Shown piece by piece: positions 1-61,579 of a DNA stretch of 61,579 nucleotides. The stretch is from a virus. Lineage: Duplodnaviria > Caudoviricetes. Within the stretch, counting starts at the first letter, position 1, and each line of letters starts with the position of its first letter. Location of the stretch: positions 1 through 61,579 of the IMG/VR virus record IMGVR_UViG_3300031965_000028; one strand, 5' to 3'. The translations under genes were made by a program, and so were the position numbers. Below the pieces are notes generated by a model. The model ran no database searches. It was not told the DNA's origin and saw nothing but the letters and a program-made list of their open reading frames with translations.

Positions 1-126
1 TCCGCACACCTCCCAGCAATCCGCCTGTCCTGGGTGCGACATGGCGTAGTGGCGAGTGTAGTCGGAACAGGTGCGACAGAAGAACCAGCCGTCACCGATC
101 CACATGTGAGGATTCATCACCAGCCC
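1..126. repeat. Direct terminal repeat (copy 1); assembly overlap indicating circular/complete genome
   Basis: 1-126 identical to 61453-61578 (tccgcacacctccc...catcaccagccc); falls inside a gene. Confidence 0.95.
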
Positions 127-152
127 CGCACGGTCGAGCCTAGTTCTTGTAA

Positions 153-1124
153 TCACTTGATCGCTCCTTTTGGTACTTTCCCTGGGCCGATGAAAGGTCG
201 GAGGTTGACCCTATCCCCGCTCTTCCTTCCCGCCGTCGCCGCCGTTCCCGCCTGCTCTTCCTTTCCCCAGTCGGTGCGCTTCTCCCGGTACCCGCCCGTC
301 GGTATGTACGCCCGTCTCCTTCTCTCTCTCGCCGCCTCCTTCTTCAGCCACTCCTCCTCTCGCTTTGCTCTCGCCGCCTTCTGCTCCTCCGTCTCAGGCC
401 GGTCCCACGGACACTCCAGGTAATAGGCTTCGAGATCCGTCACCTTCAACAGCTCGAGCCTTGCATCGTCCGCTTCCCGCCTCTCCCTGTATTCTCTCTC
501 CCGCTTCGTCTCCCTGCCGTCCGTCCTCCTCATCCCCTTGCTCTCCAGCCAGTCCGAGATCTCGCTCTTGTGGTGGAGCACCATCGCCGTCGTCTCTTCC
601 CCTGCCCGCGTCTCCGCCTCATCCTCCTCCTGCCGCGCCCTCATCTCGTGCAGCCGCTCGATCAACCTTCCTACGCACCCCTGACCGAAGCTTACCTGCC
701 AGCGCAGCGGATCAATGTGCTCGCCTGTTGAATCATAGTGCTTCCGCCTCTCCTCCTTCGCTATCTTCTTGATCTGCTCGACGACCCACGCGTAGAGCAT
801 CACCATCGATTCCACGTTGTCCGGTCGCCCTACGAACAGCACCGTCTTGGTGTAGCGGTTGACAATCGGGTGGCAGTAGTAGAACTCCGCCATCCCATCT
901 GCTAAATCCAGCTTCCACTTGAATGCCGCCTTGCCGAGGTCCAGCCCCTTATCCTTGACTCCCGGTGCCGCCCGCCCTCCTCGCTTCTCCAGATCCGCAA
1001 TGTTCAGGTTGTACTTGGTCAGCAGCCGCGCCAAGTGTCCCGCCGCTGCCTGCGCCTCGCCCTCAATCGGTGAGTCGGCTAACGCCAGCACCTTGCGCAG
1101 CTTCTCGACTATGCGTTCATCCAC
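153..1124 (-). CDS. DUF2786-domain protein
   Basis: N-terminal EKLRKVLALADS..EGEAQAAAGHLARLLTKYNL typical of DUF2786; AGGAGG RBS. Confidence 0.75.
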   Translation of the reverse strand: MDERIVEKLRKVLALADSPIEGEAQAAAGHLARLLTKYNLNIADLEKRGGRAAPGVKDKGLDLGKAAFKWKLDLADGMAEFYYCHPIVNRYTKTVLFVGRPDNVESMVMLYAWVVEQIKKIAKEERRKHYDSTGEHIDPLRWQVSFGQGCVGRLIERLHEMRARQEEDEAETRAGEETTAMVLHHKSEISDWLESKGMRRTDGRETKREREYRERREADDARLELLKVTDLEAYYLECPWDRPETEEQKAARAKREEEWLKKEAARERRRRAYIPTGGYREKRTDWGKEEQAGTAATAGRKSGDRVNLRPFIGPGKVPKGAIK

Positions 1125-1132
1125 GTTACCTC

Positions 1133-1342
1133 CTACTCAACGTCGCAGTACTCCATCACCAGCCGCAGCACCGCGTCGTAGCTTCCCATTCTGAACGCCT
1201 TCTCCTTGAACTCCGCCGCTTCTGCCGTCAGCCCCGCTTTCTTCAGCGCCCGGATGGTAAGTCCGATAATGTTGAAGACGTTCCCGTCAGCACCAATCAG
1301 TGCTACCACCGGCTTCCTATCCCCGTTGCCCGAAATGGTCAT
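1133..1342 (-). CDS. Small conserved phage hypothetical protein
   Basis: KPVVALIGADGNVFNIIG...ALKKAG...SYDAVL pattern; AGGAGG RBS. Confidence 0.7.
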   Translation of the reverse strand: MTISGNGDRKPVVALIGADGNVFNIIGLTIRALKKAGLTAEAAEFKEKAFRMGSYDAVLRLVMEYCDVE

Positions 1343-1634
1343 CCATCACCTCCTTGTCCAAATCTTCCACTATTTCCATTGAATACACCTGGACGTAATA
1401 GTCGTACGGCTCCGCGAAGATTGTCCCCTCCTCGTACCGATGACACACCCAATCTAGCCTTGGGGCAGAAGAATTCGTGCCCCACACCTCGTCCCACCTC
1501 TTCTCTGCTGCGTAGATGGCGTCCTCCCGGTGGACGAATACGCACGAAGGTAGTGCCAGTATCGCCGCCGTAGTGACTCCTACCTCGCGATTGGCCACAA
1601 TCGCATAAGCCCATAACCGTCCCTCTTCTCGCAC
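1317..1634 (-). CDS. Hypothetical early protein
   Basis: ORF in tightly packed leftward operon with RBS. Confidence 0.55.
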   Translation of the reverse strand: MREEGRLWAYAIVANREVGVTTAAILALPSCVFVHREDAIYAAEKRWDEVWGTNSSAPRLDWVCHRYEEGTIFAEPYDYYVQVYSMEIVEDLDKEVMDDHFGQRG

Positions 1635-1754
1635 CCTAACCTCCTATCAACGCTCCTACTGTCGCTGCGATCACGTACAGGATAAATATCATCACTGCCG
1701 TGATTAATAGCAGCACCCACTTCTCTTCCGACTCATCCTCCGTGCGACGAGCCA

Positions 1755-1937
1755 TCAGATTGGTCCCTGCCACTTGCACACCTTGTCGTAGTCCTCGCTC
1801 GTCACATCCGACTCGCACACGAAGATGTTCTCTTCTATGAACTCCATTGGCATATCCTTGAGGTAGTCGAGGGCGGTATCGGAATCCAGGAAAGTTACAG
1901 TGAGGTCGGGCGTCACGACGTGGAATAGCTTAGGCAT
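1755..1937 (-). CDS. Hypothetical early protein
   Basis: AAGGAGG RBS, operon packing. Confidence 0.55.
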   Translation of the reverse strand: MPKLFHVVTPDLTVTFLDSDTALDYLKDMPMEFIEENIFVCESDVTSEDYDKVCKWQGPI

Positions 1938-2130
1938 TGGTCCTCCTTGTCCGGTTCTCGTTCGGGCATCCGCGCTCGTGGCACGCCACCCCGTTAATCA
2001 CCAGTGCCGCACATTGCGAACACTTCACCGAGTAGCTATTGTCATACCGGTTGTAGCGCGTCTTGTCGAACCCACGCGCCCTCAGCCGGTCGCCCAATCG
2101 AATCGGTGGCTTGATCAGCTTGTGCGGCAC
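1930..2130 (-). CDS. Small Cys/His (zinc-binding) protein
   Basis: VKCSQCAALVINGVACHERGCPN motif. Confidence 0.65.
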   Translation of the reverse strand: MPHKLIKPPIRLGDRLRARGFDKTRYNRYDNSYSVKCSQCAALVINGVACHERGCPNENRTRRTNA

Positions 2131-2447
2131 TACTCTTCCTCCTTGAAGTACCCACCATCCGGGCTTGGCGGGTTTAGCTCCTCGTACGGGTCGCCGTCGA
2201 ACATCTTGGCTAGCGGCACCATGGTGAACTCGTTGCCATCCCTGCCTATCGCCGCCATCACTCGTACCGCCCGTCCCGTCTTCCTGTCCTGACAGTCCAG
2301 CAGCGCCAGATCGCCGTTTGCTGCCGCCGTCTTCAGCGTCTGGAAATTCTCGATGTAGCCGGGTTCCAACTTAGGCAACGTTACTCCTTTTCCTCGGGTG
2401 ATATGGCTCCTTGGCTTCCGCATAGAACCGACCCGCATCGGTGGCAC
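2130..2447 (-). CDS. Hypothetical protein (DUF6117-like)
   Basis: NFQTLKTAAANGDLALLDC..R...FTMVPLAKMFDGDPYEEL.PP pattern, from recollection of the family. Confidence 0.55.
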   Translation of the reverse strand: MPPMRVGSMRKPRSHITRGKGVTLPKLEPGYIENFQTLKTAAANGDLALLDCQDRKTGRAVRVMAAIGRDGNEFTMVPLAKMFDGDPYEELNPPSPDGGYFKEEE

Positions 2448-2476
2448 TAGCGGCGGTGACCGGTTCTACTTCCCTC

Positions 2477-3013
2477 TTACGCACCGGTCGCCGCCGCCTC
2501 GGATACCGCCTCCTCCTTCACCGGCACCGCTTTCACCGCCTTCGCTTTCTTCCCCTTCGCCGCCTTCGCGCTCCCCGGCTTCGTCCCTCTCATCTCCGCT
2601 TCCACCGCCTGCCGCTGCTTCTTCCCGCCGAACTTCTCGATCTCCGCCAACGTCATCACCTTGCGCTCGACCCTCAGCACCAGCGCCTTCAACCGGCTGT
2701 CGTGCCCCGGCGTGAACCGGCTCTTGGTCATCTGGTCGCATCCGCAGGCGCACGGACGTTCCGGCTTCGGCTTGAACACGCGCTTCTTCGCCAGCGTCGG
2801 GAGCTTCCCGAGCCCGCTCTTGGTCTTGCCGGTTGCCGCTGCCGCCTTCTTCTCCTTCTCCCGCTTCCGTTCCCTCATATTGACCACCTTCGCTACCTCC
2901 GACAGGGCCTCGTTCGCCTGTCCGACCGTCTCGAACACAGGAGCCTCGGTTGCCGCTGTTCCTGCCGCTTCCGCTTCCCGTCGCGCCTTGTTCTCTCGTG
3001 ACTTTCTGCTCAT
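2477..3013 (-). CDS. Lys/Ala-rich CxCGC...F.PGHD zinc-binding protein (paralog 1)
   Basis: CACGCDQMTKSRFTPGHDSRLK; AAGGAGG RBS. Confidence 0.8.
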   Translation of the reverse strand: MSRKSRENKARREAEAAGTAATEAPVFETVGQANEALSEVAKVVNMRERKREKEKKAAAATGKTKSGLGKLPTLAKKRVFKPKPERPCACGCDQMTKSRFTPGHDSRLKALVLRVERKVMTLAEIEKFGGKKQRQAVEAEMRGTKPGSAKAAKGKKAKAVKAVPVKEEAVSEAAATGA

Positions 3014-3128
3014 TGTGCCCTCCTTGGGCTTGGAGCGGTATGCCGAGGCTCAATGCCCCGCTTAGTGTGCTCCGCTCGGCACTCGACCTTCACTCTAGCC
3101 GAGTGCCGACGCAACTCACCGCTTACTG

Positions 3129-3191
3129 TGTCCTCTCTCTATTACACCCACCGTCTCCGAGAGGCTACACCCGTGTCCTCCGGAGAGTACA
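3129..3191. promoter_or_regulatory. Three phased 18-bp TGT-N12-ACA-type boxes (3129-3146, 3152-3169, 3174-3191)
   Basis: TGTCCTCTCTCTATTACA, CGTCTCCGAGAGGCTACA, TGTCCTCCGGAGAGTACA; start-to-start 23 and 22 bp; intergenic. Confidence 0.7.
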
Positions 3192-3255
3192 ACCGCGTGC
3201 CGGGAGCCGCCCACCGCCCGATCAAGAGCAACAGCGGTGCCAGCGGCGTCCACTT

Positions 3256-3489
3256 CTAGTGCTCGTGTGGCTCGCCCGTGTCGCAGAACACGCATGTTGG
3301 ATCCTTCTCCTGTGGCATCGAGTCTATCAGCTCGTCCACCGAGTCCTCTTCCCAGTCACCATCGATGTCGATCTCACTGCGCGGACACTCCCGCCGTATC
3401 TTGTCCAGCGCCTCCGCTAGAGCCAGGTCCACATCGTGCGTGTAGTCCGGGTTGCAGTAGATCGTCTTGCTCGCAACTTGTCGGCTCAT
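3256..3489 (-). CDS. Hypothetical acidic protein
   Basis: ORF coupled to upstream ORF (ATGA overlap). Confidence 0.55.
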   Translation of the reverse strand: MSRQVASKTIYCNPDYTHDVDLALAEALDKIRRECPRSEIDIDGDWEEDSVDELIDSMPQEKDPTCVFCDTGEPHEH

Positions 3490-3671
3490 CGGTCCTCCTC
3501 ATTTTCCGGTGCTCCGTTCAGGTCGTCATGCGGCTCCTCATCTCCCTCTTCGCTTACCTCCGCACAGTCGTCGCACAGGGCAAGTGCGAACATCTCACCG
3601 CCCTCGCTCAGCACCCACCCGATGTGCTCGCCGCATTTCTCGCACGTGTTCTCCTTGGGATACTCGCCCAT
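3486..3671 (-). CDS. Small CxxC..CxxC zinc-finger protein
   Basis: CEKC...CDDC; strong RBS. Confidence 0.6.
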   Translation of the reverse strand: MGEYPKENTCEKCGEHIGWVLSEGGEMFALALCDDCAEVSEEGDEEPHDDLNGAPENEEDR

Positions 3672-3812
3672 ACTCGGCTCCTCCTTCTCCTGTTTCCGAT
3701 TATTGACGCCCGGCCAATGCGCGTGTTAATCTTGGACTTGACAGAAGGCGCGAGGCGCGGGCATCGACTGCCTCTCCTTGACACCGCGCGTATTGATGCT
3801 CCACAGCCACCT

Positions 3813-3842
3813 ATTCTAACTCTGCTGTTGCCCTCGTGTCAA
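3813..3842 (-). promoter_or_regulatory. sigma-70-type promoter TTGACA-N18-TAGAAT
   Basis: Near-consensus hexamers; spacer shares GCAACRGCAGAGT with promoter at 52079-52108. Confidence 0.8.
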
Positions 3843-3945
3843 CGCATCCTCCTTGTCACCCACATCTCCTCCGGCCGCTCCCACCACTCGGTCAACCGGT
3901 AGCGGAGGTTGCGCCCGAGGGTAGCGACAATTTCAATCAGTCCGC

Positions 3946-4248
3946 TCACAGCTTCACCAGGCAATCAGCGATTCTGGTCGCGTCCCACCCGCGCGGATTT
4001 TCTTCCATCTCCTCCACCATTGCGTCCAGCGTCAGATACCAGTCGTACTCCTCCCAGAACTCCGGCCCTTCTCCTTCCTGGTATTCGTCGAGCGCTTCCG
4101 CCGCTGCGTCTATATCCGTTACGATCTCGTCCCACCCAATGTCGCGCCACTCCTTGGGTCGCGCCAGCTCGTCTCCAAACCACCGGGACTCTCCTACCGC
4201 CAACGCTAGCGCTACCGCGTTCGCCGTGTCACGGGGCTTGTTGTTCAT
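3946..4248 (-). CDS. Hypothetical acidic protein
   Basis: ORF with RBS in leftward operon. Confidence 0.6.
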   Translation of the reverse strand: MNNKPRDTANAVALALAVGESRWFGDELARPKEWRDIGWDEIVTDIDAAAEALDEYQEGEGPEFWEEYDWYLTLDAMVEEMEENPRGWDATRIADCLVKL

Positions 4249-4444
4249 GCGCTCCCCCTAACTAGCTTGATGATATCTCTCAGTGTTCCCGCGTAGACGC
4301 TGATTTCGACGTGATCGAATTCTCCTTCCCCTGTCAGTATCTCTTCCCATTGCTCGTCCGTCTCGAAGGTCCTCGGATCGTCGTCTCCAATGACCTCCCT
4401 CAATAGTTGGATGGCTTGCTCTTCTCGGGTCATTCGCTGCCTCC

Positions 4445-4690
4445 TTAGGGCTTGCACACAGCGCACACCCAGCGGTCTCCCTTGTCGCCTCCCCGAACCT
4501 GCAGCGTCAACTCTTTCGCTGGAACCGCGTCCCCGCACCTTCCACATACACCGCCCACCTCCACTCTCCTTCCCTTCGCCTCGAACCAACGTCCAGGGTC
4601 AGCGCCTCCCCAGCCGCCTTCCCGAGGCTGCACCCGCCACTCTCGCGCTCTTCCCTCCGCCTTCATCGAAGGCAGTGCTTCTAAGCCCAT
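4445..4690 (-). CDS. Small zinc-finger protein, first gene after long structured leader
   Basis: CGRC...CAVC; AAGGAGGTG RBS. Confidence 0.55.
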   Translation of the reverse strand: MGLEALPSMKAEGRAREWRVQPREGGWGGADPGRWFEAKGRRVEVGGVCGRCGDAVPAKELTLQVRGGDKGDRWVCAVCKP

Positions 4691-4721
4691 GTCACACCTC
4701 CTTGTAATCGCTTGGAACCAC

Positions 4722-5135
4722 TAGCGTTCCACTAGATGCCCGAAGCAACGTGCCTCAATGTCCCCCCACTCGGAGGTTCACTCGAGGCCCGTCCTCCGGG
4801 CATCCGTGCAACTCTAGCTGTAGGCTCACTCGAGCCTTTGAAAGTTCCCAATTCCAACCTCCGCCTTTTTCGAGGCTGGTTCCGGCACGCACCAATAGGG
4901 GCCTTTGCATTCGTTCCCGCAACCAGTTTCGCCAATAGCTCGCGCCACCCTATCGCACTATCCACACGTCCTCTCTGCGAGGACTGGTGAGCCTTGTCAG
5001 ACTTGCCGTGTATGCTCTTATTCGGGGTGGTAGGGCACGTCCTCTCTTCGAGGATCATTGGCTTACCGCTAATTGCGCCGCCATGCACCTTAGAGATTTC
5101 CCTAATGCGCTCCGTATTCAGTTATCAAGGACCAA
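4722..5135 (-). ncRNA. Putative ~410-nt structured leader/ncRNA downstream of sigma-54 promoter
   Basis: No convincing CDS; stem GATGCCCGGAG/CTTCGGGCATC (G-U on minus strand); duplicated TCCTCG(A/C)AGAGAGGACGTG hairpin; boxA-like TCCTTGATAACTGAATA near 5' end. Confidence 0.5.
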
Positions 5136-5263
5136 CGTTGCCAGATCCCTTCGATCTTCTCGCGCCTTTATTTATCCCGCTCTCCAAAGACCTTGGGTCG
5201 GCAGATTCTGTCTGCACGATTGTCCTCTCGCGGGGGCGGGGCGCGGGCCGCCGCCGGGGATAA

Positions 5264-5279
5264 TGCAAGGGGCGCGCCG
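5264..5279 (-). promoter_or_regulatory. sigma-54 (-24/-12) promoter
   Basis: CGGCGCGCCCCTTGCA: GG-N10-GC with TTGCA; followed by TTATCCCCGG shared with the second promoter. Confidence 0.7.
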
Positions 5280-5624
5280 GGCGCATTCATTTCAAGGTTC
5301 GGCGGGATGGGCGGTCAAGGTTCCAGCATAAAGTAGAGGGCCGTCCCTCGGGCCTCGAGTTTATAATGGAATGTTGAGAAGGCGTGCGCTCGAGTCCTTC
5401 GAAGGGTGTGCGCGTAAGGATGATGATGGAGAGATGTGTGCGTGTGCGCAGCGACGTTATGTGAGGAATGTTGAGGAATGTATGCTTGACATTCGAGGCA
5501 GTTTCCTCCCTCCACGAACCGGCGTGCCTCGATCAGAGGTCTGAGTAGAAGCGGTAATGTCTCTTTATTTCTCTGACATCCGCTCCTTCACCTCTCGTCT
5601 ATCCAAGAGGTCAAGGAGAGGATC

Positions 5625-5649
5625 GAGGTGGGATGTTGAGTCCCGCCTC
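5625..5649 (-). terminator. Hairpin downstream of 5666-6022 gene, possible terminator
   Basis: GAGGCGGGA-N7-TCCCACCTC imperfect stem on minus strand; weak U-tract. Confidence 0.35.
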
Positions 5650-5665
5650 GTGCCTCAGCCCCGTG

Positions 5666-6022
5666 CTATCCGACGTTCTCGAGGACTTCCGCGATCGCGT
5701 CCTCGACCGTCTCCGCCTCGACCTTCGGCTTGCGCGTCGCCTTGGCCGCCTTCACTGGCACCGTCGCGATGTTCCAGCGCTTGAGCAGGGCCGCGTCCTT
5801 GAGCCCCGCCTCGACCGCCTTCCTGCAGCCCTTGCCTGCGTGCTGCTCGATCTCCGCCAGCGTCATCGCGCCGCGCTGGACCCTGATGATCGCTGCCTTG
5901 AGCTGGCTGTCGTGACCGGGACAGAACGTGCGCTGGGTGGTGCCGCCGCATCCGCAAGAGCACGCGCGGAGCGGACGGGTGCGAGCGGACGACGGAAGCG
6001 CGGGCAATGAAGAGAGTGCCAT
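5666..6022 (-). CDS. CxCGC...F.PGHD zinc-binding protein (paralog 2); start reassigned to MALSSLP
   Basis: CSCGCGGTTQRTFCPGHDSQLK; AAGGAG RBS before ATG at 6022. Confidence 0.8.
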   Translation of the reverse strand: MALSSLPALPSSARTRPLRACSCGCGGTTQRTFCPGHDSQLKAAIIRVQRGAMTLAEIEQHAGKGCRKAVEAGLKDAALLKRWNIATVPVKAAKATRKPKVEAETVEDAIAEVLENVG

Positions 6023-6124
6023 TGTGATTCTCCTTGGTTCGGTTGTCAATACCGACATCGACGGAATGCCGATGCCCCGGCAGCGGGACCGGCCGCGATT
6101 GCCGCGCCCCGCACCCCGGGATAA

Positions 6125-6140
6125 TGCAGACGCCGTGCCA
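6125..6140 (-). promoter_or_regulatory. sigma-54 (-24/-12) promoter
   Basis: TGGCACGGCGTCTGCA, one mismatch from TGGCACG-N4-TTGCW consensus; intergenic, about 100 bp upstream of 6022 start. Confidence 0.8.
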
Positions 6141-6168
6141 ATCGCCGCGCCCGGGAGACGGCCCGCAT

Positions 6169-6241
6169 TGTCCTCGGGGGAGTACAGCGCGTGTCCTCTG
6201 CGGATGACGTGGGCGTGCGCGGGTGTCCTCGGTGGGATACA
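6169..6241. promoter_or_regulatory. Three phased TGT-N12-AC(A/G) boxes (6169-6186, 6192-6209, 6224-6241), candidate enhancer (UAS)
   Basis: TGTCCTCGGGGGAGTACA, TGTCCTCTGCGGATGACG, TGTCCTCGGTGGGATACA; spacing 23 and 32 bp; upstream of sigma-54 promoter. Confidence 0.7.
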
Positions 6242-6255
6242 CACACCCATCGTCC

Positions 6256-6500
6256 GATATATCCGGGTATATACATCCCATGGCATTTCACCGCTAAATA
6301 ATATTTCTATATAATGTGCTTTCTTTAAAAAAAAATGAATGCGGCTGCTCAATACAACCTCGTTTTCATGACTCTTTGAACGTCTCGCCGTTTATGCTTC
6401 GCATAATCGCTCGCCGCCCAAACCCGTTAGCCTCAATTAAAACTAGACGCGCGTCGCTCGGTGCCACCTTAATGGCGTCGGCTTCGCCGCCATTAAGGGT
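6256..6500. other. AT-rich divergent intergenic region with 11-bp inverted repeat (6467-6498); candidate origin/packaging site
   Basis: TAAATAATATTTCTATATAATG..TTTAAAAAAAAA in a GC-rich genome; CCTTAATGGCG/CGCCATTAAGG. Confidence 0.4.
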
Positions 6501-6544
6501 ACAGATTAAAAGTAGAAGGGTGAAGGGTTGAAGAGCGGCGCGTA

Positions 6545-6574
6545 TTGACAGCCCTCGAACGCGCATGGTACTCT
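6545..6574 (+). promoter_or_regulatory. sigma-70-type promoter TTGACA-N18-TACTCT
   Basis: Hexamers seen upstream of rightward arm. Confidence 0.6.
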
Positions 6575-6775
6575 ATGAGTAGAGAAGTGGAGAGAGACCC
6601 TGCCCGCGCGCCATTTGCCTGCGACTGCGAAGCAGGCGGAGGTAAATTAGGGGGAATGCCGAGATTACCTTTGACCCGTTGAACGGCGCGCAGCGCGCGG
6701 CATTCAACGTATGGCACACGCTTCTCGACATTCCTCACCGTTGACTCCCCGCCACGTCTCCCTGCCGCTCCTCCC

Positions 6776-6805
6776 TTGACGCTCCTCTAATCCCCGTGCT
6801 ACTCT
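6776..6805 (+). promoter_or_regulatory. sigma-70-type extended -10 promoter TTGACG-N18-TACTCT, leaderless for 6813 gene
   Basis: TGC-TACTCT 7 nt before ATG; no RBS. Confidence 0.65.
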
Positions 6806-6812
6806 TACTACC

Positions 6813-7037
6813 ATGAGAAGGAAACCGGGGGTACACGAAACAGCGCGACGCACGGGCCTGTCTCCCGCCCACATTAGCAAGATTTTCTCCGGCTCGCGTA
6901 TGCCGTCCCTTGCCGCCGCTGCTCTGATTGCCTCTGCCCGCCGCCAGAGCCTGGACTCGCTGTATCGGGAGCTAGTGGAACTGCATAACGGTCCAGAGCA
7001 GCCGGATGGAGAATCGGGCAAGGATGTGGCCGCATGA
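6813..7037 (+). CDS. XRE/Cro-type helix-turn-helix regulator
   Basis: ETARRTGLSPAHISKIFSGSRMPSL. Confidence 0.85.
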   Translation: MRRKPGVHETARRTGLSPAHISKIFSGSRMPSLAAAALIASARRQSLDSLYRELVELHNGPEQPDGESGKDVAA

Positions 7038-7666
7038 GCCGCCCTCGAGCTAAAACCAAACTAGCGCCGCTCCCCCCGCTGTCGAAGAAGCCTCGAGCCA
7101 ACCCACCCAAGAGACATAAATTCGTACCGGAGATCGGGCGCAAGCAGCGCGATTCCGGTGCGATGATTATAGACGTGAAGAAGGCACGGGAGGGGGCAAA
7201 GATAGCTGAGGAAACCGTCAGTGTGGTTGCTGCGGACGAGCTCGACGCGATGCTCACCGAGGACCTCAAGGGGCGCAAGATGAAACTGCTCTCCCCCGAG
7301 GAGAAGGTGTTCATCATCGAGGCATACGCCAAGGGCATCTCGATGAAGCGGATCGGGGCGAAGCTCGGCCGTAATCACGGGGTCATCAGCAGGTTCCTCG
7401 ACAAGTACCGAACTACTGTCCCAATGGCGCGGTTGCACTTCGAGGCGAATGCGGAGAGGCTAGCGAGCCGCGTCACTAAACGCGCCAACGTGGTCGAGGC
7501 GCTGGAGGTGCTGGACCGGATCGACGTTCTCCCGAAGAAGCAGCGGGAAGACTCCAACTCCAAGATGCAATTCAACGTCATCGTCGGGATGCCAGGGCAG
7601 CAACAGGCGGTGATCGTGCCGCCGAGCCAGAAGCAGGTAGAGGCGGCGGCGGAAGGCGGGAAATAG
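7034..7666 (+). CDS. terS: Probable terminase small subunit (HTH)
   Basis: HTH (GISMKRIGAKLGRNHGVISRFL), position upstream of TerL, typical C-terminal beta tail. Confidence 0.55.
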   Translation: MSRPRAKTKLAPLPPLSKKPRANPPKRHKFVPEIGRKQRDSGAMIIDVKKAREGAKIAEETVSVVAADELDAMLTEDLKGRKMKLLSPEEKVFIIEAYAKGISMKRIGAKLGRNHGVISRFLDKYRTTVPMARLHFEANAERLASRVTKRANVVEALEVLDRIDVLPKKQREDSNSKMQFNVIVGMPGQQQAVIVPPSQKQVEAAAEGGK

Positions 7667-8634
7667 TGCCGAACGAAGCCGCACTGCTCGAGGTCCTTCG
7701 AAAGATTGTCAAGCCTATGCCTGCGCACCGGTCTACCAGGACTCCGGTGATGCGCGCCACTACGCAGGCCGACAGAGAGAGAGTGGCGCGGGCAAGCGCG
7801 GGTAACATAGTTCCCTCGACCGGACAGGAGCGGGGAGATCCGATCGAGACCCCCCAGACCAAGATCCAGGACATCCTCAACTTCGCGATAGACCCCGGCA
7901 ACTGGAACCCAGTAGGCCCCGCGCAAGCCACAATGTCGATCCCGCTGGAACGGCTGATTGAGCGATTAACATCGCGCGGCTCTCAGGGGGCAGATGCGCT
8001 GATCGCCAAGTCTCCCTCCCGGCTACTCAAGGAGCTGATCTCCAAGTTCAGTATGGGCGGCGGTCCTGAAGGTCGTGTCGGCTCCTATACACCTGCGCAG
8101 GTGGCATCCGGAGTAGTACCGGATGAGCTTATTCACACAGGCACGGGACCTAAGCTGGGCGGAGGCGAGGGGGTTCCCGGTTGGGAAAAGGTGGTGGCTC
8201 AGAAGGAGCTGTACCGTATAACCCAGCAGATGTTGGACGATCTCGGTATTCCGGCCGGAGAATCGGTGATCGCTCACCGTGGCGGTCCTCTGTACACCCC
8301 CGGATATCGGTTGACTCCGACTTCGGTGGATAGAGGAATTAGTAAAGGTTTTGCTCGTTCATTTGATGCTGATGAGTATCGCAAGACTCGGAAAATGCAT
8401 CTCACGGATCTGGAGTCCTACGAGGTTCCACGCACCTCCATCCGTGCCCTCGCAGGCATTCTATCGCGCGGCGATGATACTTCGCTCTCCGAAATGTTGA
8501 TCCCCTCTGCGACTCTGGCCAAGGGCAAAGTCGGTGATGCTATAATCCCCACCCTGGAATCCGATCCCAGCCTCATCAGGTCTATTCCTTCCAAGCTGCG
8601 TCGCGAAATAGCGCGGCTGTCGAAAGGTAAATAG
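7666..8634 (+). CDS. Hypothetical protein, possible C-terminal ADP-ribosyltransferase-fold domain
   Basis: HRGG...PTSVDRGISKGFA...YEVP...LSEMLIP resembles R-S-E ART motif order. Confidence 0.4.
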   Translation: MPNEAALLEVLRKIVKPMPAHRSTRTPVMRATTQADRERVARASAGNIVPSTGQERGDPIETPQTKIQDILNFAIDPGNWNPVGPAQATMSIPLERLIERLTSRGSQGADALIAKSPSRLLKELISKFSMGGGPEGRVGSYTPAQVASGVVPDELIHTGTGPKLGGGEGVPGWEKVVAQKELYRITQQMLDDLGIPAGESVIAHRGGPLYTPGYRLTPTSVDRGISKGFARSFDADEYRKTRKMHLTDLESYEVPRTSIRALAGILSRGDDTSLSEMLIPSATLAKGKVGDAIIPTLESDPSLIRSIPSKLRREIARLSKGK

Positions 8635-10221
8635 GTGGCTGTCGCTAAGTGCTGCTGGTGCGGCGGCTCTTTCGTCCGAGTAGACGGCCATTTCTGGTGT
8701 ACTACTCCCGCCTGCCGCGAGCGTCAAGCCGCTCATTCCGTCGCCGTCCAGATGGTGCCCCGGAAGAAGGCTCACTGGATGAAGAGAGGGCCGGAGCCGG
8801 AGCCGACAGTAAAGTACCTGTACGTTCCGGTGCCTCGTCAGGTGGAGTTCGACGCTTGCATGGCACGGTACTTACTGGGTGGAGGAGCTGCTGGTAGTAC
8901 CAAGTCCCATGGAGCCCGCTGGAATATGTATCGGCGCGCGATTGCCCTTCCTGGCTATGAGGGCCTGATTCTTCGCGAGACCTGGGACGAGCTTAATAAG
9001 CACCATTTCCGCTTGATGGATGCCGAGGCCAACGTCTTTCAGCAGCACGGTATCAACGCCCGCTTCTCTATTACTAACCGCGAGATGACGTTCTACCACG
9101 CCAACGGCATCAAGTCGGTGATCGAGGGCGGTCACATGGAGAATCCGGAGGATGTCAAGAAGTACCTGTCGAGGGAGCGCGACGAGATCGTTGCTGACGA
9201 AGGCTCCTTGTTTCCACCGCGACCCCTTCTTGAGCTATCTACCCGTGCCCGCTCCACCAAGCCTCAAATTCTCGCCGCTGGCTTCCGAGGTCTGTTCCGG
9301 GTCTACACCAATCCCGGCGGTCCTGCCTCCTCTACTCTCCGCGACTTCTTTATCGATCACTCTCCCGATTGGGATCAGTTTCCGGCCAAGCTGCGTGAGG
9401 ATTATCGTCCCTCTGAATGGGTATACATCCCCGGCATCTTAGAAGACAATCCTTACCTCGACGAGAACTACGAGAGGGATCTTGCTATTCTTTCCCCGTG
9501 GCGCTACGAGCAGCTCCGCCACAACAATTGGGATATCATGGCGGGACAGTTCTTCCATGAGTTCAAGTCCTCCACCCACGTCAAGGACCTGGGCGATCCC
9601 GGTGGCGATGTCGAGTGGTTCCGTTCCATGGATTGGGGCTACATTAACCCTGGCGTCTGCCTCTGGTGGGCGTGTCTCCCTGATGGCGTCCTCTATATCC
9701 GTAAGGAACTCAAGTTCTCCCACACCTCCATTCCCGAGGTTTCCGACCAGATCCGCGAGATTACCAAGGATCTCGGTATCCCCCGCGTCCGCTATACCTC
9801 CGCCGATCCTTCCATCTTCTCTCAGTACGGAGGCAGCAGCAGCGACAAGCAGGAGGGGGAAACCATTGCCGAGACTTTTGCTCGACCTCCGTGCCGCGTC
9901 CCGCTGGTCAAGGCCGACAATAACCGCTCTTCCGGCTGGCAGCGGATAAGGGAGCTGCTGCGATTGCGCCCCGATGGTAAGCCGTGGCTAGTCATCCATC
10001 CCGATTGCCGCTACCTCATCCGCACTTTTGCCGCTGCTACTTCGGCCAAGCACGATCCCGAGGATATTGGGTTCGAGGATGACCACGCTCTTGATGCTGC
10101 TCGCTATGGTGGAATGTCGCGGCCTTCACCTACACGGAAATCCAAGGTGGGGTCATCGAAGACATTCCGGGCCGCGCAGGAGAGGGTCAGACAGCATCAG
10201 CGCCAGTTAACCGTACGCTAG
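8635..10221 (+). CDS. terL: Terminase large subunit
   Basis: GGAAGSTKS Walker A, IVADE Walker B, TNPGG, LEDNPYL, nuclease SMDWGY, ADPS, DDHALDAARYG. Confidence 0.95.
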   Translation: MAVAKCCWCGGSFVRVDGHFWCTTPACRERQAAHSVAVQMVPRKKAHWMKRGPEPEPTVKYLYVPVPRQVEFDACMARYLLGGGAAGSTKSHGARWNMYRRAIALPGYEGLILRETWDELNKHHFRLMDAEANVFQQHGINARFSITNREMTFYHANGIKSVIEGGHMENPEDVKKYLSRERDEIVADEGSLFPPRPLLELSTRARSTKPQILAAGFRGLFRVYTNPGGPASSTLRDFFIDHSPDWDQFPAKLREDYRPSEWVYIPGILEDNPYLDENYERDLAILSPWRYEQLRHNNWDIMAGQFFHEFKSSTHVKDLGDPGGDVEWFRSMDWGYINPGVCLWWACLPDGVLYIRKELKFSHTSIPEVSDQIREITKDLGIPRVRYTSADPSIFSQYGGSSSDKQEGETIAETFARPPCRVPLVKADNNRSSGWQRIRELLRLRPDGKPWLVIHPDCRYLIRTFAAATSAKHDPEDIGFEDDHALDAARYGGMSRPSPTRKSKVGSSKTFRAAQERVRQHQRQLTVR

Positions 10222-10227
10222 TACTAC

Positions 10228-10257
10228 TTGCATCGTTACTCACACCTATGCTACACT
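10228..10257 (+). promoter_or_regulatory. sigma-70-type promoter TTGCAT-N18-TACACT
   Basis: Intergenic, TG extension. Confidence 0.55.
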
Positions 10258-10280
10258 ATTGGCCAACAGGAGATACACAA

Positions 10281-10562
10281 ATGGATGGACGCAACCTCTA
10301 CAGCATCAAGTTCCGTAAGGGAATGACGGGAGTTCAGTCCGGGTTCCTCACCGCCTCCTCGCTCGCTCGCGCCGAGGAGCTGGGCCATTACTGGTGCGAC
10401 AACCAGATTAATTGTCGCTTCATCCGGGTAGAGCCCGCCGTGATCGCAGATGAGTCGCTACTGCCCGGTGCCGAAGAAGAGGCAGTGGAAGAGGTAGAGA
10501 CAGAGATGGCGGAAGAATCGAAGCCCAAGTCCCGCAAGTCGTCCAAGGCGGCTGCAGCCTAG
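10281..10562 (+). CDS. Hypothetical protein (start MDGRNLY)
   Basis: AGGAG RBS before ATG 10281. Confidence 0.65.
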   Translation: MDGRNLYSIKFRKGMTGVQSGFLTASSLARAEELGHYWCDNQINCRFIRVEPAVIADESLLPGAEEEAVEEVETEMAEESKPKSRKSSKAAAA

Positions 10563-10784
10563 CTCGGGCCATCCGGTGGAACACACTTGCGGTCGATGTA
10601 GCGCCTATTATGATGATGCGGTCCATCTATCCATGTGCCCGCACATCATAGTGGACAATCCTATCTCCTTGTGTGTGGCTACGACCGAGGATTGCATTAA
10701 CGAGATCGTTAACGATACCTTGGTCGAGCTAGAAAATGCCCACCTGCCCATACCGCTGTGGTACCGTGAATCCTGAGGAGCCCG

Positions 10785-12680
10785 ATGCCTAGACAAACCG
10801 AAGCTGACCGCATCAAGCTCTGGGAGCGCCGTACCACTTCCGCCAACAAGCTATACGATAAGTGGTCGGAGCGGTACGAGACGAAGCTGCTGGAAGACTA
10901 CTATCTCGGGAAGCAGTGGAAGGGGCTGGCGGAGGAGGATGCCCAGAAGCGTTATGTCATCAACCTCGTATTCTCCTCCCTCGAAGTAAATAAGCCCGCG
11001 CTGATCTTCCACCGCCCACAGGTTCGTGTACAGTCGCGTCCGGAGAGAAGCGATGACTTGGGCTCGATGTCCGAGGACCGCTCCCGTATCTCTCAGGACA
11101 TGATCCAGACCTTTATCGACGATCCTGACATCGATTTCGCGCTCGAAACCTCCCTCGCTCTTCAGGAGGCCCACTTTAGGTTCGGAGTCATCGAGGTAGG
11201 CTACACCGCCGATTTCATTGACAACCCCAACGCCGGTAAGCCGGTCCTAAAAGAAGATAAGGACGAGCCGGTACGGGATCGAGATGGTAAGGAGGTGCTC
11301 CAATCGGATCGTATCGTCTCTCACGAGAATCTCTTCATCAAGCGCGTTCCTGCCTCCACCTTCCGCTGCTCCCTCTCGTCCAAGAACAAGATGGCGCGGA
11401 ACGACTGGGTAGGATACTACGAGTGGCATTACGTTGAGGATGTCAAGCGGAATAAGAACTATAAGAACACGGCGGGGTTAAAGCCGACCGGGTTAATTGC
11501 GAAGGACCTGCGGTCGGACGGCGATGGTGATCTGGAATCCGAGCAGCATCATGGTATGGTGAAGCTGTGGAAGGTGTGGGATTTACGTTCGGGTACCCGC
11601 CACGTTCGCGCGGAAGGTCACCCTAAGTTCCTGCTCGAGGATGTCAAGTATAAGTTCCTTCCTTTCTCCGTTATCAAGTTCCACGAAGTCCTCGATTCCT
11701 TCTACCCGCTACCGCCCGTCTACCAGTGGCTGGGACCGCAGGACGAGGTTAACGAGACGCGCGAGATGCAGCGGGCGCATCGGAGGCGATTCTACCGGCG
11801 CTATACCTACCAGGAAGGGTCGATTGATGAGACGGAACTGGAGAAGCTGGAATCAGGGGGAGACGGGGTATACGCGAAGTCGAACCAGCCCGATCCTCTC
11901 CACCCGGTTGCCGATGCCCCGTTGTCCTCCGACGTATGGCAGCATCTCGACGAGTCCAAGCAGGACTTCATGGCGGTATCAGCCATTGGCGGCGATCAGC
12001 GCGGGGTTGCAGAATCTGAGACTGCTACCCAGGCTTCCATCATCGATGTCCGCTCCCGCCTTCGTGAGTCCTCCGCCCGTACCCGCGTTGCTGACTGGCT
12101 GGCCAGCGTTTCTCGTCTGATCCTTCTTACTGTTCGCGAAAATATGGCGCTACCATTCTGGATCAAACACCAGGTGGATATGATTGCAGCACAGGCGGCA
12201 GGACCGGCAGAGGCGCAGAAGGTACAGGAGCTGTGGAAGCAAATTAAATCAGAAGACTTAGGCGATATGGATTTAGAGGTATATATCGACCTCGCTTCCA
12301 TGTCTCCTGTCACCGAGGACGTTCAGCGCAATTCCTGGAATCAGGTGCTGGCGTTGCTGACCAACCCTCAGATCCTGATGCTGATGGCGCAATCGGAGGT
12401 GATATTGCGCAAAACTCTTACCCTATATGGGGTCCGCGCCGAGAACGAGATCCAGGAAATCAAGAAGGTGGCGCAGCAGACAATACAGATGATGCAACAA
12501 CAGGCAGCAGCGGAAGCAGCGGCGAAGGCGAAGCTACCGGGTAGTGCTGGGGCGCTATCAGAGGCGGCAGCAGGAGCGGGAGGAGCATCACCCGAAGGTA
12601 CCATGAGCGAAGTCGGCGGCACCCCAATGGCTCCGGAGCTGGCGGCGATGGCAGAGGCAGCGGGCGCGGGGATGCAGTAG
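10785..12680 (+). CDS. Portal protein
   Basis: 631 aa after TerL; INLVFSSLE, TATQASI motif, podovirus-type portal features. Confidence 0.85.
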   Translation: MPRQTEADRIKLWERRTTSANKLYDKWSERYETKLLEDYYLGKQWKGLAEEDAQKRYVINLVFSSLEVNKPALIFHRPQVRVQSRPERSDDLGSMSEDRSRISQDMIQTFIDDPDIDFALETSLALQEAHFRFGVIEVGYTADFIDNPNAGKPVLKEDKDEPVRDRDGKEVLQSDRIVSHENLFIKRVPASTFRCSLSSKNKMARNDWVGYYEWHYVEDVKRNKNYKNTAGLKPTGLIAKDLRSDGDGDLESEQHHGMVKLWKVWDLRSGTRHVRAEGHPKFLLEDVKYKFLPFSVIKFHEVLDSFYPLPPVYQWLGPQDEVNETREMQRAHRRRFYRRYTYQEGSIDETELEKLESGGDGVYAKSNQPDPLHPVADAPLSSDVWQHLDESKQDFMAVSAIGGDQRGVAESETATQASIIDVRSRLRESSARTRVADWLASVSRLILLTVRENMALPFWIKHQVDMIAAQAAGPAEAQKVQELWKQIKSEDLGDMDLEVYIDLASMSPVTEDVQRNSWNQVLALLTNPQILMLMAQSEVILRKTLTLYGVRAENEIQEIKKVAQQTIQMMQQQAAAEAAAKAKLPGSAGALSEAAAGAGGASPEGTMSEVGGTPMAPELAAMAEAAGAGMQ

Positions 12681-12684
12681 GCTG

Positions 12685-13002
12685 ATGCCACTTTACGATT
12701 ATCGCTGCGACTCCTGTAACGCTGAGGTGGAGCTGTTTTGCCTAATGGCGGTGCGCCACGAGCAGAAGTGCGGCTGTGGGTACACTCTTACCATGATCCA
12801 CAAGCCGACTCCTCACTATCGCCCGTTCGAGCCTTACTTCGATGAGGGGCTGGGAGTACACGTGACCGGTAAGCAGCATCGTCGCCGCGTGATGCGCGAT
12901 CTTGGGTTTGATTTCCGTGACCATATGAGCAAGGGCGATCAGTCGATGCGGCTGGATAAGGTGAACGAGGCCCGCAAGCGCAAGGAGCGAGCCCGACGGT
13001 GA
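12685..13002 (+). CDS. FmdB-family zinc-ribbon protein
   Basis: MPLYDYRCDSC...CGCG; usual position after portal. Confidence 0.85.
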   Translation: MPLYDYRCDSCNAEVELFCLMAVRHEQKCGCGYTLTMIHKPTPHYRPFEPYFDEGLGVHVTGKQHRRRVMRDLGFDFRDHMSKGDQSMRLDKVNEARKRKERARR

Positions 13003-13011
13003 TGTACCTAC

Positions 13012-13041
13012 TTGACGCCGAGGCAACTACCGGCTTACAAT
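13012..13041 (+). promoter_or_regulatory. sigma-70-type promoter TTGACG-N18-TACAAT upstream of head genes
   Basis: Near-consensus hexamers, intergenic. Confidence 0.7.
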
Positions 13042-13492
13042 TGTCGATTAACTGAGGAGCTGCATATGTGCGACTACCCGATGAGTACCGCCGCCTCTGC
13101 CAAAAAGGAACGGGATTACCGTGCAGAGAGCGACCAGCGCACCTTGATGTCGGCTGCCGAAGTGGTGGCGGACTCGATTCGGATGAAAGCGGCAATGGGA
13201 CTAATGAACCAGAGCCGCAGGGGAATCGACAAGATGCTGGGAATTTTGACCAGCCGCCGTACAAGGACGGCAAAGCTGCGGAAGGCGGCGTACTAGCCGT
13301 GCCGCTAGGTGCTGGAGTCAGGTACCGCATGAAGAAAACCTCCAAGGGTAACGTGCGCCTGGCATTCAAGGGCGGCAAGGTAATAGAGGCGACTCCGATG
13401 GCGGGAGCGCTTGCCGCCCATATCCGCAAGGGAAAGTTCAAGAAAGGGAAGCACGGATAGCGACAGTTAACAATCGATAACCGAGGATCACA

Positions 13493-14425
13493 ATGTCAAA
13501 TAAAGCCGCTGACCAACAGATCGATAGCATCGATGAGCAGTCCCAGACAACTGGTGACCAAGCGGGTGCTGCCGATACCGGCGTCAAGGGCGGGGCGGGC
13601 GATAGCACAACCGAAGCCGAAGAGACGACCAAAGAGACTGATACCGACGAATCGACTGGCGATGATACTGCGGTTGACCTCATAGGGCAGGAGAAGTTCG
13701 ACAAGCTGAAGGACGATCCTGCGGCCCTCCGTAAGGAGTTGAACAGGGCGGCTACGAAGAAGTTCCAGGCGCTGTCGAAAGAGCGCAAGGCAATGGAACC
13801 GTACTCCGCGTTCATCGGGAAGCTTCAAGAGAACCCGCGAGCGGCAATCACGGCTCTGGCGAAGCAACTCGGGATGGAGATGGGGGAACCGAAGACGGCG
13901 GCGGCGGCAGAAGCAGCGGCACAGAGCCTCGATGATCGAGTCTCCGCTGTGGTCAAGGCTTCGCTGGGTCCGGAATACGAGGATCTGGCCGATCGTCTTG
14001 CCCCCGCTATCCGGGAAGCGGCTAAGCTGGTGGCGGAGGAATCCGGCCGTCCGACAGCCGAGCAGCTTGATCAGGTCATCCAGGATTCGGCCCTTCGTGA
14101 GAGCGGACTCGCGATGGAAGCGTTCGCCAAGAAGCACCCTGACTGGAAGGATAGTGAGGAAGCAATGGTGGCGCTGTCCAACAAGATGATGCCCGGCGAA
14201 GGGATGACGGAGGTGGAATACCTGGAGAACCTCTACTTCCTGGTTACGCGAGAAGCCAACGAAGGCGAAGGTATCAAGAAGATCGTCAAGAAGATGACGC
14301 GGGCGGCGCAGTCCGAGTCAGGCGGTACTACGGTAGCGGATACCCACGTGTCGAGGACCTCTAACCGGCCCCCGACATTTCAAGAGGCTGCAGCGGCAGC
14401 GCGGCGCGGCGAGCGGTTCGAGTAG
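13493..14425 (+). CDS. Capsid scaffolding protein
   Basis: Acidic disordered N-terminus, helical, immediately before MCP. Confidence 0.75.
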   Translation: MSNKAADQQIDSIDEQSQTTGDQAGAADTGVKGGAGDSTTEAEETTKETDTDESTGDDTAVDLIGQEKFDKLKDDPAALRKELNRAATKKFQALSKERKAMEPYSAFIGKLQENPRAAITALAKQLGMEMGEPKTAAAAEAAAQSLDDRVSAVVKASLGPEYEDLADRLAPAIREAAKLVAEESGRPTAEQLDQVIQDSALRESGLAMEAFAKKHPDWKDSEEAMVALSNKMMPGEGMTEVEYLENLYFLVTREANEGEGIKKIVKKMTRAAQSESGGTTVADTHVSRTSNRPPTFQEAAAAARRGERFE

Positions 14426-14467
14426 CGATAACCGCTGGTTTGTGCTGTTGCTGTCTAAGGAGAAACG

Positions 14468-15523
14468 ATGCCCCCGAGTTCGTTAACACTCAATTACGAT
14501 GCGTTGCTCAGCACCACGCTGTTCAACTACCATCGTACGCTCGAAGACAACATCAGCAAGACCAACGCGCTGCTCTTCTACTTGATGAACAAGACAGAGG
14601 GCGGCTACGAAAAGGTGACGGACATCGGGGACCGGATGCAGGTGCCCCTGATGTACGAACTCGGAACCGCTGATTCCTACAGCGGCTACGACGTTCTCGA
14701 CGTTACCCCCATGGACGGAATCACTTCGGCTTTCTGGGAGTGGCGACAGGCATCGGTGCCCATTGCCATCTCGTCCCTGGAAGAGAAGAAGAACGCGGGA
14801 GAAGCCAAGATCCTCTCGCTGCTGGAATCCAAGACCAAGCAGGCGGAAATGGGCATCCAGGAGTTCTTCAACAAGCGATTCCTGGTGGGAGCAGGAGGGT
14901 CAGCGATCACCACCGCTTATTCCTCGCCCGCCAACGGGTCGCAATTCCTTGATCCGCTCGCATTGCTGATCAAGCTCGATCCTACTTCCTCGACCGTCGT
15001 GGGCAACATCAACCAGAGTACCCACTCGTGGTGGCGCAATCAGTTCACGGATGGCGGCGGATCTACCTACGCCGCATTCCTGAACATCCTCCGTAAGCTG
15101 CGGGTACGGTGTGCTCGTGGTCCCGGAGGCAAGCCGGACCTTCATCTGGTCGATGAGAACGTATACACGTTCTACGAGGCGGCGCTGGCGGCATCGCACC
15201 GCAATCCGAGCTATCAGAAGGCGGATATCCCGTTCGATAACGTCGGGTTCTATGGCTCGCCGGTCACCTATGACGAGCTGGTGCCCAATGTCAAGGACGG
15301 GGCGGAAACGGTGGACGAGACGGACGGTACCTGGTTCATGGTCAACACCAAGTTCTTCAAGATCAAGGTGCATGCCGGTACCAACTTCCAGCCGACGCCG
15401 TTCCAGAAGCCCGAGAATCAGGACGCGAAGGTTGCACACATCCTGTGGCTCGGCGGAGTGGGAATCAGCAACCGGCGCAAGCACGGGGTACTGGCCGACA
15501 TCGATACGACCGTCGCTTCGTAA
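14468..15523 (+). CDS. Major capsid protein
   Basis: 351 aa; LEDNI..NALL, SYSGYDVLDV...ITSA.WEWRQ, ILSLLESK, WWRNQ, terminal NRRKHGVL. Confidence 0.92.
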   Translation: MPPSSLTLNYDALLSTTLFNYHRTLEDNISKTNALLFYLMNKTEGGYEKVTDIGDRMQVPLMYELGTADSYSGYDVLDVTPMDGITSAFWEWRQASVPIAISSLEEKKNAGEAKILSLLESKTKQAEMGIQEFFNKRFLVGAGGSAITTAYSSPANGSQFLDPLALLIKLDPTSSTVVGNINQSTHSWWRNQFTDGGGSTYAAFLNILRKLRVRCARGPGGKPDLHLVDENVYTFYEAALAASHRNPSYQKADIPFDNVGFYGSPVTYDELVPNVKDGAETVDETDGTWFMVNTKFFKIKVHAGTNFQPTPFQKPENQDAKVAHILWLGGVGISNRRKHGVLADIDTTVAS

Positions 15524-15616
15524 TCTTCGAAAATGCGGGCAGTACTAGACTAGCGGTGCTGCCCGCCAAATCAACTCCGGGGACAATCCTCGGGAAAGTG
15601 AAAAAGGAGATCGATC

Positions 15617-16090
15617 ATGATTTTTCAACGCATCAATAGGACCGACGCCGAGAAGGTGTTCGCCATCTTTCAAAATGTGGCGGGCGCGACAATCACCGCG
15701 AACTACCCGGCGTGCTGGACCGGTTCTTCCATCGACGGCATCCGAGTAACGAAGCCTGCCACGGCGCTCCTGTCTACGTTCGTTGGGATCGCCAACGCTG
15801 ACATCGCGGACTCGGCCTATGGCCTTTTCCAGGTCTACGGCTACCGCGCGTCGGCGCTCGTCACCAATGATACCTCCCAGGCGGTAGCGGCGGGGGATAT
15901 TCTGATCCCCGTCAACGCTCAGTGGTACCTGGACTACTCGGCTGCCGGTGATGGTAAGTCGGGGTTCATCTACGCCGGGGAAGCGTTCGCAACCGATGCG
16001 ACCCCGGCCGCTGTGAACCAGAAGGTCCTCATCAGAGCATTGAGCGTTCTGATGTCGATGGGTATCGCATCAGTGGCACTTCTTGGCTAA
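15617..16090 (+). CDS. Capsid cement/decoration protein
   Basis: Follows MCP; FVGIANADIADSAYGLFQVYG pattern. Confidence 0.65.
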   Translation: MIFQRINRTDAEKVFAIFQNVAGATITANYPACWTGSSIDGIRVTKPATALLSTFVGIANADIADSAYGLFQVYGYRASALVTNDTSQAVAAGDILIPVNAQWYLDYSAAGDGKSGFIYAGEAFATDATPAAVNQKVLIRALSVLMSMGIASVALLG

Positions 16091-16577
16091 ACGCCCGTAC
16101 CAGAACAAAGCCTCTGCCGCCTACATGAAAGAGTGGCGGCAGAGGCCCGAAAACCGTGACCGGTTACGAGCCAAGGACCGCGCTAAATACAAAGTCAAGC
16201 GCAAGGACCCCAAGTGGGTAAAACGGGAATTGGAGCGCAAGACCCGGTACAGGCAGATAGTGGGCGAGCAGCCGGAATTTCGTGTAAAAGCCTCTGAGCG
16301 GTCTAAGGCTGGTTACCAACGGTTGCGAGCAGCGTTATTGGCTCTTTACGGTAACAAGTGCAGTTGTTGCAGGGAGACGGAACGAATGTTTCTTGAGCTA
16401 GATCACGTTAATGGTGGCGGGGCTAAGCACTACAAAGAGTGCAAGAATGCTGCTACTGCTTACCGTCAGATACTGGCTTTAGGCGGCTCACCGGATTACC
16501 GACTGCTTTGTGCCAATTGTAATTCCGGCCGTCAACGCAATGGTGGCATATGTCCACACAAATCAGGAGACCAGTAA
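16083..16577 (+). CDS. HNH homing endonuclease
   Basis: CSCC.E....LELDHVNGGG...LLCANCN. Confidence 0.85.
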   Translation: MAKRPYQNKASAAYMKEWRQRPENRDRLRAKDRAKYKVKRKDPKWVKRELERKTRYRQIVGEQPEFRVKASERSKAGYQRLRAALLALYGNKCSCCRETERMFLELDHVNGGGAKHYKECKNAATAYRQILALGGSPDYRLLCANCNSGRQRNGGICPHKSGDQ

Positions 16578-16933
16578 TGGTAAAATCCAAGCACGAGTCC
16601 GAAACCCCCCGCTGCGATTGTGATGCCATGAACGTTCCTCACCACCACGAGAAGGGCGGGCCAGTGGCTATGACCGGGGGCGTAGAGTCAGCGGTAGAGG
16701 AGGCGGTGGAGGCAGAGGAGCCCAAGACCGCGAGCGTCGAAGAGGCAGAGGAGCCCGGAACGGTGGATGGCATCCTGTCCGATAGCGCTCACGATATTAT
16801 CGGTATTGTCTCTGGGATCACCGATACTCGTAGGCTCGGCACTCTGGCTCGTCACGAAGAGAACGGCAAGGCACGGTCAACGGTCATCGCGGCCATTGAA
16901 GCGCGAATCGCGGAGCTAAGGGAAAGTCGGTAA
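16577..16933 (+). CDS. Hypothetical protein with small helical C-terminal domain
   Basis: AGGAG RBS; EENGKARSTVIAAIEARIAEL. Confidence 0.6.
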   Translation: MVKSKHESETPRCDCDAMNVPHHHEKGGPVAMTGGVESAVEEAVEAEEPKTASVEEAEEPGTVDGILSDSAHDIIGIVSGITDTRRLGTLARHEENGKARSTVIAAIEARIAELRESR

Positions 16934-16934
16934 C

Positions 16935-17747
16935 GTGCAACTGCAGCTCGAAGTCACGGCGGTATGCAATGCCGAATGCGTATTTTGCCCCTATCCGACC
17001 ATGAAGCGGCCAAAGGGCACGATGGGTATGACATTGTTCCGCCGTATTATCGACGAGGCTACTACCATTCCCATCATCGATCATATCACTCTTACCGGCC
17101 TCGGGGAAACGCTCCTGGATCGCTTCGTGGTTGACCGTATCCGTTACATCCGTTCCGTGATGCCCGCCGTAATGATCGACCTCTATACCAATGGGACCTT
17201 CCTGCGCCCCAAGATGGTCGATGCTCTTTACTCCGCTGGTCTTTCCGTCCTGTATGTATCTCTTAACGCCGTTACTCGCGACAAGCGCCTGCAGGTCATG
17301 AAGCTGGATGACTTCGACCAGGTGGTGGAGTACATCGAATATGCGATGACCAAGCCCAACTGGAAAGTCGTTGTCAAGGGGATAGTCACCAAGGATTTGA
17401 TGGAGCAGGGAGATAATGAGGAGTTCGCCCGCCGCTGGGGGGGCTCCTATAATGCTGGTGGCAATGCCTTCCTTCACCTGGAGGGCAATTGGGCGGGTGC
17501 GATGTGGCCCATGCGCCTTAAGATGGACGAGCCCTGCGGCCGTGCGCTTAACCAGCTCATGGTACTATGGGACGGCAGAGTAAGCCTGTGTTGCTTCGAT
17601 AGTGAAGGCGAGGAGATTCTAGGGAATCTTAATCATCAAACCTTGCGAGAAATGTACAACGGGGGGCGCGCACTAGAGATCCGTACCGCCCACATCGAGG
17701 GCAGACGACAGGAAATAGGGATATGTGCTAACTGCACCGGAATCTGA
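16935..17747 (+). CDS. Radical SAM protein with SPASM/twitch domain
   Basis: CNAECVFC (CxxxCxxC), GLGETLL, TNG, C-terminal C...DGRVSLCCFD...CANC. Confidence 0.92.
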   Translation: MQLQLEVTAVCNAECVFCPYPTMKRPKGTMGMTLFRRIIDEATTIPIIDHITLTGLGETLLDRFVVDRIRYIRSVMPAVMIDLYTNGTFLRPKMVDALYSAGLSVLYVSLNAVTRDKRLQVMKLDDFDQVVEYIEYAMTKPNWKVVVKGIVTKDLMEQGDNEEFARRWGGSYNAGGNAFLHLEGNWAGAMWPMRLKMDEPCGRALNQLMVLWDGRVSLCCFDSEGEEILGNLNHQTLREMYNGGRALEIRTAHIEGRRQEIGICANCTGI

Positions 17748-17749
17748 CA

Positions 17750-18316
17750 GTGCCCGTATACACCCCCGCCTCTCGTCTGTATGGCCCGTACGCCGGTAAA
17801 GACAACCTCAATCTGGGGTGCGCCTTGAACCACGAGTCGGGCTTTACTAACCTGGATTGTGATGAACGCGCCTGCCCCGATGTCATTCACGATCTCGAGG
17901 TAACCCCTCTCCCATTCCCTGACTCTTCGTTTGATCTAGTCCTCGGCCCTCATGTCTTCGAGCACATCCGCAACATCATTCCGCTTGTCGCTGATATCCA
18001 CCGTATCTTGCGTCCAGGCGGCTACCTTGTCGCCGTCGTCCCTCATGCTGGCTGCGATTCTGCCTGGGACTCTCCCGCCCATGTCCGCTCCTTTACTGCA
18101 GCTACCTGGACTTACTTCGACCGGCGTACCTACGAGAAGGACCATAGCACTCACGGGGCGTGGCAGGGGGCGCTATACCGGGACTGGGATATCATCGGCA
18201 TCATGCTGATCCCCCACAAGGAGTTTACAGGGGATCCGCAGGTGGAGACAAAGGCGCGGCACTGGAGAAACGTTATCAACGAAATTCATGTAACGCTAAA
18301 GGCGGTGAAGCAGTGA
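17750..18316 (+). CDS. Class I SAM-dependent methyltransferase (Methyltransf_11-like)
   Basis: LNLGC, LPFPDSSFD, HVFEH, IHRILRPGG. Confidence 0.9.
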   Translation: MPVYTPASRLYGPYAGKDNLNLGCALNHESGFTNLDCDERACPDVIHDLEVTPLPFPDSSFDLVLGPHVFEHIRNIIPLVADIHRILRPGGYLVAVVPHAGCDSAWDSPAHVRSFTAATWTYFDRRTYEKDHSTHGAWQGALYRDWDIIGIMLIPHKEFTGDPQVETKARHWRNVINEIHVTLKAVKQ

Positions 18317-18996
18317 AAATGGTGGCCAATCGGACAGCGGAGAGTGTGAACCGGGAAATAAACGCGGCCAGGGCCGCTGGTACCCCGATTGAGCTTCCCT
18401 CTGCCCGAGAGTTTGCTCCTCGATCCGCTCGTGGGTTCGGTGATCGAGTAGAGCGTACTTTTAGCCCATTCCTGGGCAAGGATAACCTTAGCCTCGGATG
18501 TGCGCTCAATCATGAACCAGGGTTCACCAACCTGGACTGTGACTCTCGTGCACGCCCGGATGTCCTCCACAATATGGAGGTCACCCCGCTTCCCTTCCCT
18601 GATAATTCCTTCGACTGCGTACTAGCCAGCCACTCGCTGGAGCACGTCCTCAATCTCATTCCTCTTGTCGCTGACGTTCACCGTATCCTGCGCCCCAACG
18701 GTTATTTCCTCGCTGTTACTCCTCACGCTGCCTGCAATATGGCATGGGATTCTCCGCACCACGTTCGGGGATTCACCGAGGGCACCTGGGTTTACTTTCA
18801 GCGCAGCACGTACGAGAATGTTCACGCAGGCTATGGGGCCTATCAGGGCGGCGACTACCGGGACTGGAATATCATCCAGATTGCCCTGGTCCCGTTCCCC
18901 GAGTTCCGTGATGATCCCGATCTCGATTACAAAGTAAAGCATCTTCGTAACGTCGTTCACGAGGTCCAGGCGGTTCTCCAGGCCGTCAAGAAGTAA
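18313..18996 (+). CDS. Class I SAM-dependent methyltransferase, tandem paralog
   Basis: LSLGCALNHEPGFTNLDCD, LPFPDNSFD, HSLEH, VHRILRPNG; GTG start overlapping upstream stop. Confidence 0.9.
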   Translation: MKMVANRTAESVNREINAARAAGTPIELPSAREFAPRSARGFGDRVERTFSPFLGKDNLSLGCALNHEPGFTNLDCDSRARPDVLHNMEVTPLPFPDNSFDCVLASHSLEHVLNLIPLVADVHRILRPNGYFLAVTPHAACNMAWDSPHHVRGFTEGTWVYFQRSTYENVHAGYGAYQGGDYRDWNIIQIALVPFPEFRDDPDLDYKVKHLRNVVHEVQAVLQAVKK

Positions 18997-19007
18997 CGGG
19001 GGATAGA

Positions 19008-19229
19008 ATGGATATTACCGCGATCTGTAACTTCGACTTCATGCGGTGTCAAAAATGCGGGCGGATCTGTACCAAGCCCGAGATCCTACGGTCTCTGGGA
19101 ATCGGGGGTACCGGCTCCTCCTGTCCCTGCGGCTCCATGAAGTACTCCCCGGCAAACCTGCCGTGGTGGGGGTGGTTCCTGCCGCGTGTGTGGAAGTTTG
19201 CCTACTTGCGGCTCCGGGGGGCGGCGTGA
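19008..19229 (+). CDS. Small Cys-rich protein
   Basis: CQKC...CPCG zinc ribbon. Confidence 0.6.
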   Translation: MDITAICNFDFMRCQKCGRICTKPEILRSLGIGGTGSSCPCGSMKYSPANLPWWGWFLPRVWKFAYLRLRGAA

Positions 19230-19912
19230 AACTCATCTTTGCCAGTCCCACTTACGGACCCATCGATCCCAAGGCGGTAGTGTCGCAGCGCAATGCCATC
19301 ATGCACGCTGCTGCCAATGGAGTTACGTGGCTAGGCGACGCCTCTCCGGACCGCATGGGGTGGGACGGGGCTCGCAACGCGGTAGTGGAATCGGTTTTAA
19401 AGGCGGAGACAGAAGAGGTGGAGGATAAGATTAATGCCGATGCCATCTTCTGGTGTGACTCCGATATCATCCTTCCTGCTCATGCCGTTACTTCCCTAGT
19501 ACTTGCAGGCAAGGAGTTCGTCACCGGCCTGTACTTCCAACGTAAACCGCCATTTCCGCCTCAGATCTATATTTACGATGCTCGTGGCGGGAAAGATGGC
19601 AAGGGAACTTTCCGGGGGCTGGTCCAGTGGCCCGATAATGTCGTAGCTCCCATCGATGCGGCGGGGTTTGGGTGTATCTTGACCTCGGTGGCGATGCTAC
19701 GGAAGATAGCTCCTCCTCACTTCGATTGGAAGAGGTTCGGGGAAGACTTTACTTTCTGTCTCAATGCCAAGGAGGCGGGATACCAGCTATACGTCCATAC
19801 TGGAGTTCTATGCGGCCATTTGGCCGATCCGGTCCCGGTTACCATCGACACCTTCCGGGAGGCGTGGAAGGATTGGAAGATGTCGCCGGTAGAGGGCTCG
19901 ATTGCGGTATAA
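19226..19912 (+). CDS. GT-A (family 2-like) glycosyltransferase
   Basis: ARN.., FWCDSD (DxD), AAGFGCIL, GEDFTFC, CGH. Confidence 0.85.
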   Translation: MKLIFASPTYGPIDPKAVVSQRNAIMHAAANGVTWLGDASPDRMGWDGARNAVVESVLKAETEEVEDKINADAIFWCDSDIILPAHAVTSLVLAGKEFVTGLYFQRKPPFPPQIYIYDARGGKDGKGTFRGLVQWPDNVVAPIDAAGFGCILTSVAMLRKIAPPHFDWKRFGEDFTFCLNAKEAGYQLYVHTGVLCGHLADPVPVTIDTFREAWKDWKMSPVEGSIAV

Positions 19913-19958
19913 CGATCAGTGGTAGCAATGATAAGCAGGTTTACAAAGGAGAATATCG

Positions 19959-20252
19959 ATGGCAAACTTCGATCCAGCAATGCGGCGCGAGACCTGGCTA
20001 TTCCAGGAACTTGGCAAAGATGTCGGAAATAAGCCCATCTATCGTCGGATGGGGTTCAATCTGGTAAGTTACGACGGTAGCCCGGATATGGTGATCGAGC
20101 CGGTGTCGGCGGCCTACGGGGTAGATTTGACCAACCCCAGCGTAGCGACTATCGATAACGTAACCCAGGATGCAGGGGCTGTGGTCGGGTTCCAGACCTT
20201 CCAGGCTCGCCCGTATGAGGTTCACGCGTTCGGCGATCCGGTTGCTATCTAG
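19959..20252 (+). CDS. Hypothetical virion protein
   Basis: AAGGAG RBS, structural module. Confidence 0.6.
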   Translation: MANFDPAMRRETWLFQELGKDVGNKPIYRRMGFNLVSYDGSPDMVIEPVSAAYGVDLTNPSVATIDNVTQDAGAVVGFQTFQARPYEVHAFGDPVAI

Positions 20253-20276
20253 TGCAGTAGGTGATGGAGGAGGTTA

Positions 20277-20921
20277 ATGACAAACGGAGAGATAAAGACG
20301 GAGGTGCTGAGACGCCTCCGTGAATCTTCCTCTACTCCTACCTTCTGGTCCGACCGTGACATCTCTGCCTCCATCCATCAGGCGTATGCCGAGATCTCCG
20401 ATGCCTCCGAGTGGAATGAGCAGCAGGAGGTAATATCGCTACCCTCCAACAACATTCCCGTCTTCGACATCCGCCAGTTCACTACCCAGGAATTTCTAGT
20501 TGCCGGTCCCGCCTACAACTCTATCACTTCCCGTTGGCTGCAGCCGGGCTCCATACGGGAGTTCGATCTATACGACCGGGCGTGGGAGACGCGAGTAGGG
20601 GAGGTAGAATATGCGCTGGTTCGAGGGCTGTGGTGGCTAACCTACTGGCCGTTCGATACCGGCTCCATTACTCAGTATTACATCGCGGTACCAGATCGAA
20701 TGACGGCAGATGCGGATGAACCGGGATTCCCGGAGGAATACCACTACGGGCTGGTCGAGTATGCCATTTTCGACCTGTGGGCGCAGGATGGAGAGGCGGA
20801 CCTGGCGTACGCTGCGTGGCGGGAATACCTGAAGTACGAGGCGGGGCTGACCGCGTGGGTTAACGGCCGCATCGGGGTTCCCAAGATTACCGGCAATCGG
20901 CAATCGGCCTTCGGATCGTAA
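20277..20921 (+). CDS. Head-tail adaptor (tail tubular protein A-like)
   Basis: MT.GEIK.EVLRRL...WSD.DI...I.QAY; D.PGFPEEYHYGLVEYA. Confidence 0.75.
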   Translation: MTNGEIKTEVLRRLRESSSTPTFWSDRDISASIHQAYAEISDASEWNEQQEVISLPSNNIPVFDIRQFTTQEFLVAGPAYNSITSRWLQPGSIREFDLYDRAWETRVGEVEYALVRGLWWLTYWPFDTGSITQYYIAVPDRMTADADEPGFPEEYHYGLVEYAIFDLWAQDGEADLAYAAWREYLKYEAGLTAWVNGRIGVPKITGNRQSAFGS

Positions 20922-20922
20922 A

Positions 20923-23900
20923 ATGGCTAAGACTCAGGTACTGGAATATACGATCCACCTGACCGACCAGGCGACGGTGGATCTGTATAATGCTCAACTG
21001 GATGCCGGGACTGGGCCAGGAACGCTCCTTCGCTATTATTCCGCTGCCGCCCAGGGATTGGTATATGGAGTACTGCGCGCCCCGTATGATGTAGGCCCCC
21101 CGGAAGGCGGGGCGTCGATAGAGTTCTCAGCGCCGCTACAGGCCGATTCTGTTGCATTCCTTGCTCCCTGTACTCGATCACCGTGGTTCACAGGCGGGGC
21201 TAACTTTCCTACTAACGTTGCCACTTTTACCCGCAAGTCGGGCGGCTGGTTCGGCATCTCGCTACTCTTCGGCACCACTACTCGATTCTACTGGGTGGGA
21301 CGGTTCGCATTCGCGCCGTTATCGACCGAACAGCCCAATCCGCCCGTAACTCCGACTACGCCTACTACTCCGCCTGTTTTATTGGCGCGGCGCTGGATAG
21401 ACGGGTTCGAGCTACCGGGAGCGCCTGGGGGAGAAGGCGGGAATACCTTCAATACCCCGGCTATCCGTGATGCCTCGCGCACCGCTGATGGGTTCGGGTT
21501 TGGAGCCCGCAGTACTGCTACTAAAAAGCGGCACGATGTAATGGAGAACCGCGGCGGGGGAGCCTCCGATAAGCAGACGGCATGGGAGCGATTCTATATT
21601 CGTGTGCGCCGCTACCCTTCGACCGGAGAAGTGGACCTATGGGAAGGTACTCCTTCTTCTGGCAACTGTAGTGTGGTGCTGCGCATTACATCGACCGGAG
21701 TACTCAAAGCCTATGCACTCGAGGCTGCGGCCGAAAACCTCATCGGCACCGGATCTACCATTCCGTTAAACACCTGGAAGAAAATTGACTGCGTGCTAGG
21801 GCTCCGAGGAATAACGCCTATATGGGCTAGCGATGCACCGGTCGGTAACGGACCGGGTAACCTGTATACGCCGGGACAGTGGGTGACTCGGAGCGTAAGC
21901 AACTACATATGTCTGATCAATACCAGCGTACCTCAGGGCTCTGACGATAATGATCCACTGAATTCTAGCGGCGATCCTTACTGGGAGCTTACGAGTTTAG
22001 CTAGCCGTGTAGCATCGCTGCGAGTTTACATAAATGGATCCTCGGATATTGACGGTGACGGCGATCTATTACCAGCGGCATCGGCCACCAATGCTACGTT
22101 CTATCACGAGGATAGCCGCCTCGGATCGGCTGCCGCTAACGATGCCGAGATAGACTTCGATGATTGGGTCGGTCACGATTGCCCGGAGATTCAGCAGGCG
22201 TGGACGACGGGAGCGGATTTGGATGCTTACCCTGACTATACTACCCTGGAGTCACACACCGATTTCAAATCCGGCTCTCATTGTCAGCTTATTCAGCCTT
22301 CGGGCGTCGTCTCTCAGACGGATTGGACGGGCGCGTGGCAGCTGGCCTTGCAGCGACCGGTCGAGAACACTGGCACCTCTAATCGGCTGACCAGCTCTAC
22401 ATCCGGGGCACTACTGGCACTGAGCGGCGATGTATCCCCTGCGAGCCTGCGCCAGGGAGCAGTAGGAGTAGGAGCGGTCGTAGTAGGCTGGCACGGTACA
22501 CGAGGAGCAGGTTCACCGGGTAACGATACTGTTGGAGCTGAATTAACGTTTGACCCGGCAGACCCGACAGTAGAATTCTCGGAAGCCGCCGCTCCTCCAT
22601 CGGCCGGTACCTTAGAGTGGCGGTCGGCGTTCTATGATGCAGACGGAGTTGACCCTGCTCCGGTTCTTACTGCCATCGAACTGCGCTTCACGCACGGGGC
22701 CGATTCCCTTCTTCGTACCGTTTCCTCTCTTCACGCCGTAATCGAGATAATCGGCGTCTTCGGCCCAGAGGATGGCGATTATCCTACCGTTCCCGCCGTA
22801 TCGCCGCACAACTCACAGTACCCCTTCAGCCCGTGGGAGACTCACGGAGCGCCCTCGTTCGGAGCAGTAGCAGCGATCAGCGGTTCATACGTGTCGGATG
22901 GGCTACCGCGCGATCTGGAGTTCCCGCTGCCCGTCCACTGGCTGTGGATACGGCGCACTTCCGGGATCGCCGCCCAGATGGTAGGAGCGCGGTGGTGGAC
23001 CTCGATGTTTACCTCTCACTTCGACCTACAGCAGCCGATTGTTCCCTATGCCATTCCGATGGCGCTACGAGATTCCGGATTTGCGGCACCTGATGCGGAA
23101 GATGAACAGGAGATGCAGTGGCTGGTGAGGATTGCCACCGCCGATCCCATCATCAACGAGTCGGGCGCTACTTACTGTTATACCGCCTTCTGTGATCCCG
23201 CTGCCCGGTTCCTGCGGTGCGGGTCGTCGCAGCACAGTACGCCGTTCCCGATCTCAGAATCGTTGCCCGATCCTAATTTTACTCCTAAGGCCGGATTCTT
23301 CTTTCCCGAAGACCGGGGCGTTACTTCTACTAACCGTATGGCCTACAAGGGACCAACGGGACACCCGGTAGCCGGGGCGCAGCTTCTTACTGGCGCAGCA
23401 CTAACCGACTACGTAGATTTCTCGGCCGGGTCCATCTCCGAGCGCACCAACTTCTTCCCGTCCGGTTGTGAATCTACCGCCTATGCTCTGTTCCGTCACG
23501 ATGACGGTAACGGAGACGCGGCGGTATTCCAGACGGCGACTTATACGGGCAACGCTACCAACCCGCGCACCATAGACCTATTGCCCGCATTCGGCATCCG
23601 TCCTATCTTTGGGATTGTGGTAGGACTCACGAATGGGCGGCAGCGCGATACTAGCCACACCGGGACCACCAGTACCAACATTGATACCGGCGAGAGCGTA
23701 GCTGCGAACGGCATTAGTGGCGGTGGTATCGACCAGATCATAGTAGGATCGGACCTCAATCAGTCGGGCGTCACCTACTACGTATTTGTCATTCCCGGTG
23801 ATGATACTGCCGGTGAGGGTGGTTGGGGCGTACCGGGAGAGTTCTTTAATGTAGAGCCCGATTCTTCCACCGATCCCGGCTGGGAGGAACCGACAGAGGT

Positions 23901-24723
23901 AGAGGGAGCAGACGAGCCCGGTTCGGACCTCACTACTTTCGTGGACGACGAGCCCGCGCTAGTGGCATTTACTATCACGGATGAGGATGCGCTTAGCGGG
24001 CTCGATGCCGATGGGGTAGTAACGGACCTGTGCCGCTACGTGCTGCACCGGCTGGGGGATTCCGCTCAGACCATATGGACCAAGGCGGAGGTAGGAGCAT
24101 ACCTGGCGCTGGCCGCTACCGAGATGGCCATCCGTACTCGAATCCTCTGGGATCAGTTCTTTTTGGATGACATCATCGCGCTCACCGGCCAGTTTTCCGA
24201 TCCTCCGTCCGCCGTCACCATCCTACACAAGGATGTAACCGAGGTTCAGCGCGCGACGTGGCAGACGCGGCCGATAGAAGCATTGTCACCAAGGGATCTG
24301 GCTCGGTCCGATACGCGCTACGAGATTACCACCGGAGAGATCTTCGGCTATACGTGGCGCAAGGATGGAGTCAGGGATTTCCGGCTGGTGCGAGCCCCGG
24401 CAGAGAACCCGACCGAGGTCCGTGTAGACCACTGGCGGCACTTCGAGGCACAGTGCTCCTTGAGCGAGCTTCCTCCGCGCTACTTCCTGTATCTGGCCGA
24501 CTACATGCAGCAGCGGGCGCTGACGAAATTCGGCCCCGGCCAGAACTATAAGCTGGCACAGCTCTACAAGGACCGGTGGGAGCGGGGAATAGCGCGGATC
24601 ATCAAGAGAGTCGGGAGACAGAACAAGGAGCGGACGGGAAGAATGGGAGGGACGAGCCCTGGTAATAGAGGTGGTCCGCCTCGTGCGCGTCTCCCGTGGA
24701 ATTACGGTTCCAGAGTAAGGTAG
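20923..24723 (+). CDS. Large virion protein: beta-rich (LamG-like) domains fused to C-terminal adaptor-like domain
   Basis: 1266 aa; ERFYIRV...IPLNTWKKID lectin-like strand pattern; C-terminal VLHRLGD...WTKAEVGAYL...ELPPRYFLYLADY resembles 20277-20921. Confidence 0.6.
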   Translation: MAKTQVLEYTIHLTDQATVDLYNAQLDAGTGPGTLLRYYSAAAQGLVYGVLRAPYDVGPPEGGASIEFSAPLQADSVAFLAPCTRSPWFTGGANFPTNVATFTRKSGGWFGISLLFGTTTRFYWVGRFAFAPLSTEQPNPPVTPTTPTTPPVLLARRWIDGFELPGAPGGEGGNTFNTPAIRDASRTADGFGFGARSTATKKRHDVMENRGGGASDKQTAWERFYIRVRRYPSTGEVDLWEGTPSSGNCSVVLRITSTGVLKAYALEAAAENLIGTGSTIPLNTWKKIDCVLGLRGITPIWASDAPVGNGPGNLYTPGQWVTRSVSNYICLINTSVPQGSDDNDPLNSSGDPYWELTSLASRVASLRVYINGSSDIDGDGDLLPAASATNATFYHEDSRLGSAAANDAEIDFDDWVGHDCPEIQQAWTTGADLDAYPDYTTLESHTDFKSGSHCQLIQPSGVVSQTDWTGAWQLALQRPVENTGTSNRLTSSTSGALLALSGDVSPASLRQGAVGVGAVVVGWHGTRGAGSPGNDTVGAELTFDPADPTVEFSEAAAPPSAGTLEWRSAFYDADGVDPAPVLTAIELRFTHGADSLLRTVSSLHAVIEIIGVFGPEDGDYPTVPAVSPHNSQYPFSPWETHGAPSFGAVAAISGSYVSDGLPRDLEFPLPVHWLWIRRTSGIAAQMVGARWWTSMFTSHFDLQQPIVPYAIPMALRDSGFAAPDAEDEQEMQWLVRIATADPIINESGATYCYTAFCDPAARFLRCGSSQHSTPFPISESLPDPNFTPKAGFFFPEDRGVTSTNRMAYKGPTGHPVAGAQLLTGAALTDYVDFSAGSISERTNFFPSGCESTAYALFRHDDGNGDAAVFQTATYTGNATNPRTIDLLPAFGIRPIFGIVVGLTNGRQRDTSHTGTTSTNIDTGESVAANGISGGGIDQIIVGSDLNQSGVTYYVFVIPGDDTAGEGGWGVPGEFFNVEPDSSTDPGWEEPTEVEGADEPGSDLTTFVDDEPALVAFTITDEDALSGLDADGVVTDLCRYVLHRLGDSAQTIWTKAEVGAYLALAATEMAIRTRILWDQFFLDDIIALTGQFSDPPSAVTILHKDVTEVQRATWQTRPIEALSPRDLARSDTRYEITTGEIFGYTWRKDGVRDFRLVRAPAENPTEVRVDHWRHFEAQCSLSELPPRYFLYLADYMQQRALTKFGPGQNYKLAQLYKDRWERGIARIIKRVGRQNKERTGRMGGTSPGNRGGPPRARLPWNYGSRVR

Positions 24724-24740
24724 AGTAAAGGCTAATACTA

Positions 24741-27404
24741 ATGGCAGTACTGGCTAGACAGGATTTCTCAGCGGGGTGGATGCCGGATGCGGATGCGACT
24801 AACGCTCCGCCCAATGCTCTGCTGCGCGGAGATAACCTTATTCTGGACGAGCTGGGAATACTGGCAGTACGGCAGGGTTCAACCAAGATCAACTCCGTAG
24901 CGCTTGGTGACATCGATGTTCATTCCCTCTATACTGCCGTAATCAGCGGCACTCGCTACCGCTTTTCCGGGGCTGCGGCCAACGTCTACTCCAATGGCGT
25001 CACTCTCGGCGTCACCATGGCCAGTTCGGGCGACGTTATATTCGGCTCCTACATGGGTCAGGTGTTCTTCGCTCGCTCCACTTCCAAGCACAAGTACGAC
25101 GGCAGCACCGTGCGGACGTGGGGAGTGGGGATGACATCGGGAGTTCCTACCCATGGCTCCGGAGCTGCTGATGCGCTGTGGAAGATCGTGTACGTCCGCA
25201 ATGACGGTACCTATCTCGCCAAGTCCGCTCCTTCTGCTGCTTCTGCTGCCGGAACCTGGACTACCGGCATGACGGTAACGGCACCAGCGGATGGGTCGCG
25301 CGATTCTCAAATCAACGAGATCTGGCTATTTCGGGCTGACGACCTTACCGAAGGAGCATATTATCGGGTAGCGGTAAAGACGGGGGTATCGGGAACTGGA
25401 TCGGTGGCTATTACCGATAGTACCTCCTCTGCCGATGCGCTGGTAATCAACATTAAGCTCGAGAGCGACAACGCGGTTCCTCCTGACTCCATTGTTGATA
25501 TCGAGGGTCCATACTACGACCGCCTGTTCGTCCTCACCGCCACTACTCTCTATCCCTCACGTCGCCTCAACCCTGACTCCTATTCTGCCGATCAGGCCAT
25601 AGTGATCGCGGGAGCCGACGAGACCTGCTTGTGGGTAAAGAAGTCACTGGGTGGACTGTACATCGGGACCACCAAGGATATCTACCGGCTGGATGGAACC
25701 GGCGCGGAGTTCGAAGATGGTACGATGGATTTCACGCTCACCCCTACCAACATTGATAGCCCGCCCCGTGCTGCCGGTACTGCCACGCGCGAGGGCAACC
25801 TTCTAGTCTATCTGGCTGCCGATGGCTGGCGAACGATGCAGGGGGTAGGGTCATCACTGCTGACCGGGCGCACGTCGCTCCTGTATAAGGCAAAGGCGCG
25901 ACACGGGGTATCGGCGGTGAATCTTACCGGGGGGCGCTTCCGTGCTGCGATCTCCCGAGGTCAGCTTGCCGCACTCATTCCGGAGGGGGCCAGCACCACT
26001 ACTACTGCCGTTCAATACCGTTATCAGTTCGATAAGGCCCGCTGGTACCGGTTCACCTACGGCTCTCAGGCGTGGCGGGCCATACACCGGGAGCCGGATG
26101 GGACGCTGATCGCCTCTGATGCTGCGGGGTTCGTGTGGATCCTCGACACCGGCACCCAGGATGATTCCGTCGATATCCCGGTGGTGATGTGGACTAAGGT
26201 GGACGACGATGACAAGCCGCTCCAGCGCAAGGATCCGTGGGACCTGCGGGCGAAGGTGGATACGAACGGAGCGACGGCTACGGCAGAGGTTTACTTCGAC
26301 GGGTCCAGCACCGCAGCGGGGTCAATAAGTATAATCCAGACCGGGATGGGGGTAACGCTAGGAGATATCTCCAGCCTCGCCGCCGCCTTCCGTCAGGTAC
26401 AGCTTCGTATCACTGGCTCCTTCTCGACCTTCAAGTGGTTCGACCACGGTATAGGCTATCGGGAGCACCCGGCCATACAGGTATACGCGGAAACCAAGCC
26501 GGATCAGCCTTCACCTTCCCGTCGCAGGTTCGGTGGCATCCGGCTGATAATCGATACGCTCGGAGAAGCGGCGACAGTGACCCCGATGGTGGACGGGCTG
26601 GCGATGAGTAGTCAGGAAATCACCACTACGACCGCGCAGGGGATAACGGTAAGCTTTCCCGCCCGGATCAATCGCGATGCCTGGATCAAAATCAGCAAGG
26701 CGACGGGGTTCGAGCTGTATAGTGCTGAGCCGTTAGTATTGGAAGAATTCCCACCGATAATGCAAGGAATAACGGTACCCAACGATGCCGGGTATCCGGG
26801 TATAAAGACGATGAGCGGGGTCCAATTAAGGATTTGTACACTAGGAGCTTCGGTCACCGTTGATACCATTATCGATCGCGTCATCACCGATTCCTTCACC
26901 GTTCAGACGGGAGTAGATGAGTCGGTCGAGACTACGCTACGGTTCCCCAAGGCGTATGGTAGGGCTGGCACCATCGTGCAACTGCGATTCAGCGCCGATG
27001 TCGAAGTGTACAACTGGTCACCGCTGGTCACTGCCAAGAGGCCGCTGGGAATAAAGGCGTGGAACTCGGGGCCGCTGGATCTAGGCGGCGGTGAGTTCAT
27101 CTGGCCGCGCGAAGTATGGCTGAAAGTCGAGGCGGGAGCGGACTTAGTGGTAATCCCCTACTTCGATGGAGTGACGTTCGATACGGTTACGGCGACGATA
27201 GGGGCTGGAGAGCTGAACACGGCGTCAAAGATCCGGATCCCGGTGCCGCGTGGTTATAAGGGCAAGGTACCCAAGTTCGAGATCCGGTCCGCGCAGCCCT
27301 TCTATCCCTTCTGGATAGAGTTCGTGGTGCGGCAGACGCGGGGAGAGGAAGAGAAGGAGCCGATAAGGGTAGAGGCACAGGTTGGCGGAGAGGTAGTGGC
27401 GTGA
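24741..27404 (+). CDS. Tail nozzle/stabilisation protein (tail tubular protein B-like)
   Basis: 887 aa; QDFSAGW..D...P.N.....DN......LAVRQG N-terminus, beta-propeller composition. Confidence 0.7.
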   Translation: MAVLARQDFSAGWMPDADATNAPPNALLRGDNLILDELGILAVRQGSTKINSVALGDIDVHSLYTAVISGTRYRFSGAAANVYSNGVTLGVTMASSGDVIFGSYMGQVFFARSTSKHKYDGSTVRTWGVGMTSGVPTHGSGAADALWKIVYVRNDGTYLAKSAPSAASAAGTWTTGMTVTAPADGSRDSQINEIWLFRADDLTEGAYYRVAVKTGVSGTGSVAITDSTSSADALVINIKLESDNAVPPDSIVDIEGPYYDRLFVLTATTLYPSRRLNPDSYSADQAIVIAGADETCLWVKKSLGGLYIGTTKDIYRLDGTGAEFEDGTMDFTLTPTNIDSPPRAAGTATREGNLLVYLAADGWRTMQGVGSSLLTGRTSLLYKAKARHGVSAVNLTGGRFRAAISRGQLAALIPEGASTTTTAVQYRYQFDKARWYRFTYGSQAWRAIHREPDGTLIASDAAGFVWILDTGTQDDSVDIPVVMWTKVDDDDKPLQRKDPWDLRAKVDTNGATATAEVYFDGSSTAAGSISIIQTGMGVTLGDISSLAAAFRQVQLRITGSFSTFKWFDHGIGYREHPAIQVYAETKPDQPSPSRRRFGGIRLIIDTLGEAATVTPMVDGLAMSSQEITTTTAQGITVSFPARINRDAWIKISKATGFELYSAEPLVLEEFPPIMQGITVPNDAGYPGIKTMSGVQLRICTLGASVTVDTIIDRVITDSFTVQTGVDESVETTLRFPKAYGRAGTIVQLRFSADVEVYNWSPLVTAKRPLGIKAWNSGPLDLGGGEFIWPREVWLKVEAGADLVVIPYFDGVTFDTVTATIGAGELNTASKIRIPVPRGYKGKVPKFEIRSAQPFYPFWIEFVVRQTRGEEEKEPIRVEAQVGGEVVA

Positions 27405-27435
27405 TTAGTAACAGTCAACGTATAATGGTAGAAGT

Positions 27436-28551
27436 ATGAGCTACCGTTACCCCCCCGGTATTTCGCCCGAGCTTCACGAGGCCCTGCGCCAGATATGGTT
27501 GAAGCTTGATCCTCTGACTCAGGGCAATATCGACCTTCATGGGCAGCGCATTATTAACGCCGGGGAAGCGGTAGCAGGAGGAGATTACACTACTGCTGCT
27601 GAGGTCGAAGGGACCTACGTCACCCAGACAGAGTTCGATGATCATAGTGCGCGGCACGAGGATGGAGGGGCGGACGAGGTTAGTGTAGCAGGGTTAAGCG
27701 GGCTACTTGCAGATGCTCAGACGCCACTGGCGCACAATACAAGTCACGAAAATGGAGGCAGTGACGAGATTAGTGTAGCAGGATTGTCGGGGCTACTCGC
27801 AGATGGACAGACACCTCTGGCCCATGCTGCTAGTCACGCGGATGGTGGAAGTGATCCGGTTGATGTAACGGGCCTGGATGGATTTCCAGGCGGAGGTACT
27901 ACCTTCCTGCGTGATGACGGCACCTTCGCTACTCCTTCCGGGGCCGGAGATGTGGCAGGACCTGCCTCAGCGGTAGACGAACGCATTGCGGTATTCGACG
28001 GCATTACCGGTAAGCTTATCAAAGACGGAGGCGATAGGATTATAGACGTACTAGCTATGGCGCTGGCGACTGCCGAGAATTACGCCGACTCCGCCATTCA
28101 GGAACACATGGAGGCGGATGATCCGCACAAGAGCCTAATTCCCGCCGCCCACGCTACTAGTCATCAAAACGGCGGCGCGGACGAGATTTCGGTCGCCGGT
28201 CTGTCGGGGCTCCTCGAGGACGCGCAGACGCCGCTCGAGCACGGGAACGAAGCGCACAATCCCGACTTCGCGCCGGATGCCGACCTCACGACGCTCGAGG
28301 GTGACGTTGCGGCGCACGTCGCGGATACCGCTAACCCGCACGCGGTCACGGCGGCGCAAGTCGGCGCGCTTGAAACGGTAGCTGTCGATCCCGCTGGTGC
28401 GCTCGACGGCGACGGGACGGGCGCGTCCCCGCTCGCTGTCCTCGTTGACGGCGTCACCGTCACAATCAACGGAAGCAACCAGCTCGAAGCCGTCGGCGGA
28501 AGCGGACTAACGGCGCTGCAAGTGTTCGCGCGCGTGAGCCTGAGAGGGTAA
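27436..28551 (+). CDS. Tail fibre protein with His-rich repeats
   Basis: Repeated H..SH..GG.DEISVAGLSGLL.D.QTPL; DTANPHAVTAAQVG; GPASAVDERIAVFDGITGKLIKD. Confidence 0.75.
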   Translation: MSYRYPPGISPELHEALRQIWLKLDPLTQGNIDLHGQRIINAGEAVAGGDYTTAAEVEGTYVTQTEFDDHSARHEDGGADEVSVAGLSGLLADAQTPLAHNTSHENGGSDEISVAGLSGLLADGQTPLAHAASHADGGSDPVDVTGLDGFPGGGTTFLRDDGTFATPSGAGDVAGPASAVDERIAVFDGITGKLIKDGGDRIIDVLAMALATAENYADSAIQEHMEADDPHKSLIPAAHATSHQNGGADEISVAGLSGLLEDAQTPLEHGNEAHNPDFAPDADLTTLEGDVAAHVADTANPHAVTAAQVGALETVAVDPAGALDGDGTGASPLAVLVDGVTVTINGSNQLEAVGGSGLTALQVFARVSLRG

Positions 28552-28553
28552 CG

Positions 28554-29942
28554 ATGTATCTGGACGCCACAACCAAAAGTTTCGAGGTTCTACTTGGCGG
28601 CGCGGTCGCGACGACCGAGCTTCCGATCGTGGCGTCGTTTGTCGACGTGACGATCGCTACCGGGGCCGCGAGCGCGATTGCGACCACTGACACGGTGACC
28701 ACTGGCGCGACGCCGGTCACCGCGGTCGCGGCGCCTGGCGCGGGTGAACGTCGGCAAGTCAAAACCCTCACGATTCCGAACCTCGATACCGCCGCCGTAG
28801 TGCTCACGGTGCAGCTCAATAACAACGCGACGATCCGGCCGCTCTTTACCGTTACGCTCGCGGTCGGCTCGACGTTCGTCTACACCGACAGCGGGCCGCG
28901 TGTGTTGACGGCGGATGGCGCGGTGCTCGGGCAAGGGCAGGCTGGCGCTGACGGCGCGGATGGGGCCGATGGTGCCGACGGCGCGGCGACGTTCCTGGAA
29001 CTCACCGACGCGCCCGCGAGCTACAGCGGAGCGTCAGAGAAGCTCGTCGCGGTTAACGTCGGGGAGACGGCGCTAGAGTTCATCGACCCGCCAGCGGGGG
29101 GTGGTGGGGGCTCGCGCACTAACGGCTTCCGATTGACCCTGGAAACCGCAGTTCCGGTGTCGACGACAGACCAAGCCGCTAAGACAACGCTCTACTGCAC
29201 GCCGTTCGTCTCGAACGAGCTGTCGCTGTACGACGGGGCCGCGTGGAACACGCGCACGTCGGCGGAATTCAGTATCACGCTCGCCGGGCTCACCGCGTCA
29301 AAGCCGTACGCGGTGTACGTCTACGACAACGCCGGGACGCCGACACTCGAACTAGAGGCCTGGACTAACGCGACGACGCGCGCGACGGCGATCGTTTTAC
29401 AGGACGGGACGCCCGTGAAGTCCGGCACCGCGACCCGGCGGTACATTGGCGACATCTACATCAATGTCTCTGGTGGGCAAACGGACGATACCGTCGCGAT
29501 CCGTAGTGTGTACAACGCGTGCAACCAACGGCTCCGCCCGCTGATTAAGCTTGAGACGACCGATAACTGGACCTACAACGGGGTATTCCGTCAGGCGAAC
29601 GGGGCGGTAGGTAACAAGTTCGACGTCATGCTTGGGCTACCAGCCTACATGGAGGCGACGATTGTTCAAGGCGCTAAATGCACAACGCAGTTCGCAAACG
29701 TCGCGGTCGCTGTGGGCATCGACTCCACGACAACCGCCGATGTCGGGAGCTTACGCCCGAAGGCGTCCATCCTCACGGCCAACGCTCCCCAGTTGATTCT
29801 CGGCGCGTGGAAAGGGGTTGTCGCTGCTGGACGACATGAGATCAACTGGCTTGAGCGTGCGGATAGCGCGACGACGACGTTCTACGGCGACGACGGTGGC
29901 ACCGACGTCGTGGGTGGAATGATCGGCGTAATGATGAATTGA
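28554..29942 (+). CDS. Tail fibre / receptor-binding protein
   Basis: Collagen-like (GAD)n, FLELTDAPASYSG, RLTLETAVPV domain. Confidence 0.7.
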   Translation: MYLDATTKSFEVLLGGAVATTELPIVASFVDVTIATGAASAIATTDTVTTGATPVTAVAAPGAGERRQVKTLTIPNLDTAAVVLTVQLNNNATIRPLFTVTLAVGSTFVYTDSGPRVLTADGAVLGQGQAGADGADGADGADGAATFLELTDAPASYSGASEKLVAVNVGETALEFIDPPAGGGGGSRTNGFRLTLETAVPVSTTDQAAKTTLYCTPFVSNELSLYDGAAWNTRTSAEFSITLAGLTASKPYAVYVYDNAGTPTLELEAWTNATTRATAIVLQDGTPVKSGTATRRYIGDIYINVSGGQTDDTVAIRSVYNACNQRLRPLIKLETTDNWTYNGVFRQANGAVGNKFDVMLGLPAYMEATIVQGAKCTTQFANVAVAVGIDSTTTADVGSLRPKASILTANAPQLILGAWKGVVAAGRHEINWLERADSATTTFYGDDGGTDVVGGMIGVMMN

Positions 29943-29949
29943 GACGACT

Positions 29950-30312
29950 ATGAGCAGAGCAGAGCGCCTCGATCGCGAGATCAGGTCGGCCGGTATCGCT
30001 ATCGCCGGCGTGTCGCCGGATGCCGCAGCGCCAGGCGGCTACCGCGTGACGCCGTCGTCGCTCCAGGCCGCCGCGCAGTCGATCATCGACAACTTCAACC
30101 CTGACGATCCGGCGCATGATGCCGCGGAGCTGTCCGCGTCGGCCCTCTCGACGAGCCGTCAGAAGGACGTTCTAGCGACCTGCGCGCTGATCGTGCGGGC
30201 GCGCGGCATCAACGCCTGGAACAACATGACCGTCCAGCAGAAGGTCGGCGTGACGCTCGCCGAGGCCGACGTCTGGAAGAACATTCGGGAATTCATCGAC
30301 GACAAGGCCTAG
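29950..30312 (+). CDS. Putative tail fibre assembly protein
   Basis: Small ORF directly after fibre gene. Confidence 0.45.
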   Translation: MSRAERLDREIRSAGIAIAGVSPDAAAPGGYRVTPSSLQAAAQSIIDNFNPDDPAHDAAELSASALSTSRQKDVLATCALIVRARGINAWNNMTVQQKVGVTLAEADVWKNIREFIDDKA

Positions 30313-30364
30313 GGCATTAGTGCGCCGTGATCAAGAGCGGTGCCGTGCCTACTTACAGGTCAGA

Positions 30365-30394
30365 TTGTGTTGACAGTAAGCTAAGTAGTATAAT
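30365..30394 (+). promoter_or_regulatory. Promoter TTGTGT-N18-TATAAT inside GTGTTGAC...GTCAACAC inverted repeat
   Basis: Perfect -10; 8-bp inverted repeat flanking it. Confidence 0.5.
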
Positions 30395-30435
30395 CGGGCG
30401 TCAACACCAGTCCGGTTCTTGACAAGGAGATATAA

Positions 30436-31017
30436 ATGGCGTGGCCTCTACTAATCCCGCTCCTCTCGATGGGTGCTTCTGCTATCGGTGGAGCCTTATC
30501 CAACCGCAAGAAGACGCAGACGGCAACGCCGACAGTCTCCCCGGAGTTCGGGCCGCTTCAGCAGATGCTGATAGGCAACATCACCAAGCGTCTCCAACAG
30601 CCGAGTGCGCTTCCTGCCGGATTCGAGACTGGGGGTATCTCTGCTATCAATAAGACCTTCGATGCGGGCCAACAGTCGCTTGAGAATACGTTGTCTGCCC
30701 GAGGGTTGAGCAGATCTCCGATGGCGGGAGCGGCGATCAATCGAGGGCAGGGACGGAGAATTGGGGAGATAGCGCGATTCCGTACCGGACTACCATTACT
30801 GGAGCGCCAGTTGCAGCAGGAAGACGAGACAGCAGCTACAGACTTGCTGGGGCTGGGACGGGGCACGGAATTCTCGAGCAGCGGCAACAAGGCAGGGGGA
30901 GCGCTTGGAGGGCTGGCAGAAATGCTGGGTTTCCTGATCGGACAAGGTGCATTTCCGGGGGTATCTCGCGCAGGGGGAGGCGCAGGTAAAGTACCAAGTC
31001 TCTATCAGGGGTTCTAG
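30436..31017 (+). CDS. Putative DNA ejection (internal virion) protein
   Basis: Gly/Ala/Gln-rich, LSARGL..S motif, podovirus position. Confidence 0.6.
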   Translation: MAWPLLIPLLSMGASAIGGALSNRKKTQTATPTVSPEFGPLQQMLIGNITKRLQQPSALPAGFETGGISAINKTFDAGQQSLENTLSARGLSRSPMAGAAINRGQGRRIGEIARFRTGLPLLERQLQQEDETAATDLLGLGRGTEFSSSGNKAGGALGGLAEMLGFLIGQGAFPGVSRAGGGAGKVPSLYQGF

Positions 31018-31047
31018 CAGCGGCAAGTAGTAGCAAGGAGGCACCAA

Positions 31048-32295
31048 TTGGCGTTCGCGGACCAGTTCATATCAGGCTATACCGCCGGTCAGCAGACCAA
31101 GCAGCGCAAGCAGCAGCAGGACTGGGAGGTTGAGGACCGTGACATCGAGAAGCAGCTCCTGCAACACCGGATGAAAGAGCTGAAGATTCAGGAACGGCTG
31201 AGAGCACGGACAGCGGCCAAAGAGAACCTGGATCTGATGCAGGGGATCCCGGAAGCGGATGTCACTCCAGAGCAGGTCGAGGGAGGAATGCAGGGGCGCC
31301 TCAATATGATGGAGAGAGGTGAGCCTACTCGACTGAACCCGATGGAGATTCCGGGCATAGAGGAGTACGGTATTCCAGGAGTAAAGCGTCGCCCTCAGAC
31401 CATGGAGCAGCAATTAGCAGAATTGCTGGCTCAGGCCCAGATCAAGGAGTCCACGGAAGTAAGGTCGGTGCCGCGCGGCGGGAAGCTTATTCAGGGCGGT
31501 AGAGTCATAGCGGAGGGATCGCCAGTTAGCGAACCGCTACAGACAGTGACGGAGAGAGACGCATCGGGCAGGGAGACTACACGGTATGTCCCTAGGGCCG
31601 AAGCACAGGAGATGACTTCGGTAAGAGAGCGGTTGCCCCAGCGTCAGTCAACTTCTACCTCCGCTGCCTCTCCTGCTGATATCGAGGAGTTCGTTACAGG
31701 AGTAGTGCGCGGCGATACCCCTCCTGACCAGATCCCGGTATCGGCACTAGGAGTAAGGATTCGAGGTGAGCTGGCTCGGCGAGGATACAACTTGACCCGT
31801 GCCCAGTCAGACCTCAAGGCGCTTACCTCTCATTACCAGACCTTAAATACCGGGGAGCGGGCCAACCTCAGGATCGCCGCCGATACTGTAGAGTCGGCGC
31901 TCGATGAACTGGAGCGGGTAAATGAGGGTTGGCAGAGTGGGGGGCTAGGAATCCTGAGTAGCGCACGGCTGGCGGCAGCAAAGCTAGGAGGACTGGGCGG
32001 CGATGCACGACAGATGGCAGCAGACTTCGAGGCGGCGGTAGGAGAGGTACGATCCGCACTGGCGCTATTGAAGTCCGGAGGATCGGCACCCACCAACAAG
32101 GCACTGGAAGACGCGGAGAAGGCGATAAGTACGGGGAGCAATATCGGGGCGGCAATAACGAGATTAAGGACGGCGCTCCAGTACCGGACGGCGGCAGTGC
32201 GGAACCTGGACGCGATTACGCCATCATCGGTTGAAGGAGCGGCGGACTTCGAGTGGGATCCGGCAACAGGGCAGCTAGTACCGGCGCAACAGTAA
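31048..32295 (+). CDS. Putative DNA ejection protein
   Basis: Gln/Glu/Arg-rich helical protein; second of three. Confidence 0.55.
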   Translation: MAFADQFISGYTAGQQTKQRKQQQDWEVEDRDIEKQLLQHRMKELKIQERLRARTAAKENLDLMQGIPEADVTPEQVEGGMQGRLNMMERGEPTRLNPMEIPGIEEYGIPGVKRRPQTMEQQLAELLAQAQIKESTEVRSVPRGGKLIQGGRVIAEGSPVSEPLQTVTERDASGRETTRYVPRAEAQEMTSVRERLPQRQSTSTSAASPADIEEFVTGVVRGDTPPDQIPVSALGVRIRGELARRGYNLTRAQSDLKALTSHYQTLNTGERANLRIAADTVESALDELERVNEGWQSGGLGILSSARLAAAKLGGLGGDARQMAADFEAAVGEVRSALALLKSGGSAPTNKALEDAEKAISTGSNIGAAITRLRTALQYRTAAVRNLDAITPSSVEGAADFEWDPATGQLVPAQQ

Positions 32296-32313
32296 CGGTA
32301 ATCGGTTACCAAT

Positions 32314-35300
32314 ATGGCCCAGACTAGAGTCAATATCCCTGGTAAAGGGGTAGTCAGATTCCCCGAGGGGATGACGCCGGAGGATATCCGTAAAGCTATC
32401 CTAAAAATCGAAGGCGGTACTGGTCCTGCGACGCCAGCACAGGTAGCGGCCAAGCCTGAGCCCGAATCCCGTGATACCGGCTCCTTCTTCCCTTCTCCCG
32501 GTGAGTTTGTCCGCCGTATGGGACGGCAATTAATATCCCCGGTTGAGCCCATCAAGAAGCTAGGACAACGCGCCGCTACTGCCATCGAGGGAGTTGATCG
32601 TGCGCCCGTTGAGCGTGCACCCCTGGTGCAGATGCTGTCCGATGCAGTATCTTCGATGCGTGAGAGTCCGATGACAGGAATAGCGGAGCTTACCGGCATT
32701 CCAGGGTTGTTTCGAGGGGTGCGCGATGCCGCCCCCGCTTTCGCTGAGCAGCCACTAGCGGCGGCGCGGGGCTTCGGAGCCGGGGTAGTCGAGGAAATAA
32801 GCTCCCTGAGTCCGATAGAAGCATTGCTGCTGAGAGTGGGTGGAAGGAAGCTTAAGGGCGGTAAAGGTAGTGCTGGTACTACGCCTTCGGGCCGAGGACC
32901 TACCCCCCCTGCTGACATTCCGCCCCCGGTACCCGCCGCTGAGTTAGCCGATGTCGCCAAGCAAGTTTCTACTGCTCTCCGGGAGAACCTTGCCGCTCCC
33001 CGCGATCTCGGGCCATCTCTGGTGCGCCGTGCCGAGGGAGCGAAAGCGAGCGCCCCTCGTACTACTTCTCCCGGCATGCGCCCGCGACTATCGACCATCA
33101 AGGCCCCCACGGTCGAGGAGGCGATAACGGCGGCGCTGGAAGAAATCAGGAAGCCGGAATCGCCTACCCGTGTCTCGCTGTCGCCTGCCGAGCCTCCCCC
33201 AATGCCGCGTACCGGGTCCAGAGGTACCCCTATACCTCCAGGCAGTAATGTTGCTGAGCCGGGCGGGGTGTTGGGGCTGGGAGAGGATTCGGCGGCGGCA
33301 GCGCGACGTTCGATGACGCGGGCCGGGCAACTGAGAGAGCAGAGAGCGCGAGAGATAGACCGGTTGGCGATGCAGGCAGTAAAAGCAGCGGAAGCACGGT
33401 CGAGGGATTTACTACAACAGGCGGCGGGAAAGACGGGGACGAAGGGAGCAGAAGCAAAATTGCCGCTACCTAAGCCCGGAGAGACTACGACATTAGGAGG
33501 AGTAGCGGTAGCAGGAGATGAAGGAGCGGCGGCATTTAGAGCAGGGAAGGCGGCGGAGGCTCAGGCAGTACCAGGATTGCGGAAGCTCCCTGTGATGCCT
33601 AAGGCCAAGGTATCGTCACGTGCGGAACTGGATCTGAGGCGTACTAGTCTGCTAGCGAAAATCAAGAAGCTGGAGACAGGAGACTCGGGGCTCGACAAGA
33701 AGTTGGTGAGATTCAACTATCTAGCGAACCTGGAGAAGCCGACTCCGGCGCAATTCATCGAAATGGGTAAGCTGGAGAAGGGGATACTGGGGAGCGCGAA
33801 GCTGCCGGGGACGATCAAGAAGCGATGGGAGGGATTTAACAAGGCGGCGGCGGGAAGGGCGAGTGTAGATGCAGTAGAGGAGATAAGGACGGCACCAGCA
33901 AGAGCGAGCGATCCGAATAACATCGGAGTAACGGCACGGTCCGAAGCACTGGCAGCGAAGATCCAGCCCCCGGAATCGGTTCCTCCGCCTGTTGCCCCTC
34001 CGCCTGAAGTGGCGGTACAGGCGCAGAAAGAGATTGTGGCTCAGATCGGTCGCGCTAAAGCTGCTGGTACTGGGAAGCGTAGTGCCATCATCGCGGAGTC
34101 GGAAAAAGGAGCGGCGGCGCTGGAGGACCTGGAGAAGATGCTAGGGAGAGAGATACAGCCGCCAGCAGGAGCACGAGGAACGATACCTGCTGAGCCATCG
34201 GGTGCTGGATCGTTCGGGCCTCCGCCTCGTGGAGTCGAACCCGATGCCTGGGCGCGCATCAACATTGTCGAGGATGAAGCACGGCGGCTGGTCGAGAGAG
34301 GGGTGCGCGATCCCCGGCTGATAGACGAGATGCGGCGATTCTGGGGCAGTAAGGGAGCAGCAGATAGGCTAGGAATACCCAAGGCGGAGATAGAGAAGAT
34401 CAGCGGACCTCCGCACAAACAGCGGCCTACGGTACAGGTTATGGAGGAGCTGGACGCGCGGTACCGCTACCTGCTGGACGATCCCCGTGGCTTCTTCCGG
34501 ACTGAAGCACTAGTAGTGGGCAGCGGTGCGATGGCGGGAGGGTTACTGGGGGCGACCATCGAAGGAGAGGATGCAGTAGATCGGTTCTCGTATGCATTAT
34601 CGGGGGCCATTATCGGCGGTACTGCGGGCTGGGCCGGGGTCAAGGGGGTACAGGCGGCAGTGCGAGCGGCAAAAGGGCCGAGAAGCGTAGCGGGGGAAGC
34701 GGTAGAAGTATTAGATACGGCAAACCTGCTCGCGGGGCCTGCGATGATCAAAGCCTCGTTCGGGTCCATGGGAGGTACGGCGGCAGGAATATGGCAGAGA
34801 CTGAGGGAGGGACGGACAGCGGACGCGCGGCGTGGACTACAGTTTCTCAAAAAGGAAGCCCCAACCATGTGGTGGAAGACGCTTACGGGACCAGCGGAGA
34901 GGCTAGGACCGGTCAGTAAGTTCGGAGCAGATGTTGCGGAAATGGCCGGGATAAAGTCGCTCCCACAGAAGATATTGATAAATGTGCTGCGGCCCTTCAT
35001 CGCGGCGGATCGCACAGGAGGAGAAGTGCTGAAGAGGATGGGATTCAGCAAGGCCGAGGCGGAACGTATGATGTTGATGGGAGAGCCGACATCGTGGCAG
35101 GGGCAGACGATGCTGCGGCTGATCAACTCCAATATGACGTTCCGGATGCTAGCCAAGTTCCCACGCGTCCGGATAGGAGCACTGGAGCGAGGGATAGAAT
35201 TCATGCCCGGCGCGTCTAGCCGCATTTCTACTCGCCACGCCAAGTCGCCGCTGGGCCGGTTCGCTCCTCAGGAGGGATTGAGCAAAGCGGCATTAAAAGC

Positions 35301-35610
35301 AAGAGCGGAGTTTGGAGGGGCGGCGCTAGTAGGAGGAACGGTGTACGGCTACTGGAGGGACCCAAGTCTGGCTGAAGCATCGGTAGCATCATCAGCAGCA
35401 GGACCGGCAGCACTACCAGCGGCGGCGGGGATAGCGGCGGGCAAAGGGCTGAGAAGAGGCGGTACAGGACTGCTGGAGGCGCTGGCATCGGCGGCATCAT
35501 CGGTACCTCAGATTGGCGAGGCGGATATCCGGATGCTGCCACAGCGGGTAGTGCCGTTAAGATCATTGCGACGGGCTCTCGAAGCGGCCGGAATGATGGA
35601 AGCGGAGTAA
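32314..35610 (+). CDS. Large putative DNA ejection protein
   Basis: 1098 aa; N-terminal VRFPEGMTPEDIRKAI motif, Gly/Ala hydrophobic stretches. Confidence 0.6.
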   Translation: MAQTRVNIPGKGVVRFPEGMTPEDIRKAILKIEGGTGPATPAQVAAKPEPESRDTGSFFPSPGEFVRRMGRQLISPVEPIKKLGQRAATAIEGVDRAPVERAPLVQMLSDAVSSMRESPMTGIAELTGIPGLFRGVRDAAPAFAEQPLAAARGFGAGVVEEISSLSPIEALLLRVGGRKLKGGKGSAGTTPSGRGPTPPADIPPPVPAAELADVAKQVSTALRENLAAPRDLGPSLVRRAEGAKASAPRTTSPGMRPRLSTIKAPTVEEAITAALEEIRKPESPTRVSLSPAEPPPMPRTGSRGTPIPPGSNVAEPGGVLGLGEDSAAAARRSMTRAGQLREQRAREIDRLAMQAVKAAEARSRDLLQQAAGKTGTKGAEAKLPLPKPGETTTLGGVAVAGDEGAAAFRAGKAAEAQAVPGLRKLPVMPKAKVSSRAELDLRRTSLLAKIKKLETGDSGLDKKLVRFNYLANLEKPTPAQFIEMGKLEKGILGSAKLPGTIKKRWEGFNKAAAGRASVDAVEEIRTAPARASDPNNIGVTARSEALAAKIQPPESVPPPVAPPPEVAVQAQKEIVAQIGRAKAAGTGKRSAIIAESEKGAAALEDLEKMLGREIQPPAGARGTIPAEPSGAGSFGPPPRGVEPDAWARINIVEDEARRLVERGVRDPRLIDEMRRFWGSKGAADRLGIPKAEIEKISGPPHKQRPTVQVMEELDARYRYLLDDPRGFFRTEALVVGSGAMAGGLLGATIEGEDAVDRFSYALSGAIIGGTAGWAGVKGVQAAVRAAKGPRSVAGEAVEVLDTANLLAGPAMIKASFGSMGGTAAGIWQRLREGRTADARRGLQFLKKEAPTMWWKTLTGPAERLGPVSKFGADVAEMAGIKSLPQKILINVLRPFIAADRTGGEVLKRMGFSKAEAERMMLMGEPTSWQGQTMLRLINSNMTFRMLAKFPRVRIGALERGIEFMPGASSRISTRHAKSPLGRFAPQEGLSKAALKARAEFGGAALVGGTVYGYWRDPSLAEASVASSAAGPAALPAAAGIAAGKGLRRGGTGLLEALASAASSVPQIGEADIRMLPQRVVPLRSLRRALEAAGMMEAE

Positions 35611-35612
35611 AG

Positions 35613-35966
35613 GTGGCTGACGACACGGAGGAGCGGGAGCGCCGTAGCCTGGAGCGGCGGGTATATGAGCTGGAGAAACAGATGGGAAGCATTAATACCA
35701 TCGTGGCAGTAACCAGCGTGCGAGTCGAAGGACTAGTATCAACCGTAGAATCCCGTCATAAGGCATTCGAACGCGGGCAGGACCTAATTCTGGATAGGCT
35801 AAAGCCGATAGCGACGCTGGTAGATCAGAAGCTGGACCTACGATTGACTAATCTCGAAGCAGTAAGAAACAGGGCGGAAGGGGCGATACTGACGATCAAG
35901 TTGCTGGGAATTACCGGGGTTGTGGGCGGAATCGTAGCCATCGTTCAACTGATAAGAGGAGGGTAG
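35613..35966 (+). CDS. Coiled-coil protein with C-terminal TM helix
   Basis: Sequence composition. Confidence 0.6.
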   Translation: MADDTEERERRSLERRVYELEKQMGSINTIVAVTSVRVEGLVSTVESRHKAFERGQDLILDRLKPIATLVDQKLDLRLTNLEAVRNRAEGAILTIKLLGITGVVGGIVAIVQLIRGG

Positions 35967-35970
35967 CAAC

Positions 35971-36099
35971 ATGAGTGATGTAGTACTGCTGGTGTTCGCG
36001 CTCGTTCTGTTCGTTCTTGCGGCAGTCGGAGTCCCGTCGCCGCGCGTAAATCTTCTCGCCGCTGGCCTCGCCTGTTGGGTCGGAACCCTTCTCTTATAG
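35971..36099 (+). CDS. 42-aa two-TM membrane protein (not in ORF track)
   Basis: MSDVVLLVFALVLFVLAAVGVPSPRVNLLAAGLACWVGTLLL; GGAGG RBS. Confidence 0.65.
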   Translation: MSDVVLLVFALVLFVLAAVGVPSPRVNLLAAGLACWVGTLLL

Positions 36100-36108
36100 G
36101 GGGATCCT

Positions 36109-36258
36109 ATGAGTCTATTACTGATCATCCTGTTGCTCCTGTTGCTGTTTGGCGGTGGCGGGTTCTACGCGGGCGGTCCTGTCTGGGGCGGCGGTGTGGT
36201 GGGAATAATCGTAGTGGTTCTGCTGATCCTGCTGCTGACAGGGAGGCTGCAACAGTGA
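36109..36258 (+). CDS. 49-aa DUF3309-like membrane protein (not in ORF track)
   Basis: MSLLLIILLLLLLFGGGGFYAGGPVWGGGVVGIIVVVLLILLLTGRLQQ. Confidence 0.7.
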   Translation: MSLLLIILLLLLLFGGGGFYAGGPVWGGGVVGIIVVVLLILLLTGRLQQ

Positions 36259-36388
36259 AAGTAAAAGCCATAGTAACGCGCGGAAAGTGGGAGGCGACGC
36301 TGCACAACATCCGCGCCATGAAGAAACGGTGGACGAAGCTCGAGCAGCGGGTAAGGAAACTGGAGCAACAGTTCAAGAAGAGGAAGTA

Positions 36389-37411
36389 ATGGGGGATGCT
36401 GTGTGGGATAAGCGAGCGCCGCACCGAACGAGTCCGCCCGTAGCGCCTGTGCCAGTTACAGGGACTAATCGCGTTATCCGCGTTACGCAGGACTCGGACG
36501 GACAATTCGCGCCACGTATGATGTCGGACCGGGCCAATGCATGGATCAGCGGCGGCGAGGCGCTTGTCTTCGCTGGCAGTAGAGACACGGGAGGACCCCG
36601 GTTCTTTGCAGTAGACCTCAGCTCCGAGCAGGTGACGCGGCGTGACGATCTCATATGTCCGTATCAGGGAGAGACGGAGTTCTGGTACTGGACTCCGGAC
36701 GGAAAGCTGATGATAGGGGCAGGACTACAACTGCATCGCGTCGATCCCCGCAACGGCAGTGACGACGTGGTGATGGATGCTAGCTTCATTCCCGGTGCCC
36801 ATATGATCGATCAGTGGCACTCCAGCGACGACGGCAATACCCACTCCGCTACCGTCAAGGACGAAGGGTACCAGAAGGTAGGTACAGCGACGATGCATAG
36901 CGGGAAGCTGGACTACTGGCCAGCGATGAGGGTGCTGGACGAGTCCCAAGTCAGTCGCGATGGGCATCATGTTGTCATCAAGGAGAACGACGATAACCGC
37001 ATCATCAACCTCGACACACGGGAAACGGTGTGGTTGCGGGATCATGACCGGGCGCTCGGCCACTCCGATTGTGGACCAGACTTCATTATTGGAGAGGCGG
37101 ATAAGCCGGATCCCGGCGCATGCATCATCCGGTACTTCGACAAGCTTCATGCTTCTCCCGTCATCCTGTTTAATACTACTAACATGGGGTACGTATCGAC
37201 GCGCGGTGGGCGGTGTCTCCACAGCGACGATATCTACCTGAGCCTCGTAGCGCTCGACGGGTCCGGAACAACGCCGCTGGTCGAACACGGAGCCAATACA
37301 CACCCCGGCGACCCTGATTACTACGACCTCCGCGTTAAGACGAACCTTGACCATACTGGACAAGTAGGCTGCTATATGATCAGGGGTCGCATATTTCTGA
37401 TTAGGTTATAG
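36389..37411 (+). CDS. Beta-propeller-like protein of unknown function (start MGDAVW)
   Basis: Repeated W/SxDG turns (WTPDGK, SSDDG, VSRDG). Confidence 0.55.
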   Translation: MGDAVWDKRAPHRTSPPVAPVPVTGTNRVIRVTQDSDGQFAPRMMSDRANAWISGGEALVFAGSRDTGGPRFFAVDLSSEQVTRRDDLICPYQGETEFWYWTPDGKLMIGAGLQLHRVDPRNGSDDVVMDASFIPGAHMIDQWHSSDDGNTHSATVKDEGYQKVGTATMHSGKLDYWPAMRVLDESQVSRDGHHVVIKENDDNRIINLDTRETVWLRDHDRALGHSDCGPDFIIGEADKPDPGACIIRYFDKLHASPVILFNTTNMGYVSTRGGRCLHSDDIYLSLVALDGSGTTPLVEHGANTHPGDPDYYDLRVKTNLDHTGQVGCYMIRGRIFLIRL

Positions 37412-37415
37412 TACA

Positions 37416-37751
37416 ATGACCGATGTGGCCCTGAAAGAATATCTTGAACGCCGGATCGAGGATGCCGATCGCCGGTATGAGCAACGTTTCGCCGCAGCAG
37501 AAGTGGCCCTAAATAAAGCGGAATTTGCGCTGCGTGACTATAAAGCTGGGTCGAATGAATGGCGCGACGCACTGAAGGATCAAGCGGCACGGATGGCCAC
37601 GCGGAGTGAATTGGAAAAAGTAGATCTTCAAGTACAGGAGCTGCGACGGGCGCGGGCGAACCTTGATGGTAAGCTACTGATGGTAGCCGCCATCATTAGT
37701 GCAGGAATGGCGCTCATTGTAAACATCATCGCACGGGTTACAGTATCATGA
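37416..37751 (+). CDS. Coiled-coil protein with C-terminal TM helix
   Basis: LKEY.E.R......EQRF.AAE.A..KAE......SNEWR..L.DQ. Confidence 0.6.
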   Translation: MTDVALKEYLERRIEDADRRYEQRFAAAEVALNKAEFALRDYKAGSNEWRDALKDQAARMATRSELEKVDLQVQELRRARANLDGKLLMVAAIISAGMALIVNIIARVTVS

Positions 37752-37939
37752 CCAGGGAAACGATAGCAATACTGGCGCTGGGACTGAGTTTAATCGCTGC
37801 CATCTTCGGGTTCGGGGTCCGGATCGGAGTACTGACCGAGCGGATCGAGGCTCAGAGGAAACAGATGGAGGTGATGAGCGCCGACCTCCGCGCCATCAAC
37901 AATCACTTCATCTTGTGGGCGCGCGATCACACCCAGTGA
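37748..37939 (+). CDS. Small membrane-anchored protein
   Basis: N-terminal TM helix, coiled coil. Confidence 0.55.
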   Translation: MTRETIAILALGLSLIAAIFGFGVRIGVLTERIEAQRKQMEVMSADLRAINNHFILWARDHTQ

Positions 37940-37952
37940 AAGCAGGACAATA

Positions 37953-38252
37953 ATGGAATCAGAGAAGGGTACGGCGGCGCAGACCAGGAGATTCGGCGGG
38001 TGGTGGATGGTGGCGGTAGCGGCGCTGCTGGCAGTACTGTGGTTCTCTCCTCAACAGGGGAGTGTACTCATCTACAAGGTGTCGCAGCTCTCCATCGGAG
38101 TGTTGATGGCATATTGGGCGGATCGAGTCCTCTTCCGGCATGCCCCTAACATTGATGCCACTCTACCGAAGGATACGGTAGGAGCAGCAAGATTAATTGC
38201 ACGGGCTATAGTGGCACTGGCGATCATTCTAGGATTGACAATAGGCATATGA
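37953..38252 (+). CDS. Putative holin
   Basis: Three hydrophobic segments, SPQQ..V.IYK, YWADR.LF, directly before lysin. Confidence 0.75.
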   Translation: MESEKGTAAQTRRFGGWWMVAVAALLAVLWFSPQQGSVLIYKVSQLSIGVLMAYWADRVLFRHAPNIDATLPKDTVGAARLIARAIVALAIILGLTIGI

Positions 38253-38914
38253 AGGTAGCAGGATGCTTAGTGTTGCTGGCGGCACTAGAAGTCCCTGTGC
38301 CTGCCTCTGCTCCTGCTCCTCCTCCTATTAGTACTACCCCCATTCCTCGCGCCGCTCTTCAGTACCAGCGTACTCTCATCTCCTCGGCCCGATTCGTGTG
38401 GGGGCTCAATGCGCCGGTAGCGGCAATGGCGGCTCAGGTCCACCAGGAGAGCGGATGGAGAGCGGATGCGCGGTCAGCGTTCGCCTCGGGACTTACCCAA
38501 TTCACTCCGGATACAGCGGATTGGATCTCTCAGCGCTATTCTCAGGAATTGGGAGAGAACCAGCCGCTGAATCCTTCGTGGGCGCTACGGGCGCTTGCCC
38601 GGTATGACAAGTTTCTATATGACCGGCAGCAGACGGCGGCGACCGAATGCGACAGGTGGGCGTTCACGCTCAGCGGGTATAACGGCGGCGAGGGCTGGGT
38701 GAATAGAGACAAGCGGCTGGCAGCAACGCGCGGTGCTGACCCTTCCCGTTGGTGGGGCCACGTCGAGAAGTACAGTCCGAGAGCGGTATGGGCGTTCAAC
38801 GAAAATCGGGACTACCCGCGTAGAATTATCCTTCAACGCCAGCCCCCGTACCGAGCATGGGGGCCGGGCGTAGATTGCGAGTTTACTAATGGTGTGGCTG
38901 TTAGCTCTTCCTAA
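38249..38914 (+). CDS. Endolysin, SLT lytic transglycosylase
   Basis: QVHQESGW, GLTQFTPDTA, SGYNGG; N-terminal hydrophobic signal. Confidence 0.9.
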   Translation: MKVAGCLVLLAALEVPVPASAPAPPPISTTPIPRAALQYQRTLISSARFVWGLNAPVAAMAAQVHQESGWRADARSAFASGLTQFTPDTADWISQRYSQELGENQPLNPSWALRALARYDKFLYDRQQTAATECDRWAFTLSGYNGGEGWVNRDKRLAATRGADPSRWWGHVEKYSPRAVWAFNENRDYPRRIILQRQPPYRAWGPGVDCEFTNGVAVSSS

Positions 38915-39305
38915 CTGGATCAAAGTAGCGGTAGCGGGGGTAGCGGTGATCGGTGTCCTCCAGGTTACCCACTGGATCAAGGTGCGGGGATTGGATAGTC
39001 AGATAGAGCGGCTGGAAGTAGAACTGGCGCTCGAAAAGGGGGCAGTAGCGGACCTGCGAATAGCAGTAAGCGACGTATCAGCCAACCGGGACAAGCTTAC
39101 TGCCACCATCCGCGAGCAGAACGCGGCAGTAGAGCAGATGAGAGTAGAGGCACGGCAGGCGGAGACGGCGGCGAACCTGCGGGTAGCGCGGGCGATAAGG
39201 GCCGGAGAAGAGGAGGCACGTAAACTAAGGCTACCCACTAGTACTGTGCCACCGGGACATGCGGCGATGAACGACTGGCTACGGAGCCGGGTGGGAGTAG
39301 ACTGA
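38889..39305 (+). CDS. Inner-membrane spanin (Rz-like)
   Basis: N-terminal TM plus coiled coil after lysin. Confidence 0.65.
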   Translation: MVWLLALPNWIKVAVAGVAVIGVLQVTHWIKVRGLDSQIERLEVELALEKGAVADLRIAVSDVSANRDKLTATIREQNAAVEQMRVEARQAETAANLRVARAIRAGEEEARKLRLPTSTVPPGHAAMNDWLRSRVGVD

Positions 39306-39958
39306 TGGCCGATCCAGAATACGTAAATCAAGGGCCGGATAGACGGACCGGAGGGGTGCTCGGCCATATTCTGGCCTGGATACAGCGCGTCTTATCCTTC
39401 CACTCGGCTCGGCCGCCCATTGACCTTATCTGGAGGCCATTCTTCCCAATTGGAGATGGATTGGGACATTGGCGCATCGGTATACAGCTATCGCGGCCGG
39501 GATGGTTGCCCTTCTTCGTATTGTTCGTGCCGCGCCGCAGTGGGCGCTGGATGTCGTTTAGGGCCGGATGGAGATGGGACGAGAACTGGGGACGAGGCGG
39601 ATATATTGCTGATGTGATTATCAAGTTCCGCATCAACAATATGGCAGGGTTGGTAGTGCTACTGGCGCTTACACTCGGACTGGCCGCATGTGGCGGCAAG
39701 AAGATCCCTCCTCCTACCGTGGTCCGAATAGTAGAGACAGTAGAAGTAAAAATACCAGTGGTAGAGGCGCGGGTACCGCCGCCTGAACTCCTGGTCCCAC
39801 TCACCCCGCCGCTGCCCCTCTTTGTGGCTCCGGGTGACTCGGAAGCGTCGTCGGCGCTCACGGCGGAGGGGGAGCGGTTGCTGCGCGGGCTAATCGAGGA
39901 GCTGCTCGGGAGAATAGAGGCGTGGCGGGCGTGGGCGCAGGAACCGGTGACCGATTAG
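39305..39958 (+). CDS. ORF whose C-terminal part (ATG 39641) is an outer-membrane spanin-like lipoprotein
   Basis: MAGLVVLLALTLGLAAC lipobox followed by Pro-rich region. Confidence 0.55.
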   Translation: MADPEYVNQGPDRRTGGVLGHILAWIQRVLSFHSARPPIDLIWRPFFPIGDGLGHWRIGIQLSRPGWLPFFVLFVPRRSGRWMSFRAGWRWDENWGRGGYIADVIIKFRINNMAGLVVLLALTLGLAACGGKKIPPPTVVRIVETVEVKIPVVEARVPPPELLVPLTPPLPLFVAPGDSEASSALTAEGERLLRGLIEELLGRIEAWRAWAQEPVTD

Positions 39959-39969
39959 GCAGGACCGTA

Positions 39970-40461
39970 CTACCGCTCCCGGTCCATGTCTATATCGTCT
40001 ATCAGCCGCCCCACCTCTTTTGCCCAATCTTCCGAACATTCTTCGTAAATGGCATCAAGTACCCCCTCGGCCGCACGGTCTGCATGACTTCCTACCCCGT
40101 AGCGGTTGATAAAGGTGTAAGCCTCGATCAGATCGGCAAGGCGGAACACCTTGTAGGCAGGCTCGCTGATCATAGTTGCCATCGCATCCTGTAGCAACCA
40201 TGGACAGAAAACGGCAGAATTGGGGATGGTAATCTTGTTCTTGGCCGGAGTGGGAATATCGCCGGTACGAGACTCGTCCGCATCGTGGCACAGGACGTGG
40301 AGGACTGCTTCGAGAGGAAAAGGAGTAGAGGTACGGGCAGCGAGTTCGAGGGCGATAACCAACACCCGAAATACGTGGTCTGATACCGTCTGTTGTTTCA
40401 GGGTAGGCACAATCGTCCATCTTGGAACTATTGATAAAGCTAGTAAGTCTGTTAGTCGCAC
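39970..40461 (-). CDS. datZ: HD-domain dATP triphosphohydrolase (DatZ-like, YfbR fold)
   Basis: RWTIVPT..QTVSDHVFRV...HDADESRTGDIPTPAK...ADLIEA; linked to purZ. Confidence 0.85.
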   Translation of the reverse strand: MRLTDLLALSIVPRWTIVPTLKQQTVSDHVFRVLVIALELAARTSTPFPLEAVLHVLCHDADESRTGDIPTPAKNKITIPNSAVFCPWLLQDAMATMISEPAYKVFRLADLIEAYTFINRYGVGSHADRAAEGVLDAIYEECSEDWAKEVGRLIDDIDMDRER

Positions 40462-40853
40462 GGGTTACTCCTGTTCCAAGTTCTAATCTTGTGACAAACT
40501 GCACACACTACATCACACTTGGCCATCTCAGCCTTAATGCGCGCTATTCCTGTTCCTATATGACTGACATTAAACAGTTTCTCCCCGCGACAGTGATCGA
40601 ATTCCATACAGTAGTGTGGAAGTTCTACTCCGCAGTCCGCACAAGGTACTTCTTTAGAGGTCTGAAGGAACTTGCGTAGTCTAGCATATCTAGCTCTATC
40701 ATAGCTCCTAAATTTATTCGGGTTTCCTTTTTTGTATACTAGATGTTCTTTTTTGTACCTCTCTGGATCGCTGCTGCGATATAAGCGCATCCTAGCAGCA
40801 TTGCTAGGTCTTTCGTGTCGTCTATCTTTCTTTATTTTCGGGAGAGCTATCAC
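40452..40853 (-). CDS. HNH endonuclease
   Basis: CADC...MEFDH.RG.K...KCDVVCAVCH.IRT. Confidence 0.85.
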   Translation of the reverse strand: MIALPKIKKDRRHERPSNAARMRLYRSSDPERYKKEHLVYKKGNPNKFRSYDRARYARLRKFLQTSKEVPCADCGVELPHYCMEFDHCRGEKLFNVSHIGTGIARIKAEMAKCDVVCAVCHKIRTWNRSNPCD

Positions 40854-40856
40854 TAC

Positions 40857-41351
40857 TTAGTCCTCCTCTCCCTCATCGTACTGTTTCTTTGCTCGGAATG
40901 TTACATACGGCTGAACCTCGGTGCGCTTCGTCGCCTTCTCAAGCTGCTTCAGGGTGATTCCCTGTTCGATAAGCTTTTCGCGGACCAGCGATTCCCGTGG
41001 CTCCGGCTTTACGTACGCTGCTGTCCACGCCTCATCTCTCACCGACCAGCTCTCGCTATCGTCCACGTCCTCCATGATCGCTCGCGCTACTACCTTCTTT
41101 GCCTTTACTTCCTCTTCTAACCCCTTCATCTTCGCCGTCAGCTCCGTGATCTCGTCTCCCAGGTCTTTAAGGTCGTCCAGCTTCCCTCGAAACTTGCTGT
41201 CCCTCCAATTAGGGAGGTCGCGCTCCTCGAACTTACCGCGCTTCTTGTCGTTGATGGGTGGAGCAGCAACCCTAGTGGAAGATGGTCTGCTTGTCGCCCC
41301 TACTGCCCCTCTGACCCCCTTCGAACCCGCCGCTCCCTTTGCTCCTGCCAT
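40857..41351 (-). CDS. Hypothetical coiled-coil protein
   Basis: RBS, replication operon. Confidence 0.65.
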   Translation of the reverse strand: MAGAKGAAGSKGVRGAVGATSRPSSTRVAAPPINDKKRGKFEERDLPNWRDSKFRGKLDDLKDLGDEITELTAKMKGLEEEVKAKKVVARAIMEDVDDSESWSVRDEAWTAAYVKPEPRESLVREKLIEQGITLKQLEKATKRTEVQPYVTFRAKKQYDEGEED

Positions 41352-41506
41352 GTGACTCCTCCATTGTGTAGACGATTAGATCGATTCCGGGTGACTCGTA
41401 TCCGCAGTTCGGACAATAGACACTAAGCCGATTCTCCTCCAGGTTCAACATGAACGCGTGGCCGTAGCGGAAGGCGCACCAGCGCTCACGCCACATCTTT
41501 GACCAG

Positions 41507-44137
41507 CTAATCCTTGAGCTTCCCCCAAGACTGTGCGAACGATCCGCTTGATTTGACTGGGACCCGTAGCTTGGTAACATCGGTCATACCTCTTAGGATA
41601 ATGGGGGCTACATCCTCCCCCAGCCCTTCCAGTATCTCGAACATCAGACTATCGTGGATCTGCACGATAAACCTTACTGCCTTCCCATAGTCCCACAGTT
41701 GCTCCCACAGCCATCCCATGGTCCGTTGTAGCATTCCCTGTGCTCCGCCCTGGATCTTGTGCGAGTGCGTCTGCCGCTGTGCCTCCCACCTCTCCCACTT
41801 GTCCTCACTGAAGATCGCCGGTAGATACCGCTGCATCCCCCAGCGGTCCTTGATTACCCCTCCCGCTCTCCGGCACTCCTCATGGCACCCGGTCATATAG
41901 GTCTGAACCCCCGGATATAGCTTGAACCATTCTTTCCTCAGCTTGGCTACTCCGTTTAAATCCCATCCCTCGCACCCGGCCATGCGCAGCTGGTCCAGCA
42001 GTCCCTGGTCCTGTATTCCCGTGATGACCCCGAATCCTGCCCGCTTGCTAGGATACCGGTGCTTCATCTTATGCACCTGATCGTACGGGACCCCGAAGAT
42101 CTTGGAGGCGGTATCGGTATGGATGTCGATCTTGCCATCGTTGAATAGTCGTACCAGCCGTTCATCCCTGCTCTCGTCCGCCATGACCCGCATCTCGGCC
42201 TGATCCAGGTCTGCTTCGAACAGCTCGTACCCCTCTTCGGCCCGGTAACAGTCTCGCACCGACTTGCCTAGTTCGTTACGCACCGGAATAGCAAGGAGGG
42301 GAGCACTGGGGCGGTCATCGAAGGCGGTAGCAGAGAAGCGACCGGAGGAGACGCGGGTAATTTTAAGGTCGCACACCACGCGAGTCGAGGCTAGCTTTTC
42401 CGGCCAATTCTCTAGCACCGGGTCCACAAACGAGTCCCGTACTTTCTGGTGCTCTCTCCATTGTTCTATCTGCTCGATAGCCTCGTCCTCGAATCGCAGG
42501 TGCTCTATGGACTTCTTGCTCGTGCTCATTTTGCCGGTCGATGTCTTCTTCTCCCCTCTGAGCCCGCGCCTCCGCATTAACGTTGCCACCTGATCGGAAG
42601 ATGCTGGGTTGAACGGTCGTCCTTGGAAGTAATTCCTAGAGATCCCATCCCGTATTAACCCCATCTTCTCCGTCATCTCTTCGCCTAGCTTCTCGAAGGA
42701 CGCGCGATCGCCGGTAATCCCGTTGATCTTCATGCTCACCGCAGCGGGCAGCATGCGCATCTTCATAGTCATCAGCGAGTCCAGCCCAGCAGCGGAGATG
42801 GCGGCCTTCATCTTGGGATACAGGCGGAGGTTGGCATCGGGATCGCGGCCAGCGTAGTAGACGGCATCAGCTAGAGGGATATCGGCCAGAGTGCCGATGG
42901 GAAACGCGCCTAAATCCTTCTCTACTATTACTCGCAGCTCTCTGTCCACCTTCTTCCAGCGCTTGTGGGGGTCGGTCCTCCTTCCCTCTTTGTCCAGCTT
43001 CTCCGAGTAGTAATCTACTAGGATCGCTTCAGCCCTGCGCTGGACCGGCTGAGGAGTATACAAGTGCGCGCTACCGTCATTCTCGTGCTCTACTCGCGCT
43101 TCCGGCTTCCCCCACTTTCCCTCCATCACCCTTTCTAGATACCCCAGCTGCTTCTCCAGCCCCGCCTGCCCCACCGTCTCCGCGTAGTCCTTCATCACCA
43201 TTCCGCAGTGGCGGCGGGCGAGGTTCTTGAGGGACTGTGGCTCGACGCACAATAGATACGCCGCCATCATGGTATCGAAGATATCCACCTCGATGTCGTA
43301 GAGGAAATCGAGGCCCAGCCCTAGGCACATCTCGAAGTCATAGAGAGCAGGATGGACCACCAGCACCGGCTTCTTCTTCTCCAGCTTCTCTCGGAGCAGT
43401 GCGATGGCGCGAGAGAAGCGCGGGTGCCCCTTGCGCAAAACGAGGCCGGTTCCGGGGGCTACGGAGACTTGGACCGACCATTCGGAGCCCGGTACTCCCT
43501 CGGTGTCCAGCCCGACCGCACCTCCAGCCGCGCCCTCCTCCATCCCGCCCAGATACCAGTCGAAATTGCTGTCATCCAGGTCGAAGTACTGAGGCTTAGG
43601 ATGTAGGTCTATAGGAGGATCTACCGGTAGCTTGCCTTTAATTGCGGCAGCGGCACGCGCGTAGTCCCAGGTGACGAGCGGTAGAAGATCCTGATTATAG
43701 AAGGGGCTTGCAGGATGGTAGCAGGGGAGGATGGTAGCATCATAGCCAGCACCGTCCGACCAGCGGTGAGGAATGCCGTGGATGGCCTCCAGGTAGGCGG
43801 ACTCACCAAGGAAGAAGCGAGTAGAGAGAGCCCCAGCGGTGATGATGAACTTGGGCTTGATCTTGCGCAGCTCCGCTAATAGTACCGGCCCCCACTTGGC
43901 TACATCCTCGGGTTCGGGATAAGGGTTCCCCTGCCGGTACTCCTTCATCAGGTTTGTGAGCCAGCCGTCACGCCGGTCCAGCCCATTCCGCTCCAGGTGC
44001 GCATCCTGAGCCTGACCAGTGCGGCCTACGAACGGACGGCGACGGTGCGCCTCTTCCTCGCCCGGTGCTTCCCCTACTATGGCCCACCGCGCCTTGGGGT
44101 TGCCTTCGCCCGGAACGATAATACCAGTAGCGGCCAC
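41507..44137 (-). CDS. polA: Family A DNA polymerase with N-terminal UDG-family (SPO1-type) domain; candidate Z-selective polymerase
   Basis: GEAPG..E....PFVG..G and YHPA (UDG); LDTE/LYD/YAGRD exo motifs; DLDQAEMR, RYPSKRAGFG, QIHDSL. Confidence 0.93.
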   Translation of the reverse strand: MAATGIIVPGEGNPKARWAIVGEAPGEEEAHRRRPFVGRTGQAQDAHLERNGLDRRDGWLTNLMKEYRQGNPYPEPEDVAKWGPVLLAELRKIKPKFIITAGALSTRFFLGESAYLEAIHGIPHRWSDGAGYDATILPCYHPASPFYNQDLLPLVTWDYARAAAAIKGKLPVDPPIDLHPKPQYFDLDDSNFDWYLGGMEEGAAGGAVGLDTEGVPGSEWSVQVSVAPGTGLVLRKGHPRFSRAIALLREKLEKKKPVLVVHPALYDFEMCLGLGLDFLYDIEVDIFDTMMAAYLLCVEPQSLKNLARRHCGMVMKDYAETVGQAGLEKQLGYLERVMEGKWGKPEARVEHENDGSAHLYTPQPVQRRAEAILVDYYSEKLDKEGRRTDPHKRWKKVDRELRVIVEKDLGAFPIGTLADIPLADAVYYAGRDPDANLRLYPKMKAAISAAGLDSLMTMKMRMLPAAVSMKINGITGDRASFEKLGEEMTEKMGLIRDGISRNYFQGRPFNPASSDQVATLMRRRGLRGEKKTSTGKMSTSKKSIEHLRFEDEAIEQIEQWREHQKVRDSFVDPVLENWPEKLASTRVVCDLKITRVSSGRFSATAFDDRPSAPLLAIPVRNELGKSVRDCYRAEEGYELFEADLDQAEMRVMADESRDERLVRLFNDGKIDIHTDTASKIFGVPYDQVHKMKHRYPSKRAGFGVITGIQDQGLLDQLRMAGCEGWDLNGVAKLRKEWFKLYPGVQTYMTGCHEECRRAGGVIKDRWGMQRYLPAIFSEDKWERWEAQRQTHSHKIQGGAQGMLQRTMGWLWEQLWDYGKAVRFIVQIHDSLMFEILEGLGEDVAPIILRGMTDVTKLRVPVKSSGSFAQSWGKLKD

Positions 44138-44814
44138 TAATAGTCCTTGCCGGTTGACCGGTTGATATTACCAATGGTCTCTTGTGCTAAGCCCTGTGTC
44201 GCACCTGTTCGCGCTTCCCGGTCCTGCTCCGTCGTGCGCTCATACCCCATCACGAATATCGCGTTTAATACCACCCCTGCTGCATCATCATCGATCAGAG
44301 CAAGCGGCGGAGGAACATTCGGACCGCGCATCCGGTCGCGGATCAGCAGCAGGTGTTCGATGGCGTGGTTGATGCGATCGAAGATGAACTCCCGGTCGCG
44401 TAATCCTTGTTGCCAGTTATCTACCCCGTACTTCTCCGCACCCAGCTCGAATCTCCGTGCGATCCGCTCCAGTGCCCACGTCGGAATAAGGTCGTAGCGC
44501 GGTTTCCGTCCGGATGAAGTAGCACCGCTGGTAAATACGTGCTTTTCGCTCGTGTTCATTCCCTTCCCCCTGTAACCATCTGGGACCTCGATACCAGTAA
44601 TCTCTCCGTGTGATCTAGGTGTAGGCACCTCTTCCTCCTTCTGATACACTACACGTTCAACCTTGATGATCTCGCTAGTGCTAAGATCAATGGTGATCGT
44701 ATCTCCAGCTTCGATATTCACCGGAGCGATCCACCCGGTCACTCTTTCCGCCTCCTGATCGCGCTCACCGCCGACTTCGCTATAGTCGGACCTATCCCCT
44801 TTATCTCCCGCCAC
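44137..44814 (-). CDS. dATP/dGTP diphosphohydrolase domain protein (DUF5664-like); true start may be downstream
   Basis: KPRYDLIP..ALERIA..FELGAEKYGVDNWQQG...HAIEHL. Confidence 0.8.
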   Translation of the reverse strand: MAGDKGDRSDYSEVGGERDQEAERVTGWIAPVNIEAGDTITIDLSTSEIIKVERVVYQKEEEVPTPRSHGEITGIEVPDGYRGKGMNTSEKHVFTSGATSSGRKPRYDLIPTWALERIARRFELGAEKYGVDNWQQGLRDREFIFDRINHAIEHLLLIRDRMRGPNVPPPLALIDDDAAGVVLNAIFVMGYERTTEQDREARTGATQGLAQETIGNINRSTGKDY

Positions 44815-45479
44815 TCTTCTACCCCCGCTTCTATCATCTCTGCCACGCTTTCAAAGTGCTTCGCCGCCGCCCATCCCCGCACATAGTCTATCGCAGGTAG
44901 CCCCGATGCTACCTTCGCCATAATCGCCTCAACGGGATCCGCGTCCGGTGGCGCTGCCGTCTCTCCGCTCTTGTCGAACACCTGTAGCCCCCGGTGCTTA
45001 TCCCAGGGCTTCTCCAACCAGTGGTCCATGACTGCCAGCCACGTAGCTGCTTCGTTGAGGTCGTATACTTGCTTGACCCGAAGCGGCGTAAGCATCTGAG
45101 CAGTAAGGAGGAACCCCTCGAGGTATGAGTATGGGACCGGCCTCCGCCCCAGCTTATATTGTTTCCACAGCTTCCCGCGTCGAACCTGAAGATTGTTATC
45201 AGGTCCGGACCGGTGCACGCCGTAGTATAGAAGGAAGCTATAGTCATAAGCAGCCAGCATTCGAGGAATCTGAGTTGCACCTAGCCGTCCGGTGGAGATA
45301 GAGGATAGGAGATCCGATAATGACTTGACCTCTACCCCAACCGTAATCACCGAGCTATCGGGACCGCAGCCAGTAAGCATGACATCGGCCGAGTCCAGCG
45401 TCACTAATTGACACCGGCCGTCGAGCGCAGGCATGTCGGCCAGATCCCTGCTACCTGCGCGAGAATCAACGAGAATCAC
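44739..45479 (-). CDS. ERCC4/XPF-family nuclease with HhH (resolvase candidate)
   Basis: ILVDSR, GVEVKSLSDLLSSI..GRL..Q, IKGIGPTIA. Confidence 0.85.
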   Translation of the reverse strand: MILVDSRAGSRDLADMPALDGRCQLVTLDSADVMLTGCGPDSSVITVGVEVKSLSDLLSSISTGRLGATQIPRMLAAYDYSFLLYYGVHRSGPDNNLQVRRGKLWKQYKLGRRPVPYSYLEGFLLTAQMLTPLRVKQVYDLNEAATWLAVMDHWLEKPWDKHRGLQVFDKSGETAAPPDADPVEAIMAKVASGLPAIDYVRGWAAAKHFESVAEMIEAGVEEWREIKGIGPTIAKSAVSAIRRRKE

Positions 45480-45701
45480 GTACGATACACTCTCTTGGAA
45501 TCTGCTGTAGCCCTACATAGCCTTGTAACGCCATCTCACGTAGATATCGTAGATGCATCATTGCCGGGCGTCCATCTGGAAACCGCGTCAATATGATACA
45601 GTACTCGCTGCGCCACAACCACTCATCAGGGTGTTTTTCCTGTACTCGACGGCGAGCGACTGGACTAACAAATAACTTTATATAGTCAGGCAAAGTAACT
45701 C

Positions 45702-46976
45702 CTACACCTTGCGGTCGAGCGTGTGGCAATCCTCGGGACCGAAGCTGACCAGCCGTACTGAAGCCCTGCACCACTCCTCTAGCTGCCTGGTATATTCCTG
45801 CTGGTCCGCCGTCCACTCTCGGGGCAAGGTAAACCAGCTCTCCGGCCACACGTAATTGGCGAAGGTGAGTGCTACCCACGCCGGTCGTATCTGCCGTGCT
45901 GCCGTTTCTACCGTTTCCCGGTCCAGCCGCGCGATTCGCCTCAGCTTCTTTGTTACCGTGGTCAGCTCGAACAACGTCGATAGCTCCTTAACCGTCGCCT
46001 CGGGCAGCGACATCAGCGCCGTCTTGTGAACCTCGGATAGCGCGGCCTGATAGTTGAGGCGGTCTGCCGCAGACCAGCGGTGCTGGTTGAGATGGGACCA
46101 GTTGGCCGGTCCATCGAAATTCTTTCCTGCCTCCACTACCGCTTCCTCGAACGATGCTATGGCACCCTCGCGGAGTAGCGGCGGCAAACCCGCCCTGTCG
46201 CGAAGAGCATTCATCTCCCGCGCCAGCTCCGGCCAGCTAGTCTCCTGTGGCATCGGGCCAGAGTTTCCAGCAACGCGGATGGGATAGGTGCGGACTACCA
46301 TGCAGATCTCGGTTGGCAACGCGGGACTCAATCCACACTCCAACATCCACTGTGCCGGTCCCGTCTGCTTGTGGGTGGTGTAGGGGTAAGGGCCGAGATA
46401 CAGGTCGAGCAACTGTCCCTGGGTACCTTCGAGCAGAATCTTCGCGCCCTCGTTCCAGCTATAGTTCAGCAGCGCCTCAGTGTCACACACGTCGTAGCCG
46501 TCGCTTTCGTGGGTGTCTCCAAATTGCTGGTAGCCTAGTCCTCGGCCCGTGATTCTTTCGACCAGCGCTTCACTCGCACCTTTGCCCGTCGCACCGATAG
46601 CATGGTGACGACCAGAGTCTTTGCTGCGGGCTGCGTGGTACGGACGGTGAATGCCTGCGCGGCGGTCGATGGAAAGGCGCTCGCGGATGTCGGTGCCGGT
46701 CAGAGCGGAGATTTCACGGACCTCACGATCAAGGATAGTAGGATCAATCAGGGCACCAGCGCCAATCACCAGCCGCGTATCCGGGTTCACCCATCCAACC
46801 GGTAATTGCTGGTTCACGTAGCGGGAGCCATTGTAGTAGACCGAATGGCCAGCGTTGACTGCGCCTGTCCGCACTGCTATGTCCATCCGCTCCTTCTTGC
46901 ACAGGTAGCCCGCCACGAGCCCCTTACTTTCCGAACCGAACTGGCCTCCCTGCACGATAATTATCGGATTGCCCAT
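45702..46976 (-). CDS. purZ: N6-succino-2-amino-dAMP synthetase (PurZ family)
   Basis: PurA fold with GGQFGSESKG (Ser for catalytic Asp), NAGH, EGTQG, RTYPIRVAGNSGP, ELTTVTKKLRRI. Confidence 0.92.
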   Translation of the reverse strand: MGNPIIIVQGGQFGSESKGLVAGYLCKKERMDIAVRTGAVNAGHSVYYNGSRYVNQQLPVGWVNPDTRLVIGAGALIDPTILDREVREISALTGTDIRERLSIDRRAGIHRPYHAARSKDSGRHHAIGATGKGASEALVERITGRGLGYQQFGDTHESDGYDVCDTEALLNYSWNEGAKILLEGTQGQLLDLYLGPYPYTTHKQTGPAQWMLECGLSPALPTEICMVVRTYPIRVAGNSGPMPQETSWPELAREMNALRDRAGLPPLLREGAIASFEEAVVEAGKNFDGPANWSHLNQHRWSAADRLNYQAALSEVHKTALMSLPEATVKELSTLFELTTVTKKLRRIARLDRETVETAARQIRPAWVALTFANYVWPESWFTLPREWTADQQEYTRQLEEWCRASVRLVSFGPEDCHTLDRKV

Positions 46977-46978
46977 CT

Positions 46979-47437
46979 CTAATCCTTCGGGTCGGCTTGC
47001 GCCCGTAAATTAAGACGCCGAATCTCCGCGTGGATGGTTTCCTTGTAGCGCGGATCTCGGGCCTTAGTGTTAAATGGTTTGCCTTTTCTACTTCTATTGG
47101 TCTCCGCAACAGTAAGGTATTCCAACAGCAGCTCAGCCTGTCTTTTCTTTAATACTAACCACGGTATAACAATGGGCAACCATGTCTTTAAATCCTCGGC
47201 CGACATTCTCCAAGTATACTGCCTTCGGTTGCGAGGGCCTCTGCGTCTATGGACATACACTCTAGTGATGCCTGTCTTCTCAATCAGAGCATCTGATAGT
47301 CTAGAGTCCGTATTGGCGATGGATACTACAGGACGGAATGTGTTAGCGTTATGTTTGCGTCGGTCGATCAACATTACACTACCTTCTCCGTCTATAAGTG
47401 CAGCAAGCCACGCGGCGGTAGTTTTGGGGACTCTCAT
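46979..47437 (-). CDS. LAGLIDADG homing endonuclease (leaderless start MRVPK)
   Basis: AWLAALIDGEGSV, ANTD, PWLVLKKRQAEL. Confidence 0.88.
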   Translation of the reverse strand: MRVPKTTAAWLAALIDGEGSVMLIDRRKHNANTFRPVVSIANTDSRLSDALIEKTGITRVYVHRRRGPRNRRQYTWRMSAEDLKTWLPIVIPWLVLKKRQAELLLEYLTVAETNRSRKGKPFNTKARDPRYKETIHAEIRRLNLRAQADPKD

Positions 47438-47443
47438 GTCCAG

Positions 47444-47473
47444 ATTGTAACACACCTATGGGTGTGGCTGCAA
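47444..47473 (-). promoter_or_regulatory. sigma-70-type promoter TTGCAG-N18-TACAAT
   Basis: TG-extended -10, 6 nt upstream of ATG. Confidence 0.6.
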
Positions 47474-47477
47474 TACC

Positions 47478-47687
47478 CTAGCCATCCGCGTTCTCTCCAT
47501 CCGGCACTCGGCCGAGAATCGTCACCATGTTCGACACGCATGCCGATATCATCACCTTCTCTCCGTTCCTCAGCACCACTACCCGCTGCTTCTGCCCCGC
47601 GTGACTGACCGCTACTATCTGGTCTATCTCCACGTAGACGTAGCCGATAGGGTAACGCTCGAGCTTCTCTAGCCGTAAGTTAGGCAC
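47478..47687 (-). CDS. Small hypothetical protein (FlbD-like beta pattern)
   Basis: VYVEIDQIVAV...VVVLRNGEKVMI. Confidence 0.55.
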   Translation of the reverse strand: MPNLRLEKLERYPIGYVYVEIDQIVAVSHAGQKQRVVVLRNGEKVMISACVSNMVTILGRVPDGENADG

Positions 47688-48120
47688 CAGCGGCCTCCAT
47701 TTCCTTGTACATCGCCGCCAGCTGCTTTACTACCATGGCCCCGGCGTGGATGAGTTCCTTGCGCAAGTCGTCCAGTCCGCGCCGCTTCTCCTCGCTGCCC
47801 AGCCTGCCGACGTGTAGAGAGGTTCGCTGCAGCTCCACCGCCGCCTCCAGCAGTTCTTCCATCGTTATTGCCGACCGCCGTAGCGAGTCCTCCGGGTATA
47901 CCGGGTGCTTGGCGATGGACCGCACGTACTCGGCTTCGATGTCCTTCCACACCTTGGCCAGCACCGAATCGTTAATCAATACGCTCATGTGTCCTGCCTT
48001 CTTGCCACTCGTTCCCGTCGCTTCGACGTTCGGGTGAAATTGCTCGCAGACGCAACTGGAGAATCCCTGACCGCAGCGGGTACACACCTTCATAGCCCCT
48101 CTCACTTCTTCCCTAACCAT
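47680..48120 (-). CDS. MazG-like NTP pyrophosphohydrolase (possible MazZ function)
   Basis: KHP...AITMEELLEAA...LRKELIHAGAM (EExxE...E helix pattern); near purZ. Confidence 0.6.
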   Translation of the reverse strand: MVREEVRGAMKVCTRCGQGFSSCVCEQFHPNVEATGTSGKKAGHMSVLINDSVLAKVWKDIEAEYVRSIAKHPVYPEDSLRRSAITMEELLEAAVELQRTSLHVGRLGSEEKRRGLDDLRKELIHAGAMVVKQLAAMYKEMEAAGA

Positions 48121-48539
48121 TCATCCCTGTCCGTATCCGTCGCCATCGCTAGCTTTCTTTCTATCTGATGAGGACATTTGCCATAGGCCGATATAGCAAA
48201 GTTACAATTACAACACAGCAACCTAAGTCCCTTCCGTTTTCTTTCTGCTAACCAACAGTAGTAGGTTTGGCGGTTCTTAAATTGGCTACGGTGCGCTTTA
48301 CCCCCTCCGTGGATGTGGTCGATACACAGAAACTCTGGTCTGTGTTCTCCACAACACTTACACCTATCGCCATACCTAGCTAGCACTCTAGCCATTCTTC
48401 GCTTATCGGCCCTCCTAGCTTGGGCTTTGGCTAAGCCGGGGTTCTCCTTGCGCCACCTGCGTTGAGTTGCAGCCGCAGTCTCTCGGTCTTTAGCGGGCAC
48501 GTAGCCAATCCTCACGAGTGGTATCTGTGGCAAGAGCAA
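48102..48539 (-). CDS. HNH endonuclease (same subtype as 16083-16577)
   Basis: CKCCGE...FLCIDHIHGGG...LLCCNCN. Confidence 0.8.
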   Translation of the reverse strand: MLLPQIPLVRIGYVPAKDRETAAATQRRWRKENPGLAKAQARRADKRRMARVLARYGDRCKCCGEHRPEFLCIDHIHGGGKAHRSQFKNRQTYYCWLAERKRKGLRLLCCNCNFAISAYGKCPHQIERKLAMATDTDRDEWLGKK

Positions 48540-49335
48540 GGATACTGGCGAAGTTCAGATCATCCCCCTCGACGCTCACTCCCTCCAGTGCTGGTCCATT
48601 TGGACTCAATTTGCAAACCTGAATCTCGGCCTTGAACTCCCCGTCCTCCCGGTAGCAACGCACCGCCAGATCACTAAGGTATCCGATCTCCTTGAACCCG
48701 GCCCTCAGCATCTTCCCTGTTCTCACGCTCTGCATCTCCCCTTCCTTCAGCCTGTCCACGTACTCTTCCTTGAGCTGGTGGATGGTGATGAGGTGCTTAC
48801 CGTGAGTGCGGTAGACGGTGCGGTGTAGCTGCCGATACTTGGCGTTCACCGGACCATACAGCCGGTCCATGCGGCGTCCTCGGGGAGTCAGGGTTCCGAA
48901 GCTCGCGAGCCGGATAAGCTCCCACCCCTCGGTGCCGGTGTCTATCACTACTCCCTTCGCCCACCGCGCCGCCGCTTCCCCTACCCGCTTCTCCAGGTTG
49001 AACCACGCCTCCGCGCAGTTGGCCTTAACGGTTTCTTCGCTGAGCCCTATCGCATAGCGCACCGGTAGAATCTTGATCCCGTCTCGCTGCTTCTTCCCTT
49101 CCGGCTTCTTTGCGCGGTCGGCGGATTGATCGATGTCCACGTAGCCAAGCGGTCCTACCTCGGCCAGCGTCATTGCGAGGGAAGATTTTCCTGCTCCCTC
49201 TAGCCCGGTAATGTCCATGAAGATACCTCGGCGCGGGATGTTGGAGGTAGACATCGAGCTAAGGTCCTCCCAGTCGGCCTTGCCATCTACCCCCTCGTTC
49301 GTCTCGCTGCCCGCCTTACTCTTTAAAGCCATCAA
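48490..49335 (-). CDS. P-loop ATPase (Sak4/AAA_24-like recombination protein)
   Basis: GLEGAGKS, VVIDT, ITIHQLKEEY. Confidence 0.75.
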   Translation of the reverse strand: MMALKSKAGSETNEGVDGKADWEDLSSMSTSNIPRRGIFMDITGLEGAGKSSLAMTLAEVGPLGYVDIDQSADRAKKPEGKKQRDGIKILPVRYAIGLSEETVKANCAEAWFNLEKRVGEAAARWAKGVVIDTGTEGWELIRLASFGTLTPRGRRMDRLYGPVNAKYRQLHRTVYRTHGKHLITIHQLKEEYVDRLKEGEMQSVRTGKMLRAGFKEIGYLSDLAVRCYREDGEFKAEIQVCKLSPNGPALEGVSVEGDDLNFASILALATDTTREDWLRAR

Positions 49336-49557
49336 CGTGCCTTTCTTCGACCGGGAATGTATACCAGTTCAGCACCTGATATTCCCCGCTGGTCATCTCA
49401 TTCCAGTTGGGCCTGCTAGCCGGGTCATGATCCAGAGATGCGGAGTCCCTGTTCATCGCATCTACCTCCCAGGACTCGAATTTGATCGAATTGAAGAAAT
49501 CGCGAGTGTTGAGGCTCGGTATCCCCAGCACCGCCACTATCGTAAATTTCGGCATCG

Positions 49558-50301
49558 CTACACCTCTTCCAGTCTTCCGTTGCACCATAATCGCAGCTCT
49601 CCCTCGTCCTCCAGCTCCCAGTTCCGCGCTCTCCTTCTCGCTATCTCGCACTGCTCCTTATCCCGGTCGAACCCCAGCCATGGTCGCCCCACTACGGCGG
49701 CAGACACGAGCGTAGAGCCGCTGCCACAGAAGGGGTCAAGGATGGTATCGCCTTCCTTCGACAACAGGGAAACAAGAAACGTTGTTAGTTCTATCGGCTT
49801 CTGCGCCGTGTGCAGCTTGTCCATCTGCGCCACCTTGTCGCACACCAGGATGTTAGAGTATATCGCCCGCCGCTCCGAGTTCCACGTGTGACGGGCTCCG
49901 GGTGCGGCGAACCACAGGATGTGAGTGCACAGGGAGCCGAAGTTCCGCGCCCTTGGCTTACCGGCGTTCCACATCACCATCAGCTCGGCCATCCATATGA
50001 ACCCGGCGTCCTCCATCGCTACCATCCACGCGGCGGTCGCATGCACCCCGGCCATTACCACTGTTGCCCCGCCTTTCCTCAGCACCCGCTTGAACTGGGT
50101 AGCATAGGGCCGCGCCCACTCTACGGCGGAGGAGGAAGAGGAGACGGAGGGAGCCCATGGATCGCTACCTACCCCGCCCTCATCGCGGCTTATGCCGGTA
50201 AAGAAGGGAGGGTCGCTGATAATGGCTCCTATGCTATTGTCTGGTAATCTAGAGAGCAGGTAAAGCGAGTCACCGCGCGTTACTCGATTGAGAGAGGTCA
50301 C
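49558..50301 (-). CDS. Beta-class amino-DNA methyltransferase (N6A/N4C)
   Basis: ISDPPF (motif IV) ... HTAQKP ... ILDPFCGSGST (motif I). Confidence 0.92.
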   Translation of the reverse strand: MTSLNRVTRGDSLYLLSRLPDNSIGAIISDPPFFTGISRDEGGVGSDPWAPSVSSSSSAVEWARPYATQFKRVLRKGGATVVMAGVHATAAWMVAMEDAGFIWMAELMVMWNAGKPRARNFGSLCTHILWFAAPGARHTWNSERRAIYSNILVCDKVAQMDKLHTAQKPIELTTFLVSLLSKEGDTILDPFCGSGSTLVSAAVVGRPWLGFDRDKEQCEIARRRARNWELEDEGELRLWCNGRLEEV

Positions 50302-50314
50302 CGCCGTCTCCTTG

Positions 50315-50905
50315 TTATTCTTCCTGTGCGTAGCTGTGGATCATCGACCAGTTCTCAATCAGCTCCTCTTTCGCCCATTTATCCATCCACATCATCCCCT
50401 CCGGTGGACCACCCTTATAGTCCCCGTTGATGAACACGATGATAAGGACCCCGCGACTCATTCCCGCCATGATCGCGTAGGATTTGAGCTGCCACCAATA
50501 CCGGGCAAACCATTGATCCTCGATGTCCTCGGCCCGGCGCGAGGAGGCCCACGTGCACTTCAGCTCCACCGTCGCCCACGCGGACATCGGTAGATCCTTT
50601 TTTGGTTTCTTATTGCTACCGCCCCACATATCCCACAGGTCCGGGGTGCCATAGATTCCCTGGTAGTGGAGCTGTCCCGGCCGCACATAACGATCTGGGT
50701 ATTCGCGGGCGAGCGCCTCGATCATGGCGTATTCGAGTGCGTTGCCTAGGTTGGCCCGCACCTGATCGATCGGGTCAGAGCCGAATCTGTCAGGATATAG
50801 CGCGCTCATGATGCGGTGAATCGCAGATGAGACGTGACGACCCTTCGATCGCCCTTCCTGACGAAAAAGCTCTAACAGCCGATCGTTGATCAGGCGCGGA
50901 GCCAT
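50315..50905 (-). CDS. PD-(D/E)xK exonuclease
   Basis: GTPD...VELKCT...WQLKSY. Confidence 0.8.
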   Translation of the reverse strand: MAPRLINDRLLELFRQEGRSKGRHVSSAIHRIMSALYPDRFGSDPIDQVRANLGNALEYAMIEALAREYPDRYVRPGQLHYQGIYGTPDLWDMWGGSNKKPKKDLPMSAWATVELKCTWASSRRAEDIEDQWFARYWWQLKSYAIMAGMSRGVLIIVFINGDYKGGPPEGMMWMDKWAKEELIENWSMIHSYAQEE

Positions 50906-50944
50906 TGTGCTATCGCTTGTGACTATCGCTGGTTGTGCCGCTGG

Positions 50945-51820
50945 CTATCCGACCGACAAGATCCCCGTCTTCTCGTCGAAGTCCCACGGGCCGTCTTCCA
51001 CGAAGTCCGCTTCCATCACCCTCTTTACTGCCCGCGCCTTGTCCTTATCCTTCGCCATGGCCTTCAGGATCTCGGTGGCCAGCTTGCCCTTCTTCAGCTT
51101 GCCGCCCGCCTCGGAGATGGCCTCCATGACGACGCCCTGAAGCTTGTCATCCAGATCGTCGCCGCCGCCCGTCTCTTCCTCTTCCGGCTCAGGCTTACTG
51201 GTCGCCCGTCCCGCCTGTCCGTTGGGCTTCGACGCCTTCTTGCCGCTCTTGCTCGTCTCCGCCTCGCCGTAGCCGAAGACTTCCGTTACCACCAGCACAT
51301 CGTTCGCGCGCCTTCTTCCCTCTTCCCCCTCCGCTTGCACCAGCCCCGACCGCTTCTTCTGCGGCACACGGTTGAAGTGAGCGTCGAGCCCTTCCAGGCA
51401 GTCGAGCGATGAGGTGAGGTCCTTGCGCGTGAACTTCTTGCTGGCCTCGCCCGCGTCCACGATGCTGCTCATCAGGTGCGCGAAGTTGGTGTTGTTGTTC
51501 AGACCCGCTCTCTTCCCCACCTTGAGCGCGAATGGCCCCGTCTCGTCTTCGTCGCATGGCGTCTTGCCATCCTGCGAGGGAACGAACGAGTCGAGGTTAC
51601 CCGCGCTCCACCGCTGCACGAACGGTTCATCTTCATCCTCGGGCTGAATGGTGAGTCGCGCTGCCAGCACCGGTTCATCGATGTTACCGTCGTAGTCCCA
51701 GCGTTCGTAGACCGCCTCGATGATGCGGCCCCGAAAATCATCCTTCAGCCCGCCTGCCAGCATCTCGTCCGGGTTCAGGCTTGCTACTTCTGCTCTCTCT
51801 TTCGCCATGTGTATCTCCAT
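50945..51820 (-). CDS. Acidic protein, probable ssDNA-binding protein
   Basis: Beta-rich N-terminus, acidic; upstream of exonuclease and ATPase. Confidence 0.5.
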   Translation of the reverse strand: MEIHMAKERAEVASLNPDEMLAGGLKDDFRGRIIEAVYERWDYDGNIDEPVLAARLTIQPEDEDEPFVQRWSAGNLDSFVPSQDGKTPCDEDETGPFALKVGKRAGLNNNTNFAHLMSSIVDAGEASKKFTRKDLTSSLDCLEGLDAHFNRVPQKKRSGLVQAEGEEGRRRANDVLVVTEVFGYGEAETSKSGKKASKPNGQAGRATSKPEPEEEETGGGDDLDDKLQGVVMEAISEAGGKLKKGKLATEILKAMAKDKDKARAVKRVMEADFVEDGPWDFDEKTGILSVG

Positions 51821-51844
51821 TGCGTTAACGCGTTAACCTAGCTA

Positions 51845-52075
51845 GGGTCGGTGATGGAGGGACCGTGAAGCCCAAGGAGGCGAGAATAGTGCGTCGTCCA
51901 GGGGTCACCGGAGTAGGTGATGGCTCTCTCCTTCCACCACCGCAGCGCACTATGTCCCGTTTTGAAACACCCACAGTCCCTCCGTGTAGGGCCAACACCC
52001 TCCGGAGCGACAGGCAGGAGTACCGTTGTCGGATTCGGAGAGAGTAGGCTGGCCCGCCCGAAAGCAGGCCGAGCG
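51845..52075 (-). ncRNA. Putative ~230-nt structured leader RNA
   Basis: Nested stems 51856-67/51972-83, 51886-93/51946-53, 51916-23/51934-41; mismatches resolve as G-U only on minus strand. Confidence 0.6.
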
Positions 52076-52078
52076 AGG

Positions 52079-52108
52079 ATTCTAACTCTGCCGTTGCGCC
52101 CCTGTCAA
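52079..52108 (-). promoter_or_regulatory. sigma-70-type promoter TTGACA-N18-TAGAAT
   Basis: Near-identical to 3813-3842. Confidence 0.8.
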
Positions 52109-52155
52109 TACTGAGCCACAGCGCACCTGCTACCGCTCAATCGGCGGCACGACCA

Positions 52156-52371
52156 CTATGCGCGGGACACATTCGCCGCTCTCGGCCCCTTCTTTCCCTC
52201 CGTCTCCTCGAATTCCACCTCGGTGCCGCGCTCCAGGCTGTCGAAGCTGAACCCCGGCTCTTCCTGTATATCGCTCATGTGGAAGAAGTAATCCTGGCCG
52301 TTCGGCCCCTCCAGAAAGCCGAATCCGCGATCTTTCACTGTTCGTTTCACTTTACCTATAGCCATGCCCAA
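52156..52371 (-). CDS. Cold-shock domain protein
   Basis: GKVK...DRGFGFL...DYFFHMSDI...VEFE...GKKGPRAANV. Confidence 0.92.
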   Translation of the reverse strand: MGMAIGKVKRTVKDRGFGFLEGPNGQDYFFHMSDIQEEPGFSFDSLERGTEVEFEETEGKKGPRAANVSRA

Positions 52372-52868
52372 TTCCTTCGTCGGTTAATCCTTGCTATCAT
52401 TGTAGTTGAGACTTCGTACTTACGTGCTAGTACGTTGCCTGCTTCCCCTGTCGCCAACCTACTCCTAATATCTAGTACCTCTAGCTCCGTTAGCTTACCA
52501 CCACCGCCATTGGCTTCACCCCTTGCTGTACGTCCTTTATTACACTTATCTCGTACATTATCTATACTGGTACCAAGGAATAGGTGCTTAGGGTTGCAGC
52601 ACGGAGGACTATCACACCGATGTAGTACTTGTCTTTTCGGCCAATACCCTCGTGTTACTCTCCAGGCGATTCGATGTGCTCGTCGAAGGTATTTGCGGCC
52701 TAGAGCGCGTATAGTAAGAGTGCCGTACCCGTCCCTATCCGTACGCGCCGTCCATGGCCAACATTCGTCCGGCCCCCGTATATCAACGTGTAGCCAGAAT
52801 CGCTCGGATAGACTCATGTTTCTACTTCCGTGAAGCTCCTTACCCGCCGAATCGAAGAGCGAAACCAC
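52356..52868 (-). CDS. HNH endonuclease with C-terminal HTH
   Basis: ECWPW, AHRIAW, VLHRCDSPPCCNPKHLFLGT..DN..D. Confidence 0.9.
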   Translation of the reverse strand: MVSLFDSAGKELHGSRNMSLSERFWLHVDIRGPDECWPWTARTDRDGYGTLTIRALGRKYLRRAHRIAWRVTRGYWPKRQVLHRCDSPPCCNPKHLFLGTSIDNVRDKCNKGRTARGEANGGGGKLTELEVLDIRSRLATGEAGNVLARKYEVSTTMIARINRRRNWAWL

Positions 52869-55282
52869 TTAGGCATCAGGTTTTTGTTCTTAGCAAAGAA
52901 CCAATACCAGTGGTCATCGATTATATAAGTGCGGCAAAAGTCATCCTCGCTGCGCATCCCTCGTCCTGACCGCTGGATCAACTCTACTATTGTTACATAA
53001 TCGAGATACCTCTTATCCGCCTTGTGCCGCGCCTTGATCACCGCTGGCCGCGAGTCGATGAATGGCATCTTTGCTATTATCTGGAACCGCGCTTCCGATT
53101 GCGGGAAATCCCATCCCGTCCCTACGCTGGGACTCACCAGCACTGCCGGAGGTCGCGCTGCTTTAAACGCCGCTACCGTATCCCGCATGCTACGTCGGTC
53201 GTGCACGTAGATAATGCTACTGAAGCGGCTGCGGGATTGGATCAGCTTCATCTGGGCGTAGCTCATCGTGAACACAATCCCCTTGCTTCCCTTCCCTTCT
53301 CCTCCTTCTACCGCCTCCTTCTGGACGATTTGGTCAATCCTGTTCAACCAGATCTTCTCCTCTCCTAGTGTCATGTTGCGCCCAACTTTGACGGTAGGAA
53401 TGGTGTAGATCGGACGACGGCTGCGCTTGAACGGACTAGGGTATTCCTTGTATAGGTACTGCGACGGATCTATCCCCAGGTATCCCGCATCTTTTGTCGT
53501 CACCGTGGCCGATACCAGGATCACGCGCGGGATTCCGGCGAACAAGTATTTCTCGCCATAGCCGCTTGCCCACACCGGCTGGAACGTCGCCCCGTCCTTG
53601 TTCTCCTCAATGATCCAATCAGTAGAGGCTCCCGGTACCCATGCAGGAGGGTCGGGGGCATCCGTCCGCTTCCACATCTTCGCTCCTGCCAGTCCCGCCA
53701 GATTCGTCTCCAGCTCATTTAATCTCCGTACCACCGTGATTGAGTGCCGGTACATAGAGACTTGGGTCTTGGCTGACTCCACTCGCGCCCGACATACAGG
53801 GAGCGCCTCAGTATCAGCCCAATGTACCCACTCCTCTATAGGCACTCCTCGGGGAACCTCTAGTCCCAGTAGCGCCTTTACTTCCTTCGCCACTATCTCA
53901 ATCTTCACGAACTCCGCCAGCGATTCGGCTGCATCGTGCGCCTCATCCAGGATAAGAGTATCAAACTTTCCTAAGGATTGCTGCACTGCCGCGTACCGGT
54001 TCATCGTCATCCAGTAGGAGTAATTGGTTACCACTAACCGGGATTTGCTGGCGCGACGGAGCGCGTCATAATAGTTACAACCACCTTCGCGGAGCTCGCA
54101 CTCGATCCCGGCGTGACAGGGACCTTCATCGCAGCCGGGAAGGATTCTCCGTCCCTCTTCCTCGAAGTACAGGCACGGGTAGTTGTTTTGTCCTTTAACC
54201 TCGACCAGCCCCATCTCCGAGAAGTCGCCCATGAGTTGCTGCTGCAGCCCCTTGGTCTGGGTTAGAGCGAGCGTGCGTCCTCCCACCATGGCCGCTACCG
54301 CCATGTAGATGGTAGACTTGCCGCAGTTGTGTACAACGATCCCATTTGCCAGGAAGTTTCTGTGCGGATCGGTGCACATCAGGTCGTACGTCCTCTCCAT
54401 CTTGAACTTGGCAACGCTCTTTACTCTTACTTCCGTTGGCAACACCTGTAGCTTGTCTCCGGGTCGATGTAGACGAAGGTGATCGGCGCACGACAACACA
54501 TCCAGATTATCCGGATGGTTATTTAGATGGTTGTTATCCTTGTGGTGAACATGGAACTCATCAGGGTCTATGAATTGTAAGCACTTAGCTAAATCTGGGT
54601 CAGTTCTACAAATTCGTACGAAATCCAGCACAGATAGCCCGTTCAGCCTAGCCTCAGCCACTACGCGGTGGAACTCAATTTTTCCTCGTACTCGCTCCGG
54701 TCCTCGTTTGTGTCCACGACGGCGGTCGTATCCCGAGCGATAGCTAATGCGACTGTGTGCAAATGGATGGAATACTAGCCCCTGAATCGTACTGTATACC
54801 CTCTTCGGACTTCGTAATCCACTGTAAGGAATTGACCCGTCGCAAACTACTATACTAGACTTGCGCAGGTTGACTAGTGGGGTAAAGCCTTCGGTAGTTA
54901 GGATCTCGTGGTCCGGGGTAGCTCGCAGCTTCCTGCCATCCTCCAGTACCAACTCATACGTAAGCTTTACCCCACTATATACCACCTCGCTAACTTCGTG
55001 TAGACCAATCCTGTCCCCTAGGAGGCTTCTCGTAAAGGTTGGATAGTCGCGCCTGAGTACATTATTCTGATTGGTAAACTCACGCTCGATTGAGTACTTC
55101 TTCGATGCCTTAAGCCGTCCACCTCTAGCTACGGTTATTACTGTATCATGCGACACACAGCCGGGAGGAGCATTGATGATGGTGAAGCGGCGCTCATTGC
55201 AGGCAGCCGAGATTACCGCATCGAGCTGGCGCGGTCGCCACTCAGCGAATTTCGGAGGTAGGCCCAGATCAGTAGGATTCAC
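52814..55282 (-). CDS. DinG/XPD-family SF2 helicase containing an intein
   Basis: Q motif WRPRQ, Walker A APPG/CGKS split by intein, Fe-S Cys cluster, ILDEAH, SAT, GWDFP, QRSGRGMRSEDD. Confidence 0.9.
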   Translation of the reverse strand: MNPTDLGLPPKFAEWRPRQLDAVISAACNERRFTIINAPPGCVSHDTVITVARGGRLKASKKYSIEREFTNQNNVLRRDYPTFTRSLLGDRIGLHEVSEVVYSGVKLTYELVLEDGRKLRATPDHEILTTEGFTPLVNLRKSSIVVCDGSIPYSGLRSPKRVYSTIQGLVFHPFAHSRISYRSGYDRRRGHKRGPERVRGKIEFHRVVAEARLNGLSVLDFVRICRTDPDLAKCLQFIDPDEFHVHHKDNNHLNNHPDNLDVLSCADHLRLHRPGDKLQVLPTEVRVKSVAKFKMERTYDLMCTDPHRNFLANGIVVHNCGKSTIYMAVAAMVGGRTLALTQTKGLQQQLMGDFSEMGLVEVKGQNNYPCLYFEEEGRRILPGCDEGPCHAGIECELREGGCNYYDALRRASKSRLVVTNYSYWMTMNRYAAVQQSLGKFDTLILDEAHDAAESLAEFVKIEIVAKEVKALLGLEVPRGVPIEEWVHWADTEALPVCRARVESAKTQVSMYRHSITVVRRLNELETNLAGLAGAKMWKRTDAPDPPAWVPGASTDWIIEENKDGATFQPVWASGYGEKYLFAGIPRVILVSATVTTKDAGYLGIDPSQYLYKEYPSPFKRSRRPIYTIPTVKVGRNMTLGEEKIWLNRIDQIVQKEAVEGGEGKGSKGIVFTMSYAQMKLIQSRSRFSSIIYVHDRRSMRDTVAAFKAARPPAVLVSPSVGTGWDFPQSEARFQIIAKMPFIDSRPAVIKARHKADKRYLDYVTIVELIQRSGRGMRSEDDFCRTYIIDDHWYWFFAKNKNLMPKWFRSSIRRVRSFTEVET
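54326..55159 (-). mobile_element. Intein (278 aa) with HNH endonuclease, in helicase Walker A
   Basis: Begins CVSHDT, block B LRATPDHEILT, ends NFLANGIVVHN|C; VHHKDNNHLNNHPDNL. Confidence 0.93.
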
Positions 55283-55932
55283 TCGTTGCTCGTCTCGGGT
55301 GGGGCGGGCACGCGAGCGGCCTCCCCTCGTTCAGCGTTGGCGACGATTGCGCCGATCTCAGCGCCGAGGTCGTTCAGCGAACGCGCGGGCACATGGAGAT
55401 AGGCGTGGCCTCGCGCATCGTGCCGCGTCTCACATGCGAGAACGGCCTTGAGCGCCGCCAGCAGGTCGGCATTGACCGGCTGTTCCGGCTCCGCTGCCCC
55501 TCGCCCCGCCTCGCATGCGTCAGAACATCCGCCGTCCGCGCACCAGTCACGTTTCGCCTGCGGCTTCTCCGCTGCCCCTCGGAGGGAGGCCAGCGACTCG
55601 AAATACTTGTCTCGCCACCTGGCCGCTGCTTCCTGCCACTCGGGGGTCTGTTGCGTCCAGTCGCCACCGCTGACGTTCGCGAGCACAACCCATAACATTT
55701 CCGCCGCATCCTTCAGCGTCTCCACCTCTGGCGAGGGTCGCAGGGAGGCCAGTGCCGAGGCCAGTTCGTCCGTGCAATTTTTATATACCTGCGCCTTGCC
55801 CTCCCAATAAGATGGATCCTCCGTGACAGCAGCAAACTCAGCGACTTTGGCGTCGTAAAACGCTTGATCTTTGCGCCACTTGGCTATCAGCGCCTCGACC
55901 GGGTTAGACATCGGCCTTGCTCCATGTTTCAC
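55279..55932 (-). CDS. Hypothetical mosaic protein
   Basis: ORF in operon; contains DLLAALK module. Confidence 0.55.
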   Translation of the reverse strand: MKHGARPMSNPVEALIAKWRKDQAFYDAKVAEFAAVTEDPSYWEGKAQVYKNCTDELASALASLRPSPEVETLKDAAEMLWVVLANVSGGDWTQQTPEWQEAAARWRDKYFESLASLRGAAEKPQAKRDWCADGGCSDACEAGRGAAEPEQPVNADLLAALKAVLACETRHDARGHAYLHVPARSLNDLGAEIGAIVANAERGEAARVPAPPETSNE

Positions 55933-56278
55933 ATTCTGCTGTTTCGCCGTGCTTAATGGACTGCTCGTATTCGCACCCTAGAGAGCCATCGTCCAGCGCC
56001 GCTTCCATCGCCTTGTCGAGGAAGTCAGATAGGGGCGTTGAACCGTCCTCGCGTTCGTCAAGCATCGCGTGCTGAACGTCCTTTGCAAATTCGACCGCGT
56101 CGGTGATGGCGAACGTGCGGATGTAGTCGTCGCGGGCTTCATCAAAAGGATTCGCCCAATCCGCATATGACGCCGCGTGCGCGAGCGTGTGAATCCCGAT
56201 TTCAATGACCAATTTTCCGCCAGCGACCCTGACCGCCAGCGGCCTACCGTAGTGATAGTGCTTCGGCTCACGGCTCAT
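55904..56278 (-). CDS. Hypothetical protein
   Basis: GGAGG RBS; protein-like composition. Confidence 0.6.
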   Translation of the reverse strand: MSREPKHYHYGRPLAVRVAGGKLVIEIGIHTLAHAASYADWANPFDEARDDYIRTFAITDAVEFAKDVQHAMLDEREDGSTPLSDFLDKAMEAALDDGSLGCEYEQSIKHGETAECETWSKADV

Positions 56279-56632
56279 GGCGCGATCCTCCGGGGGCGAG
56301 ATTTATCACGGCGACGAATCTGCCACATTAGCAACCAATGCGGCTGCACCAGCCACAGGTAATATTTCGGTGAGCGAAAGAACAGCCGCCAGCGTGGACG
56401 TAGCCCGCCGCCGTCCTTGTAATAACGCGGATCTGGACTTGAACCTGCCATCTACGTCCCTCCCTCTGCGGGTGCCGGGCGCTGCGGCGATGCGGGGGCG
56501 ACTTTTCTCAGCAGATCTTGCACGACCGGAGAAGCACAGTAAGCACACAAGGTGGAGGCATCCCCAATCCCGCAGTAATCAGGATTGTAGCACCCGCTGG
56601 GCGGTGCGGGGGCGGGAGGATCGGAGACAGGC

Positions 56633-56914
56633 TCAGGCATCGCCCCTCACAATCCACCGCAGCCGCCCCCACAATGTTGCTGTGCACAGCACAAAATTGT
56701 TAAGGTCCAGTCGCATCTCTCCTACCTTCACTCTTAGCCATTCGTTTTCCTCTTCTATCCTCTTCATCTCCTTCCTGGTTTCCCGTACCACTGCCCCCAT
56801 ATCTACCAGCGCCTTCCCTGTCTCCTCCTGTATACGCTTTTGCGCCCTCAGCGCTTCTACCGCCGCATCTCCCGCCCTCACCACTTCCCGCCGACTCACG
56901 CGCGCTTCAGCCAT
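56633..56914 (-). CDS. Hypothetical coiled-coil protein
   Basis: RBS, LWGRLRWI C-terminus. Confidence 0.55.
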   Translation of the reverse strand: MAEARVSRREVVRAGDAAVEALRAQKRIQEETGKALVDMGAVVRETRKEMKRIEEENEWLRVKVGEMRLDLNNFVLCTATLWGRLRWIVRGDA

Positions 56915-57143
56915 AGGTATTCTCCGTTTCTACCCTTACCGCCCCTGCTCCAGCCGTCGCTCGTTCCGTAACCTTTTTAGTGCTTCCGCCGTCACCCAGA
57001 CGCTGACCACCTCCGCCCCATACCTCCGAGCGAAAGCGGAGGCGGCGGAGTGGGTACGAAAGAGAACCGCTGATACCCCCCCTGGCCCCCTACGAATGTC
57101 GGGATATACAACCTCGTATATCTCGCGGAGGCCGGGAGGGTGG

Positions 57144-58193
57144 TCAGACATCGCAACCGGGCGTACCGGGTCGCCGAAATGGCCCATACGGAACATGACA
57201 TCCGTGACTTACAAGGAACCCCATGAACCGCTTGTAATCCCTATCCGGCATACCAAATAAGCGCACCACGCACCTGTACTGTCCATGCGTCGCAATCAGC
57301 CCCCGTTGAATAAGCATCCTAATATCCTGCCGCACGAGATCACGATCTCGATAGAGCGGATACGCATGTGTCCAGAACGATTGTCCCGGAGTAGTGACCG
57401 CAGCATAAAGTGTATTGGTAAGATGCTGCCGCCGATCCTGTTGCGGCTGTAACTCGGACGACGGTAGCGCTGCCTCGATGTGCTCGATATCAATAACCGT
57501 GTCTGACGCGGCCCACCGTGCACACGTGATGACGTGTTCCAACTCTCGGACATTGCCCGGCCACGCGTACTGTGCCAGGCGCGCGCGTGCGGCCTGCGTG
57601 ATGATCATCGGCTCTGCTATACGAGCAAGGAAATGATCGATCAGGAGTGGAATGTCGGCCCGGCGTTCCCGTAGCGGAGGCACGGCTACCTCAAGCACTC
57701 GCAGTCGATACATCAGGTCGGCCCGGAAGGAGCCTGCTGCGACCATACCGGGTAGATTGCGATGCGTGGCCGCAATCACGCGGGCATCTACTCGCGAAAC
57801 CGTATCCGATCCTACGGGCTGGATCTCCCCGCTTTCCAGGAAACGCAGGAGCGCCGCTTGCATGCGCGGCCCCATCTCCCCGATCTCATCCAGAAAGACG
57901 GTGCCCTGATGAGCTGTCCGCAATTTTCCAGGTCGTTCACGATCAGCGCCGGTGAAGCTACCCCTCAGGTGTCCGAACAACTCCGACTCAAGGAGCGCGT
58001 CCGTCAAGGCCGCACAATTTACAGGTATAAACGCGCGGGCGTGCCGCTTCGACGTCACATGTACGCGGCGAGCGATCAAGTCCTTGCCTACGCCGGTTTC
58101 CCCGGTAATAAGAATCTTGTCGTCGCCAGCGGCCATGCGGTCCACGGATTGTAGTAGCGACTGCGTAGCGTGTGCACCAATGAATACCGGCAT
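57144..58193 (-). CDS. sigma-54-dependent enhancer-binding protein (AAA+ plus divergent Fis-type HTH), no N-terminal sensor domain; start likely MPVFIG
   Basis: ITGETGVGKD, VNCAAL, ESELFGH, GSFTGA, FLDEIGEM, FRADLMYRL, WPGNVREL. Confidence 0.93.
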   Translation of the reverse strand: MPVFIGAHATQSLLQSVDRMAAGDDKILITGETGVGKDLIARRVHVTSKRHARAFIPVNCAALTDALLESELFGHLRGSFTGADRERPGKLRTAHQGTVFLDEIGEMGPRMQAALLRFLESGEIQPVGSDTVSRVDARVIAATHRNLPGMVAAGSFRADLMYRLRVLEVAVPPLRERRADIPLLIDHFLARIAEPMIITQAARARLAQYAWPGNVRELEHVITCARWAASDTVIDIEHIEAALPSSELQPQQDRRQHLTNTLYAAVTTPGQSFWTHAYPLYRDRDLVRQDIRMLIQRGLIATHGQYRCVVRLFGMPDRDYKRFMGFLVSHGCHVPYGPFRRPGTPGCDV

Positions 58194-58334
58194 TGGACTT
58201 ATAGCGCGGCTTTGTGCCGTTATCACAAGAACATCCTTTTGATTAACATGAACGCCCCTAGCAGGAGCGCCCATAAACCTAGTGATATAGCGACGACGGC
58301 CAGAAACGCTGGCCGTCGCCACCTGAACTCGAGA

Positions 58335-59063
58335 CTAGTCCCAGGGACCATTCGGTTTCGTCTCGGACACACACTCGAAGGCCGTAGACCCCACGCTGAA
58401 GCTGCCGCCCACGGCGTCACACTGCTGCAGTGCGCCTTCGCCAGCGCCGGGGAATCCCGTCGTCCGTGTCCACGTCGTCGGTTCGGGCTCCGGCTCGGGT
58501 TCGGGCTCCGGTTCCGGCTCAGGGTCCGGTTCGCAGTCGAGGCACGGCGGATCTACGGGTGGATCGACTGGCGGGGCCACCGGCGGTACCACCGGAGGCA
58601 CGAACGGCGGCGGGGCATCGTTCGCCCCGCGAATCTGGAAGGTGATCCACGGTGTCCACACGCTCTGCCCGTCTCCTCCACACACCCACGTCGCGATACG
58701 AGCTTCGTAACGGCCACTCTCATACGGCCGTTCGACGTTGCCGCCGTCGTGTTCGGTGGTGAAGCGGTCTACGGCGGCTTTGGTTGCCTCAGTGCGCACC
58801 TCAATGGCGTAGAGGGTTGCGCCTGGTACGGGGGTCCACCGGAAATCGACGTGGAACTGCCCTGTAATGGTGTGCCACCCCTGCACGAGGTCATGCGGGC
58901 AGGAGTTCGGTCCCGGCACGAAGCGTGCGGTGTCGGATACCGAGTCCGTGCTCCCCTGTCCACCGGCCCCAGTCACGGGTAACGGTCCAACCACGGTGTC
59001 GAGCGGGGTACTGCCGCATGCGGCGGCGAAAACGGTACTCATGAGTAGTGCTACAATTCGTGT
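58335..59063 (-). CDS. Lipoprotein with Pro/Glu-rich linker
   Basis: MTRIVALLMSTVFAAAC lipobox; (PE)n repeat; AAGGAG RBS. Confidence 0.75.
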   Translation of the reverse strand, partial: TRIVALLMSTVFAAACGSTPLDTVVGPLPVTGAGGQGSTDSVSDTARFVPGPNSCPHDLVQGWHTITGQFHVDFRWTPVPGATLYAIEVRTEATKAAVDRFTTEHDGGNVERPYESGRYEARIATWVCGGDGQSVWTPWITFQIRGANDAPPPFVPPVVPPVAPPVDPPVDPPCLDCEPDPEPEPEPEPEPEPEPTTWTRTTGFPGAGEGALQQCDAVGGSFSVGSTAFECVSETKPNGPWD

Positions 59064-59105
59064 CATCTTCTCTCCTTGGTTATGGTACAATGAGTGTCCG
59101 GTGAA

Positions 59106-59945
59106 CTAGTGCTTGGCCTTGTACGGATCCCCACGGTAATCGAGCGTCGGGACCTTGCCGCCCTTGCCGTTGCTCTTGAATGTGTACGAGTCCCGGACCT
59201 TCTTGCTCGGGATCACCTCGGCCGGGTCCGCGCCTCCCGCGATCTTCTTCATCCAGCCATGCCACCGGCCGTCGTGTCCCGGCGCAAAGTAGCTCATAGT
59301 TTCCTCGCCGCAACCGCAGGCGCACGACCTCACCGTCTTCACCACCTTCTTCTTGGTGCCCGCTGACCGCGCCGCCGCTCCTGCCAACTTCCGTTTGCCG
59401 CCCGTTCCCGGCAGTCCCGCGTGCTTGTCGGCCCGCTTCCTTGCCAGAGCCGCCTTGCGCACCTTCTCTCTGCCGCGCGCCGACTTCTCCGCTACCGGAA
59501 TCGCTGATGCTGTCGCCATTGTCGTTTCTCCTGATTGATTAACTTCCTGTTTACGCTTGTTACGCTGTCGCTCCGACTCGTCCAGGTCGCGCTCGTCTAT
59601 CCGTTCGACTATGGCTCGAGGAGAGATGCTGACGCCGCCTCCGAGAGATTCAAATTCCCGTATCTCCGCCTCTCCTTCTCCCACTCTTGCTACCCGCTGC
59701 TGCCCCTTCAATGGGACACAGTAGGCGCGGGACTCGTTCACCATCTCAACCCGATAAGGTGGACCGTTGGGCACCATGCGGATGATCTCGCCCTGCTGGA
59801 GTAGCGAGGCGATGGGACGAGAGGCCCACGCACTGGGAGGCGGAGCGGGGATAGGGATAGATGCGGGAGTTGGGGTGACCGTCAATAAGCTGGGCGGCAT
59901 CGCTGCTACTGCCGCCTTAACCGAGAGAGCCGCTTTTCTCGCCAT
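59106..59945 (-). CDS. Basic protein with CxCGC...F.PGHD motif (paralog 3); strong internal start at 59519
   Basis: CACGCGEETMSYFAPGHDGRW; AGGAG RBS before in-frame MATASAIP. Confidence 0.7.
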   Translation of the reverse strand: MARKAALSVKAAVAAMPPSLLTVTPTPASIPIPAPPPSAWASRPIASLLQQGEIIRMVPNGPPYRVEMVNESRAYCVPLKGQQRVARVGEGEAEIREFESLGGGVSISPRAIVERIDERDLDESERQRNKRKQEVNQSGETTMATASAIPVAEKSARGREKVRKAALARKRADKHAGLPGTGGKRKLAGAAARSAGTKKKVVKTVRSCACGCGEETMSYFAPGHDGRWHGWMKKIAGGADPAEVIPSKKVRDSYTFKSNGKGGKVPTLDYRGDPYKAKH

Positions 59946-59978
59946 CGTTCCTCCTTGGGGAACCGAGCCAAGCGCCCA

Positions 59979-60341
59979 TTAGAACACAGGCTTTGTATTT
60001 CTTACCAGTAACTTACCCGACCGCACTAGTTTTTCAAATGCCTCCCAATCTTGAACTATCCTACAACCGGGGCCGAACCCGTGTAGTGTCTTATGGCAGT
60101 TTGGACAAACTATCATCGTATTGTCCAAGCTATAACCTTTGTGCGAGTCTATGCGGTGCCGATCACACACTCCGCCCCAGCCGCACAACTGGCATGGAGT
60201 TCTAACATTTCTCTTTTGATTCGATCTTAAGTGGTGTCCACACAACCTCTTACCGCGTGCCGTACGGCGCGTACACCCTGATACTTGGCACGGCTTAACG
60301 CGATTGCGTTGTCTTAACAACGCATTCTTGGTCCGCGGCAC
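59979..60341 (-). CDS. HNH endonuclease
   Basis: CQLC....DRHRI....Y..DN...VCPNCH; own TTGACA-N17-TATCAT promoter at 60348-60376. Confidence 0.8.
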   Translation of the reverse strand: MPRTKNALLRQRNRVKPCQVSGCTRRTARGKRLCGHHLRSNQKRNVRTPCQLCGWGGVCDRHRIDSHKGYSLDNTMIVCPNCHKTLHGFGPGCRIVQDWEAFEKLVRSGKLLVRNTKPVF

Positions 60342-60405
60342 GAACCAATGATAACACGGCGGTGGCTGGCTGTCAATAATCCTATTCCTTCTAATCGAGA
60401 ACCCC

Positions 60406-60660
60406 CTACTGCTCCTGTTGAATGACCGACTGCTGAGCCCTCATGCCGTCGATAATCACCTCCACCTGCGCCAGGACTGCCGCCTTGTTGCCCTTCAGCC
60501 CCAGCTCCTGCTTCAGGACTGAGTAAGCGGTGCGCCCTCTTGATGCCCTCATCCCCTTTGTCTCCAGATAGAGCGCACCCTTGAGTACGCACAGCCGGTA
60601 GTAGCTTATCGACGCCGCTCCGGTAATAACGGTACAACCCGCTTTCTGTTCAATCGGCAT
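60406..60660 (-). CDS. Hypothetical protein
   Basis: AGGGAG RBS; ALYLETKGMRASRG..AY...K.ELGLKG. Confidence 0.65.
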   Translation of the reverse strand: MPIEQKAGCTVITGAASISYYRLCVLKGALYLETKGMRASRGRTAYSVLKQELGLKGNKAAVLAQVEVIIDGMRAQQSVIQQEQ

Positions 60661-60892
60661 CGGTCTTCTCCCTATTTATGTCCCATCGCCCCTGTTCGTA
60701 CCCGCGCAGGAATATGGTGAGTCCTTCGCGGTGTACAATACCGAGATATCGCGGCTTCCGTCGCCGTCGCTCAGGCCCCACAGCCCGTAGCCGTTCCGTA
60801 ACGACACGTCCATTCCGAGCTGTCGCATCCGGTATACCGTCTCCTGTATCTCCTTCCTGTAGCTTCTCCTCACTGTGTTCTCCTTCCTGTAG

Positions 60893-61306
60893 CTATGCGC
60901 CACTGGTCCCCTCCTTGCTATCTTCCGGTCCCGCCGTCGTCTCCGGGTCCGGCTCTCCCATCAGGTATTTCTCAATCTTCCCTATGTAGCCCTCCGCCGT
61001 CTTAATCAGCGCCTCGTGTAACAGCCCGATGTTACGGGCTCCGTGCAACTTATAATTGCGCGGCGCATCCTTCATCGGCCAGGTATACTCATCGTTCTCC
61101 CGGATACACAGTTGCCACCTGCCCTTCTCTCGGACGTATCCGATCTTAAGCTGGTCGGAGGTCTTGACCCAGCACTGGATTCCTAGTCCCAGCGCATGTA
61201 GCTTCTCCTCCTCGTGATGGATTCGCTCGGTAAGCTGGTTGGATAGCGTATCCAGCCGTTGCTTCAACTCCTGCACCTTTTCGAAGTCTATCACCGTGTC
61301 CTCCAC
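60893..61306 (-). CDS. Hypothetical protein
   Basis: ORF in operon. Confidence 0.6.
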   Translation of the reverse strand: MEDTVIDFEKVQELKQRLDTLSNQLTERIHHEEEKLHALGLGIQCWVKTSDQLKIGYVREKGRWQLCIRENDEYTWPMKDAPRNYKLHGARNIGLLHEALIKTAEGYIGKIEKYLMGEPDPETTAGPEDSKEGTSGA

Positions 61307-61572
61307 CCCAGCCCTTCCGGAGGCTCGTCGCCCATCATGTCGTCCTCGTCCTCGTCCGGTTCCTCCCCCTCTGCATCGTCGTCCGGTTCATCTTCCTCTT
61401 CCTCCTCTTCTTCCTCCTGTAGCTCCAGCTTACCCGAGTACGTCTCGCAGCTTCCGCACACCTCCCAGCAATCCGCCTGTCCTGGGTGCGACATGGCGTA
61501 GTGGCGAGTGTAGTCGGAACAGGTGCGACAGAAGAACCAGCCGTCACCGATCCACATGTGAGGATTCATCAC
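61291..61572 (-). CDS. Zinc-finger protein with acidic tail spanning the assembly junction
   Basis: CRTC...CGSC, poly-Glu/Asp. Confidence 0.55.
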   Translation of the reverse strand: MMNPHMWIGDGWFFCRTCSDYTRHYAMSHPGQADCWEVCGSCETYSGKLELQEEEEEEEEDEPDDDAEGEEPDEDEDDMMGDEPPEGLGWRTR

Positions 61573-61578
61573 CAGCCC
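61453..61578. repeat. Direct terminal repeat (copy 2)
   Basis: Identical to 1-126; the last base 61579 differs from 127. Confidence 0.95.
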
Positions 61579-61579
61579 A

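Follow-up and report, generated by a model that had tools for sequence, protein, structure and literature searches.

Candidate sigma-54-type promoters, dyad boxes and a PspF-like activator gene in the genome of an uncultivated soil phage

The 61,579-nt stretch of DNA analyzed here, which we call the window, comes from an uncultivated soil phage. [quoted passage not shown] The zinc-ribbon-like protein encoded behind P6125 matched only unnamed phage clusters in a protein atlas, and neither an Rfam family nor a tRNA was found in the window. In addition to these elements, the phage encodes a PurZ/MazZ/DatZ set; therefore, adenine is probably replaced by 2-aminoadenine (Z) in its DNA.

Table 1 Elements of the leftward arm, the activator gene and associated sites in the window.
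Feature	Position	Strand	Details
178-aa paralog of zinc-ribbon protein	2477..3013	-	behind P3227 and boxes
Box	3129..3146	-	TGTAATAGAGAGAGGACA; centre +78.5 from P3227
Box, perfect consensus	3174..3191	-	TGTACTCTCCGGAGGACA; downstream of P3227, centre +33.5
P3227, third sigma-54-type promoter (predicted)	3227..3242	-	TGGCACCGCTGTTGCT; sole strict-consensus match in window
P5264, sigma-54-type promoter (predicted)	5264..5279	-	CGGCGCGCCCCTTGCA; 2 mismatches
Conserved non-coding element	5453..5555	-	~175 bp upstream of P5264
118-aa zinc-ribbon-like protein gene	5666..6022	-	behind P6125; LPxLP..CxCGCG..FxPGHD; RBS AAGGAGAA
GC-rich stretch right behind TTGCA/CTGCA	6090..6124	-	TTATCCCGGGGTGCGGGGCGCGG; contains the 14-mer shared by P6125 and P5264
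P6125, sigma-54-type promoter (predicted)	6125..6140	-	TGGCACGGCGTCTGCA; 1 mismatch to TGGCACGNNNNTTGCA
Box 1	6169..6186	-	TGTCCTCGGGGGAGTACA; minus strand TGTACTCCCCCGAGGACA; centre -63.5
Box 2, weakest copy	6192..6209	-	TGTCCTCTGCGGATGACG; minus strand CGTCATCCGCAGAGGACA; centre -86.5
Box 3	6224..6241	-	TGTCCTCGGTGGGATACA; minus strand TGTATCCCACCGAGGACA; centre -118.5
XRE-type HTH gene, divergent	6813..7037	+	HTH_3 5.1e-07; main rival candidate box binder
Uncertain -24/-12-like word	47469..47484	-	TGGCTAGGGTATTGCA; intergenic, co-oriented
Phage bEBP gene	57144..58226	-	360 aa from GTG 58226; 350 aa from ATG 58193
Gap ahead of bEBP gene	58227..58337	-	hairpin GGCGACGGCCAG..CTGGCCGTCGTCGC, RBS AAGGA

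The original prediction placed two leftward -24/-12 sites at 6125-6140 and 5264-5279 together with a 14-mer common to both, and the letters agree: the window has just two copies of the 14-mer, TGCATTATCCCSGG, located at 5254-5267 and 6115-6128. The sigma-54 promoter consensus has been printed as TGGCACN5-7TTGCT (PMC12316311). With the start position set 12 nt after the GC, transcription is predicted to begin near 6114, 5253 and 3216, which gives P6125 a leader of 92 nt up to the ATG at 6022. P5264 has a predicted leader of 288 nt and no upstream boxes, and P3227 begins 14 nt past the stop codon of the gene at 3256-3489. This third promoter and its two boxes (at 3129 and 3174) had been overlooked originally. 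A sigma-70 reading of TGCATTAT was rejected, as a scan gave no sigma-70-like site at 6125 or 5264. The word at 47469..47484 is without the GC-rich stretch, and no counterpart of it was found in relatives.

Two viral contigs, G1 and G2, are syntenic with the window (major capsid protein 75%, portal 59%, large terminase 55-61%, XRE 48-58%). They hold seven further intergenic, co-oriented sites of the same kind, two of which, both in G1, match TGGCACG-N4-TTGCA perfectly (12/12 consensus). The conservation test proposed for related phage contigs supports the promoter motif, which recurs in both. All ten strong sites of the three phages lie between genes and point the same way as the small-gene arm, and the window sites have 0-2 mismatches over the 12 specified bases; GG-N10-GC is present in 10/10, TTGC in 9/10 and an A after the GC in 9/10. 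The GC-rich stretch after TTGCA/CTGCA is likewise common to nine of the ten. At nine of the ten sites, a predicted leader of 37-203 nt connects the start to an ORF of 40 aa or more that has an RBS; leaders to paralogous genes have 83-106 nt at four sites and 203 nt at P3227. The CGGCGCG variant of P5264 also precedes a paralog in G2, and at the loci L009 and L010 sites lie 123 and 130 nt ahead of zinc-ribbon gene matches.

Words with at most 3 mismatches from the promoter consensus number 45 against 47.5 expected, indicating no enrichment. A rough PWM, drawn up for this analysis and not a published matrix, gave the three window sites scores of 16.7, 15.6 and 11.0, and the best score in shuffled sequence had a mean of 14.3 and a maximum of 18.3. 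In this PWM scan, of the kind suggested as a check in the original prediction, the two best hits of the 61.5-kb window both fall between genes and share the orientation of paralogous genes, intergenic DNA making up ~10% of the window. Their scores lie within the shuffle range. The strict pattern TGGCAC-N5-TTGCW occurs twice in G1 against 0.02 expected (maximum 2 in 300 shuffles) and once in the window against 0.067. A word score or count by itself carries no proof for the promoters, and the chance-level values in the window are a point against the explanation that we prefer below. The promoters exceed chance because of their position and conservation, as the same motif recurs in two related phages. 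Judged from sequence, the -24/-12 elements look like a genuine class of promoters that this phage shares with its two syntenic relatives, and the sites are very probably sigma-54-type promoters, for which we infer sigma-54 dependence.

The three 18-bp boxes claimed upstream of P6125 are found there with spacings of 23 and 32 bp, and the claimed distance of ~55-130 bp computes to a span of -55 to -127 from the start. The box pattern is enriched in the window, with 14 matches against 4.7 expected and none of 100 shuffles reaching 14. G1 contains five boxes (at most 2 mismatches). They form two clusters, one immediately ahead of P16114 and the other ahead of P18623, with the orientation seen in the window, and their centres (-65.5/-88.5 and -53.5/-74.5/-98.5) are close to those in the window (-63.5/-86.5/-118.5). 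The phased copies at P6125, P16114 and P18623 have spacings of 21-24 and 32 bp, with centres from -53.5 to -118.5. G2 has no boxes in 13 kb; box conservation in related contigs holds, therefore, for the two G1 promoters and not for G2. Moreover, the box sequence differs between the window and G1, TGTACTC..GAGGACA against TGTCTCC..GAGGTCA. Most enhancers lie at -80 to -150 from the start, and the boxes here (-53 to -118) are nearer. Upstream boxes accompany only three of the ten strong promoter sites and are absent at six others, and at P3227 the order is reversed, with the pair downstream of the promoter; both observations count against an enhancer. At 20 nt past the box 3129..3146 there is a CGGCAC, but with TAGAG instead of TTGCA. 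On sequence grounds, we place the reading of the boxes as an enhancer of the phage activator slightly on the doubtful side of even.

The protein encoded at 57144-58226 has an AAA+ sigma-54 activator domain followed by a helical C-terminal domain of ~95 aa, without an N-terminal sensor domain. It matches Pfam PF00158 (E 7.2e-61, 205 bits, cut-off 20.2) and AAA_lid_14 (2.2e-20), and alignments of 8 and of 42 relatives show no variation in its Walker A GETGVGKD, in FLDEIGEM or in GSFTGA, the loop that in such proteins contacts sigma-54. A serine at position 2 of GAFTGA occurs in about 2/10 of EBPs, ~20% of 5350 EBP sites (PMC12316311, supplementary file 2, motif 3). The structural model (pLDDT 78) has its best PDB matches in FlrC, ZraR, FleQ and PspF at E ~1e-21 and also matches NtrC1, NifA and DmpR, all listed activators falling at E 1e-19 to 1e-21. 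The 25 listed NCBIfam matches to named equivalogs (NtrC, NifA, PspF, NorR, RtcR and others) are all below cut-off, the best among those listed being NorR with 298 bits against a cut-off of 476. By sequence and modeled fold, the protein is a sigma-54 activator of the PspF-like kind that falls outside the named bEBPs, and the phage bEBP originally proposed at 57144-58193 is supported as a sigma-54 activator by domain, motifs and fold. The gap ahead of its gene contains no -24/-12 site, which suggests separate expression of the bEBP.

The C-terminal domain is modeled with a pLDDT of 90.6 as five helices, of which the last two form a helix-turn-helix-like pair. Pfam HTH_8 (Fis-type) was not detected in it even at E 10, no PDB sequence matched it and a Foldseek comparison with the PDB returned nothing at E 0.001 or better. 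In VIA, the DNA-binding domains of NtrC4 (Z 4.0, 59/68 residues) and TyrR (Z 3.7, 61/61) were tied with unrelated helical proteins, appearing weakly within the top 26 of 48,161 chains. The pattern T-x-G-x-Y..LFGM..DYKRF resembles the HTH_8 pattern.

Along its full length, including the C-terminal domain, the bEBP is 45-57% identical to a family that these searches found only in Acidobacteriota, a large unnamed family of ~390-aa activators in Vicinamibacteria. This distribution indicates that the host is probably not E. coli, and the E. coli framing of the original prediction is unfounded. An RpoN DNA-binding domain is present in four of the five Acidobacteriota genomes holding the activator family, the candidate host clade. 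The cellular family shows hardly any variation in the presumed recognition helix, DYKRF(L/M)xFL, yet the boxes differ between the window and G1, which again counts against an enhancer, and 19 cellular loci of the family showed neither a shared sigma-54 site nor a box.

Searches for a relative with both the bEBP and the promoters, anchored on the bEBP in viral and metagenome contigs, found none. Two scans of viral contigs gave only relatives of at most 49% and 37%, and the metagenome contigs gave 80 loci of at most 59%, where other phage genes were absent save one lysozyme-like match. Two activators of 72% identity, P0004 and P0005, lie on short contigs. Records of relatives contained no bEBP (0/5 and 0/5), with the two close ones being only 24% and 13% complete. 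Among GenBank phages, DNA comparison gave no close relative, large terminase matches were at most 31%, and tblastn with the bEBP led for the most part to fragments or to bacterial contigs carrying a wrong label, none of them reaching 60% identity. Single-protein searches with the 7034 protein and with the large terminase found nothing. Thirteen distant terminase loci share only the large terminase (with an adjacent HTH gene in five) and no promoter family, and of the nine loci found with the zinc-ribbon profile, seven fall outside the close relatives and lack a convincing site ahead of the gene.

The original reading of a complete cis and trans sigma-54 system is partly supported. We propose, and regard as evenly balanced, that the phage's own bEBP and host sigma-54 fire P6125, P5264 and P3227, with the boxes as bEBP sites. 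The leftward small-gene arm would be read, from the divergent control region, from these at least three sigma-54-class promoters, on which host RNA polymerase and host sigma-54 would sit as a closed complex. Opening would require ATP hydrolysis by an enhancer-binding AAA+ protein, and the phage would provide it as a sensor-less PspF-like activator whose gene lies behind its own short gap. The C-terminal helical domain of the activator would most likely bind the 18-bp dyads TGTAYYC-N4-GAGGACA as dimers, in two or three copies that are separated by two to three helical turns and lie shortly ahead of some promoters, and three dimers may form one hexamer beside the polymerase. Promoters without boxes could be activated by dissolved protein once its level is higher, or via another element. 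We infer the activator as the protein that binds the boxes, and likewise the timing of phage sigma-54 transcription.

The alternative that survives best keeps the promoters sigma-54-dependent and assigns the boxes to another DNA-binding protein (the XRE-type protein, one of the lysine/alanine-tailed zinc-ribbon proteins or a host factor) that would serve as a repressor, roadblock or co-activator on a subset of promoters, while the bEBP would act from solution or through some other element, e.g. the conserved 100-nt element. We consider this unlikely. Most promoters are box-less and the P3227 boxes lie downstream, as this explanation would have it, and the XRE protein has a clear HTH_3 domain and diverges between the window and G1/G2 as the boxes do, while the bEBP C-terminus has no recognized DNA-binding family. 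However, the boxes of both phages occur only beside -24/-12 sites, all facing the same way and at distances that agree, which fits an enhancer better than an operator, and the G1 boxes lie 4.6-7 kb from the XRE gene with none in the XRE-proximal control region. The two or three phased dyads also suit a dimer-to-hexamer assembly as in NtrC-type activators. In favor of a different bEBP target, box-less promoters have another conserved upstream element in common: in G1 and G2, four promoters without boxes are preceded, at 186-331 bp, by copies of the 5453..5555 element, whose RNA consensus fold is weak (-6.2 kcal, one compensatory pair).

It is quite unlikely, in our view, that the bEBP mainly reprograms host sigma-54 genes and that host activators fire the phage promoters early, leaving no closed circuit. 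The identity of the bEBP to the Acidobacteriota family along its whole length fits such a role, and the near-invariant C-terminal helix suggests shared targets, but these are unproven in that no sigma-54 site or box was found near the cellular homologs. The bEBP gene lies ~9.4 kb downstream in the same arm, which poses a bootstrapping problem if the bEBP is the sole activator of the arm; against this, its own upstream gap and hairpin permit independent early expression. Phage YuA uses a host sigma-54 promoter, apparently without a bEBP of its own (PMC10914365), as host activation would allow, yet promoters and activator in one genome most simply mean self-use.

We find it improbable that the bEBP and the sigma-54 promoters are a phage adaptation to transcribe Z-DNA through ATP-driven opening. 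Reports describe sigma-70-type factors as sensitive to the replacement of A by Z, and a Z:T pair is harder to melt; if this reading were true, a set of takeover genes would no longer depend on adenine recognition at the -10 element. Finally, it is very improbable that the words are a phage motif for some other factor or a leader or DNA element whose likeness to the consensus is coincidental in GC-rich DNA: neither counts nor scores in the window rise above chance, the motif runs on into a GC-rich stretch foreign to the sigma-54 consensus and the 7034-7663 protein faintly resembles sigma-70 region 4 (5.9e-4, well short of the cut-off), but GG-N10-GC is invariant and two perfect sites occur in G1, the sole known role of a GAFTGA-type AAA+ protein, such as the one encoded here, is activation of the sigma-54 holoenzyme, and no RNA polymerase or sigma-54 gene is found among the 124 ORFs of at least 110 aa.

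The proposed circuit of phage bEBP and host sigma-54 resembles several known systems. PspF at the pspA promoter (E. coli phage-shock) and HrpR/HrpS also consist only of an AAA+ domain and a C-terminal part, DNA-binding in these proteins and presumably so in the phage bEBP, and lack a sensor at the N-terminus. Structures of PspF rank with the best fold matches of the phage bEBP, and the psp enhancer has tandem upstream sites, like the boxes here. In contrast to PspF, the phage activator is virus-encoded and presumably works on viral promoters, its C-terminal domain is not a recognizable Fis-type HTH and its boxes lie nearer the start; no PspA-like negative regulator was identified in the phage. 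The sites of NtrC/NtrC4 and TyrR are, like the phage boxes, TGT...ACA-ended 18-bp dyads in two or three copies ~2-3 helical turns apart, and the fold likeness of NtrC4 and TyrR to the phage C-terminal domain is weak and not above background. The phage half-site TGTNCTC, however, is new, and TyrR works with sigma-70. Pseudomonas phage YuA also has a sigma-54-type promoter on its genome that is used in infection (PMC10914365). It is a single one, and the passage cited names no YuA bEBP, whereas here at least three per genome occur and the phage encodes an activator. The E. coli phage protein Htm (Gp204) is an AAA+ protein with a fold like RtcR/PspF/NtrC that was proposed to act on the sigma-54 polymerase and, according to its authors, has no GAFTGA loop or DNA-binding domain (bioRxiv 10.64898/2026.10.06.757011), unlike the phage bEBP with its GSFTGA, its C-terminal domain and matching promoters in its genome.

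In agreement with the original statement that no characterized phage example is known, literature searches turned up no phage that combines a bEBP of its own with cognate promoters, and this would be the first described virus-borne sigma-54 enhancer system. Sigma-54 transcription with enhancers is seen as a means by which cells keep genes tightly shut and gated by signals; a self-contained, virus-encoded enhancer-dependent transcription circuit would, if true, be the first of its kind. If confirmed, it would represent a new route of phage takeover, with zero-leak promoters turned on by one phage protein, and a compact, portable set of activator, promoter and enhancer from a little-studied phylum. 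It would also make testable how 2-aminoadenine-DNA phages get their genes transcribed, and it would offer a first functional handle on the unnamed family of ~390-aa activators in Vicinamibacteria.

The three 18-bp TGT...ACA boxes and the two leftward σ54-type (-24/-12) sites of the original prediction, P6125 and P5264, were all present where it had placed them, as was the sequence shared downstream (TTATCCC(C/G)GG, directly after both sites). We also observed a third and better site, P3227, which it had missed. P3227 begins 14 nt past the stop of the gene 3256-3489, with the next gene 203 nt downstream, and the genes behind P6125 (5666-6022, 118 aa) and P3227 (2477-3013, 178 aa) are paralogs. 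By number, -24/-12 words are not above chance, with 45 at ≤3 mismatches in the window vs 47.5 expected. The strict TGGCAC-N5-TTGCW occurs once vs 0.067 expected. In an RpoN weight-matrix scan of the genome, with a rough weight table, the scores (16.7, 15.6 and 11.0) lie inside the range of shuffled windows (mean best 14.3, maximum 18.3), but the two best matches of the entire window are intergenic and co-oriented with the paralogous genes. The weight of these words is raised because intergenic DNA makes up only ~10% of the window. After P5264, ~290 nt lack a convincing ORF (4966-5260). Palindromes of the form GTCCTC-N5-GAGGAC/T occur twice there, at about 4962-4980 and 5030-5048, and a GAGGACA half-box stands alone at 5221-5227; this stretch may be a structured leader or hold more protein sites. 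A promoter scan gave a σ70-like promoter, TTGACA-18-TAGAAT, within the leftward arm (3813-3842(-)), and by eye two rightward TTGAC(A/G)-N17/18-TACTCT sites precede the XRE gene (6546-6580(+), 6777-6812(+)); the arm is therefore served by more than σ54-type promoters.

The 118-aa zinc-ribbon protein encoded behind P6125 has 354 relatives at E ≤0.001, and a profile of eight family members led to nine viral loci. In two of these, a -24/-12 word lies upstream of the homolog match, TGGCACGACGATTGCA by 123 nt (L009) and CGGCGCGGCGCTTGCA by 130 nt (L010), while no convincing word was found upstream of the homolog in the remaining 7/9. The two loci belong to contigs G1 (23.8 kb) and G2 (13.1 kb), which are syntenic with the window (identity of 75% for the major head protein, 59% for the portal, 55-61% for the large terminase and 48-58% for the XRE protein). 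G1 contains five -24/-12 sites (11905, 12627, 13388, 16114, 18623), two of them perfect TGGCACG-N4-TTGCA, and G2 contains two (6814, 7795) plus a weak third with TTGAA (5774), all intergenic and oriented with the small-gene arm. The motif is thus conserved in related phage contigs as seven further strong sites. Strict matches in G1 number 2 vs 0.02 expected, with a shuffle maximum of 2 (n=300). Across the 10 strong sites of the window, G1 and G2, GG-N10-GC is present in 10/10, and TTGC and the A that follows in 9/10 each; 9/10 run on into GC-rich sequence (CCGGGG..GGGG) that lies outside the σ54 consensus and spans the predicted start. A matrix built from these sites found no others in the 61.5-kb window, so that, along the leftward arm, the promoter class does not extend past the opening few kilobases. 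Taken from these sequences, σ54 dependence of the window promoters is very likely. The promoter family was not seen in 13 loci of more distant terminase relatives, which have only the large terminase in common with the window, and the adjacent HTH gene too in 5/13. At L196:8606 (minus strand), in a distant terminase relative, AGGCACACCTGTTGCG and then ggtgggcggtaggcggc resemble P3227 and its downstream stretch; this record is 80% complete and a bEBP was not seen in it.

Several of the promoter sites head paralogs of the zinc-ribbon protein, and family members are repeatedly found behind -24/-12 promoters. The family has no Pfam entry and shows LPxLP and CxCGCG..T..F.PGHD motifs and lysine/alanine-rich tails, with three copies in the window (5666-6022, 2477-3013 and part of 59106-59945) and several in G1 and G2.

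The boxes, including additional ones near P3227 missed by the original prediction, amount to 14 matches in the window vs 4.7 expected, a count reached by 0/100 shuffles. In promoter orientation the sequence of the window boxes is TGTACTC-N4-GAGGACA, whose halves, TGTNCTC and GAGNACA, make up an imperfect dyad. In G1, five boxes read TGTCTCC-N4-GAGGTCA (each ≤2 mismatches), all in two clusters immediately upstream of P16114 and P18623 in the same orientation. Box positions were counted from a start set 12 nt past the GC. The layout, orientation and distance are conserved though the sequence has drifted, which argues for a functional protein-binding unit coupled to the promoter. Boxes are absent at six other promoters, and G2 has none anywhere. 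The two boxes of P3227 lie downstream of it (+33.5 and +78.5), and 20 nt past the second stands CGGCAC, with TAGAG replacing TTGCA, which may be a decayed promoter. That the phage bEBP binds the boxes is a tentative assignment, to which we give slightly less than an even chance.

The box-less P5264, G1 12627 and 13388, and G2 6814 and 7795 have in common a conserved non-coding element of ~100 nt, 174-331 bp upstream, with the core TCAGACCTCTGATYGAGGC..CCGG.TCGTGGAGGGAGG..ACTGCC. It is placed after each zinc-ribbon gene, before the next box-less promoter. Its predicted RNA consensus fold is weak, so it may serve as a terminator or as a site on DNA.

Positions of promoters, boxes, conserved elements and genome parts
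Feature	Position	Strand	Detail
P6125	6140->6125	-	TGGCACGGCGTCTGCA
P5264	5279->5264	-	CGGCGCGCCCCTTGCA
P3227	3242->3227	-	TGGCACCGCTGTTGCT
P6125 boxes (starts)	6169, 6192, 6224		centres -63.5, -86.5, -118.5
Additional box	3174-3191		perfect box consensus
Additional box	3129-3146		
G1 P16114 boxes			centres -65.5, -88.5
G1 P18623 boxes			centres -53.5, -74.5, -98.5
Conserved element, window	5453-5555		
Conserved element, G1	12397-12438		L019:397-438
Conserved element, G1	13104-13202		L019:1104-1202
Conserved element, G2	6564-6591, 7420-7464		L020
Small-gene block	6022 down to 153	-	products of unknown function
Structural arm	6813	+	XRE-type gene
Structural arm	8635	+	large terminase
Structural arm	10785	+	portal
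Structural arm	14468	+	major head protein
Structural arm	20277	+	SU10-type adaptor
Structural arm	near 38249	+	lysis genes
Replication arm	61572 down to 39973	-	
Z-cluster	39973-40461	-	DatZ-like HD hydrolase
Z-cluster	41510-44137	-	PolA fused to UDG domain
Z-cluster	44140-44814	-	MazZ-like diphosphohydrolase
Z-cluster	45705-46976	-	PurZ-like synthetase

The claim of a phage-encoded bEBP was confirmed by a Sigma54_activat domain (205 bits, 7.2e-61) and an AAA lid in the ORF 57144-58226(-), which is 360 aa as called (P0003) and 350 aa from the ATG first proposed. Walker A (GETGVGKD), the σ54-contacting loop (GSFTGA) and Walker B (FLDEIGEM) are invariant across the activator family; serine at loop position 2 occurs in about one-fifth of 5350 EBP sites (MEME output, PMC12316311 supplementary file 2). 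By fold, the activator as modeled with AlphaFold (pLDDT 78) resembles the AAA+ domains of FlrC, ZraR, FleQ, PspF, LuxO, NtrC1, NifA and DmpR, with matches at E 1e-19 to 1e-21. The N-terminal sensor domain is absent and ~18 residues precede the AAA+ core; therefore, the activator has the architecture of PspF. It reaches no named NCBIfam equivalog, and PHROGs places such proteins in phrog_7998, labeled function unknown. The last 95 residues form five helices in a confident model (pLDDT 90.6). For this domain, Pfam HTH_8 was not found even at E 10, a PDB sequence search gave no matches and Foldseek gave none at E ≤0.001. An exhaustive structural search of 48,161 chains placed the DNA-binding domains of NtrC4 (Z 4.0, 59/68 residues) at rank 7 and of TyrR (Z 3.7, 61/61 residues) at rank 26, level with unrelated helical proteins. 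A DNA-binding role of this domain is likely. The activator gene may have its own promoter because a 111-bp gap with a hairpin, without a -24/-12 site, precedes it; this would resolve the bootstrapping problem of a gene 9.4 kb down the arm that it activates. We consider it reasonably probable that the phage bEBP acts on the σ54-type promoters of the window.

The closest activator relatives are two proteins of 71-72% identity on short contigs, followed by a large set of ~390-aa proteins, 50-57% identical over the whole length. In species-representative genomes, 9/80 kept loci match through the C-terminal domain, all nine in Acidobacteriota and mostly in Vicinamibacteria or Vicinamibacterales, and four of five genomes carrying the family have an RpoN DNA-binding domain. 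As far as this kinship of the activator family goes, the host is probably an acidobacterium and not E. coli, in which the prediction had been framed. No common σ54 site or box was found near 19 cellular loci of the family; on cellular metagenome contigs (L034, L036, L047) two genes of the 390-aa family frequently lie side by side. With the bEBP as anchor, scans of viral and of metagenome contigs reached only distant, cellular-looking loci, and no relative with both bEBP and promoters was found among the contigs scanned. Completeness is 24% for G1 and 13% for G2, and G1 stops 677 bp past its homolog of 59106-59945, just before the expected bEBP gene position.

Pfam and PHROG scans divide the linear 61,579-bp record (estimated completeness 77%) into three parts. 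G1 has a homolog of 153-1124 and, 1.7 kb on, one of 59106-59945; the two ends of the window are therefore probably adjacent, which would join the replication arm to the small-gene block as a single leftward arm. No tRNAs or Rfam families were found in the window, and DNA and protein comparisons found no close cultured phage. Besides PurZ-, MazZ- and DatZ-like genes, the replication arm has those for the PolA-UDG fusion, a DNA methylase and a helicase. The helicase gene (52817-55282(-)) is split by an intein that includes an HNH-type endonuclease portion, and there are at least five more free-standing HNH or endonuclease VII genes in the window (16083, 40455, 46982, 48105, 52359). Within the structural arm, the interval between the head and adaptor genes (16935-18993(+)) encodes one radical SAM/SPASM protein as well as two SAM methyltransferases. 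The PurZ/MazZ/DatZ triad has been shown to be sufficient to replace adenine by 2-aminoadenine (PMC8342488). Because the window has these genes, the phage DNA probably carries 2-aminoadenine in place of adenine; that the ATP-driven σ54 system is an adaptation to such Z-DNA is speculation, and improbable.

Phage YuA is reported to depend on σ70 and σ54 and to have one mapped σ54-like promoter (PMC10914365), whereas the window phage has three candidate sites and its own bEBP. Htm, a phage AAA+ protein with a bEBP-like fold, lacks GAFTGA and a DNA-binding domain according to a 2026 preprint (bioRxiv 10.64898/2026.10.06.757011), in contrast to the window activator with its GSFTGA and helical C-terminal domain. 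In the limited full-text collection searched, we found no phage described as encoding a GAFTGA-type activator and also carrying its cognate promoters.

We propose that host core polymerase and host σ54 would be held as a closed complex at P6125, P5264 and P3227. The activator, expressed from its own promoter, would bind the phased boxes as dimers, assemble into a hexamer next to the polymerase and open the promoter by hydrolyzing ATP. bEBPs without DNA-binding domains can act from solution, and the box-less promoters might be fired in this manner at higher activator levels, or via the other conserved element. The genes turned on would encode small proteins of unknown function, including the three zinc-ribbon paralogs. 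The σ54 enhancer mechanism is textbook knowledge; what is new is that it is found in a virus, together with the sequence of the boxes and the family of activators lacking a sensor.

Follow-up and report, generated by a model that had tools for sequence, protein, structure and literature searches.

The question raised by this locus is whether the virus that carries it, with a PurA-like enzyme, a putative dATP hydrolase and its own polymerase in close company, has replaced adenine in its DNA by 2-aminoadenine (Z). Apart from Z-genomes, no natural departure from A:T pairing is, to our knowledge, on record, and the enzymes of these genomes are wanted for the in vivo production of ZTGC DNA. The stretch analysed here (the window) is a virus record of 61.6 kb, and the region serves as nucleotide-pool and replication module in an uncultivated and probably podovirus-like phage. 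From its genes and their specificity residues, the DNA of this phage most likely contains Z where adenine would otherwise stand. All of the Z-module genes lie on the minus strand where the original prediction had placed them, as listed below.

39970..40461, minus strand: DatZ-like HD dATP triphosphohydrolase candidate, 163 aa (phrog_7076 and PDB 6zpa matches)
40452..40853, minus strand: HNH homing-endonuclease-like gene (phrog_3106, 2.5e-22)
40857..41351, minus strand: 164-aa protein with no family match, kept in the sister contig L201 (tblastn, 2e-7)
41507..44137, minus strand: UDG(family 4)-3'-5' exonuclease-PolA fusion, 876 aa, replicative, not DpoZ (Pfam, NCBIfam)
42017..42058, minus strand: PolA motif B, RYPSKRAGFGVITG, with B3 = F702 and B4 = T706 (Klenow Tyr766 position)
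44137..44814, minus strand: stand-alone DUF5664 protein (PF18909, Pfam), 225 aa, candidate dATP/dGTP pyrophosphohydrolase
44739..45479, minus strand: ERCC4/helix-hairpin-helix nuclease (ERCC4, 2e-6)
45702..46976, minus strand: long-form PurZ-like succino-aminodeoxyadenylate synthase candidate, 424 aa (PF00709, phrog_1211)
45969..46223, minus strand: helical insert of PurZ of about 85 residues (252-336), flanked by the ETSW and TTVTKK loops
46979..47455, minus strand: LAGLIDADG-type homing-endonuclease-like gene, the immediate upstream neighbour of purZ (phrog_5046, 3.6e-19)
47478..47687, minus strand: 69-aa ORF without a match in Pfam, PHROGs or NCBIfam
47680..48120, minus strand: 146-aa protein with a Cys-rich N-terminus and a three-helix domain (AF2 model)
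48102..55282, minus strand: remainder of the co-directional replication module, in the same order in the related contigs L201, L207 and L220

The last segment encodes an HNH/EndoVII-like protein, an AAA_24/Sak4-like protein, an N6_N4 DNA methyltransferase, conserved proteins of 196 and 291 aa, an HNH protein and an intein-bearing helicase. The methyltransferase would be an odd companion of a Z-genome if its target is adenine, and to that extent counts against one. The product of 46979..47455 matched LAGLIDADG_3 at E 0.0071, under the cut-off. The ERCC4 nuclease gene is kept between PurZ and PolA in the lineage, and blastp detected it in 12 of the 18 long-form viral loci. PADLOC matched none of four window proteins submitted, nor the bacterial PurZ-like/DCD pairs.

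The genes had been described as one leftward operon. Their common direction was borne out, all genes from 39970 to 55932 being co-directional, whereas the transcription signals gave no further support: ten promoter-like sites were counted against 7.4 ± 2.9 in shuffled sequences, which is not above the shuffles, and four terminator-like sites against 10.9 ± 3.4, none of them on the minus strand. The term operon is thus used here for co-orientation only.

The long-form PurZ-like enzyme

The 424-aa enzyme belongs to the adenylosuccinate synthetase family (PF00709, 1.5e-41; phrog_1211, 8.5e-61), and the Ser at the position of the PurA catalytic Asp13 and the YPIRV motif, both part of the original prediction, were found in it. 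This Ser15 lies within the P-loop GGQFGSESKG and is invariant in all 25 aligned members of the long-form clade described below. F13, S15 and the TTVTKK loop align with F12, S14, T262 and K267 of the phiVC8 enzyme (VpPurZ), of which the first three are reported to have roles in the dGMP pocket and K267 to stand in place of PurA R303. Furthermore, F372-x-N374-Y375 aligns with VpPurZ F295-x-N297-Y298, reported as an ATP-type base-binding motif formed by F295 and Y298 with Asn replacing PurA Asp333. The motif is invariant in the long-form clade, whereas PurA, PurZ0 and most of the short forms have the GTP-type Asp where the window enzyme has Asn.

The AF2 model (pLDDT 86.7) has the PurA fold, with Foldseek TM-scores, normalised to the target, of 0.89 to Pyrococcus horikoshii PurA, 0.82 to phiVC8 PurZ and 0.79 to PurZ0 (7vf6), and E-values of 1.6e-29 to 5k7x and 4.1e-22 to 6fko. 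The insert is absent from all of the PurA, PurZ and PurZ0 structures matched in the PDB. All 25 of the clade members aligned have it, N256 and S314 being invariant, and it is modelled as helices at 248-261, 270-284, 303-308, 310-323 and 326-336 (block pLDDT 84-95). An Atlas search with the insert alone returned adenylosuccinate-synthetase clusters only, and no other domain.

The long-form enzymes (407-476 aa) share the insert of about 85 residues and retain the F/N/Y motif, and their 31 rows form a clade with UFBoot 100 and SH-aLRT 98, in a tree of PurA, PurZ and PurZ0 whose rows leave out archaeal Asp-type short PurA. Based on this tree, the window enzyme appears to fall outside the described PurZ and PurZ0 clades, in a separate clade. 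The phylogeny proposed in the original prediction as a check gave a clade of its own; the base from which the clade branches has a support of 54/88 in the careful tree, and AU tests rejected its union neither with PurZ (p 0.77) nor with PurZ0 (p 0.76). In quick trees, short enzymes of the L007 type appeared as its sister (SH-aLRT 95-96); this placement is not claimed here because the careful tree did not recover it.

A scan of genome contigs with the single protein found no relatives of this PurZ, and an alignment was then used instead. At 50-66% identity, the lineage comprises no fewer than 120 protein clusters, on contigs of up to 117 kb, while identity to every record of the phage collection is at most 35.5%. 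The original prediction had mentioned neither the long-form clade with its insert nor the Thr at position B4 of the UDG-PolA polymerase, which is considered below.

Could the enzyme instead serve auxiliary purine metabolism, turning IMP into adenylosuccinate or acting on another substrate, with the HD protein a general (d)NTP/dNMP hydrolase and the DNA of ordinary adenine? Several observations lean that way. The archaeal-type PurA model scores 213 bits on the 424-aa enzyme, above the 197.4 bits of the NCBIfam PurZ model (NF038379, cut-off 300), neither model reaching its cut-off, and P. horikoshii PurA is the closest PDB sequence match. Ser-type short enzymes were the sole PF00709 match in 5/5 Patescibacteria-type genomes (0.6-2.2 Mb) searched, and may there serve the cell itself in the AMP pathway; in 3/3 larger bacterial genomes such enzymes co-occur with a canonical PurA. 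Given such enzymes in cellular genomes, a Ser in place of Asp13 does not by itself identify a PurZ. The F/N/Y motif and the TTVTKK loop, however, are as in biochemically characterised PurZ, and it is with the neighbouring genes that ordinary-adenine DNA becomes unlikely.

Two candidate hydrolases beside PurZ

The 163-aa HD protein had been predicted to be DatZ-like, and the searches agreed (phrog_7076 'dATP triphosphohydrolase', 1.7e-21; PDB 6zpa DatZ, 1.4e-10). It also matches YfbR 5'-deoxynucleotidase, as would suit a general hydrolase in a phage with adenine DNA. All 57 of its matches in the phage collection come from phiVC8-, SH-Ab 15497-, S-2L- or PMBT28-type phages, which are known Z-genome groups, or from similar ones. 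In an alignment of 10 sequences, four of them DatZ proteins of the characterised groups, R14, W15, H29, H59, D60, E63, D68 and K74 are invariant; of the HD metal ligands, H29, H59, D60 and D68 are thus fully conserved and D110 almost so. W15 and I17 correspond to W20 and I22 of S-2L DatZ, reported as its specificity pair, with W in 10/10 and I in 8/10 of the aligned sequences.

The retention of this pair speaks for a dATP-specific enzyme, which would be of little use to a phage with adenine DNA. So does linkage: the DatZ HMM matched 9 of the 10 long-form loci that have at least 4.8 kb of sequence downstream of purZ, and none of 62 short-form viral loci or 78 bacterial loci. The sister contig L201 shares its gene order with the window (helicase, p291, p196, AAA_24, ERCC4 and UDG-PolA), but neither PurZ nor DatZ nor DUF5664 was found there in the 9.9 kb upstream or the 5.9 kb downstream, and this joint loss likewise speaks against a genome of ordinary adenine. 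In a FastTree of PolA it groups with L202 (SH-like 99) and this pair with the window (SH-like 99), and L201 may serve as a natural matched control.

The dATP/dGTP diphosphohydrolase-like domain of the original prediction was confirmed as a stand-alone protein, with PF18909 (dATP/dGTP diphosphohydrolase N-terminal) at 38.2 bits against a cut-off of 27 and neither PF04447 (DUF550) nor a MazG C-terminal domain in Pfam. Among reference proteins it is closest to Wayne gp50 (8e-8; 42% identity along 45 aa), a stand-alone homologue to which PMC12884076 attributes dATP/dGTP/dUTP pyrophosphohydrolase activity. The core residues A119, G125, Y129, N133, W134, G137 and H154 are invariant in five sequences, and only residues 96-144 align to the N-terminus of the SH-Ab protein. 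The gene is present in just 4 of 20 related long-form loci.

Taken together, PurZ, DatZ and the pyrophosphohydrolase uphold, by their residues and by comparison among loci, the gene set from which substitution of Z for A had been proposed; the substitution itself is still read from sequence. In the preferred reading, the DUF5664 protein would hydrolyse dGTP and dATP to dGMP and dAMP, and the long-form PurZ, drawing its phosphate from ATP or dATP, would join dGMP to aspartate to form N6-succino-2-amino-2'-deoxyadenylate, which PurB and kinases of the host would carry on to dZTP. DatZ would strip the triphosphate from dATP so that adenine cannot be incorporated, and the phage UDG-exo-PolA would copy the genome from a pool with dZTP in dATP's place. 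The domains reported within 3 kb of purZ on contigs that were enriched for dZ by experiment are of the same kinds: PF00709, HD_3/YfbR-like, dGTP_diPhyd_N and PolA/exo (bioRxiv 10.1101/2025.10.22.683976).

The UDG-PolA polymerase and motif B

PolA was found as predicted (DNA_pol_A at residues 480-872, 2.6e-65), together with an N-terminal UDG domain that had not been foreseen (residues 9-149, Pfam 3e-18; NCBIfam UDG_fam4, 1.7e-25) and an exonuclease domain (202-323, 2.1e-7). GEAPG and HPA, which we take to be the UDG active-site motifs, are both present, and the site may therefore be intact. The UDG-exo-PolA fusion is shared by L085, L087, L097, L100 and L201. Of 37 matching records in the phage collection, at identities of 25-30%, none spans 80% or more of the protein.

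The protein falls outside the Z-type polymerases (DpoZ), with 77.7 bits for DpoZ_1 (NF038380, cut-off 500), 61 bits for DpoZ_2 (NF038381, cut-off 350) and an identity of 19-25% to five DpoZ proteins. With a polymerase that is not DpoZ, and with no MazZ or DUF550 domain found in the window, the module might make Z and yet substitute only part of the adenine, the polymerase showing no preference for Z and DatZ and DUF5664 clearing dATP incompletely. This is improbable. S-2L, with DatZ and a PrimPol without selectivity, is reported to replace all of its adenine, so DpoZ is not required for a Z-genome, and it is just the PurZ-linked sub-lineage of the window's PolA relatives that lacks Tyr at position B4 of motif B.

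The residue at B4 is Thr706 in the window, Tyr in L201 and Phe in 5/5 reference DpoZ proteins. Among the loci of 80 relatives, a long PurZ accompanies 10 of the 11 PolAs with Thr at B4 and one of the 30 with Tyr, and a sister lineage bearing short PurZ-like genes has Asn. A general rule that PurZ-linked PolAs lose Tyr at B4 was considered and rejected, 35 of the 39 PolAs beside short-form viral PurZ-like genes having kept it. Phylogenetically independent pairs numbered three on supported branches, with about 2.5 in the same direction and none in the opposite one (sign test p ≥ 0.25), and because of this result on three pairs the B4-PurZ association is not statistically shown.

The literature describes two PurZ branches (PurZ and PurZ0) and two DpoZ branches. 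It is conceivable, if on balance doubtful, that UDG-exo-PolA represents a third type of polymerase adapted to Z-DNA, of independent origin, in which loss of the otherwise almost universal Tyr at B4 (Phe in both DpoZ clades) would be a convergent adaptation to dZTP as substrate, and that the long-form PurZ is the matching third PurZ branch. The lineage joins a structurally distinct PurZ and a DatZ to a type of polymerase that had no earlier link to Z, and together with L201 it makes two questions testable, the role of the insert and the weight of B4 in Z replication.

The 146-aa protein, the host and known Z-genome systems

Complete substitution by way of two hydrolases is the reading followed above, while three candidate purine-dNTP hydrolases, the third a MazG-like protein, and an Acidobacteria-type soil host had originally been proposed. 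MazG and MazZ are reported to have four conserved acidic metal ligands (ExxE ... ExxE/D), and the 146-aa family does keep E79, E80, E83 and E113 (P0121 numbering) invariant, with Q or H three residues after E113. Alignment by hhalign set its EE..E motif on the EExGE motif of S-2L MazZ over 14 columns, with a probability of 7.5%, and gave nothing significant against PMBT28 MazZ or the window's DUF5664 protein. The AF2 model has three long helices (pLDDT 88.8); Foldseek found no match at E ≤ 1e-3, its weak rows including the MazG-like DR2231, YpjD and AF_0060 (E 0.2-1.5), and VIA-align (wide) gave generic helical hairpins only (Z ≤ 9.3).

Sequence searches with this protein gave no match in Pfam, NCBIfam or the PDB, nothing significant in the Atlas, and in PHROGs two weak matches, both to families of unknown function. 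With the family, the PDB profile search returned nothing below E 0.13, and 2 of 36 members gave a weak PRA-PH match (Pfam, E 0.088). Neither PurZ nor DatZ occurs within 10 kb on either side at any of 14 viral loci of its homologues, in a scan run with a closer alignment of eight sequences, the full alignment being too divergent. The MazG/MazZ assignment was dropped on these grounds and, as the 146-aa protein has no significant match, two and not three candidate hydrolases are supported. The proposed host fared no better: the annotation of phiVC8 PurZ reads 'similar to Solibacter usitatus', but capsid relatives, as weak and distant matches, were found in 1/301 Acidobacteriota against 12/301 Pseudomonadota genomes, and three hydrolases in a phage of an Acidobacteria-type host are very unlikely.

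Compared with the described systems, the Z gene set as such appears to be already known, and it is the long PurZ and the use of a UDG-exo-PolA as polymerase type that seem to differ from the described forms. Annotation pipelines call the long-form proteins plain adenylosuccinate synthase, and the NCBI PurZ model misses the window's enzyme. With S-2L (datZ-mazZ-purZ and PrimPol) the window shares a PurZ with the ATP-type motif, the DatZ W/I pair, a non-DpoZ polymerase and the need for host PurB and kinases. Unlike S-2L, its PurZ has 424 aa, an insert and the P-loop GSESKG (GSTGKG in S-2L), a stand-alone DUF5664 protein stands in MazZ's place, the polymerase is UDG-exo-PolA, and the three genes lie scattered along 7 kb, with replication and homing-endonuclease genes around them.

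The group of phiVC8, SH-Ab 15497 and PMBT28 combines PurZ and DatZ with DUF5664-DUF550 or MazZ-2 and with DpoZ-2. Among them the podovirus phiVC8 has the closest DatZ (35.6% identity) and, as in the window, PurZ and PolA in one replication module. Motif B is F/T in the window and L/F in DpoZ, and the window lacks the DUF550 domain of this group. Podoviridae are named among the ZTGC phages (PMC8599892).

The PurZ0 phages (Wayne and Ghobes) have PurZ0, DutZ/DmtZ, DUF5664-1 and DpoZ-1, and according to PMC12884076 have no DatZ. The GSE(A/S)KG P-loop and the stand-alone DUF5664 are common to them and the window, whereas PurZ0 has the GTP-type Asp instead of Asn, and the window yielded neither a Dut nor an NDT gene. 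The reported UDG-PolA polymerases comprise those of the N4-like cluster 17 and others, unclassified, such as that of SPO1 (PMC10201439); that of the window is set apart from these by Thr at B4 and by its linkage to PurZ and DatZ.

The replication module and its genes

Judged by its genes, the locus appears to be a real Z-DNA-type module that most likely works like that of S-2L, in which PurZ would synthesise the Z precursor, DatZ would exclude dATP and a pyrophosphohydrolase would supply the substrate. It differs from the known Z system in having a separate long-form PurZ clade bearing a helical insert, in the lack of MazZ, and in the replacement of DpoZ by a UDG-PolA whose motif B has Thr at B4. 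Neither a long-form PurZ nor a PurZ-linked UDG-PolA was found in the titles and abstracts of the PurZ0/PurZ and metagenomic PurZ/DatZ literature and, as far as those titles and abstracts go, both are undescribed. The window spans one entire IMG/VR virus record, which is linear (61,579 bp), with an estimated completeness of 77% and no tRNA genes. Its main features are as follows.

Features of the window
7 to 39 kb, plus: structural block (terminase, portal, major head protein, SU10-type adaptor, lysin)
16935-19912, plus, within the structural block: radical-SAM/SPASM protein, two class-I methyltransferase-like ORFs and a glycosyltransferase-like ORF
39,970 to about 55,900, minus: replication module
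39970-40461: HD protein
41507-44137: UDG-exo-PolA
44137-44814: 225-aa DUF5664 protein
45702-46976: purZ
45969-46223: PurZ insert (residues 252-336), between the ETSW and TTVTKK loops
47680-48120: 146-aa protein
49558-50301, minus: N6_N4 DNA methyltransferase
52814-55282, minus: intein-interrupted replicative helicase (822 aa; Intein_splicing at residues 96-319, HNH endonuclease at 240-287)
57144-58322, minus: sigma-54 activator AAA+ protein (Sigma54_activat, 7.2e-61)
16083-16577, 40452-40853, 46979-47455, 48102-48539 and 52356-52868: five free-standing homing-endonuclease-like genes (HNH and LAGLIDADG types)

Four of the five genes named in the original prediction are real and lie where it had placed them. 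The purZ product matches PF00709 and phrog_1211, and carries both YPIRV and a P-loop, GGQFGSESKG, in which Ser15 takes the place of PurA Asp13. Matches to the HD protein include the solved structure of S-2L DatZ and a PHROG annotated as dATP triphosphohydrolase, and the dATP/dGTP diphosphohydrolase-like domain corresponds to PF18909 (DUF5664), above the Pfam cut-off. The fourth gene is that of the PolA, treated below. The fifth, the 146-aa protein described as MazG-like, was not confirmed; its link to MazG is limited to a 14-column EExGE alignment with S-2L MazZ (7.5% probability) and weak Foldseek rows. In an exhaustive HMMER search its family had 38 representatives (E<=1e-3), mostly of 95-120 aa and aligned to residues 45-140; R72, E79, E80, E83 and E113 are conserved in this family, and the protein is modelled as three long helices. 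In the 10 kb on either side of the homologues at 14 viral loci, neither PurZ/PurA nor DatZ is encoded; one locus has a DUF5664 gene and one a DpoZ-like PolA. Given the weak MazG link and these neighbourhoods, the protein was left out of the pathway.

The order long PurZ, ERCC4, UDG-PolA, HD/DatZ was found in five of the six related loci annotated with Pfam; the HD gene of one locus (L095), missed by Pfam, was detected by blastp and the DatZ HMM. DUF5664 lies before PurZ in locus L100 and between ERCC4 and PolA in locus L085 and the window. ThyX occurs in two of the related loci and dUTPase in one.

Long-form PurZ, DatZ and DUF5664

Among 215 matching records in the phage collection, none is more than 35.5% identical to the window PurZ, and the sole record covering at least 80% of it is a Flavobacterium phage protein (24.9% identity) annotated as adenylosuccinate synthetase. 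In the large protein collection, the best 120 of 2,252 clusters at E<=1e-10 (from 8,000 scored candidates) have 50-66% identity to it, the window's own protein excepted, with lengths of 379-455 aa and query coverage of 89-100%. All PDB matches break off at residue ~254 and restart at ~335, so that about 85 residues (252-336) represent an insertion, which is present in 25/25 aligned clade members with N256 and S314 invariant. The AlphaFold2 model (pLDDT 86.7 and pTM 0.88 for the whole protein) gives the insert as five helices with high confidence, and the predicted core is superposable on P. horikoshii PurA, PurZ0 (7vf6), phiVC8 PurZ and S-2L PurZ. With the NCBI PurZ model the protein reaches 197 bits, short of the 300-bit cut-off.

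Every PurZ-specificity residue defined from passages of bioRxiv 10.1101/2025.10.22.683976 and PMC8342488 is present in the window enzyme: F13 and S15 are the counterparts of VpPurZ F12 and S14, T262/K267 is matched by the TTVTKK loop and F295-C-N297-Y298 by F372-A-N374-Y375. At this F/N/Y motif E. coli PurA has TKLD, the Asp is kept in the PurZ0 of Wayne and Ghobes, and Asn-Tyr is found both in the window enzyme and in canonical PurZ, which suggests an ATP-type donor site in the window enzyme. The Asp333Asn substitution in E. coli PurA alters nucleotide specificity. One sentence of PMC12884076 gives ATP to PurZ0 and GTP to PurZ, in conflict with that paper's Introduction, which together with the PDB titles of 6fko and 7odx has PurZ using ATP or dATP.

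The window HD protein was aligned with five lineage homologues and with the DatZ of S-2L, phiVC8, SH-Ab 15497 and PMBT28. No sequence departs from W15 or the HD ligands, and 8/10 have I17; W20/I22 of S-2L DatZ are reported to be the sugar and base determinants. All 57 phage-collection matches to the HD protein come from phiVC8-, SH-Ab 15497-, PMBT28-, S-2L-type and like phages. The DUF5664 core is shared by the window protein, in which no DUF550 or MazG domain was found, by two lineage homologues, by SH-Ab 15497 and by Wayne gp50, the closest reference, which according to PMC12884076 converts dATP, dGTP and dUTP to monophosphates. With HMMs built in this analysis, DatZ was detected in 9/10 long-form loci whose flank downstream of purZ is 4.8 kb or longer (the miss being L093), in 0/62 short-form viral loci and in 0/78 bacterial loci; for DUF5664 the counts were 4/20, 26/62 and 0/78, respectively. 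According to PMC12884076, DatZ is tied to PurZ phages and stand-alone DUF5664 has so far been found in PurZ0 phages. The lineage thus unites a PurZ-phage trait with a PurZ0-phage trait.

Ser-type relatives were gathered from the genome and viral collections by a scan with the long-clade alignment. At the 144 loci with a recognisable P-loop the residue is Ser in 142, Gly in two and Asp in none, a count uninformative on PurA at large as the scan patterns came from the Ser-type family. Canonical PurA was represented in the trees by E. coli and three bacterial genomes. The proposed PurA/PurZ/PurZ0 phylogeny yielded a firm, distinct long-form clade in every analysis: 45 rows together in a 191-row FastTree with insert columns automatically removed (SH-like 99), SH-aLRT 99 in a quick IQ-TREE of 87 rows, and, in a careful tree from 353 insert-free columns, UFBoot 100 / SH-aLRT 98 for 31 rows, recovered in 200/200 bootstrap trees. 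There the four reference PurZ form their own clade (100/100), Wayne and Ghobes fall in a third, and the long clade branches at the base of the Ser-type group, at a poorly resolved node (54/88). AU tests rejected union of the long clade with neither PurZ (p 0.77) nor PurZ0 (p 0.76). Both constrained trees had a higher likelihood than the unconstrained quick tree, which is why little trust is placed in quick-tree topology.

Short Ser-type enzymes are also found in cells. They lie beside a canonical Asp-type PurA in 3/3 genomes (Dehalococcoidia, Bradyrhizobium, Acidobacteriota) and are the only PF00709 match in 5/5 small genomes of 0.6-2.2 Mb (Saccharibacteria, Minisyncoccia and one labelled Gammaproteobacteria). 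The small-genome enzymes (loci L007-L010, L012 and L017; genomes G606-G610; Patescibacteria-type) have 335-360 aa and are surrounded by housekeeping genes, with a Ham1 (ITPase) gene directly following in L007-L009; that of L007 has the Asn-Tyr donor motif. Ser15 by itself is therefore no proof of dGMP specificity, and the case for a dGMP-specific window enzyme depends on Ser15 in combination with the F/N/Y motif, with DatZ and with the gene linkage.

A dCTP-deaminase-like (PF22769) gene was observed near the short Ser-type PurZ-like gene in 48/78 bacterial/archaeal loci (L019-L084; e.g. L038:9995-11932 and L031:9995-12033), following it in the same orientation and no more than about 140 nt behind in 40 of the 78, and in only 3/80 viral loci. 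The organisms concerned include Dehalococcoidia, Nitrospira, Acidobacteriota, Bradyrhizobium, Nitrosomonas and a Methanosarcinales MAG. The pair, reminiscent of the phage PurZ0 and DutZ pair, occurs in three genomes that also have a normal PurA. PADLOC gave no match on the bacterial pairs, which may represent prophage remnants, nucleotide-pool defence or something else.

The UDG-PolA polymerase

The window polymerase has a UDG-exo-PolA architecture, known from N4-like and some other phage polymerases according to PMC10201439. By DpoZ model scores and identity to reference DpoZ it is not a DpoZ, and none of 37 phage-collection records (E<=1e-20) covers at least 80% of it. Motif B reads RYPSKRAGFGVITG, with Phe at B3 and Thr706 at B4 in the nomenclature of PMC10201439. 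Tyr is the usual PolA residue at B4; PMC10201439 gives Phe for both DpoZ clades, and Phe was confirmed in 5/5 reference DpoZ. Position B4 was surveyed in 80 viral loci retrieved with the lineage PolA alignment.

Residue at B4 in 80 viral loci, with loci encoding PurZ-like and DatZ proteins
Thr: 11 loci; PurZ-like 10 (long form); DatZ 10
Tyr: 30 loci; PurZ-like 1; DatZ 0
Asn: 27 loci; PurZ-like 12 (short, mostly 360-390 aa); DatZ 0
Met: 4 loci; PurZ-like 0; DatZ 0
Phe: 5 loci; PurZ-like 0; DatZ 0
Misaligned: 3 loci; no PurZ/DatZ counts

Both Thr-type misses (one PurZ, one DatZ) lack the relevant flank. The sharpest B4/PurZ contrast is provided by locus L201, which groups with locus L202 in the PolA FastTree (SH-like 99), the pair joining the window (99). 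L202 has Thr at B4 together with PurZ, DatZ and DUF5664; L201 has helicase, the conserved 291-aa and 196-aa proteins, AAA_24, ERCC4 and UDG-PolA in the window's order, yet has Tyr at B4, and none of its ORFs encodes a PF00709, HD or DUF5664 protein. The supported branches give just three phylogenetically independent pairs, too few for a sign test on B4 to reach significance. A general rule that Tyr at B4 is lost with PurZ was rejected, Tyr being kept in 35/39 PolAs beside short-form viral PurZ-like genes. In PMC10201439 an influence of B4 on A/Z discrimination is judged unlikely. The Asn-type UDG-PolAs were observed to form a sister lineage (L206-L254; e.g. L207:10001-12559 and 16084-16836), and the short PurZ-like genes at 12 of these loci are Ser-type.

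Host and accessory genes

The podovirus-like label agrees with the plus-strand structural genes, the morphology being drawn solely from the SU10-type adaptor match. The suggested Acidobacteria-type host was not borne out: distant relatives of the major head protein occur in 1/301 Acidobacteriota genomes (28% identity) and in 12/301 Pseudomonadota genomes (best 37% identity, 2.7e-40). These capsid relatives lean weakly to a Pseudomonadota host. The phage-encoded sigma-54 activator implies a host using sigma-54.

The N6_N4 DNA methyltransferase occurs in a phage predicted to be without adenine; if N6-acting, its target would have to be Z or host DNA, the alternative being an N4-cytosine enzyme. 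DNA methyltransferases are also present in two relatives (L102 and L087).

The helicase is about 540 aa in loci L097 and L100, and that of L087 also has an intein. Three homing-endonuclease-like genes (the second to fourth listed) are scattered among the Z-module genes. Together with the helicase intein, the homing-endonuclease load is unusually high and clustered near purZ and the replication genes.

What the first reader, a model, noticed from the sequence alone, without database searches (positions are those of the whole stretch)
45702..46976. PurZ with hybrid PurZ0/PurZ signature (GSESKG with TFAN)
Seen: N-terminal GGQFGSESKG and phosphate-donor specificity motif T-F-A-N-Y (45855-45866), plus a long helical insertion between NSGP and ELTTVT giving 424 aa. 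Known (from recollection): PurA and GTP-using PurZ0 have TxxD and PurZ0 has GSExKG, while ATP-using PurZ has GSTGKG and NFxN. Inference: an evolutionary intermediate, PurZ0-like scaffold possibly switched to ATP/dATP.
Basis: partly seen in the sequence, partly recalled or inferred. Interest (0 to 1): 0.7.

Follow-up and report, generated by a model that had tools for sequence, protein, structure and literature searches.

The report
Third PurZ lineage with helical insert
An uncultivated phage carries an intact PurZ-type enzyme, which starts synthesis of the DNA base 2-aminoadenine, from a large unstudied branch of the family that has an extra helical domain and a mixed energy-donor motif, so which nucleotide powers it must be measured.

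Summary
ORF 45702-46976 encodes a 424-aa Ser-type PurA homologue. It has GGQFGSESKG (aa 10-19), T-F-A-N-Y (aa 371-375) on the donor-base motif, and a confidently modelled helical insert of about 85 aa (aa ~250-336).

It is not a one-off hybrid. In 205 distinct long-form relatives, 192 carry Asn at this position and 171 read TFxN. No cultivated phage searched has the long form.

In a careful tree the long-insert clade is monophyletic (99/99). It is separate from canonical PurZ (100/96) and from the clade that holds PurZ0 (96/86). Its position between them is unresolved: AU p = 0.27 for joining PurZ and 0.35 for joining the PurZ0 side. "Evolutionary intermediate" is therefore not shown.

Asp and Asn flip repeatedly inside the clade. 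The window's nearest sisters carry Asp.

Four of five donor-base contacts match ATP-using PurZ, and only Thr371 does not, so ATP/dATP is the likelier donor (about 0.6). No member of this clade has been assayed.

Neighbouring genes are a DatZ-like HD hydrolase, DUF5664 and a UDG-PolA fusion, with no dUTPase. This fits a 2-aminoadenine DNA module of the PurZ type. I class it as a new variant of a known kind, of moderate interest.

The parts
45702..46976 (-). PurZ-type (Ser-type PurA homologue) gene, 424 aa, long-insert lineage
   Evidence: ORF. PF00709 E 1.5e-41. Below the curated cut-offs of both NCBIfam PurZ (197 of 300 bits) and archaeal PurA (213 of 368 bits). AF2 model pLDDT 96.3. Foldseek top hits are 5k7x, 6tnh/6fko, 7vf6 and 7odx.
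46920..46949 (-). P-loop GGQFGSESKG; Ser15 replaces the catalytic Asp13 of PurA
   Evidence: S15 is invariant in alignment A1. Archaeal PurA at the same column has Asp.
45855..45866 (-). T371-F372-A373-N374, the donor-base motif (followed by Y375)
   Evidence: Aligned with NFCN (phiVC8/VP5), NFAQ (S-2L), SMAD (Archimedes) and TKxD (archaeal PurA). The Asn codon is AAT.
45969..46229 (-). Clade-specific helical insert (aa ~250-336), directly upstream of the TTVTKKLRR loop
   Evidence: 87 aa against 6-14 aa in the 11 reference enzymes. Helices at 248-261, 270-284, 303-308, 310-323 and 326-332, at pLDDT 93-99 per block. No look-alike outside the family.
39970..40461 (-). DatZ-like HD phosphohydrolase
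   Evidence: PHROG 7076 'dATP triphosphohydrolase' 1.7e-21. PF12917/PF13023. The best solved relative is S-2L DatZ 6zpa, E 1.4e-10.
41507..44137 (-). DNA polymerase A with 3'-5' exonuclease and an N-terminal family-4 UDG domain
   Evidence: PF00476, PF01612 and PF03167. Far below both curated DpoZ cut-offs: 77.7 of 500 and 61 of 350 bits. No isolate-phage relative above 31% identity among the 15 rows listed.
44137..44814 (-). DUF5664 (dATP/dGTP diphosphohydrolase N-terminal domain) protein
   Evidence: PF18909 E 1.4e-9. PHROG 801.
44739..45479 (-). ERCC4/HhH nuclease, a conserved neighbour of long-form PurZ
   Evidence: PF02732 and PF12826. The same family lies beside the long-form gene in 12 of 18 IMG/VR loci.
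46979..47455 (-). HNH homing-type endonuclease directly upstream of the PurZ gene
   Evidence: PHROG 5046 E 3.6e-19.

Best explanation
The gene encodes a working PurZ-type enzyme. It most likely condenses dGMP with aspartate to give N6-succino-2-amino-deoxyadenylate, the first step towards dZTP, in an uncultivated phage.

It belongs to a third large lineage of Ser-type PurA homologues, distinct from both named PurZ and PurZ0. The lineage is marked by a helical domain of about 85 aa inserted just before the aspartate-loop segment TTVTKKxRR, and by the signature GSE[A/S/G]KG + T-F-x-N-Y.

What is shown here: the fold, the Ser for Asp replacement, conservation of the dGMP pocket, the position of the motif, monophyly of the clade, and the gene neighbourhood.

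What is inferred: because Asn374, Phe372, Tyr375 and Gly413-Pro414 match the adenine pocket of ATP/dATP-using PurZ, and the guanine-reading Asp is absent, the phosphate donor is probably ATP or dATP and not GTP. The enzyme would work with the neighbouring DatZ-like hydrolase (dATP removal), the DUF5664 protein (dGTP/dATP to monophosphates) and the phage PolA to make Z-containing DNA. Host enzymes would complete the steps from dSMP to dZTP.
For: Family and fold:
- PF00709.
- AF2 model pLDDT 96.3. TM-scores normalised to the target are 0.91 to Pyrococcus PurA, 0.86 to phiVC8 PurZ, 0.81 to PurZ0 and 0.83 to S-2L PurZ.

Substrate side:
- Ser15 stands in place of Asp13.
- Of the S-2L dGMP-pocket residues named in PMC8342488 (passages read), 13 are matched in the window: identical at G14, S15, N41, A42, G128, T130, Q186, Y199, T201, R234, V235 and R346, and the conservative Y21 to F13.

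Donor side:
- S-2L N305/F306/Q308/G335/P336 correspond to T371/F372/N374/G413/P414.
- phiVC8 Y298 corresponds to Y375.
- The metaGPA preprint says F295 and Y298 stabilise the adenine of ATP (section 8 read).
- Asp333 to Asn in E. coli PurA changes specificity from GTP to XTP (title only, seen in a reference list).

Clade:
- The top 120 cluster representatives are 50-66% identical over the full length. All 120 have Asn at position 374, and 117 of 120 read TFxN.
- 192 of 205 long forms have Asn.
- Clade support is 99/99.

Context:
- The DatZ-like protein's best solved relative is S-2L DatZ.
- DUF5664 and PolA are adjacent.
- No dUTPase, NDT, MazG or lyase was found among the 74 window ORFs scanned.
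- A DatZ-like gene lies beside the long form in 7 of 18 IMG/VR loci, against 1 of 52 loci with short Asp-type forms.
Against: - No member of this clade has been assayed. The protein scores below the curated PurZ model cut-off (197 of 300 bits).
- Thr371 is the PurA/PurZ0 state, not the Asn of PurZ.
- Phe372 and Tyr375 are also present in the many short GSE + TFxDY forms that keep Asp (113 of 253 sequences), so they do not mark ATP use.
- The window's nearest sisters (P0125 MFMD, P0173 TFMD; 100/98) carry Asp. One long-form Asp locus (L020) also has a DatZ-like gene. Either the donor changes easily or this residue matters less here.
- In E. coli PurA, Asp to Asn gave XTP use, not ATP use (title only).
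- The PolA is not a recognised DpoZ.
- The record is about 77% complete, so missing helper genes cannot be excluded.
- The gene-family census rests on BLAST clusters named from one representative each, and on truncated loci.
Confidence: 0.6

Rival explanations
1. One reading: the enzyme is an evolutionary intermediate on the path from GTP-using PurZ0 to ATP-using PurZ, caught with a PurZ0 scaffold and a half-converted donor motif.
For: It shares GSExKG and 'PIRVAGNSGP' with PurZ0 and the short GSE forms, and F/N/Y of the donor motif with PurZ. A tree that joins the long clade to canonical PurZ is not rejected (delta lnL 10.65, AU p 0.272).
Against: - The long clade is a separate, well-supported branch (99/99) with its own insert, which canonical PurZ lacks.
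- Canonical PurZ has its own GSE + NFxN basal relative, vB_BpsS-140 (100/96), and its own G[TW]SG..YPD loop, absent here.
- Joining the long clade to the PurZ0 side costs less likelihood (delta lnL 3.37, p 0.346). FastTree nests it there.
- Asp/Asn changes at least 9 times on the tree, so a shared Asn need not be inherited.
Confidence: 0.15
2. The enzyme still uses GTP/dGTP, or is unselective among purine NTPs. On this reading Asn374 is a tolerated variant of Asp and does not define the donor.
For: - Asp and Asn alternate between very close relatives. There are 5 independent pairs on starred branches in the long clade, and the window's sisters have Asp.
- Thr371 is the PurA/PurZ0 state.
- The Asp-type long-form locus L020 keeps the same DatZ/PolA/ERCC4 neighbourhood.
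Against: - Asn is held in 192 of 205 long forms.
- The flips are accompanied by a P-loop change. Gly17 goes with Asp in 12 of 13 sequences, and Ala is the commonest residue at 17 with Asn, at 75% (the window has Ser). The change goes the same way in a mean of 4.8 of 5 independent pairs and never the opposite way, with p 0.0625, the floor for 5 pairs. This looks like coordinated adaptation, not drift.
- An amide at this site conflicts with guanine's 2-amino group according to the S-2L structure paper.
- The same replacement removes GTP preference in E. coli PurA (title only).
Confidence: 0.22
3. It is an ordinary auxiliary purA (AMP synthesis from IMP) and has nothing to do with 2-aminoadenine.
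For: The best sequence match among solved structures is archaeal PurA (5k7x, E 2.4e-44), and the top NCBIfam hit is the archaeal PurA model.
Against: - The catalytic Asp13 is replaced by Ser, as in all phage PurZ/PurZ0 sequences (PMC12884076, section 24 read).
- The score is below the PurA model cut-off (213 of 368 bits).
- True archaeal PurA forms a separate 100/100 clade.
- A DatZ-like gene and DUF5664 lie nearby.
Confidence: 0.03

Closest known systems
PurZ (succino-amino-deoxyadenylate synthase, also DgsS) of Vibrio phage phiVC8/VP5 and cyanophage S-2L (PDB 6FM1, 7ODX)
   Same: - Same fold (TMt 0.83-0.86).
- Ser in place of Asp13 and a conserved dGMP pocket.
- Donor-pocket F, amide (N/Q), Y and G-P are matched.
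- A DatZ-type hydrolase lies in the neighbourhood.
   Different: - About 24% identity in the structural alignment.
- P-loop GSESKG, not GSTGKG.
- Thr, not Asn, at the first motif position.
- 'AGNSGP', not the G[TW]SG..YPD loop.
- An 87-aa helical insert.
- No MazZ/DUF550 found.
- Below the curated HMM cut-off.
- Outside the PurZ clade (100/96).
[quoted passage not shown]
   Same: GSE-type P-loop, a 'PIRVAGNSGP' segment and Thr/Ser at the first motif position. phmmer E 6.7e-35.
   Different: - PurZ0 has [ST]MxD[QT], with the guanine-reading Asp and no Phe/Tyr. The window has TFANY.
- PurZ0 has no insert.
- PurZ0 phages carry DutZ/DmtZ (PMC12884076). The window has a DatZ-like gene and no dUTPase among the ORFs scanned.
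- The window lies outside the PurZ0 clade (100/100).
- That PurZ0 uses GTP is recalled from Tong et al. 2023, which is not held.
Archaeal short PurA (Pyrococcus horikoshii, PDB 5K7X/2D7U)
   Same: Best sequence and structure match (E 2.4e-44; TMt 0.91), with the same compact core.
   Different: PurA has GDEGKG (Asp13) and TKxD. It has no insert and forms a separate 100/100 clade.
Bacillus phage vB_BpsS-140 'PurA' (MH884512)
   Same: It is the only isolate-phage enzyme among the 11 reference enzymes fetched that combines a GSE-type P-loop with an Asn-type donor motif (GSEGKG + NFANY).
   Different: It has a 14-aa loop, not an 87-aa insert. It groups with canonical PurZ (100/96), not with the window's clade. 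tblastn gives 34% identity over 63% of the query.

Membership tests
PurZ-type (Ser-type) adenylosuccinate-synthetase homologues | PF00709 fold | tested here: met
   E 1.5e-41; Foldseek E 1e-23 to 1e-31 to PurA/PurZ/PurZ0 structures.
PurZ-type (Ser-type) adenylosuccinate-synthetase homologues | Catalytic Asp13 of PurA replaced by Ser, with dGMP-pocket residues kept | tested here: met
   S15 is present. 13 S-2L pocket residues are matched (12 identical, plus Y21 to F13); S131 to A129 and C204 to T200 differ, and R146 aligns one column off R145.
PurZ-type (Ser-type) adenylosuccinate-synthetase homologues | dGMP + Asp to dSMP activity | not testable with these tools
   Needs an enzyme assay.
Canonical PurZ (NCBIfam NF038379; phiVC8/S-2L clade) | Score above the curated model cut-off | tested here: not met
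   197.4 bits against a cut-off of 300.
Canonical PurZ (NCBIfam NF038379; phiVC8/S-2L clade) | GSTGKG P-loop and N-F-x-[N/Q]-Y donor motif | tested here: not met
   The window reads GSESKG and T-F-A-N-Y. F, N and Y match; the P-loop Thr and the first Asn do not.
Canonical PurZ (NCBIfam NF038379; phiVC8/S-2L clade) | Placement inside the PurZ clade | tested here: not met
   The PurZ clade (100/96) excludes it. A sister relation is not rejected (AU p 0.272).
Canonical PurZ (NCBIfam NF038379; phiVC8/S-2L clade) | Z-cluster neighbours DatZ + MazZ/DUF550 | tested here: inconclusive
   A DatZ-like gene is present. No MazG/DUF550 was found. DUF5664 is present instead. The record is about 77% complete.
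Canonical PurZ (NCBIfam NF038379; phiVC8/S-2L clade) | ATP/dATP as phosphate donor | not testable with these tools
   Inferred only from pocket residues.
PurZ0 (Archimedes/Wayne/Ghobes clade) | GSE-type P-loop | tested here: met
   GSESKG against GSEAKG in PurZ0.
PurZ0 (Archimedes/Wayne/Ghobes clade) | Guanine-reading Asp in [S/T]-M-x-D | tested here: not met
   N374 stands at the Asp column and F372 at the Met column.
PurZ0 (Archimedes/Wayne/Ghobes clade) | Placement inside the PurZ0 clade | tested here: not met
   The PurZ0 clade (100/100, 7 rows) excludes it. Union with the wider 30-row clade is not rejected (p 0.346).
PurZ0 (Archimedes/Wayne/Ghobes clade) | Co-occurrence with DutZ (dUTPase-like) and DmtZ | tested here: not met
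   No PF00692 or NDT hit among the 74 window ORFs scanned, with the caveat that the record is incomplete.
PurA (archaeal type, NF003295) | Asp13 and TKxD, with a score above the cut-off | tested here: not met
   Ser15, TFAN, and 213 of 368 bits.

The most novel reading that the evidence does not exclude
The long-insert clade is a third major PurZ lineage. In it the donor-reading residue has flipped between Asp and Asn many times, each flip coupled to a P-loop change (Gly17 with Asp, Ala/Ser17 with Asn). On this reading the window's enzyme built an adenine (ATP/dATP) pocket on a PurZ0-like scaffold independently of canonical PurZ. The clade-specific helical domain next to the aspartate loop would add a function that no solved PurA/PurZ has, such as a lid, a regulatory site or a docking site. 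The clade would then be a natural series of matched GTP/ATP enzyme pairs for studying how nucleotide specificity evolves.
Probability: 0.3. Interest if true: 0.75.

Novelty: new variant of a known kind. Interest (0 to 1): 0.55.

Why it matters
Published work on Z-DNA divides phage enzymes into PurZ and PurZ0, each with its own helper genes and polymerase (PMC12884076; I read passages and section 24). The window shows that the metagenomic diversity is wider.

It represents a large, well-supported lineage with no cultivated member in the phage collection searched. This lineage has an extra domain. It combines a PurZ0-like scaffold with a mostly PurZ-like donor pocket and with PurZ-type helpers (DatZ-like, DUF5664).

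Within the lineage, close relatives differ at the single residue thought to read the donor base. Expressing a few natural pairs would test directly what sets GTP against ATP use in this family, and whether the donor switch happened once or several times.

It also gives a marker (GSExKG + TFxNY + insert) for finding probable Z-DNA phages that the curated PurZ model misses.

Tried and rejected
- The single-sequence AlphaFold model was useless (pLDDT 32). It was replaced by the alignment-based model.
- The search for related loci with the single protein found no relative in IMG/VR. The alignment query did.
- Tong et al. 2023 (Nat Microbiol), the PurZ0 paper, is not held. Its claims are cited from recall and from what two other papers say of it.
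I searched other terms instead. The paper searches that included PurZ or PurZ0 returned no paper whose title or abstract describes a long-insert PurZ or a TFxN motif. Of these I read only passages and sections of PMC12884076, PMC8342488 and the metaGPA preprint. Supplements of the bioRxiv preprint (its PurZ alignment and table) could not be seen and may include members of this clade.
- I looked for relatives of the insert alone. The Atlas returned only adenylosuccinate-synthetase clusters, and other structure rows had TM under 0.5. Foldseek gave nothing beyond the family.
- I searched for close PolA relatives to test for DpoZ. None reached 31% identity among the 15 rows listed.
- FastTree suggested the long clade is nested on the PurZ0 side. 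The careful tree left the backbone open and the two AU tests rejected neither union, so I dropped the claim of proven convergence.
- The DatZ-versus-dUTPase census was meant to test the donor state. It follows phage lineage and not Asp/Asn (L020, an Asp form, has a DatZ-like gene), so it says nothing about the donor.
- One script call returned no answer and was repeated.
- Earlier findings of this scan hold nothing on this genome or sequence.
- Complex prediction was not used. A homodimer pass would rest on likeness to solved PurA dimers and would not bear on the donor question.
Full report
**What is there.** The finding's coordinates hold an intact ORF, but on the minus strand: 45702..46976, 424 aa, ATG start. 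The plus strand is closed by stops. An AAGGA lies a few bases upstream of the ATG, and the upstream HNH gene ends two bases before it.

The protein matches Pfam PF00709 (E 1.5e-41) and PHROG 1211, '2-aminooxy adenylosuccinate synthetase' (8.5e-61). The P-loop GGQFGSESKG is aa 10-19.

HMMER alignments to solved chains place 'LTFANY' opposite 'VTMLDK' of Pyrococcus PurA, 'LSMADQ' of PurZ0 (7vf6) and 'LNFCNY' of phiVC8 PurZ (6fm1). L-INS-i alignments with 11 annotated phage enzymes and archaeal PurA give the same register.

- Archimedes, RcigaStruga and Keanu read GSEAKG with SMAD, TMLD and TMVD.
- VP5, S-2L, Barton, PSA28, ZP6 and OH read GSTGKG with NFx[N/Q].

The window is therefore a real mosaic. 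It has a GSE-type P-loop and Thr at the first motif position, as in PurZ0 and PurA. It has Phe, Asn and Tyr, as in PurZ.

**The insert.** The window has 87 residues between 'AGNSGPMPQETSW' and 'ELTTVTKK', where all 11 reference enzymes have 6-14.
- With an 83-sequence alignment (A1), AlphaFold gives pLDDT 96.3 and pTM 0.93. The insert forms five helices at aa 248-332, with pLDDT 93-99 per ten-residue block. The single-sequence model was useless.
- Foldseek matches the core to Pyrococcus PurA (TMt 0.91), phiVC8 PurZ (0.86), S-2L PurZ (0.83) and PurZ0 (0.81).
- Nothing outside the family resembles the insert.
- The insert sits directly before the TTVTKKLRR segment. By homology with E. coli PurA (my own knowledge), that segment is the aspartate-binding loop.
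- Two insert positions, R306 and S314, are at least 90% conserved in A1.

**It is the signature of a clade, not a one-off.**
- The 5.8-billion-protein search gave 2252 hits at E <= 1e-10. The best 120 are all 379-455 aa and 50-66% identical, and all but four cover at least 97% of the query.
- All 120 have Asn at position 374. 117 read TFxN (TFMN 83, TFAN 17, TFLN 14, TFFN 2, TFIN 1) and 3 read MFMN. The 15 commonest P-loop strings, covering 113 of the 120, all read GSE[A/S]KG.
- I pooled every sequence of at least 395 aa in hand (214). Of these, 205 are long forms with Asn or Asp at 374: 192 Asn and 13 Asp, with TFxN in 171.
- No isolate phage has the long form. Of 215 matching records in the 50,697-record phage collection, the best are about 35% identical over the N-terminal 58%. 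The only one covering at least 80% of the query is Flavobacterium phage MaF61, at 25% identity with an 11-aa loop.
- The protein falls below both curated NCBIfam cut-offs: archaeal PurA 213 of 368 bits and PurZ 197 of 300 bits.

**Where the clade sits.** I built a careful IQ-TREE (LG+C20+F+G4 by PMSF) from 104 rows and 332 columns. The P-loop residues, the motif and the insert were removed from the data first. The rows were the window, 50%-identity representatives, IMG/VR and genome loci, the 11 references and archaeal PurA as outgroup. They were a stratified sample of the 253 sequences in hand.

Results:
- Archaeal PurA (GDEGKG, TKxD): 100/100.
- All Ser/Gly-type enzymes: 100/100.
- Canonical PurZ plus vB_BpsS-140 and MaF61: 100/96.
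- PurZ0: 100/100, inside a 30-row clade with short GSE + TFxD forms (96/86).
- The long-insert clade: 30 rows, 99/99.

The backbone joining these groups is unresolved (under 80). FastTree on all 253 sequences had nested the long clade on the PurZ0 side. The AU tests reject neither alternative:
- Long clade + PurZ: delta lnL 10.65, p 0.272.
- Long clade + the PurZ0-containing clade: delta lnL 3.37, p 0.346.

Both groups were named after the free tree had been seen.

The 'intermediate' reading therefore cannot be confirmed. Several points speak against a direct one:
- Canonical PurZ lacks the insert.
- Canonical PurZ has its own G[TW]SG..YPD loop.
- Canonical PurZ has its own GSE + NFxN basal relative.

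**The donor position is labile.**
- On the 104-row tree, the Asp versus Asn/Gln state needs at least 9 changes.
- The six TFxD long-clade rows need 5 changes, of which starred branches force at least 4.
- The window (TFAN) is sister, at 100/98, to P0125 (MFMD) + P0173 (TFMD).
- One transition (AAT to GAT) separates the two states.
- The flips are not isolated. Among the 205 long forms, residue 17 of the P-loop is Gly in 12 of 13 Asp-type sequences. Ala is the commonest residue there in Asn-type sequences, at 75% (the window has Ser). Trp381 is present in 91% of Asn-type sequences and 1 of 13 Asp-type sequences.
- On 5 independent pairs joined by starred branches, Gly17 goes with Asp in a mean of 4.8 and never the other way. 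The sign test gives p 0.0625, the floor for five pairs.
- This is suggestive, not significant. PurZ0 (Asp with GSEAKG) shows the rule is not general.
- Across the 253 sequences every combination occurs: GSE/Asp/short 113, GSE/Asn/long 76, GSE/Asp/long 13, GSE/Asn/short 6, GST/Asn 5, GST/Gln 1, GST/Asp 2, and others; 7 were incomplete.

**Which donor?** For the acceptor side, 13 of the S-2L PurZ dGMP-pocket residues are matched in the window: 12 identical, plus the conservative Y21 to F13.

For the donor base, the S-2L paper (PMC8342488, passages read) makes three points:
- Adenine stacks on F306 and P336.
- N305, Q308 and the G335 backbone bind the 6-amino group.

The window has T371, F372, N374, G413 and P414 at these five columns, and Y375 at phiVC8 Y298. 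The metaGPA preprint names F295 and Y298 as stabilising the adenine of ATP (section 8 read). In E. coli PurA, Asp333 to Asn moves specificity from GTP to XTP; I saw only the title of Kang et al. 1994 in a reference list.

I infer that GTP is disfavoured and that ATP/dATP is the likely donor, at about 0.6. Three caveats apply:
- Phe and Tyr are also present in the Asp-bearing short forms.
- Thr371 is not the PurZ state.
- Close sisters carry Asp.

That PurZ0 uses GTP is recalled from Tong et al. 2023, which is not held. The two papers read here refer to it only indirectly.

**Neighbourhood.** The window is an IMG/VR virus record, linear, about 77% complete, with 58% GC. On the same strand as the gene lie:
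- a DatZ-like HD hydrolase (PHROG 7076; best solved relative S-2L DatZ, E 1.4e-10);
- an HNH endonuclease;
- a PolA with 3'-5' exonuclease and an N-terminal family-4 UDG domain, far below both curated DpoZ cut-offs;
- a DUF5664 protein;
- an ERCC4/HhH nuclease;
- the PurZ-type gene itself;
- another HNH endonuclease.

No dUTPase, NDT, MazG/DUF550 or lyase was found among the 74 ORFs scanned. According to PMC12884076 (passages and section 24 read), DatZ goes with PurZ phages and DutZ/DmtZ with PurZ0 phages. The helper set here is therefore of the PurZ kind, although the scaffold looks PurZ0-like.

I also made a census of 70 of the 80 IMG/VR loci. The 10 dropped had genes under 320 aa or were identical copies. 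Families were defined by BLAST clusters, each named from one representative.

| Family | Long-form loci (n = 18) | Short Asp-type loci (n = 52) |
|---|---|---|
| DatZ-like | 7 | 1 |
| ERCC4 | 12 | 0 |
| PolA | 11 | 40 |
| dUTPase | 5 | 30 |
| PrimPol | 1 | 23 |
| DUF5664 | 1 | 19 |

The five long-form loci with dUTPase fall in a subclade (3 NFLN, 2 TFLN), and four of them also carry a PurB-like lyase. This pattern follows phage lineage and not Asp/Asn. The Asp-type long form L020 also has a DatZ-like gene, so the census does not test the donor.

**Verdict.** The thing is a PurZ-type enzyme of a third, insert-bearing, so far uncultivated lineage with a conserved mixed donor motif. ATP/dATP use is likely but unproven. 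'Intermediate between PurZ0 and PurZ' is not shown, and the lability of the position makes it unnecessary. I class it as a new variant of a known kind and score its interest as moderate (0.55). The natural Asp/Asn pairs make the donor question directly testable.

Noticed in passing
window 41507-44137 (-): The phage DNA polymerase A carries an N-terminal family-4 uracil-DNA glycosylase domain (PF03167 E 3e-18; NF040953 99.6 bits) fused to the exonuclease and polymerase domains. It is not a recognised DpoZ, and none of the 15 listed isolate-phage matches exceeds 31% identity.
   Followed up: partly
window 52814-55282 (-): The DEAD/Helicase_C_2 helicase (822 aa) appears to be interrupted by an intein with an HNH endonuclease (Intein_splicing aa 96-319; PHROG HNH aa 240-287).
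   Followed up: no
window 57144-58322 (-): A phage-encoded sigma-54 activator-type AAA+ protein (PF00158 E 7e-61 with AAA_lid_14) lies in the early/replication region.
   Followed up: no
window 16935-17747 (+) and 18160-18996 (+): A radical SAM/SPASM protein and a class-I methyltransferase sit among the structural genes, near an SU10-type adaptor gene at 20277-20921.
   Followed up: no
window 49558-50301 (-): An N6/N4 DNA methyltransferase (PF01555 E 3e-27) sits in a phage predicted to replace adenine by 2-aminoadenine. Its target base is an open question.
   Followed up: no
L098:7995-9011 and L100:8001-9008 (genome contigs): Short Ser-type PurA homologues (GSEAKG + QFxN) lie on large MAG contigs (1.34 Mb, labelled Gammaproteobacteria; 484 kb, labelled Saccharibacteria). 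Their neighbours are cellular genes: Ham1 ITPase and endonuclease V beside one; transketolase, DeoC and RNase Y beside the other. L098 and its close relatives L097 and L099, with P0210, form the most basal Ser-type branch (99/96) in the careful tree; L100 was not in that tree.
   Followed up: partly
L028, L029, L030, L033 (IMG/VR loci): A subclade of the long-insert enzymes (2 NFLN, 2 TFLN) travels with a PurB-like lyase (PF00206) and a dUTPase, not with a DatZ-like gene, PolA or ERCC4. The same enzyme lineage is therefore paired with two different helper sets.
   Followed up: partly
proteins P0212 and P0265: These are reverse hybrids: a GSTGKG P-loop (PurZ-like) with a TFADY donor motif (Asp kept) and no insert. 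They are nested among short GSE + TFxD forms.
   Followed up: no
long-clade alignment, window aa 17 and 381: P-loop residue 17 (Gly with Asp374, Ala/Ser with Asn374) and Trp381 co-vary with the Asp/Asn state across independent sister pairs. No mechanism is proposed.
   Followed up: partly
window 44137-44814 (-), aa 35-84: The N-terminal part of the DUF5664 protein gives weak matches to ubiquitin chains in the PDB (E 1.8e-4 to 8e-4, no stretch passing on its own). This is probably chance.
   Followed up: no
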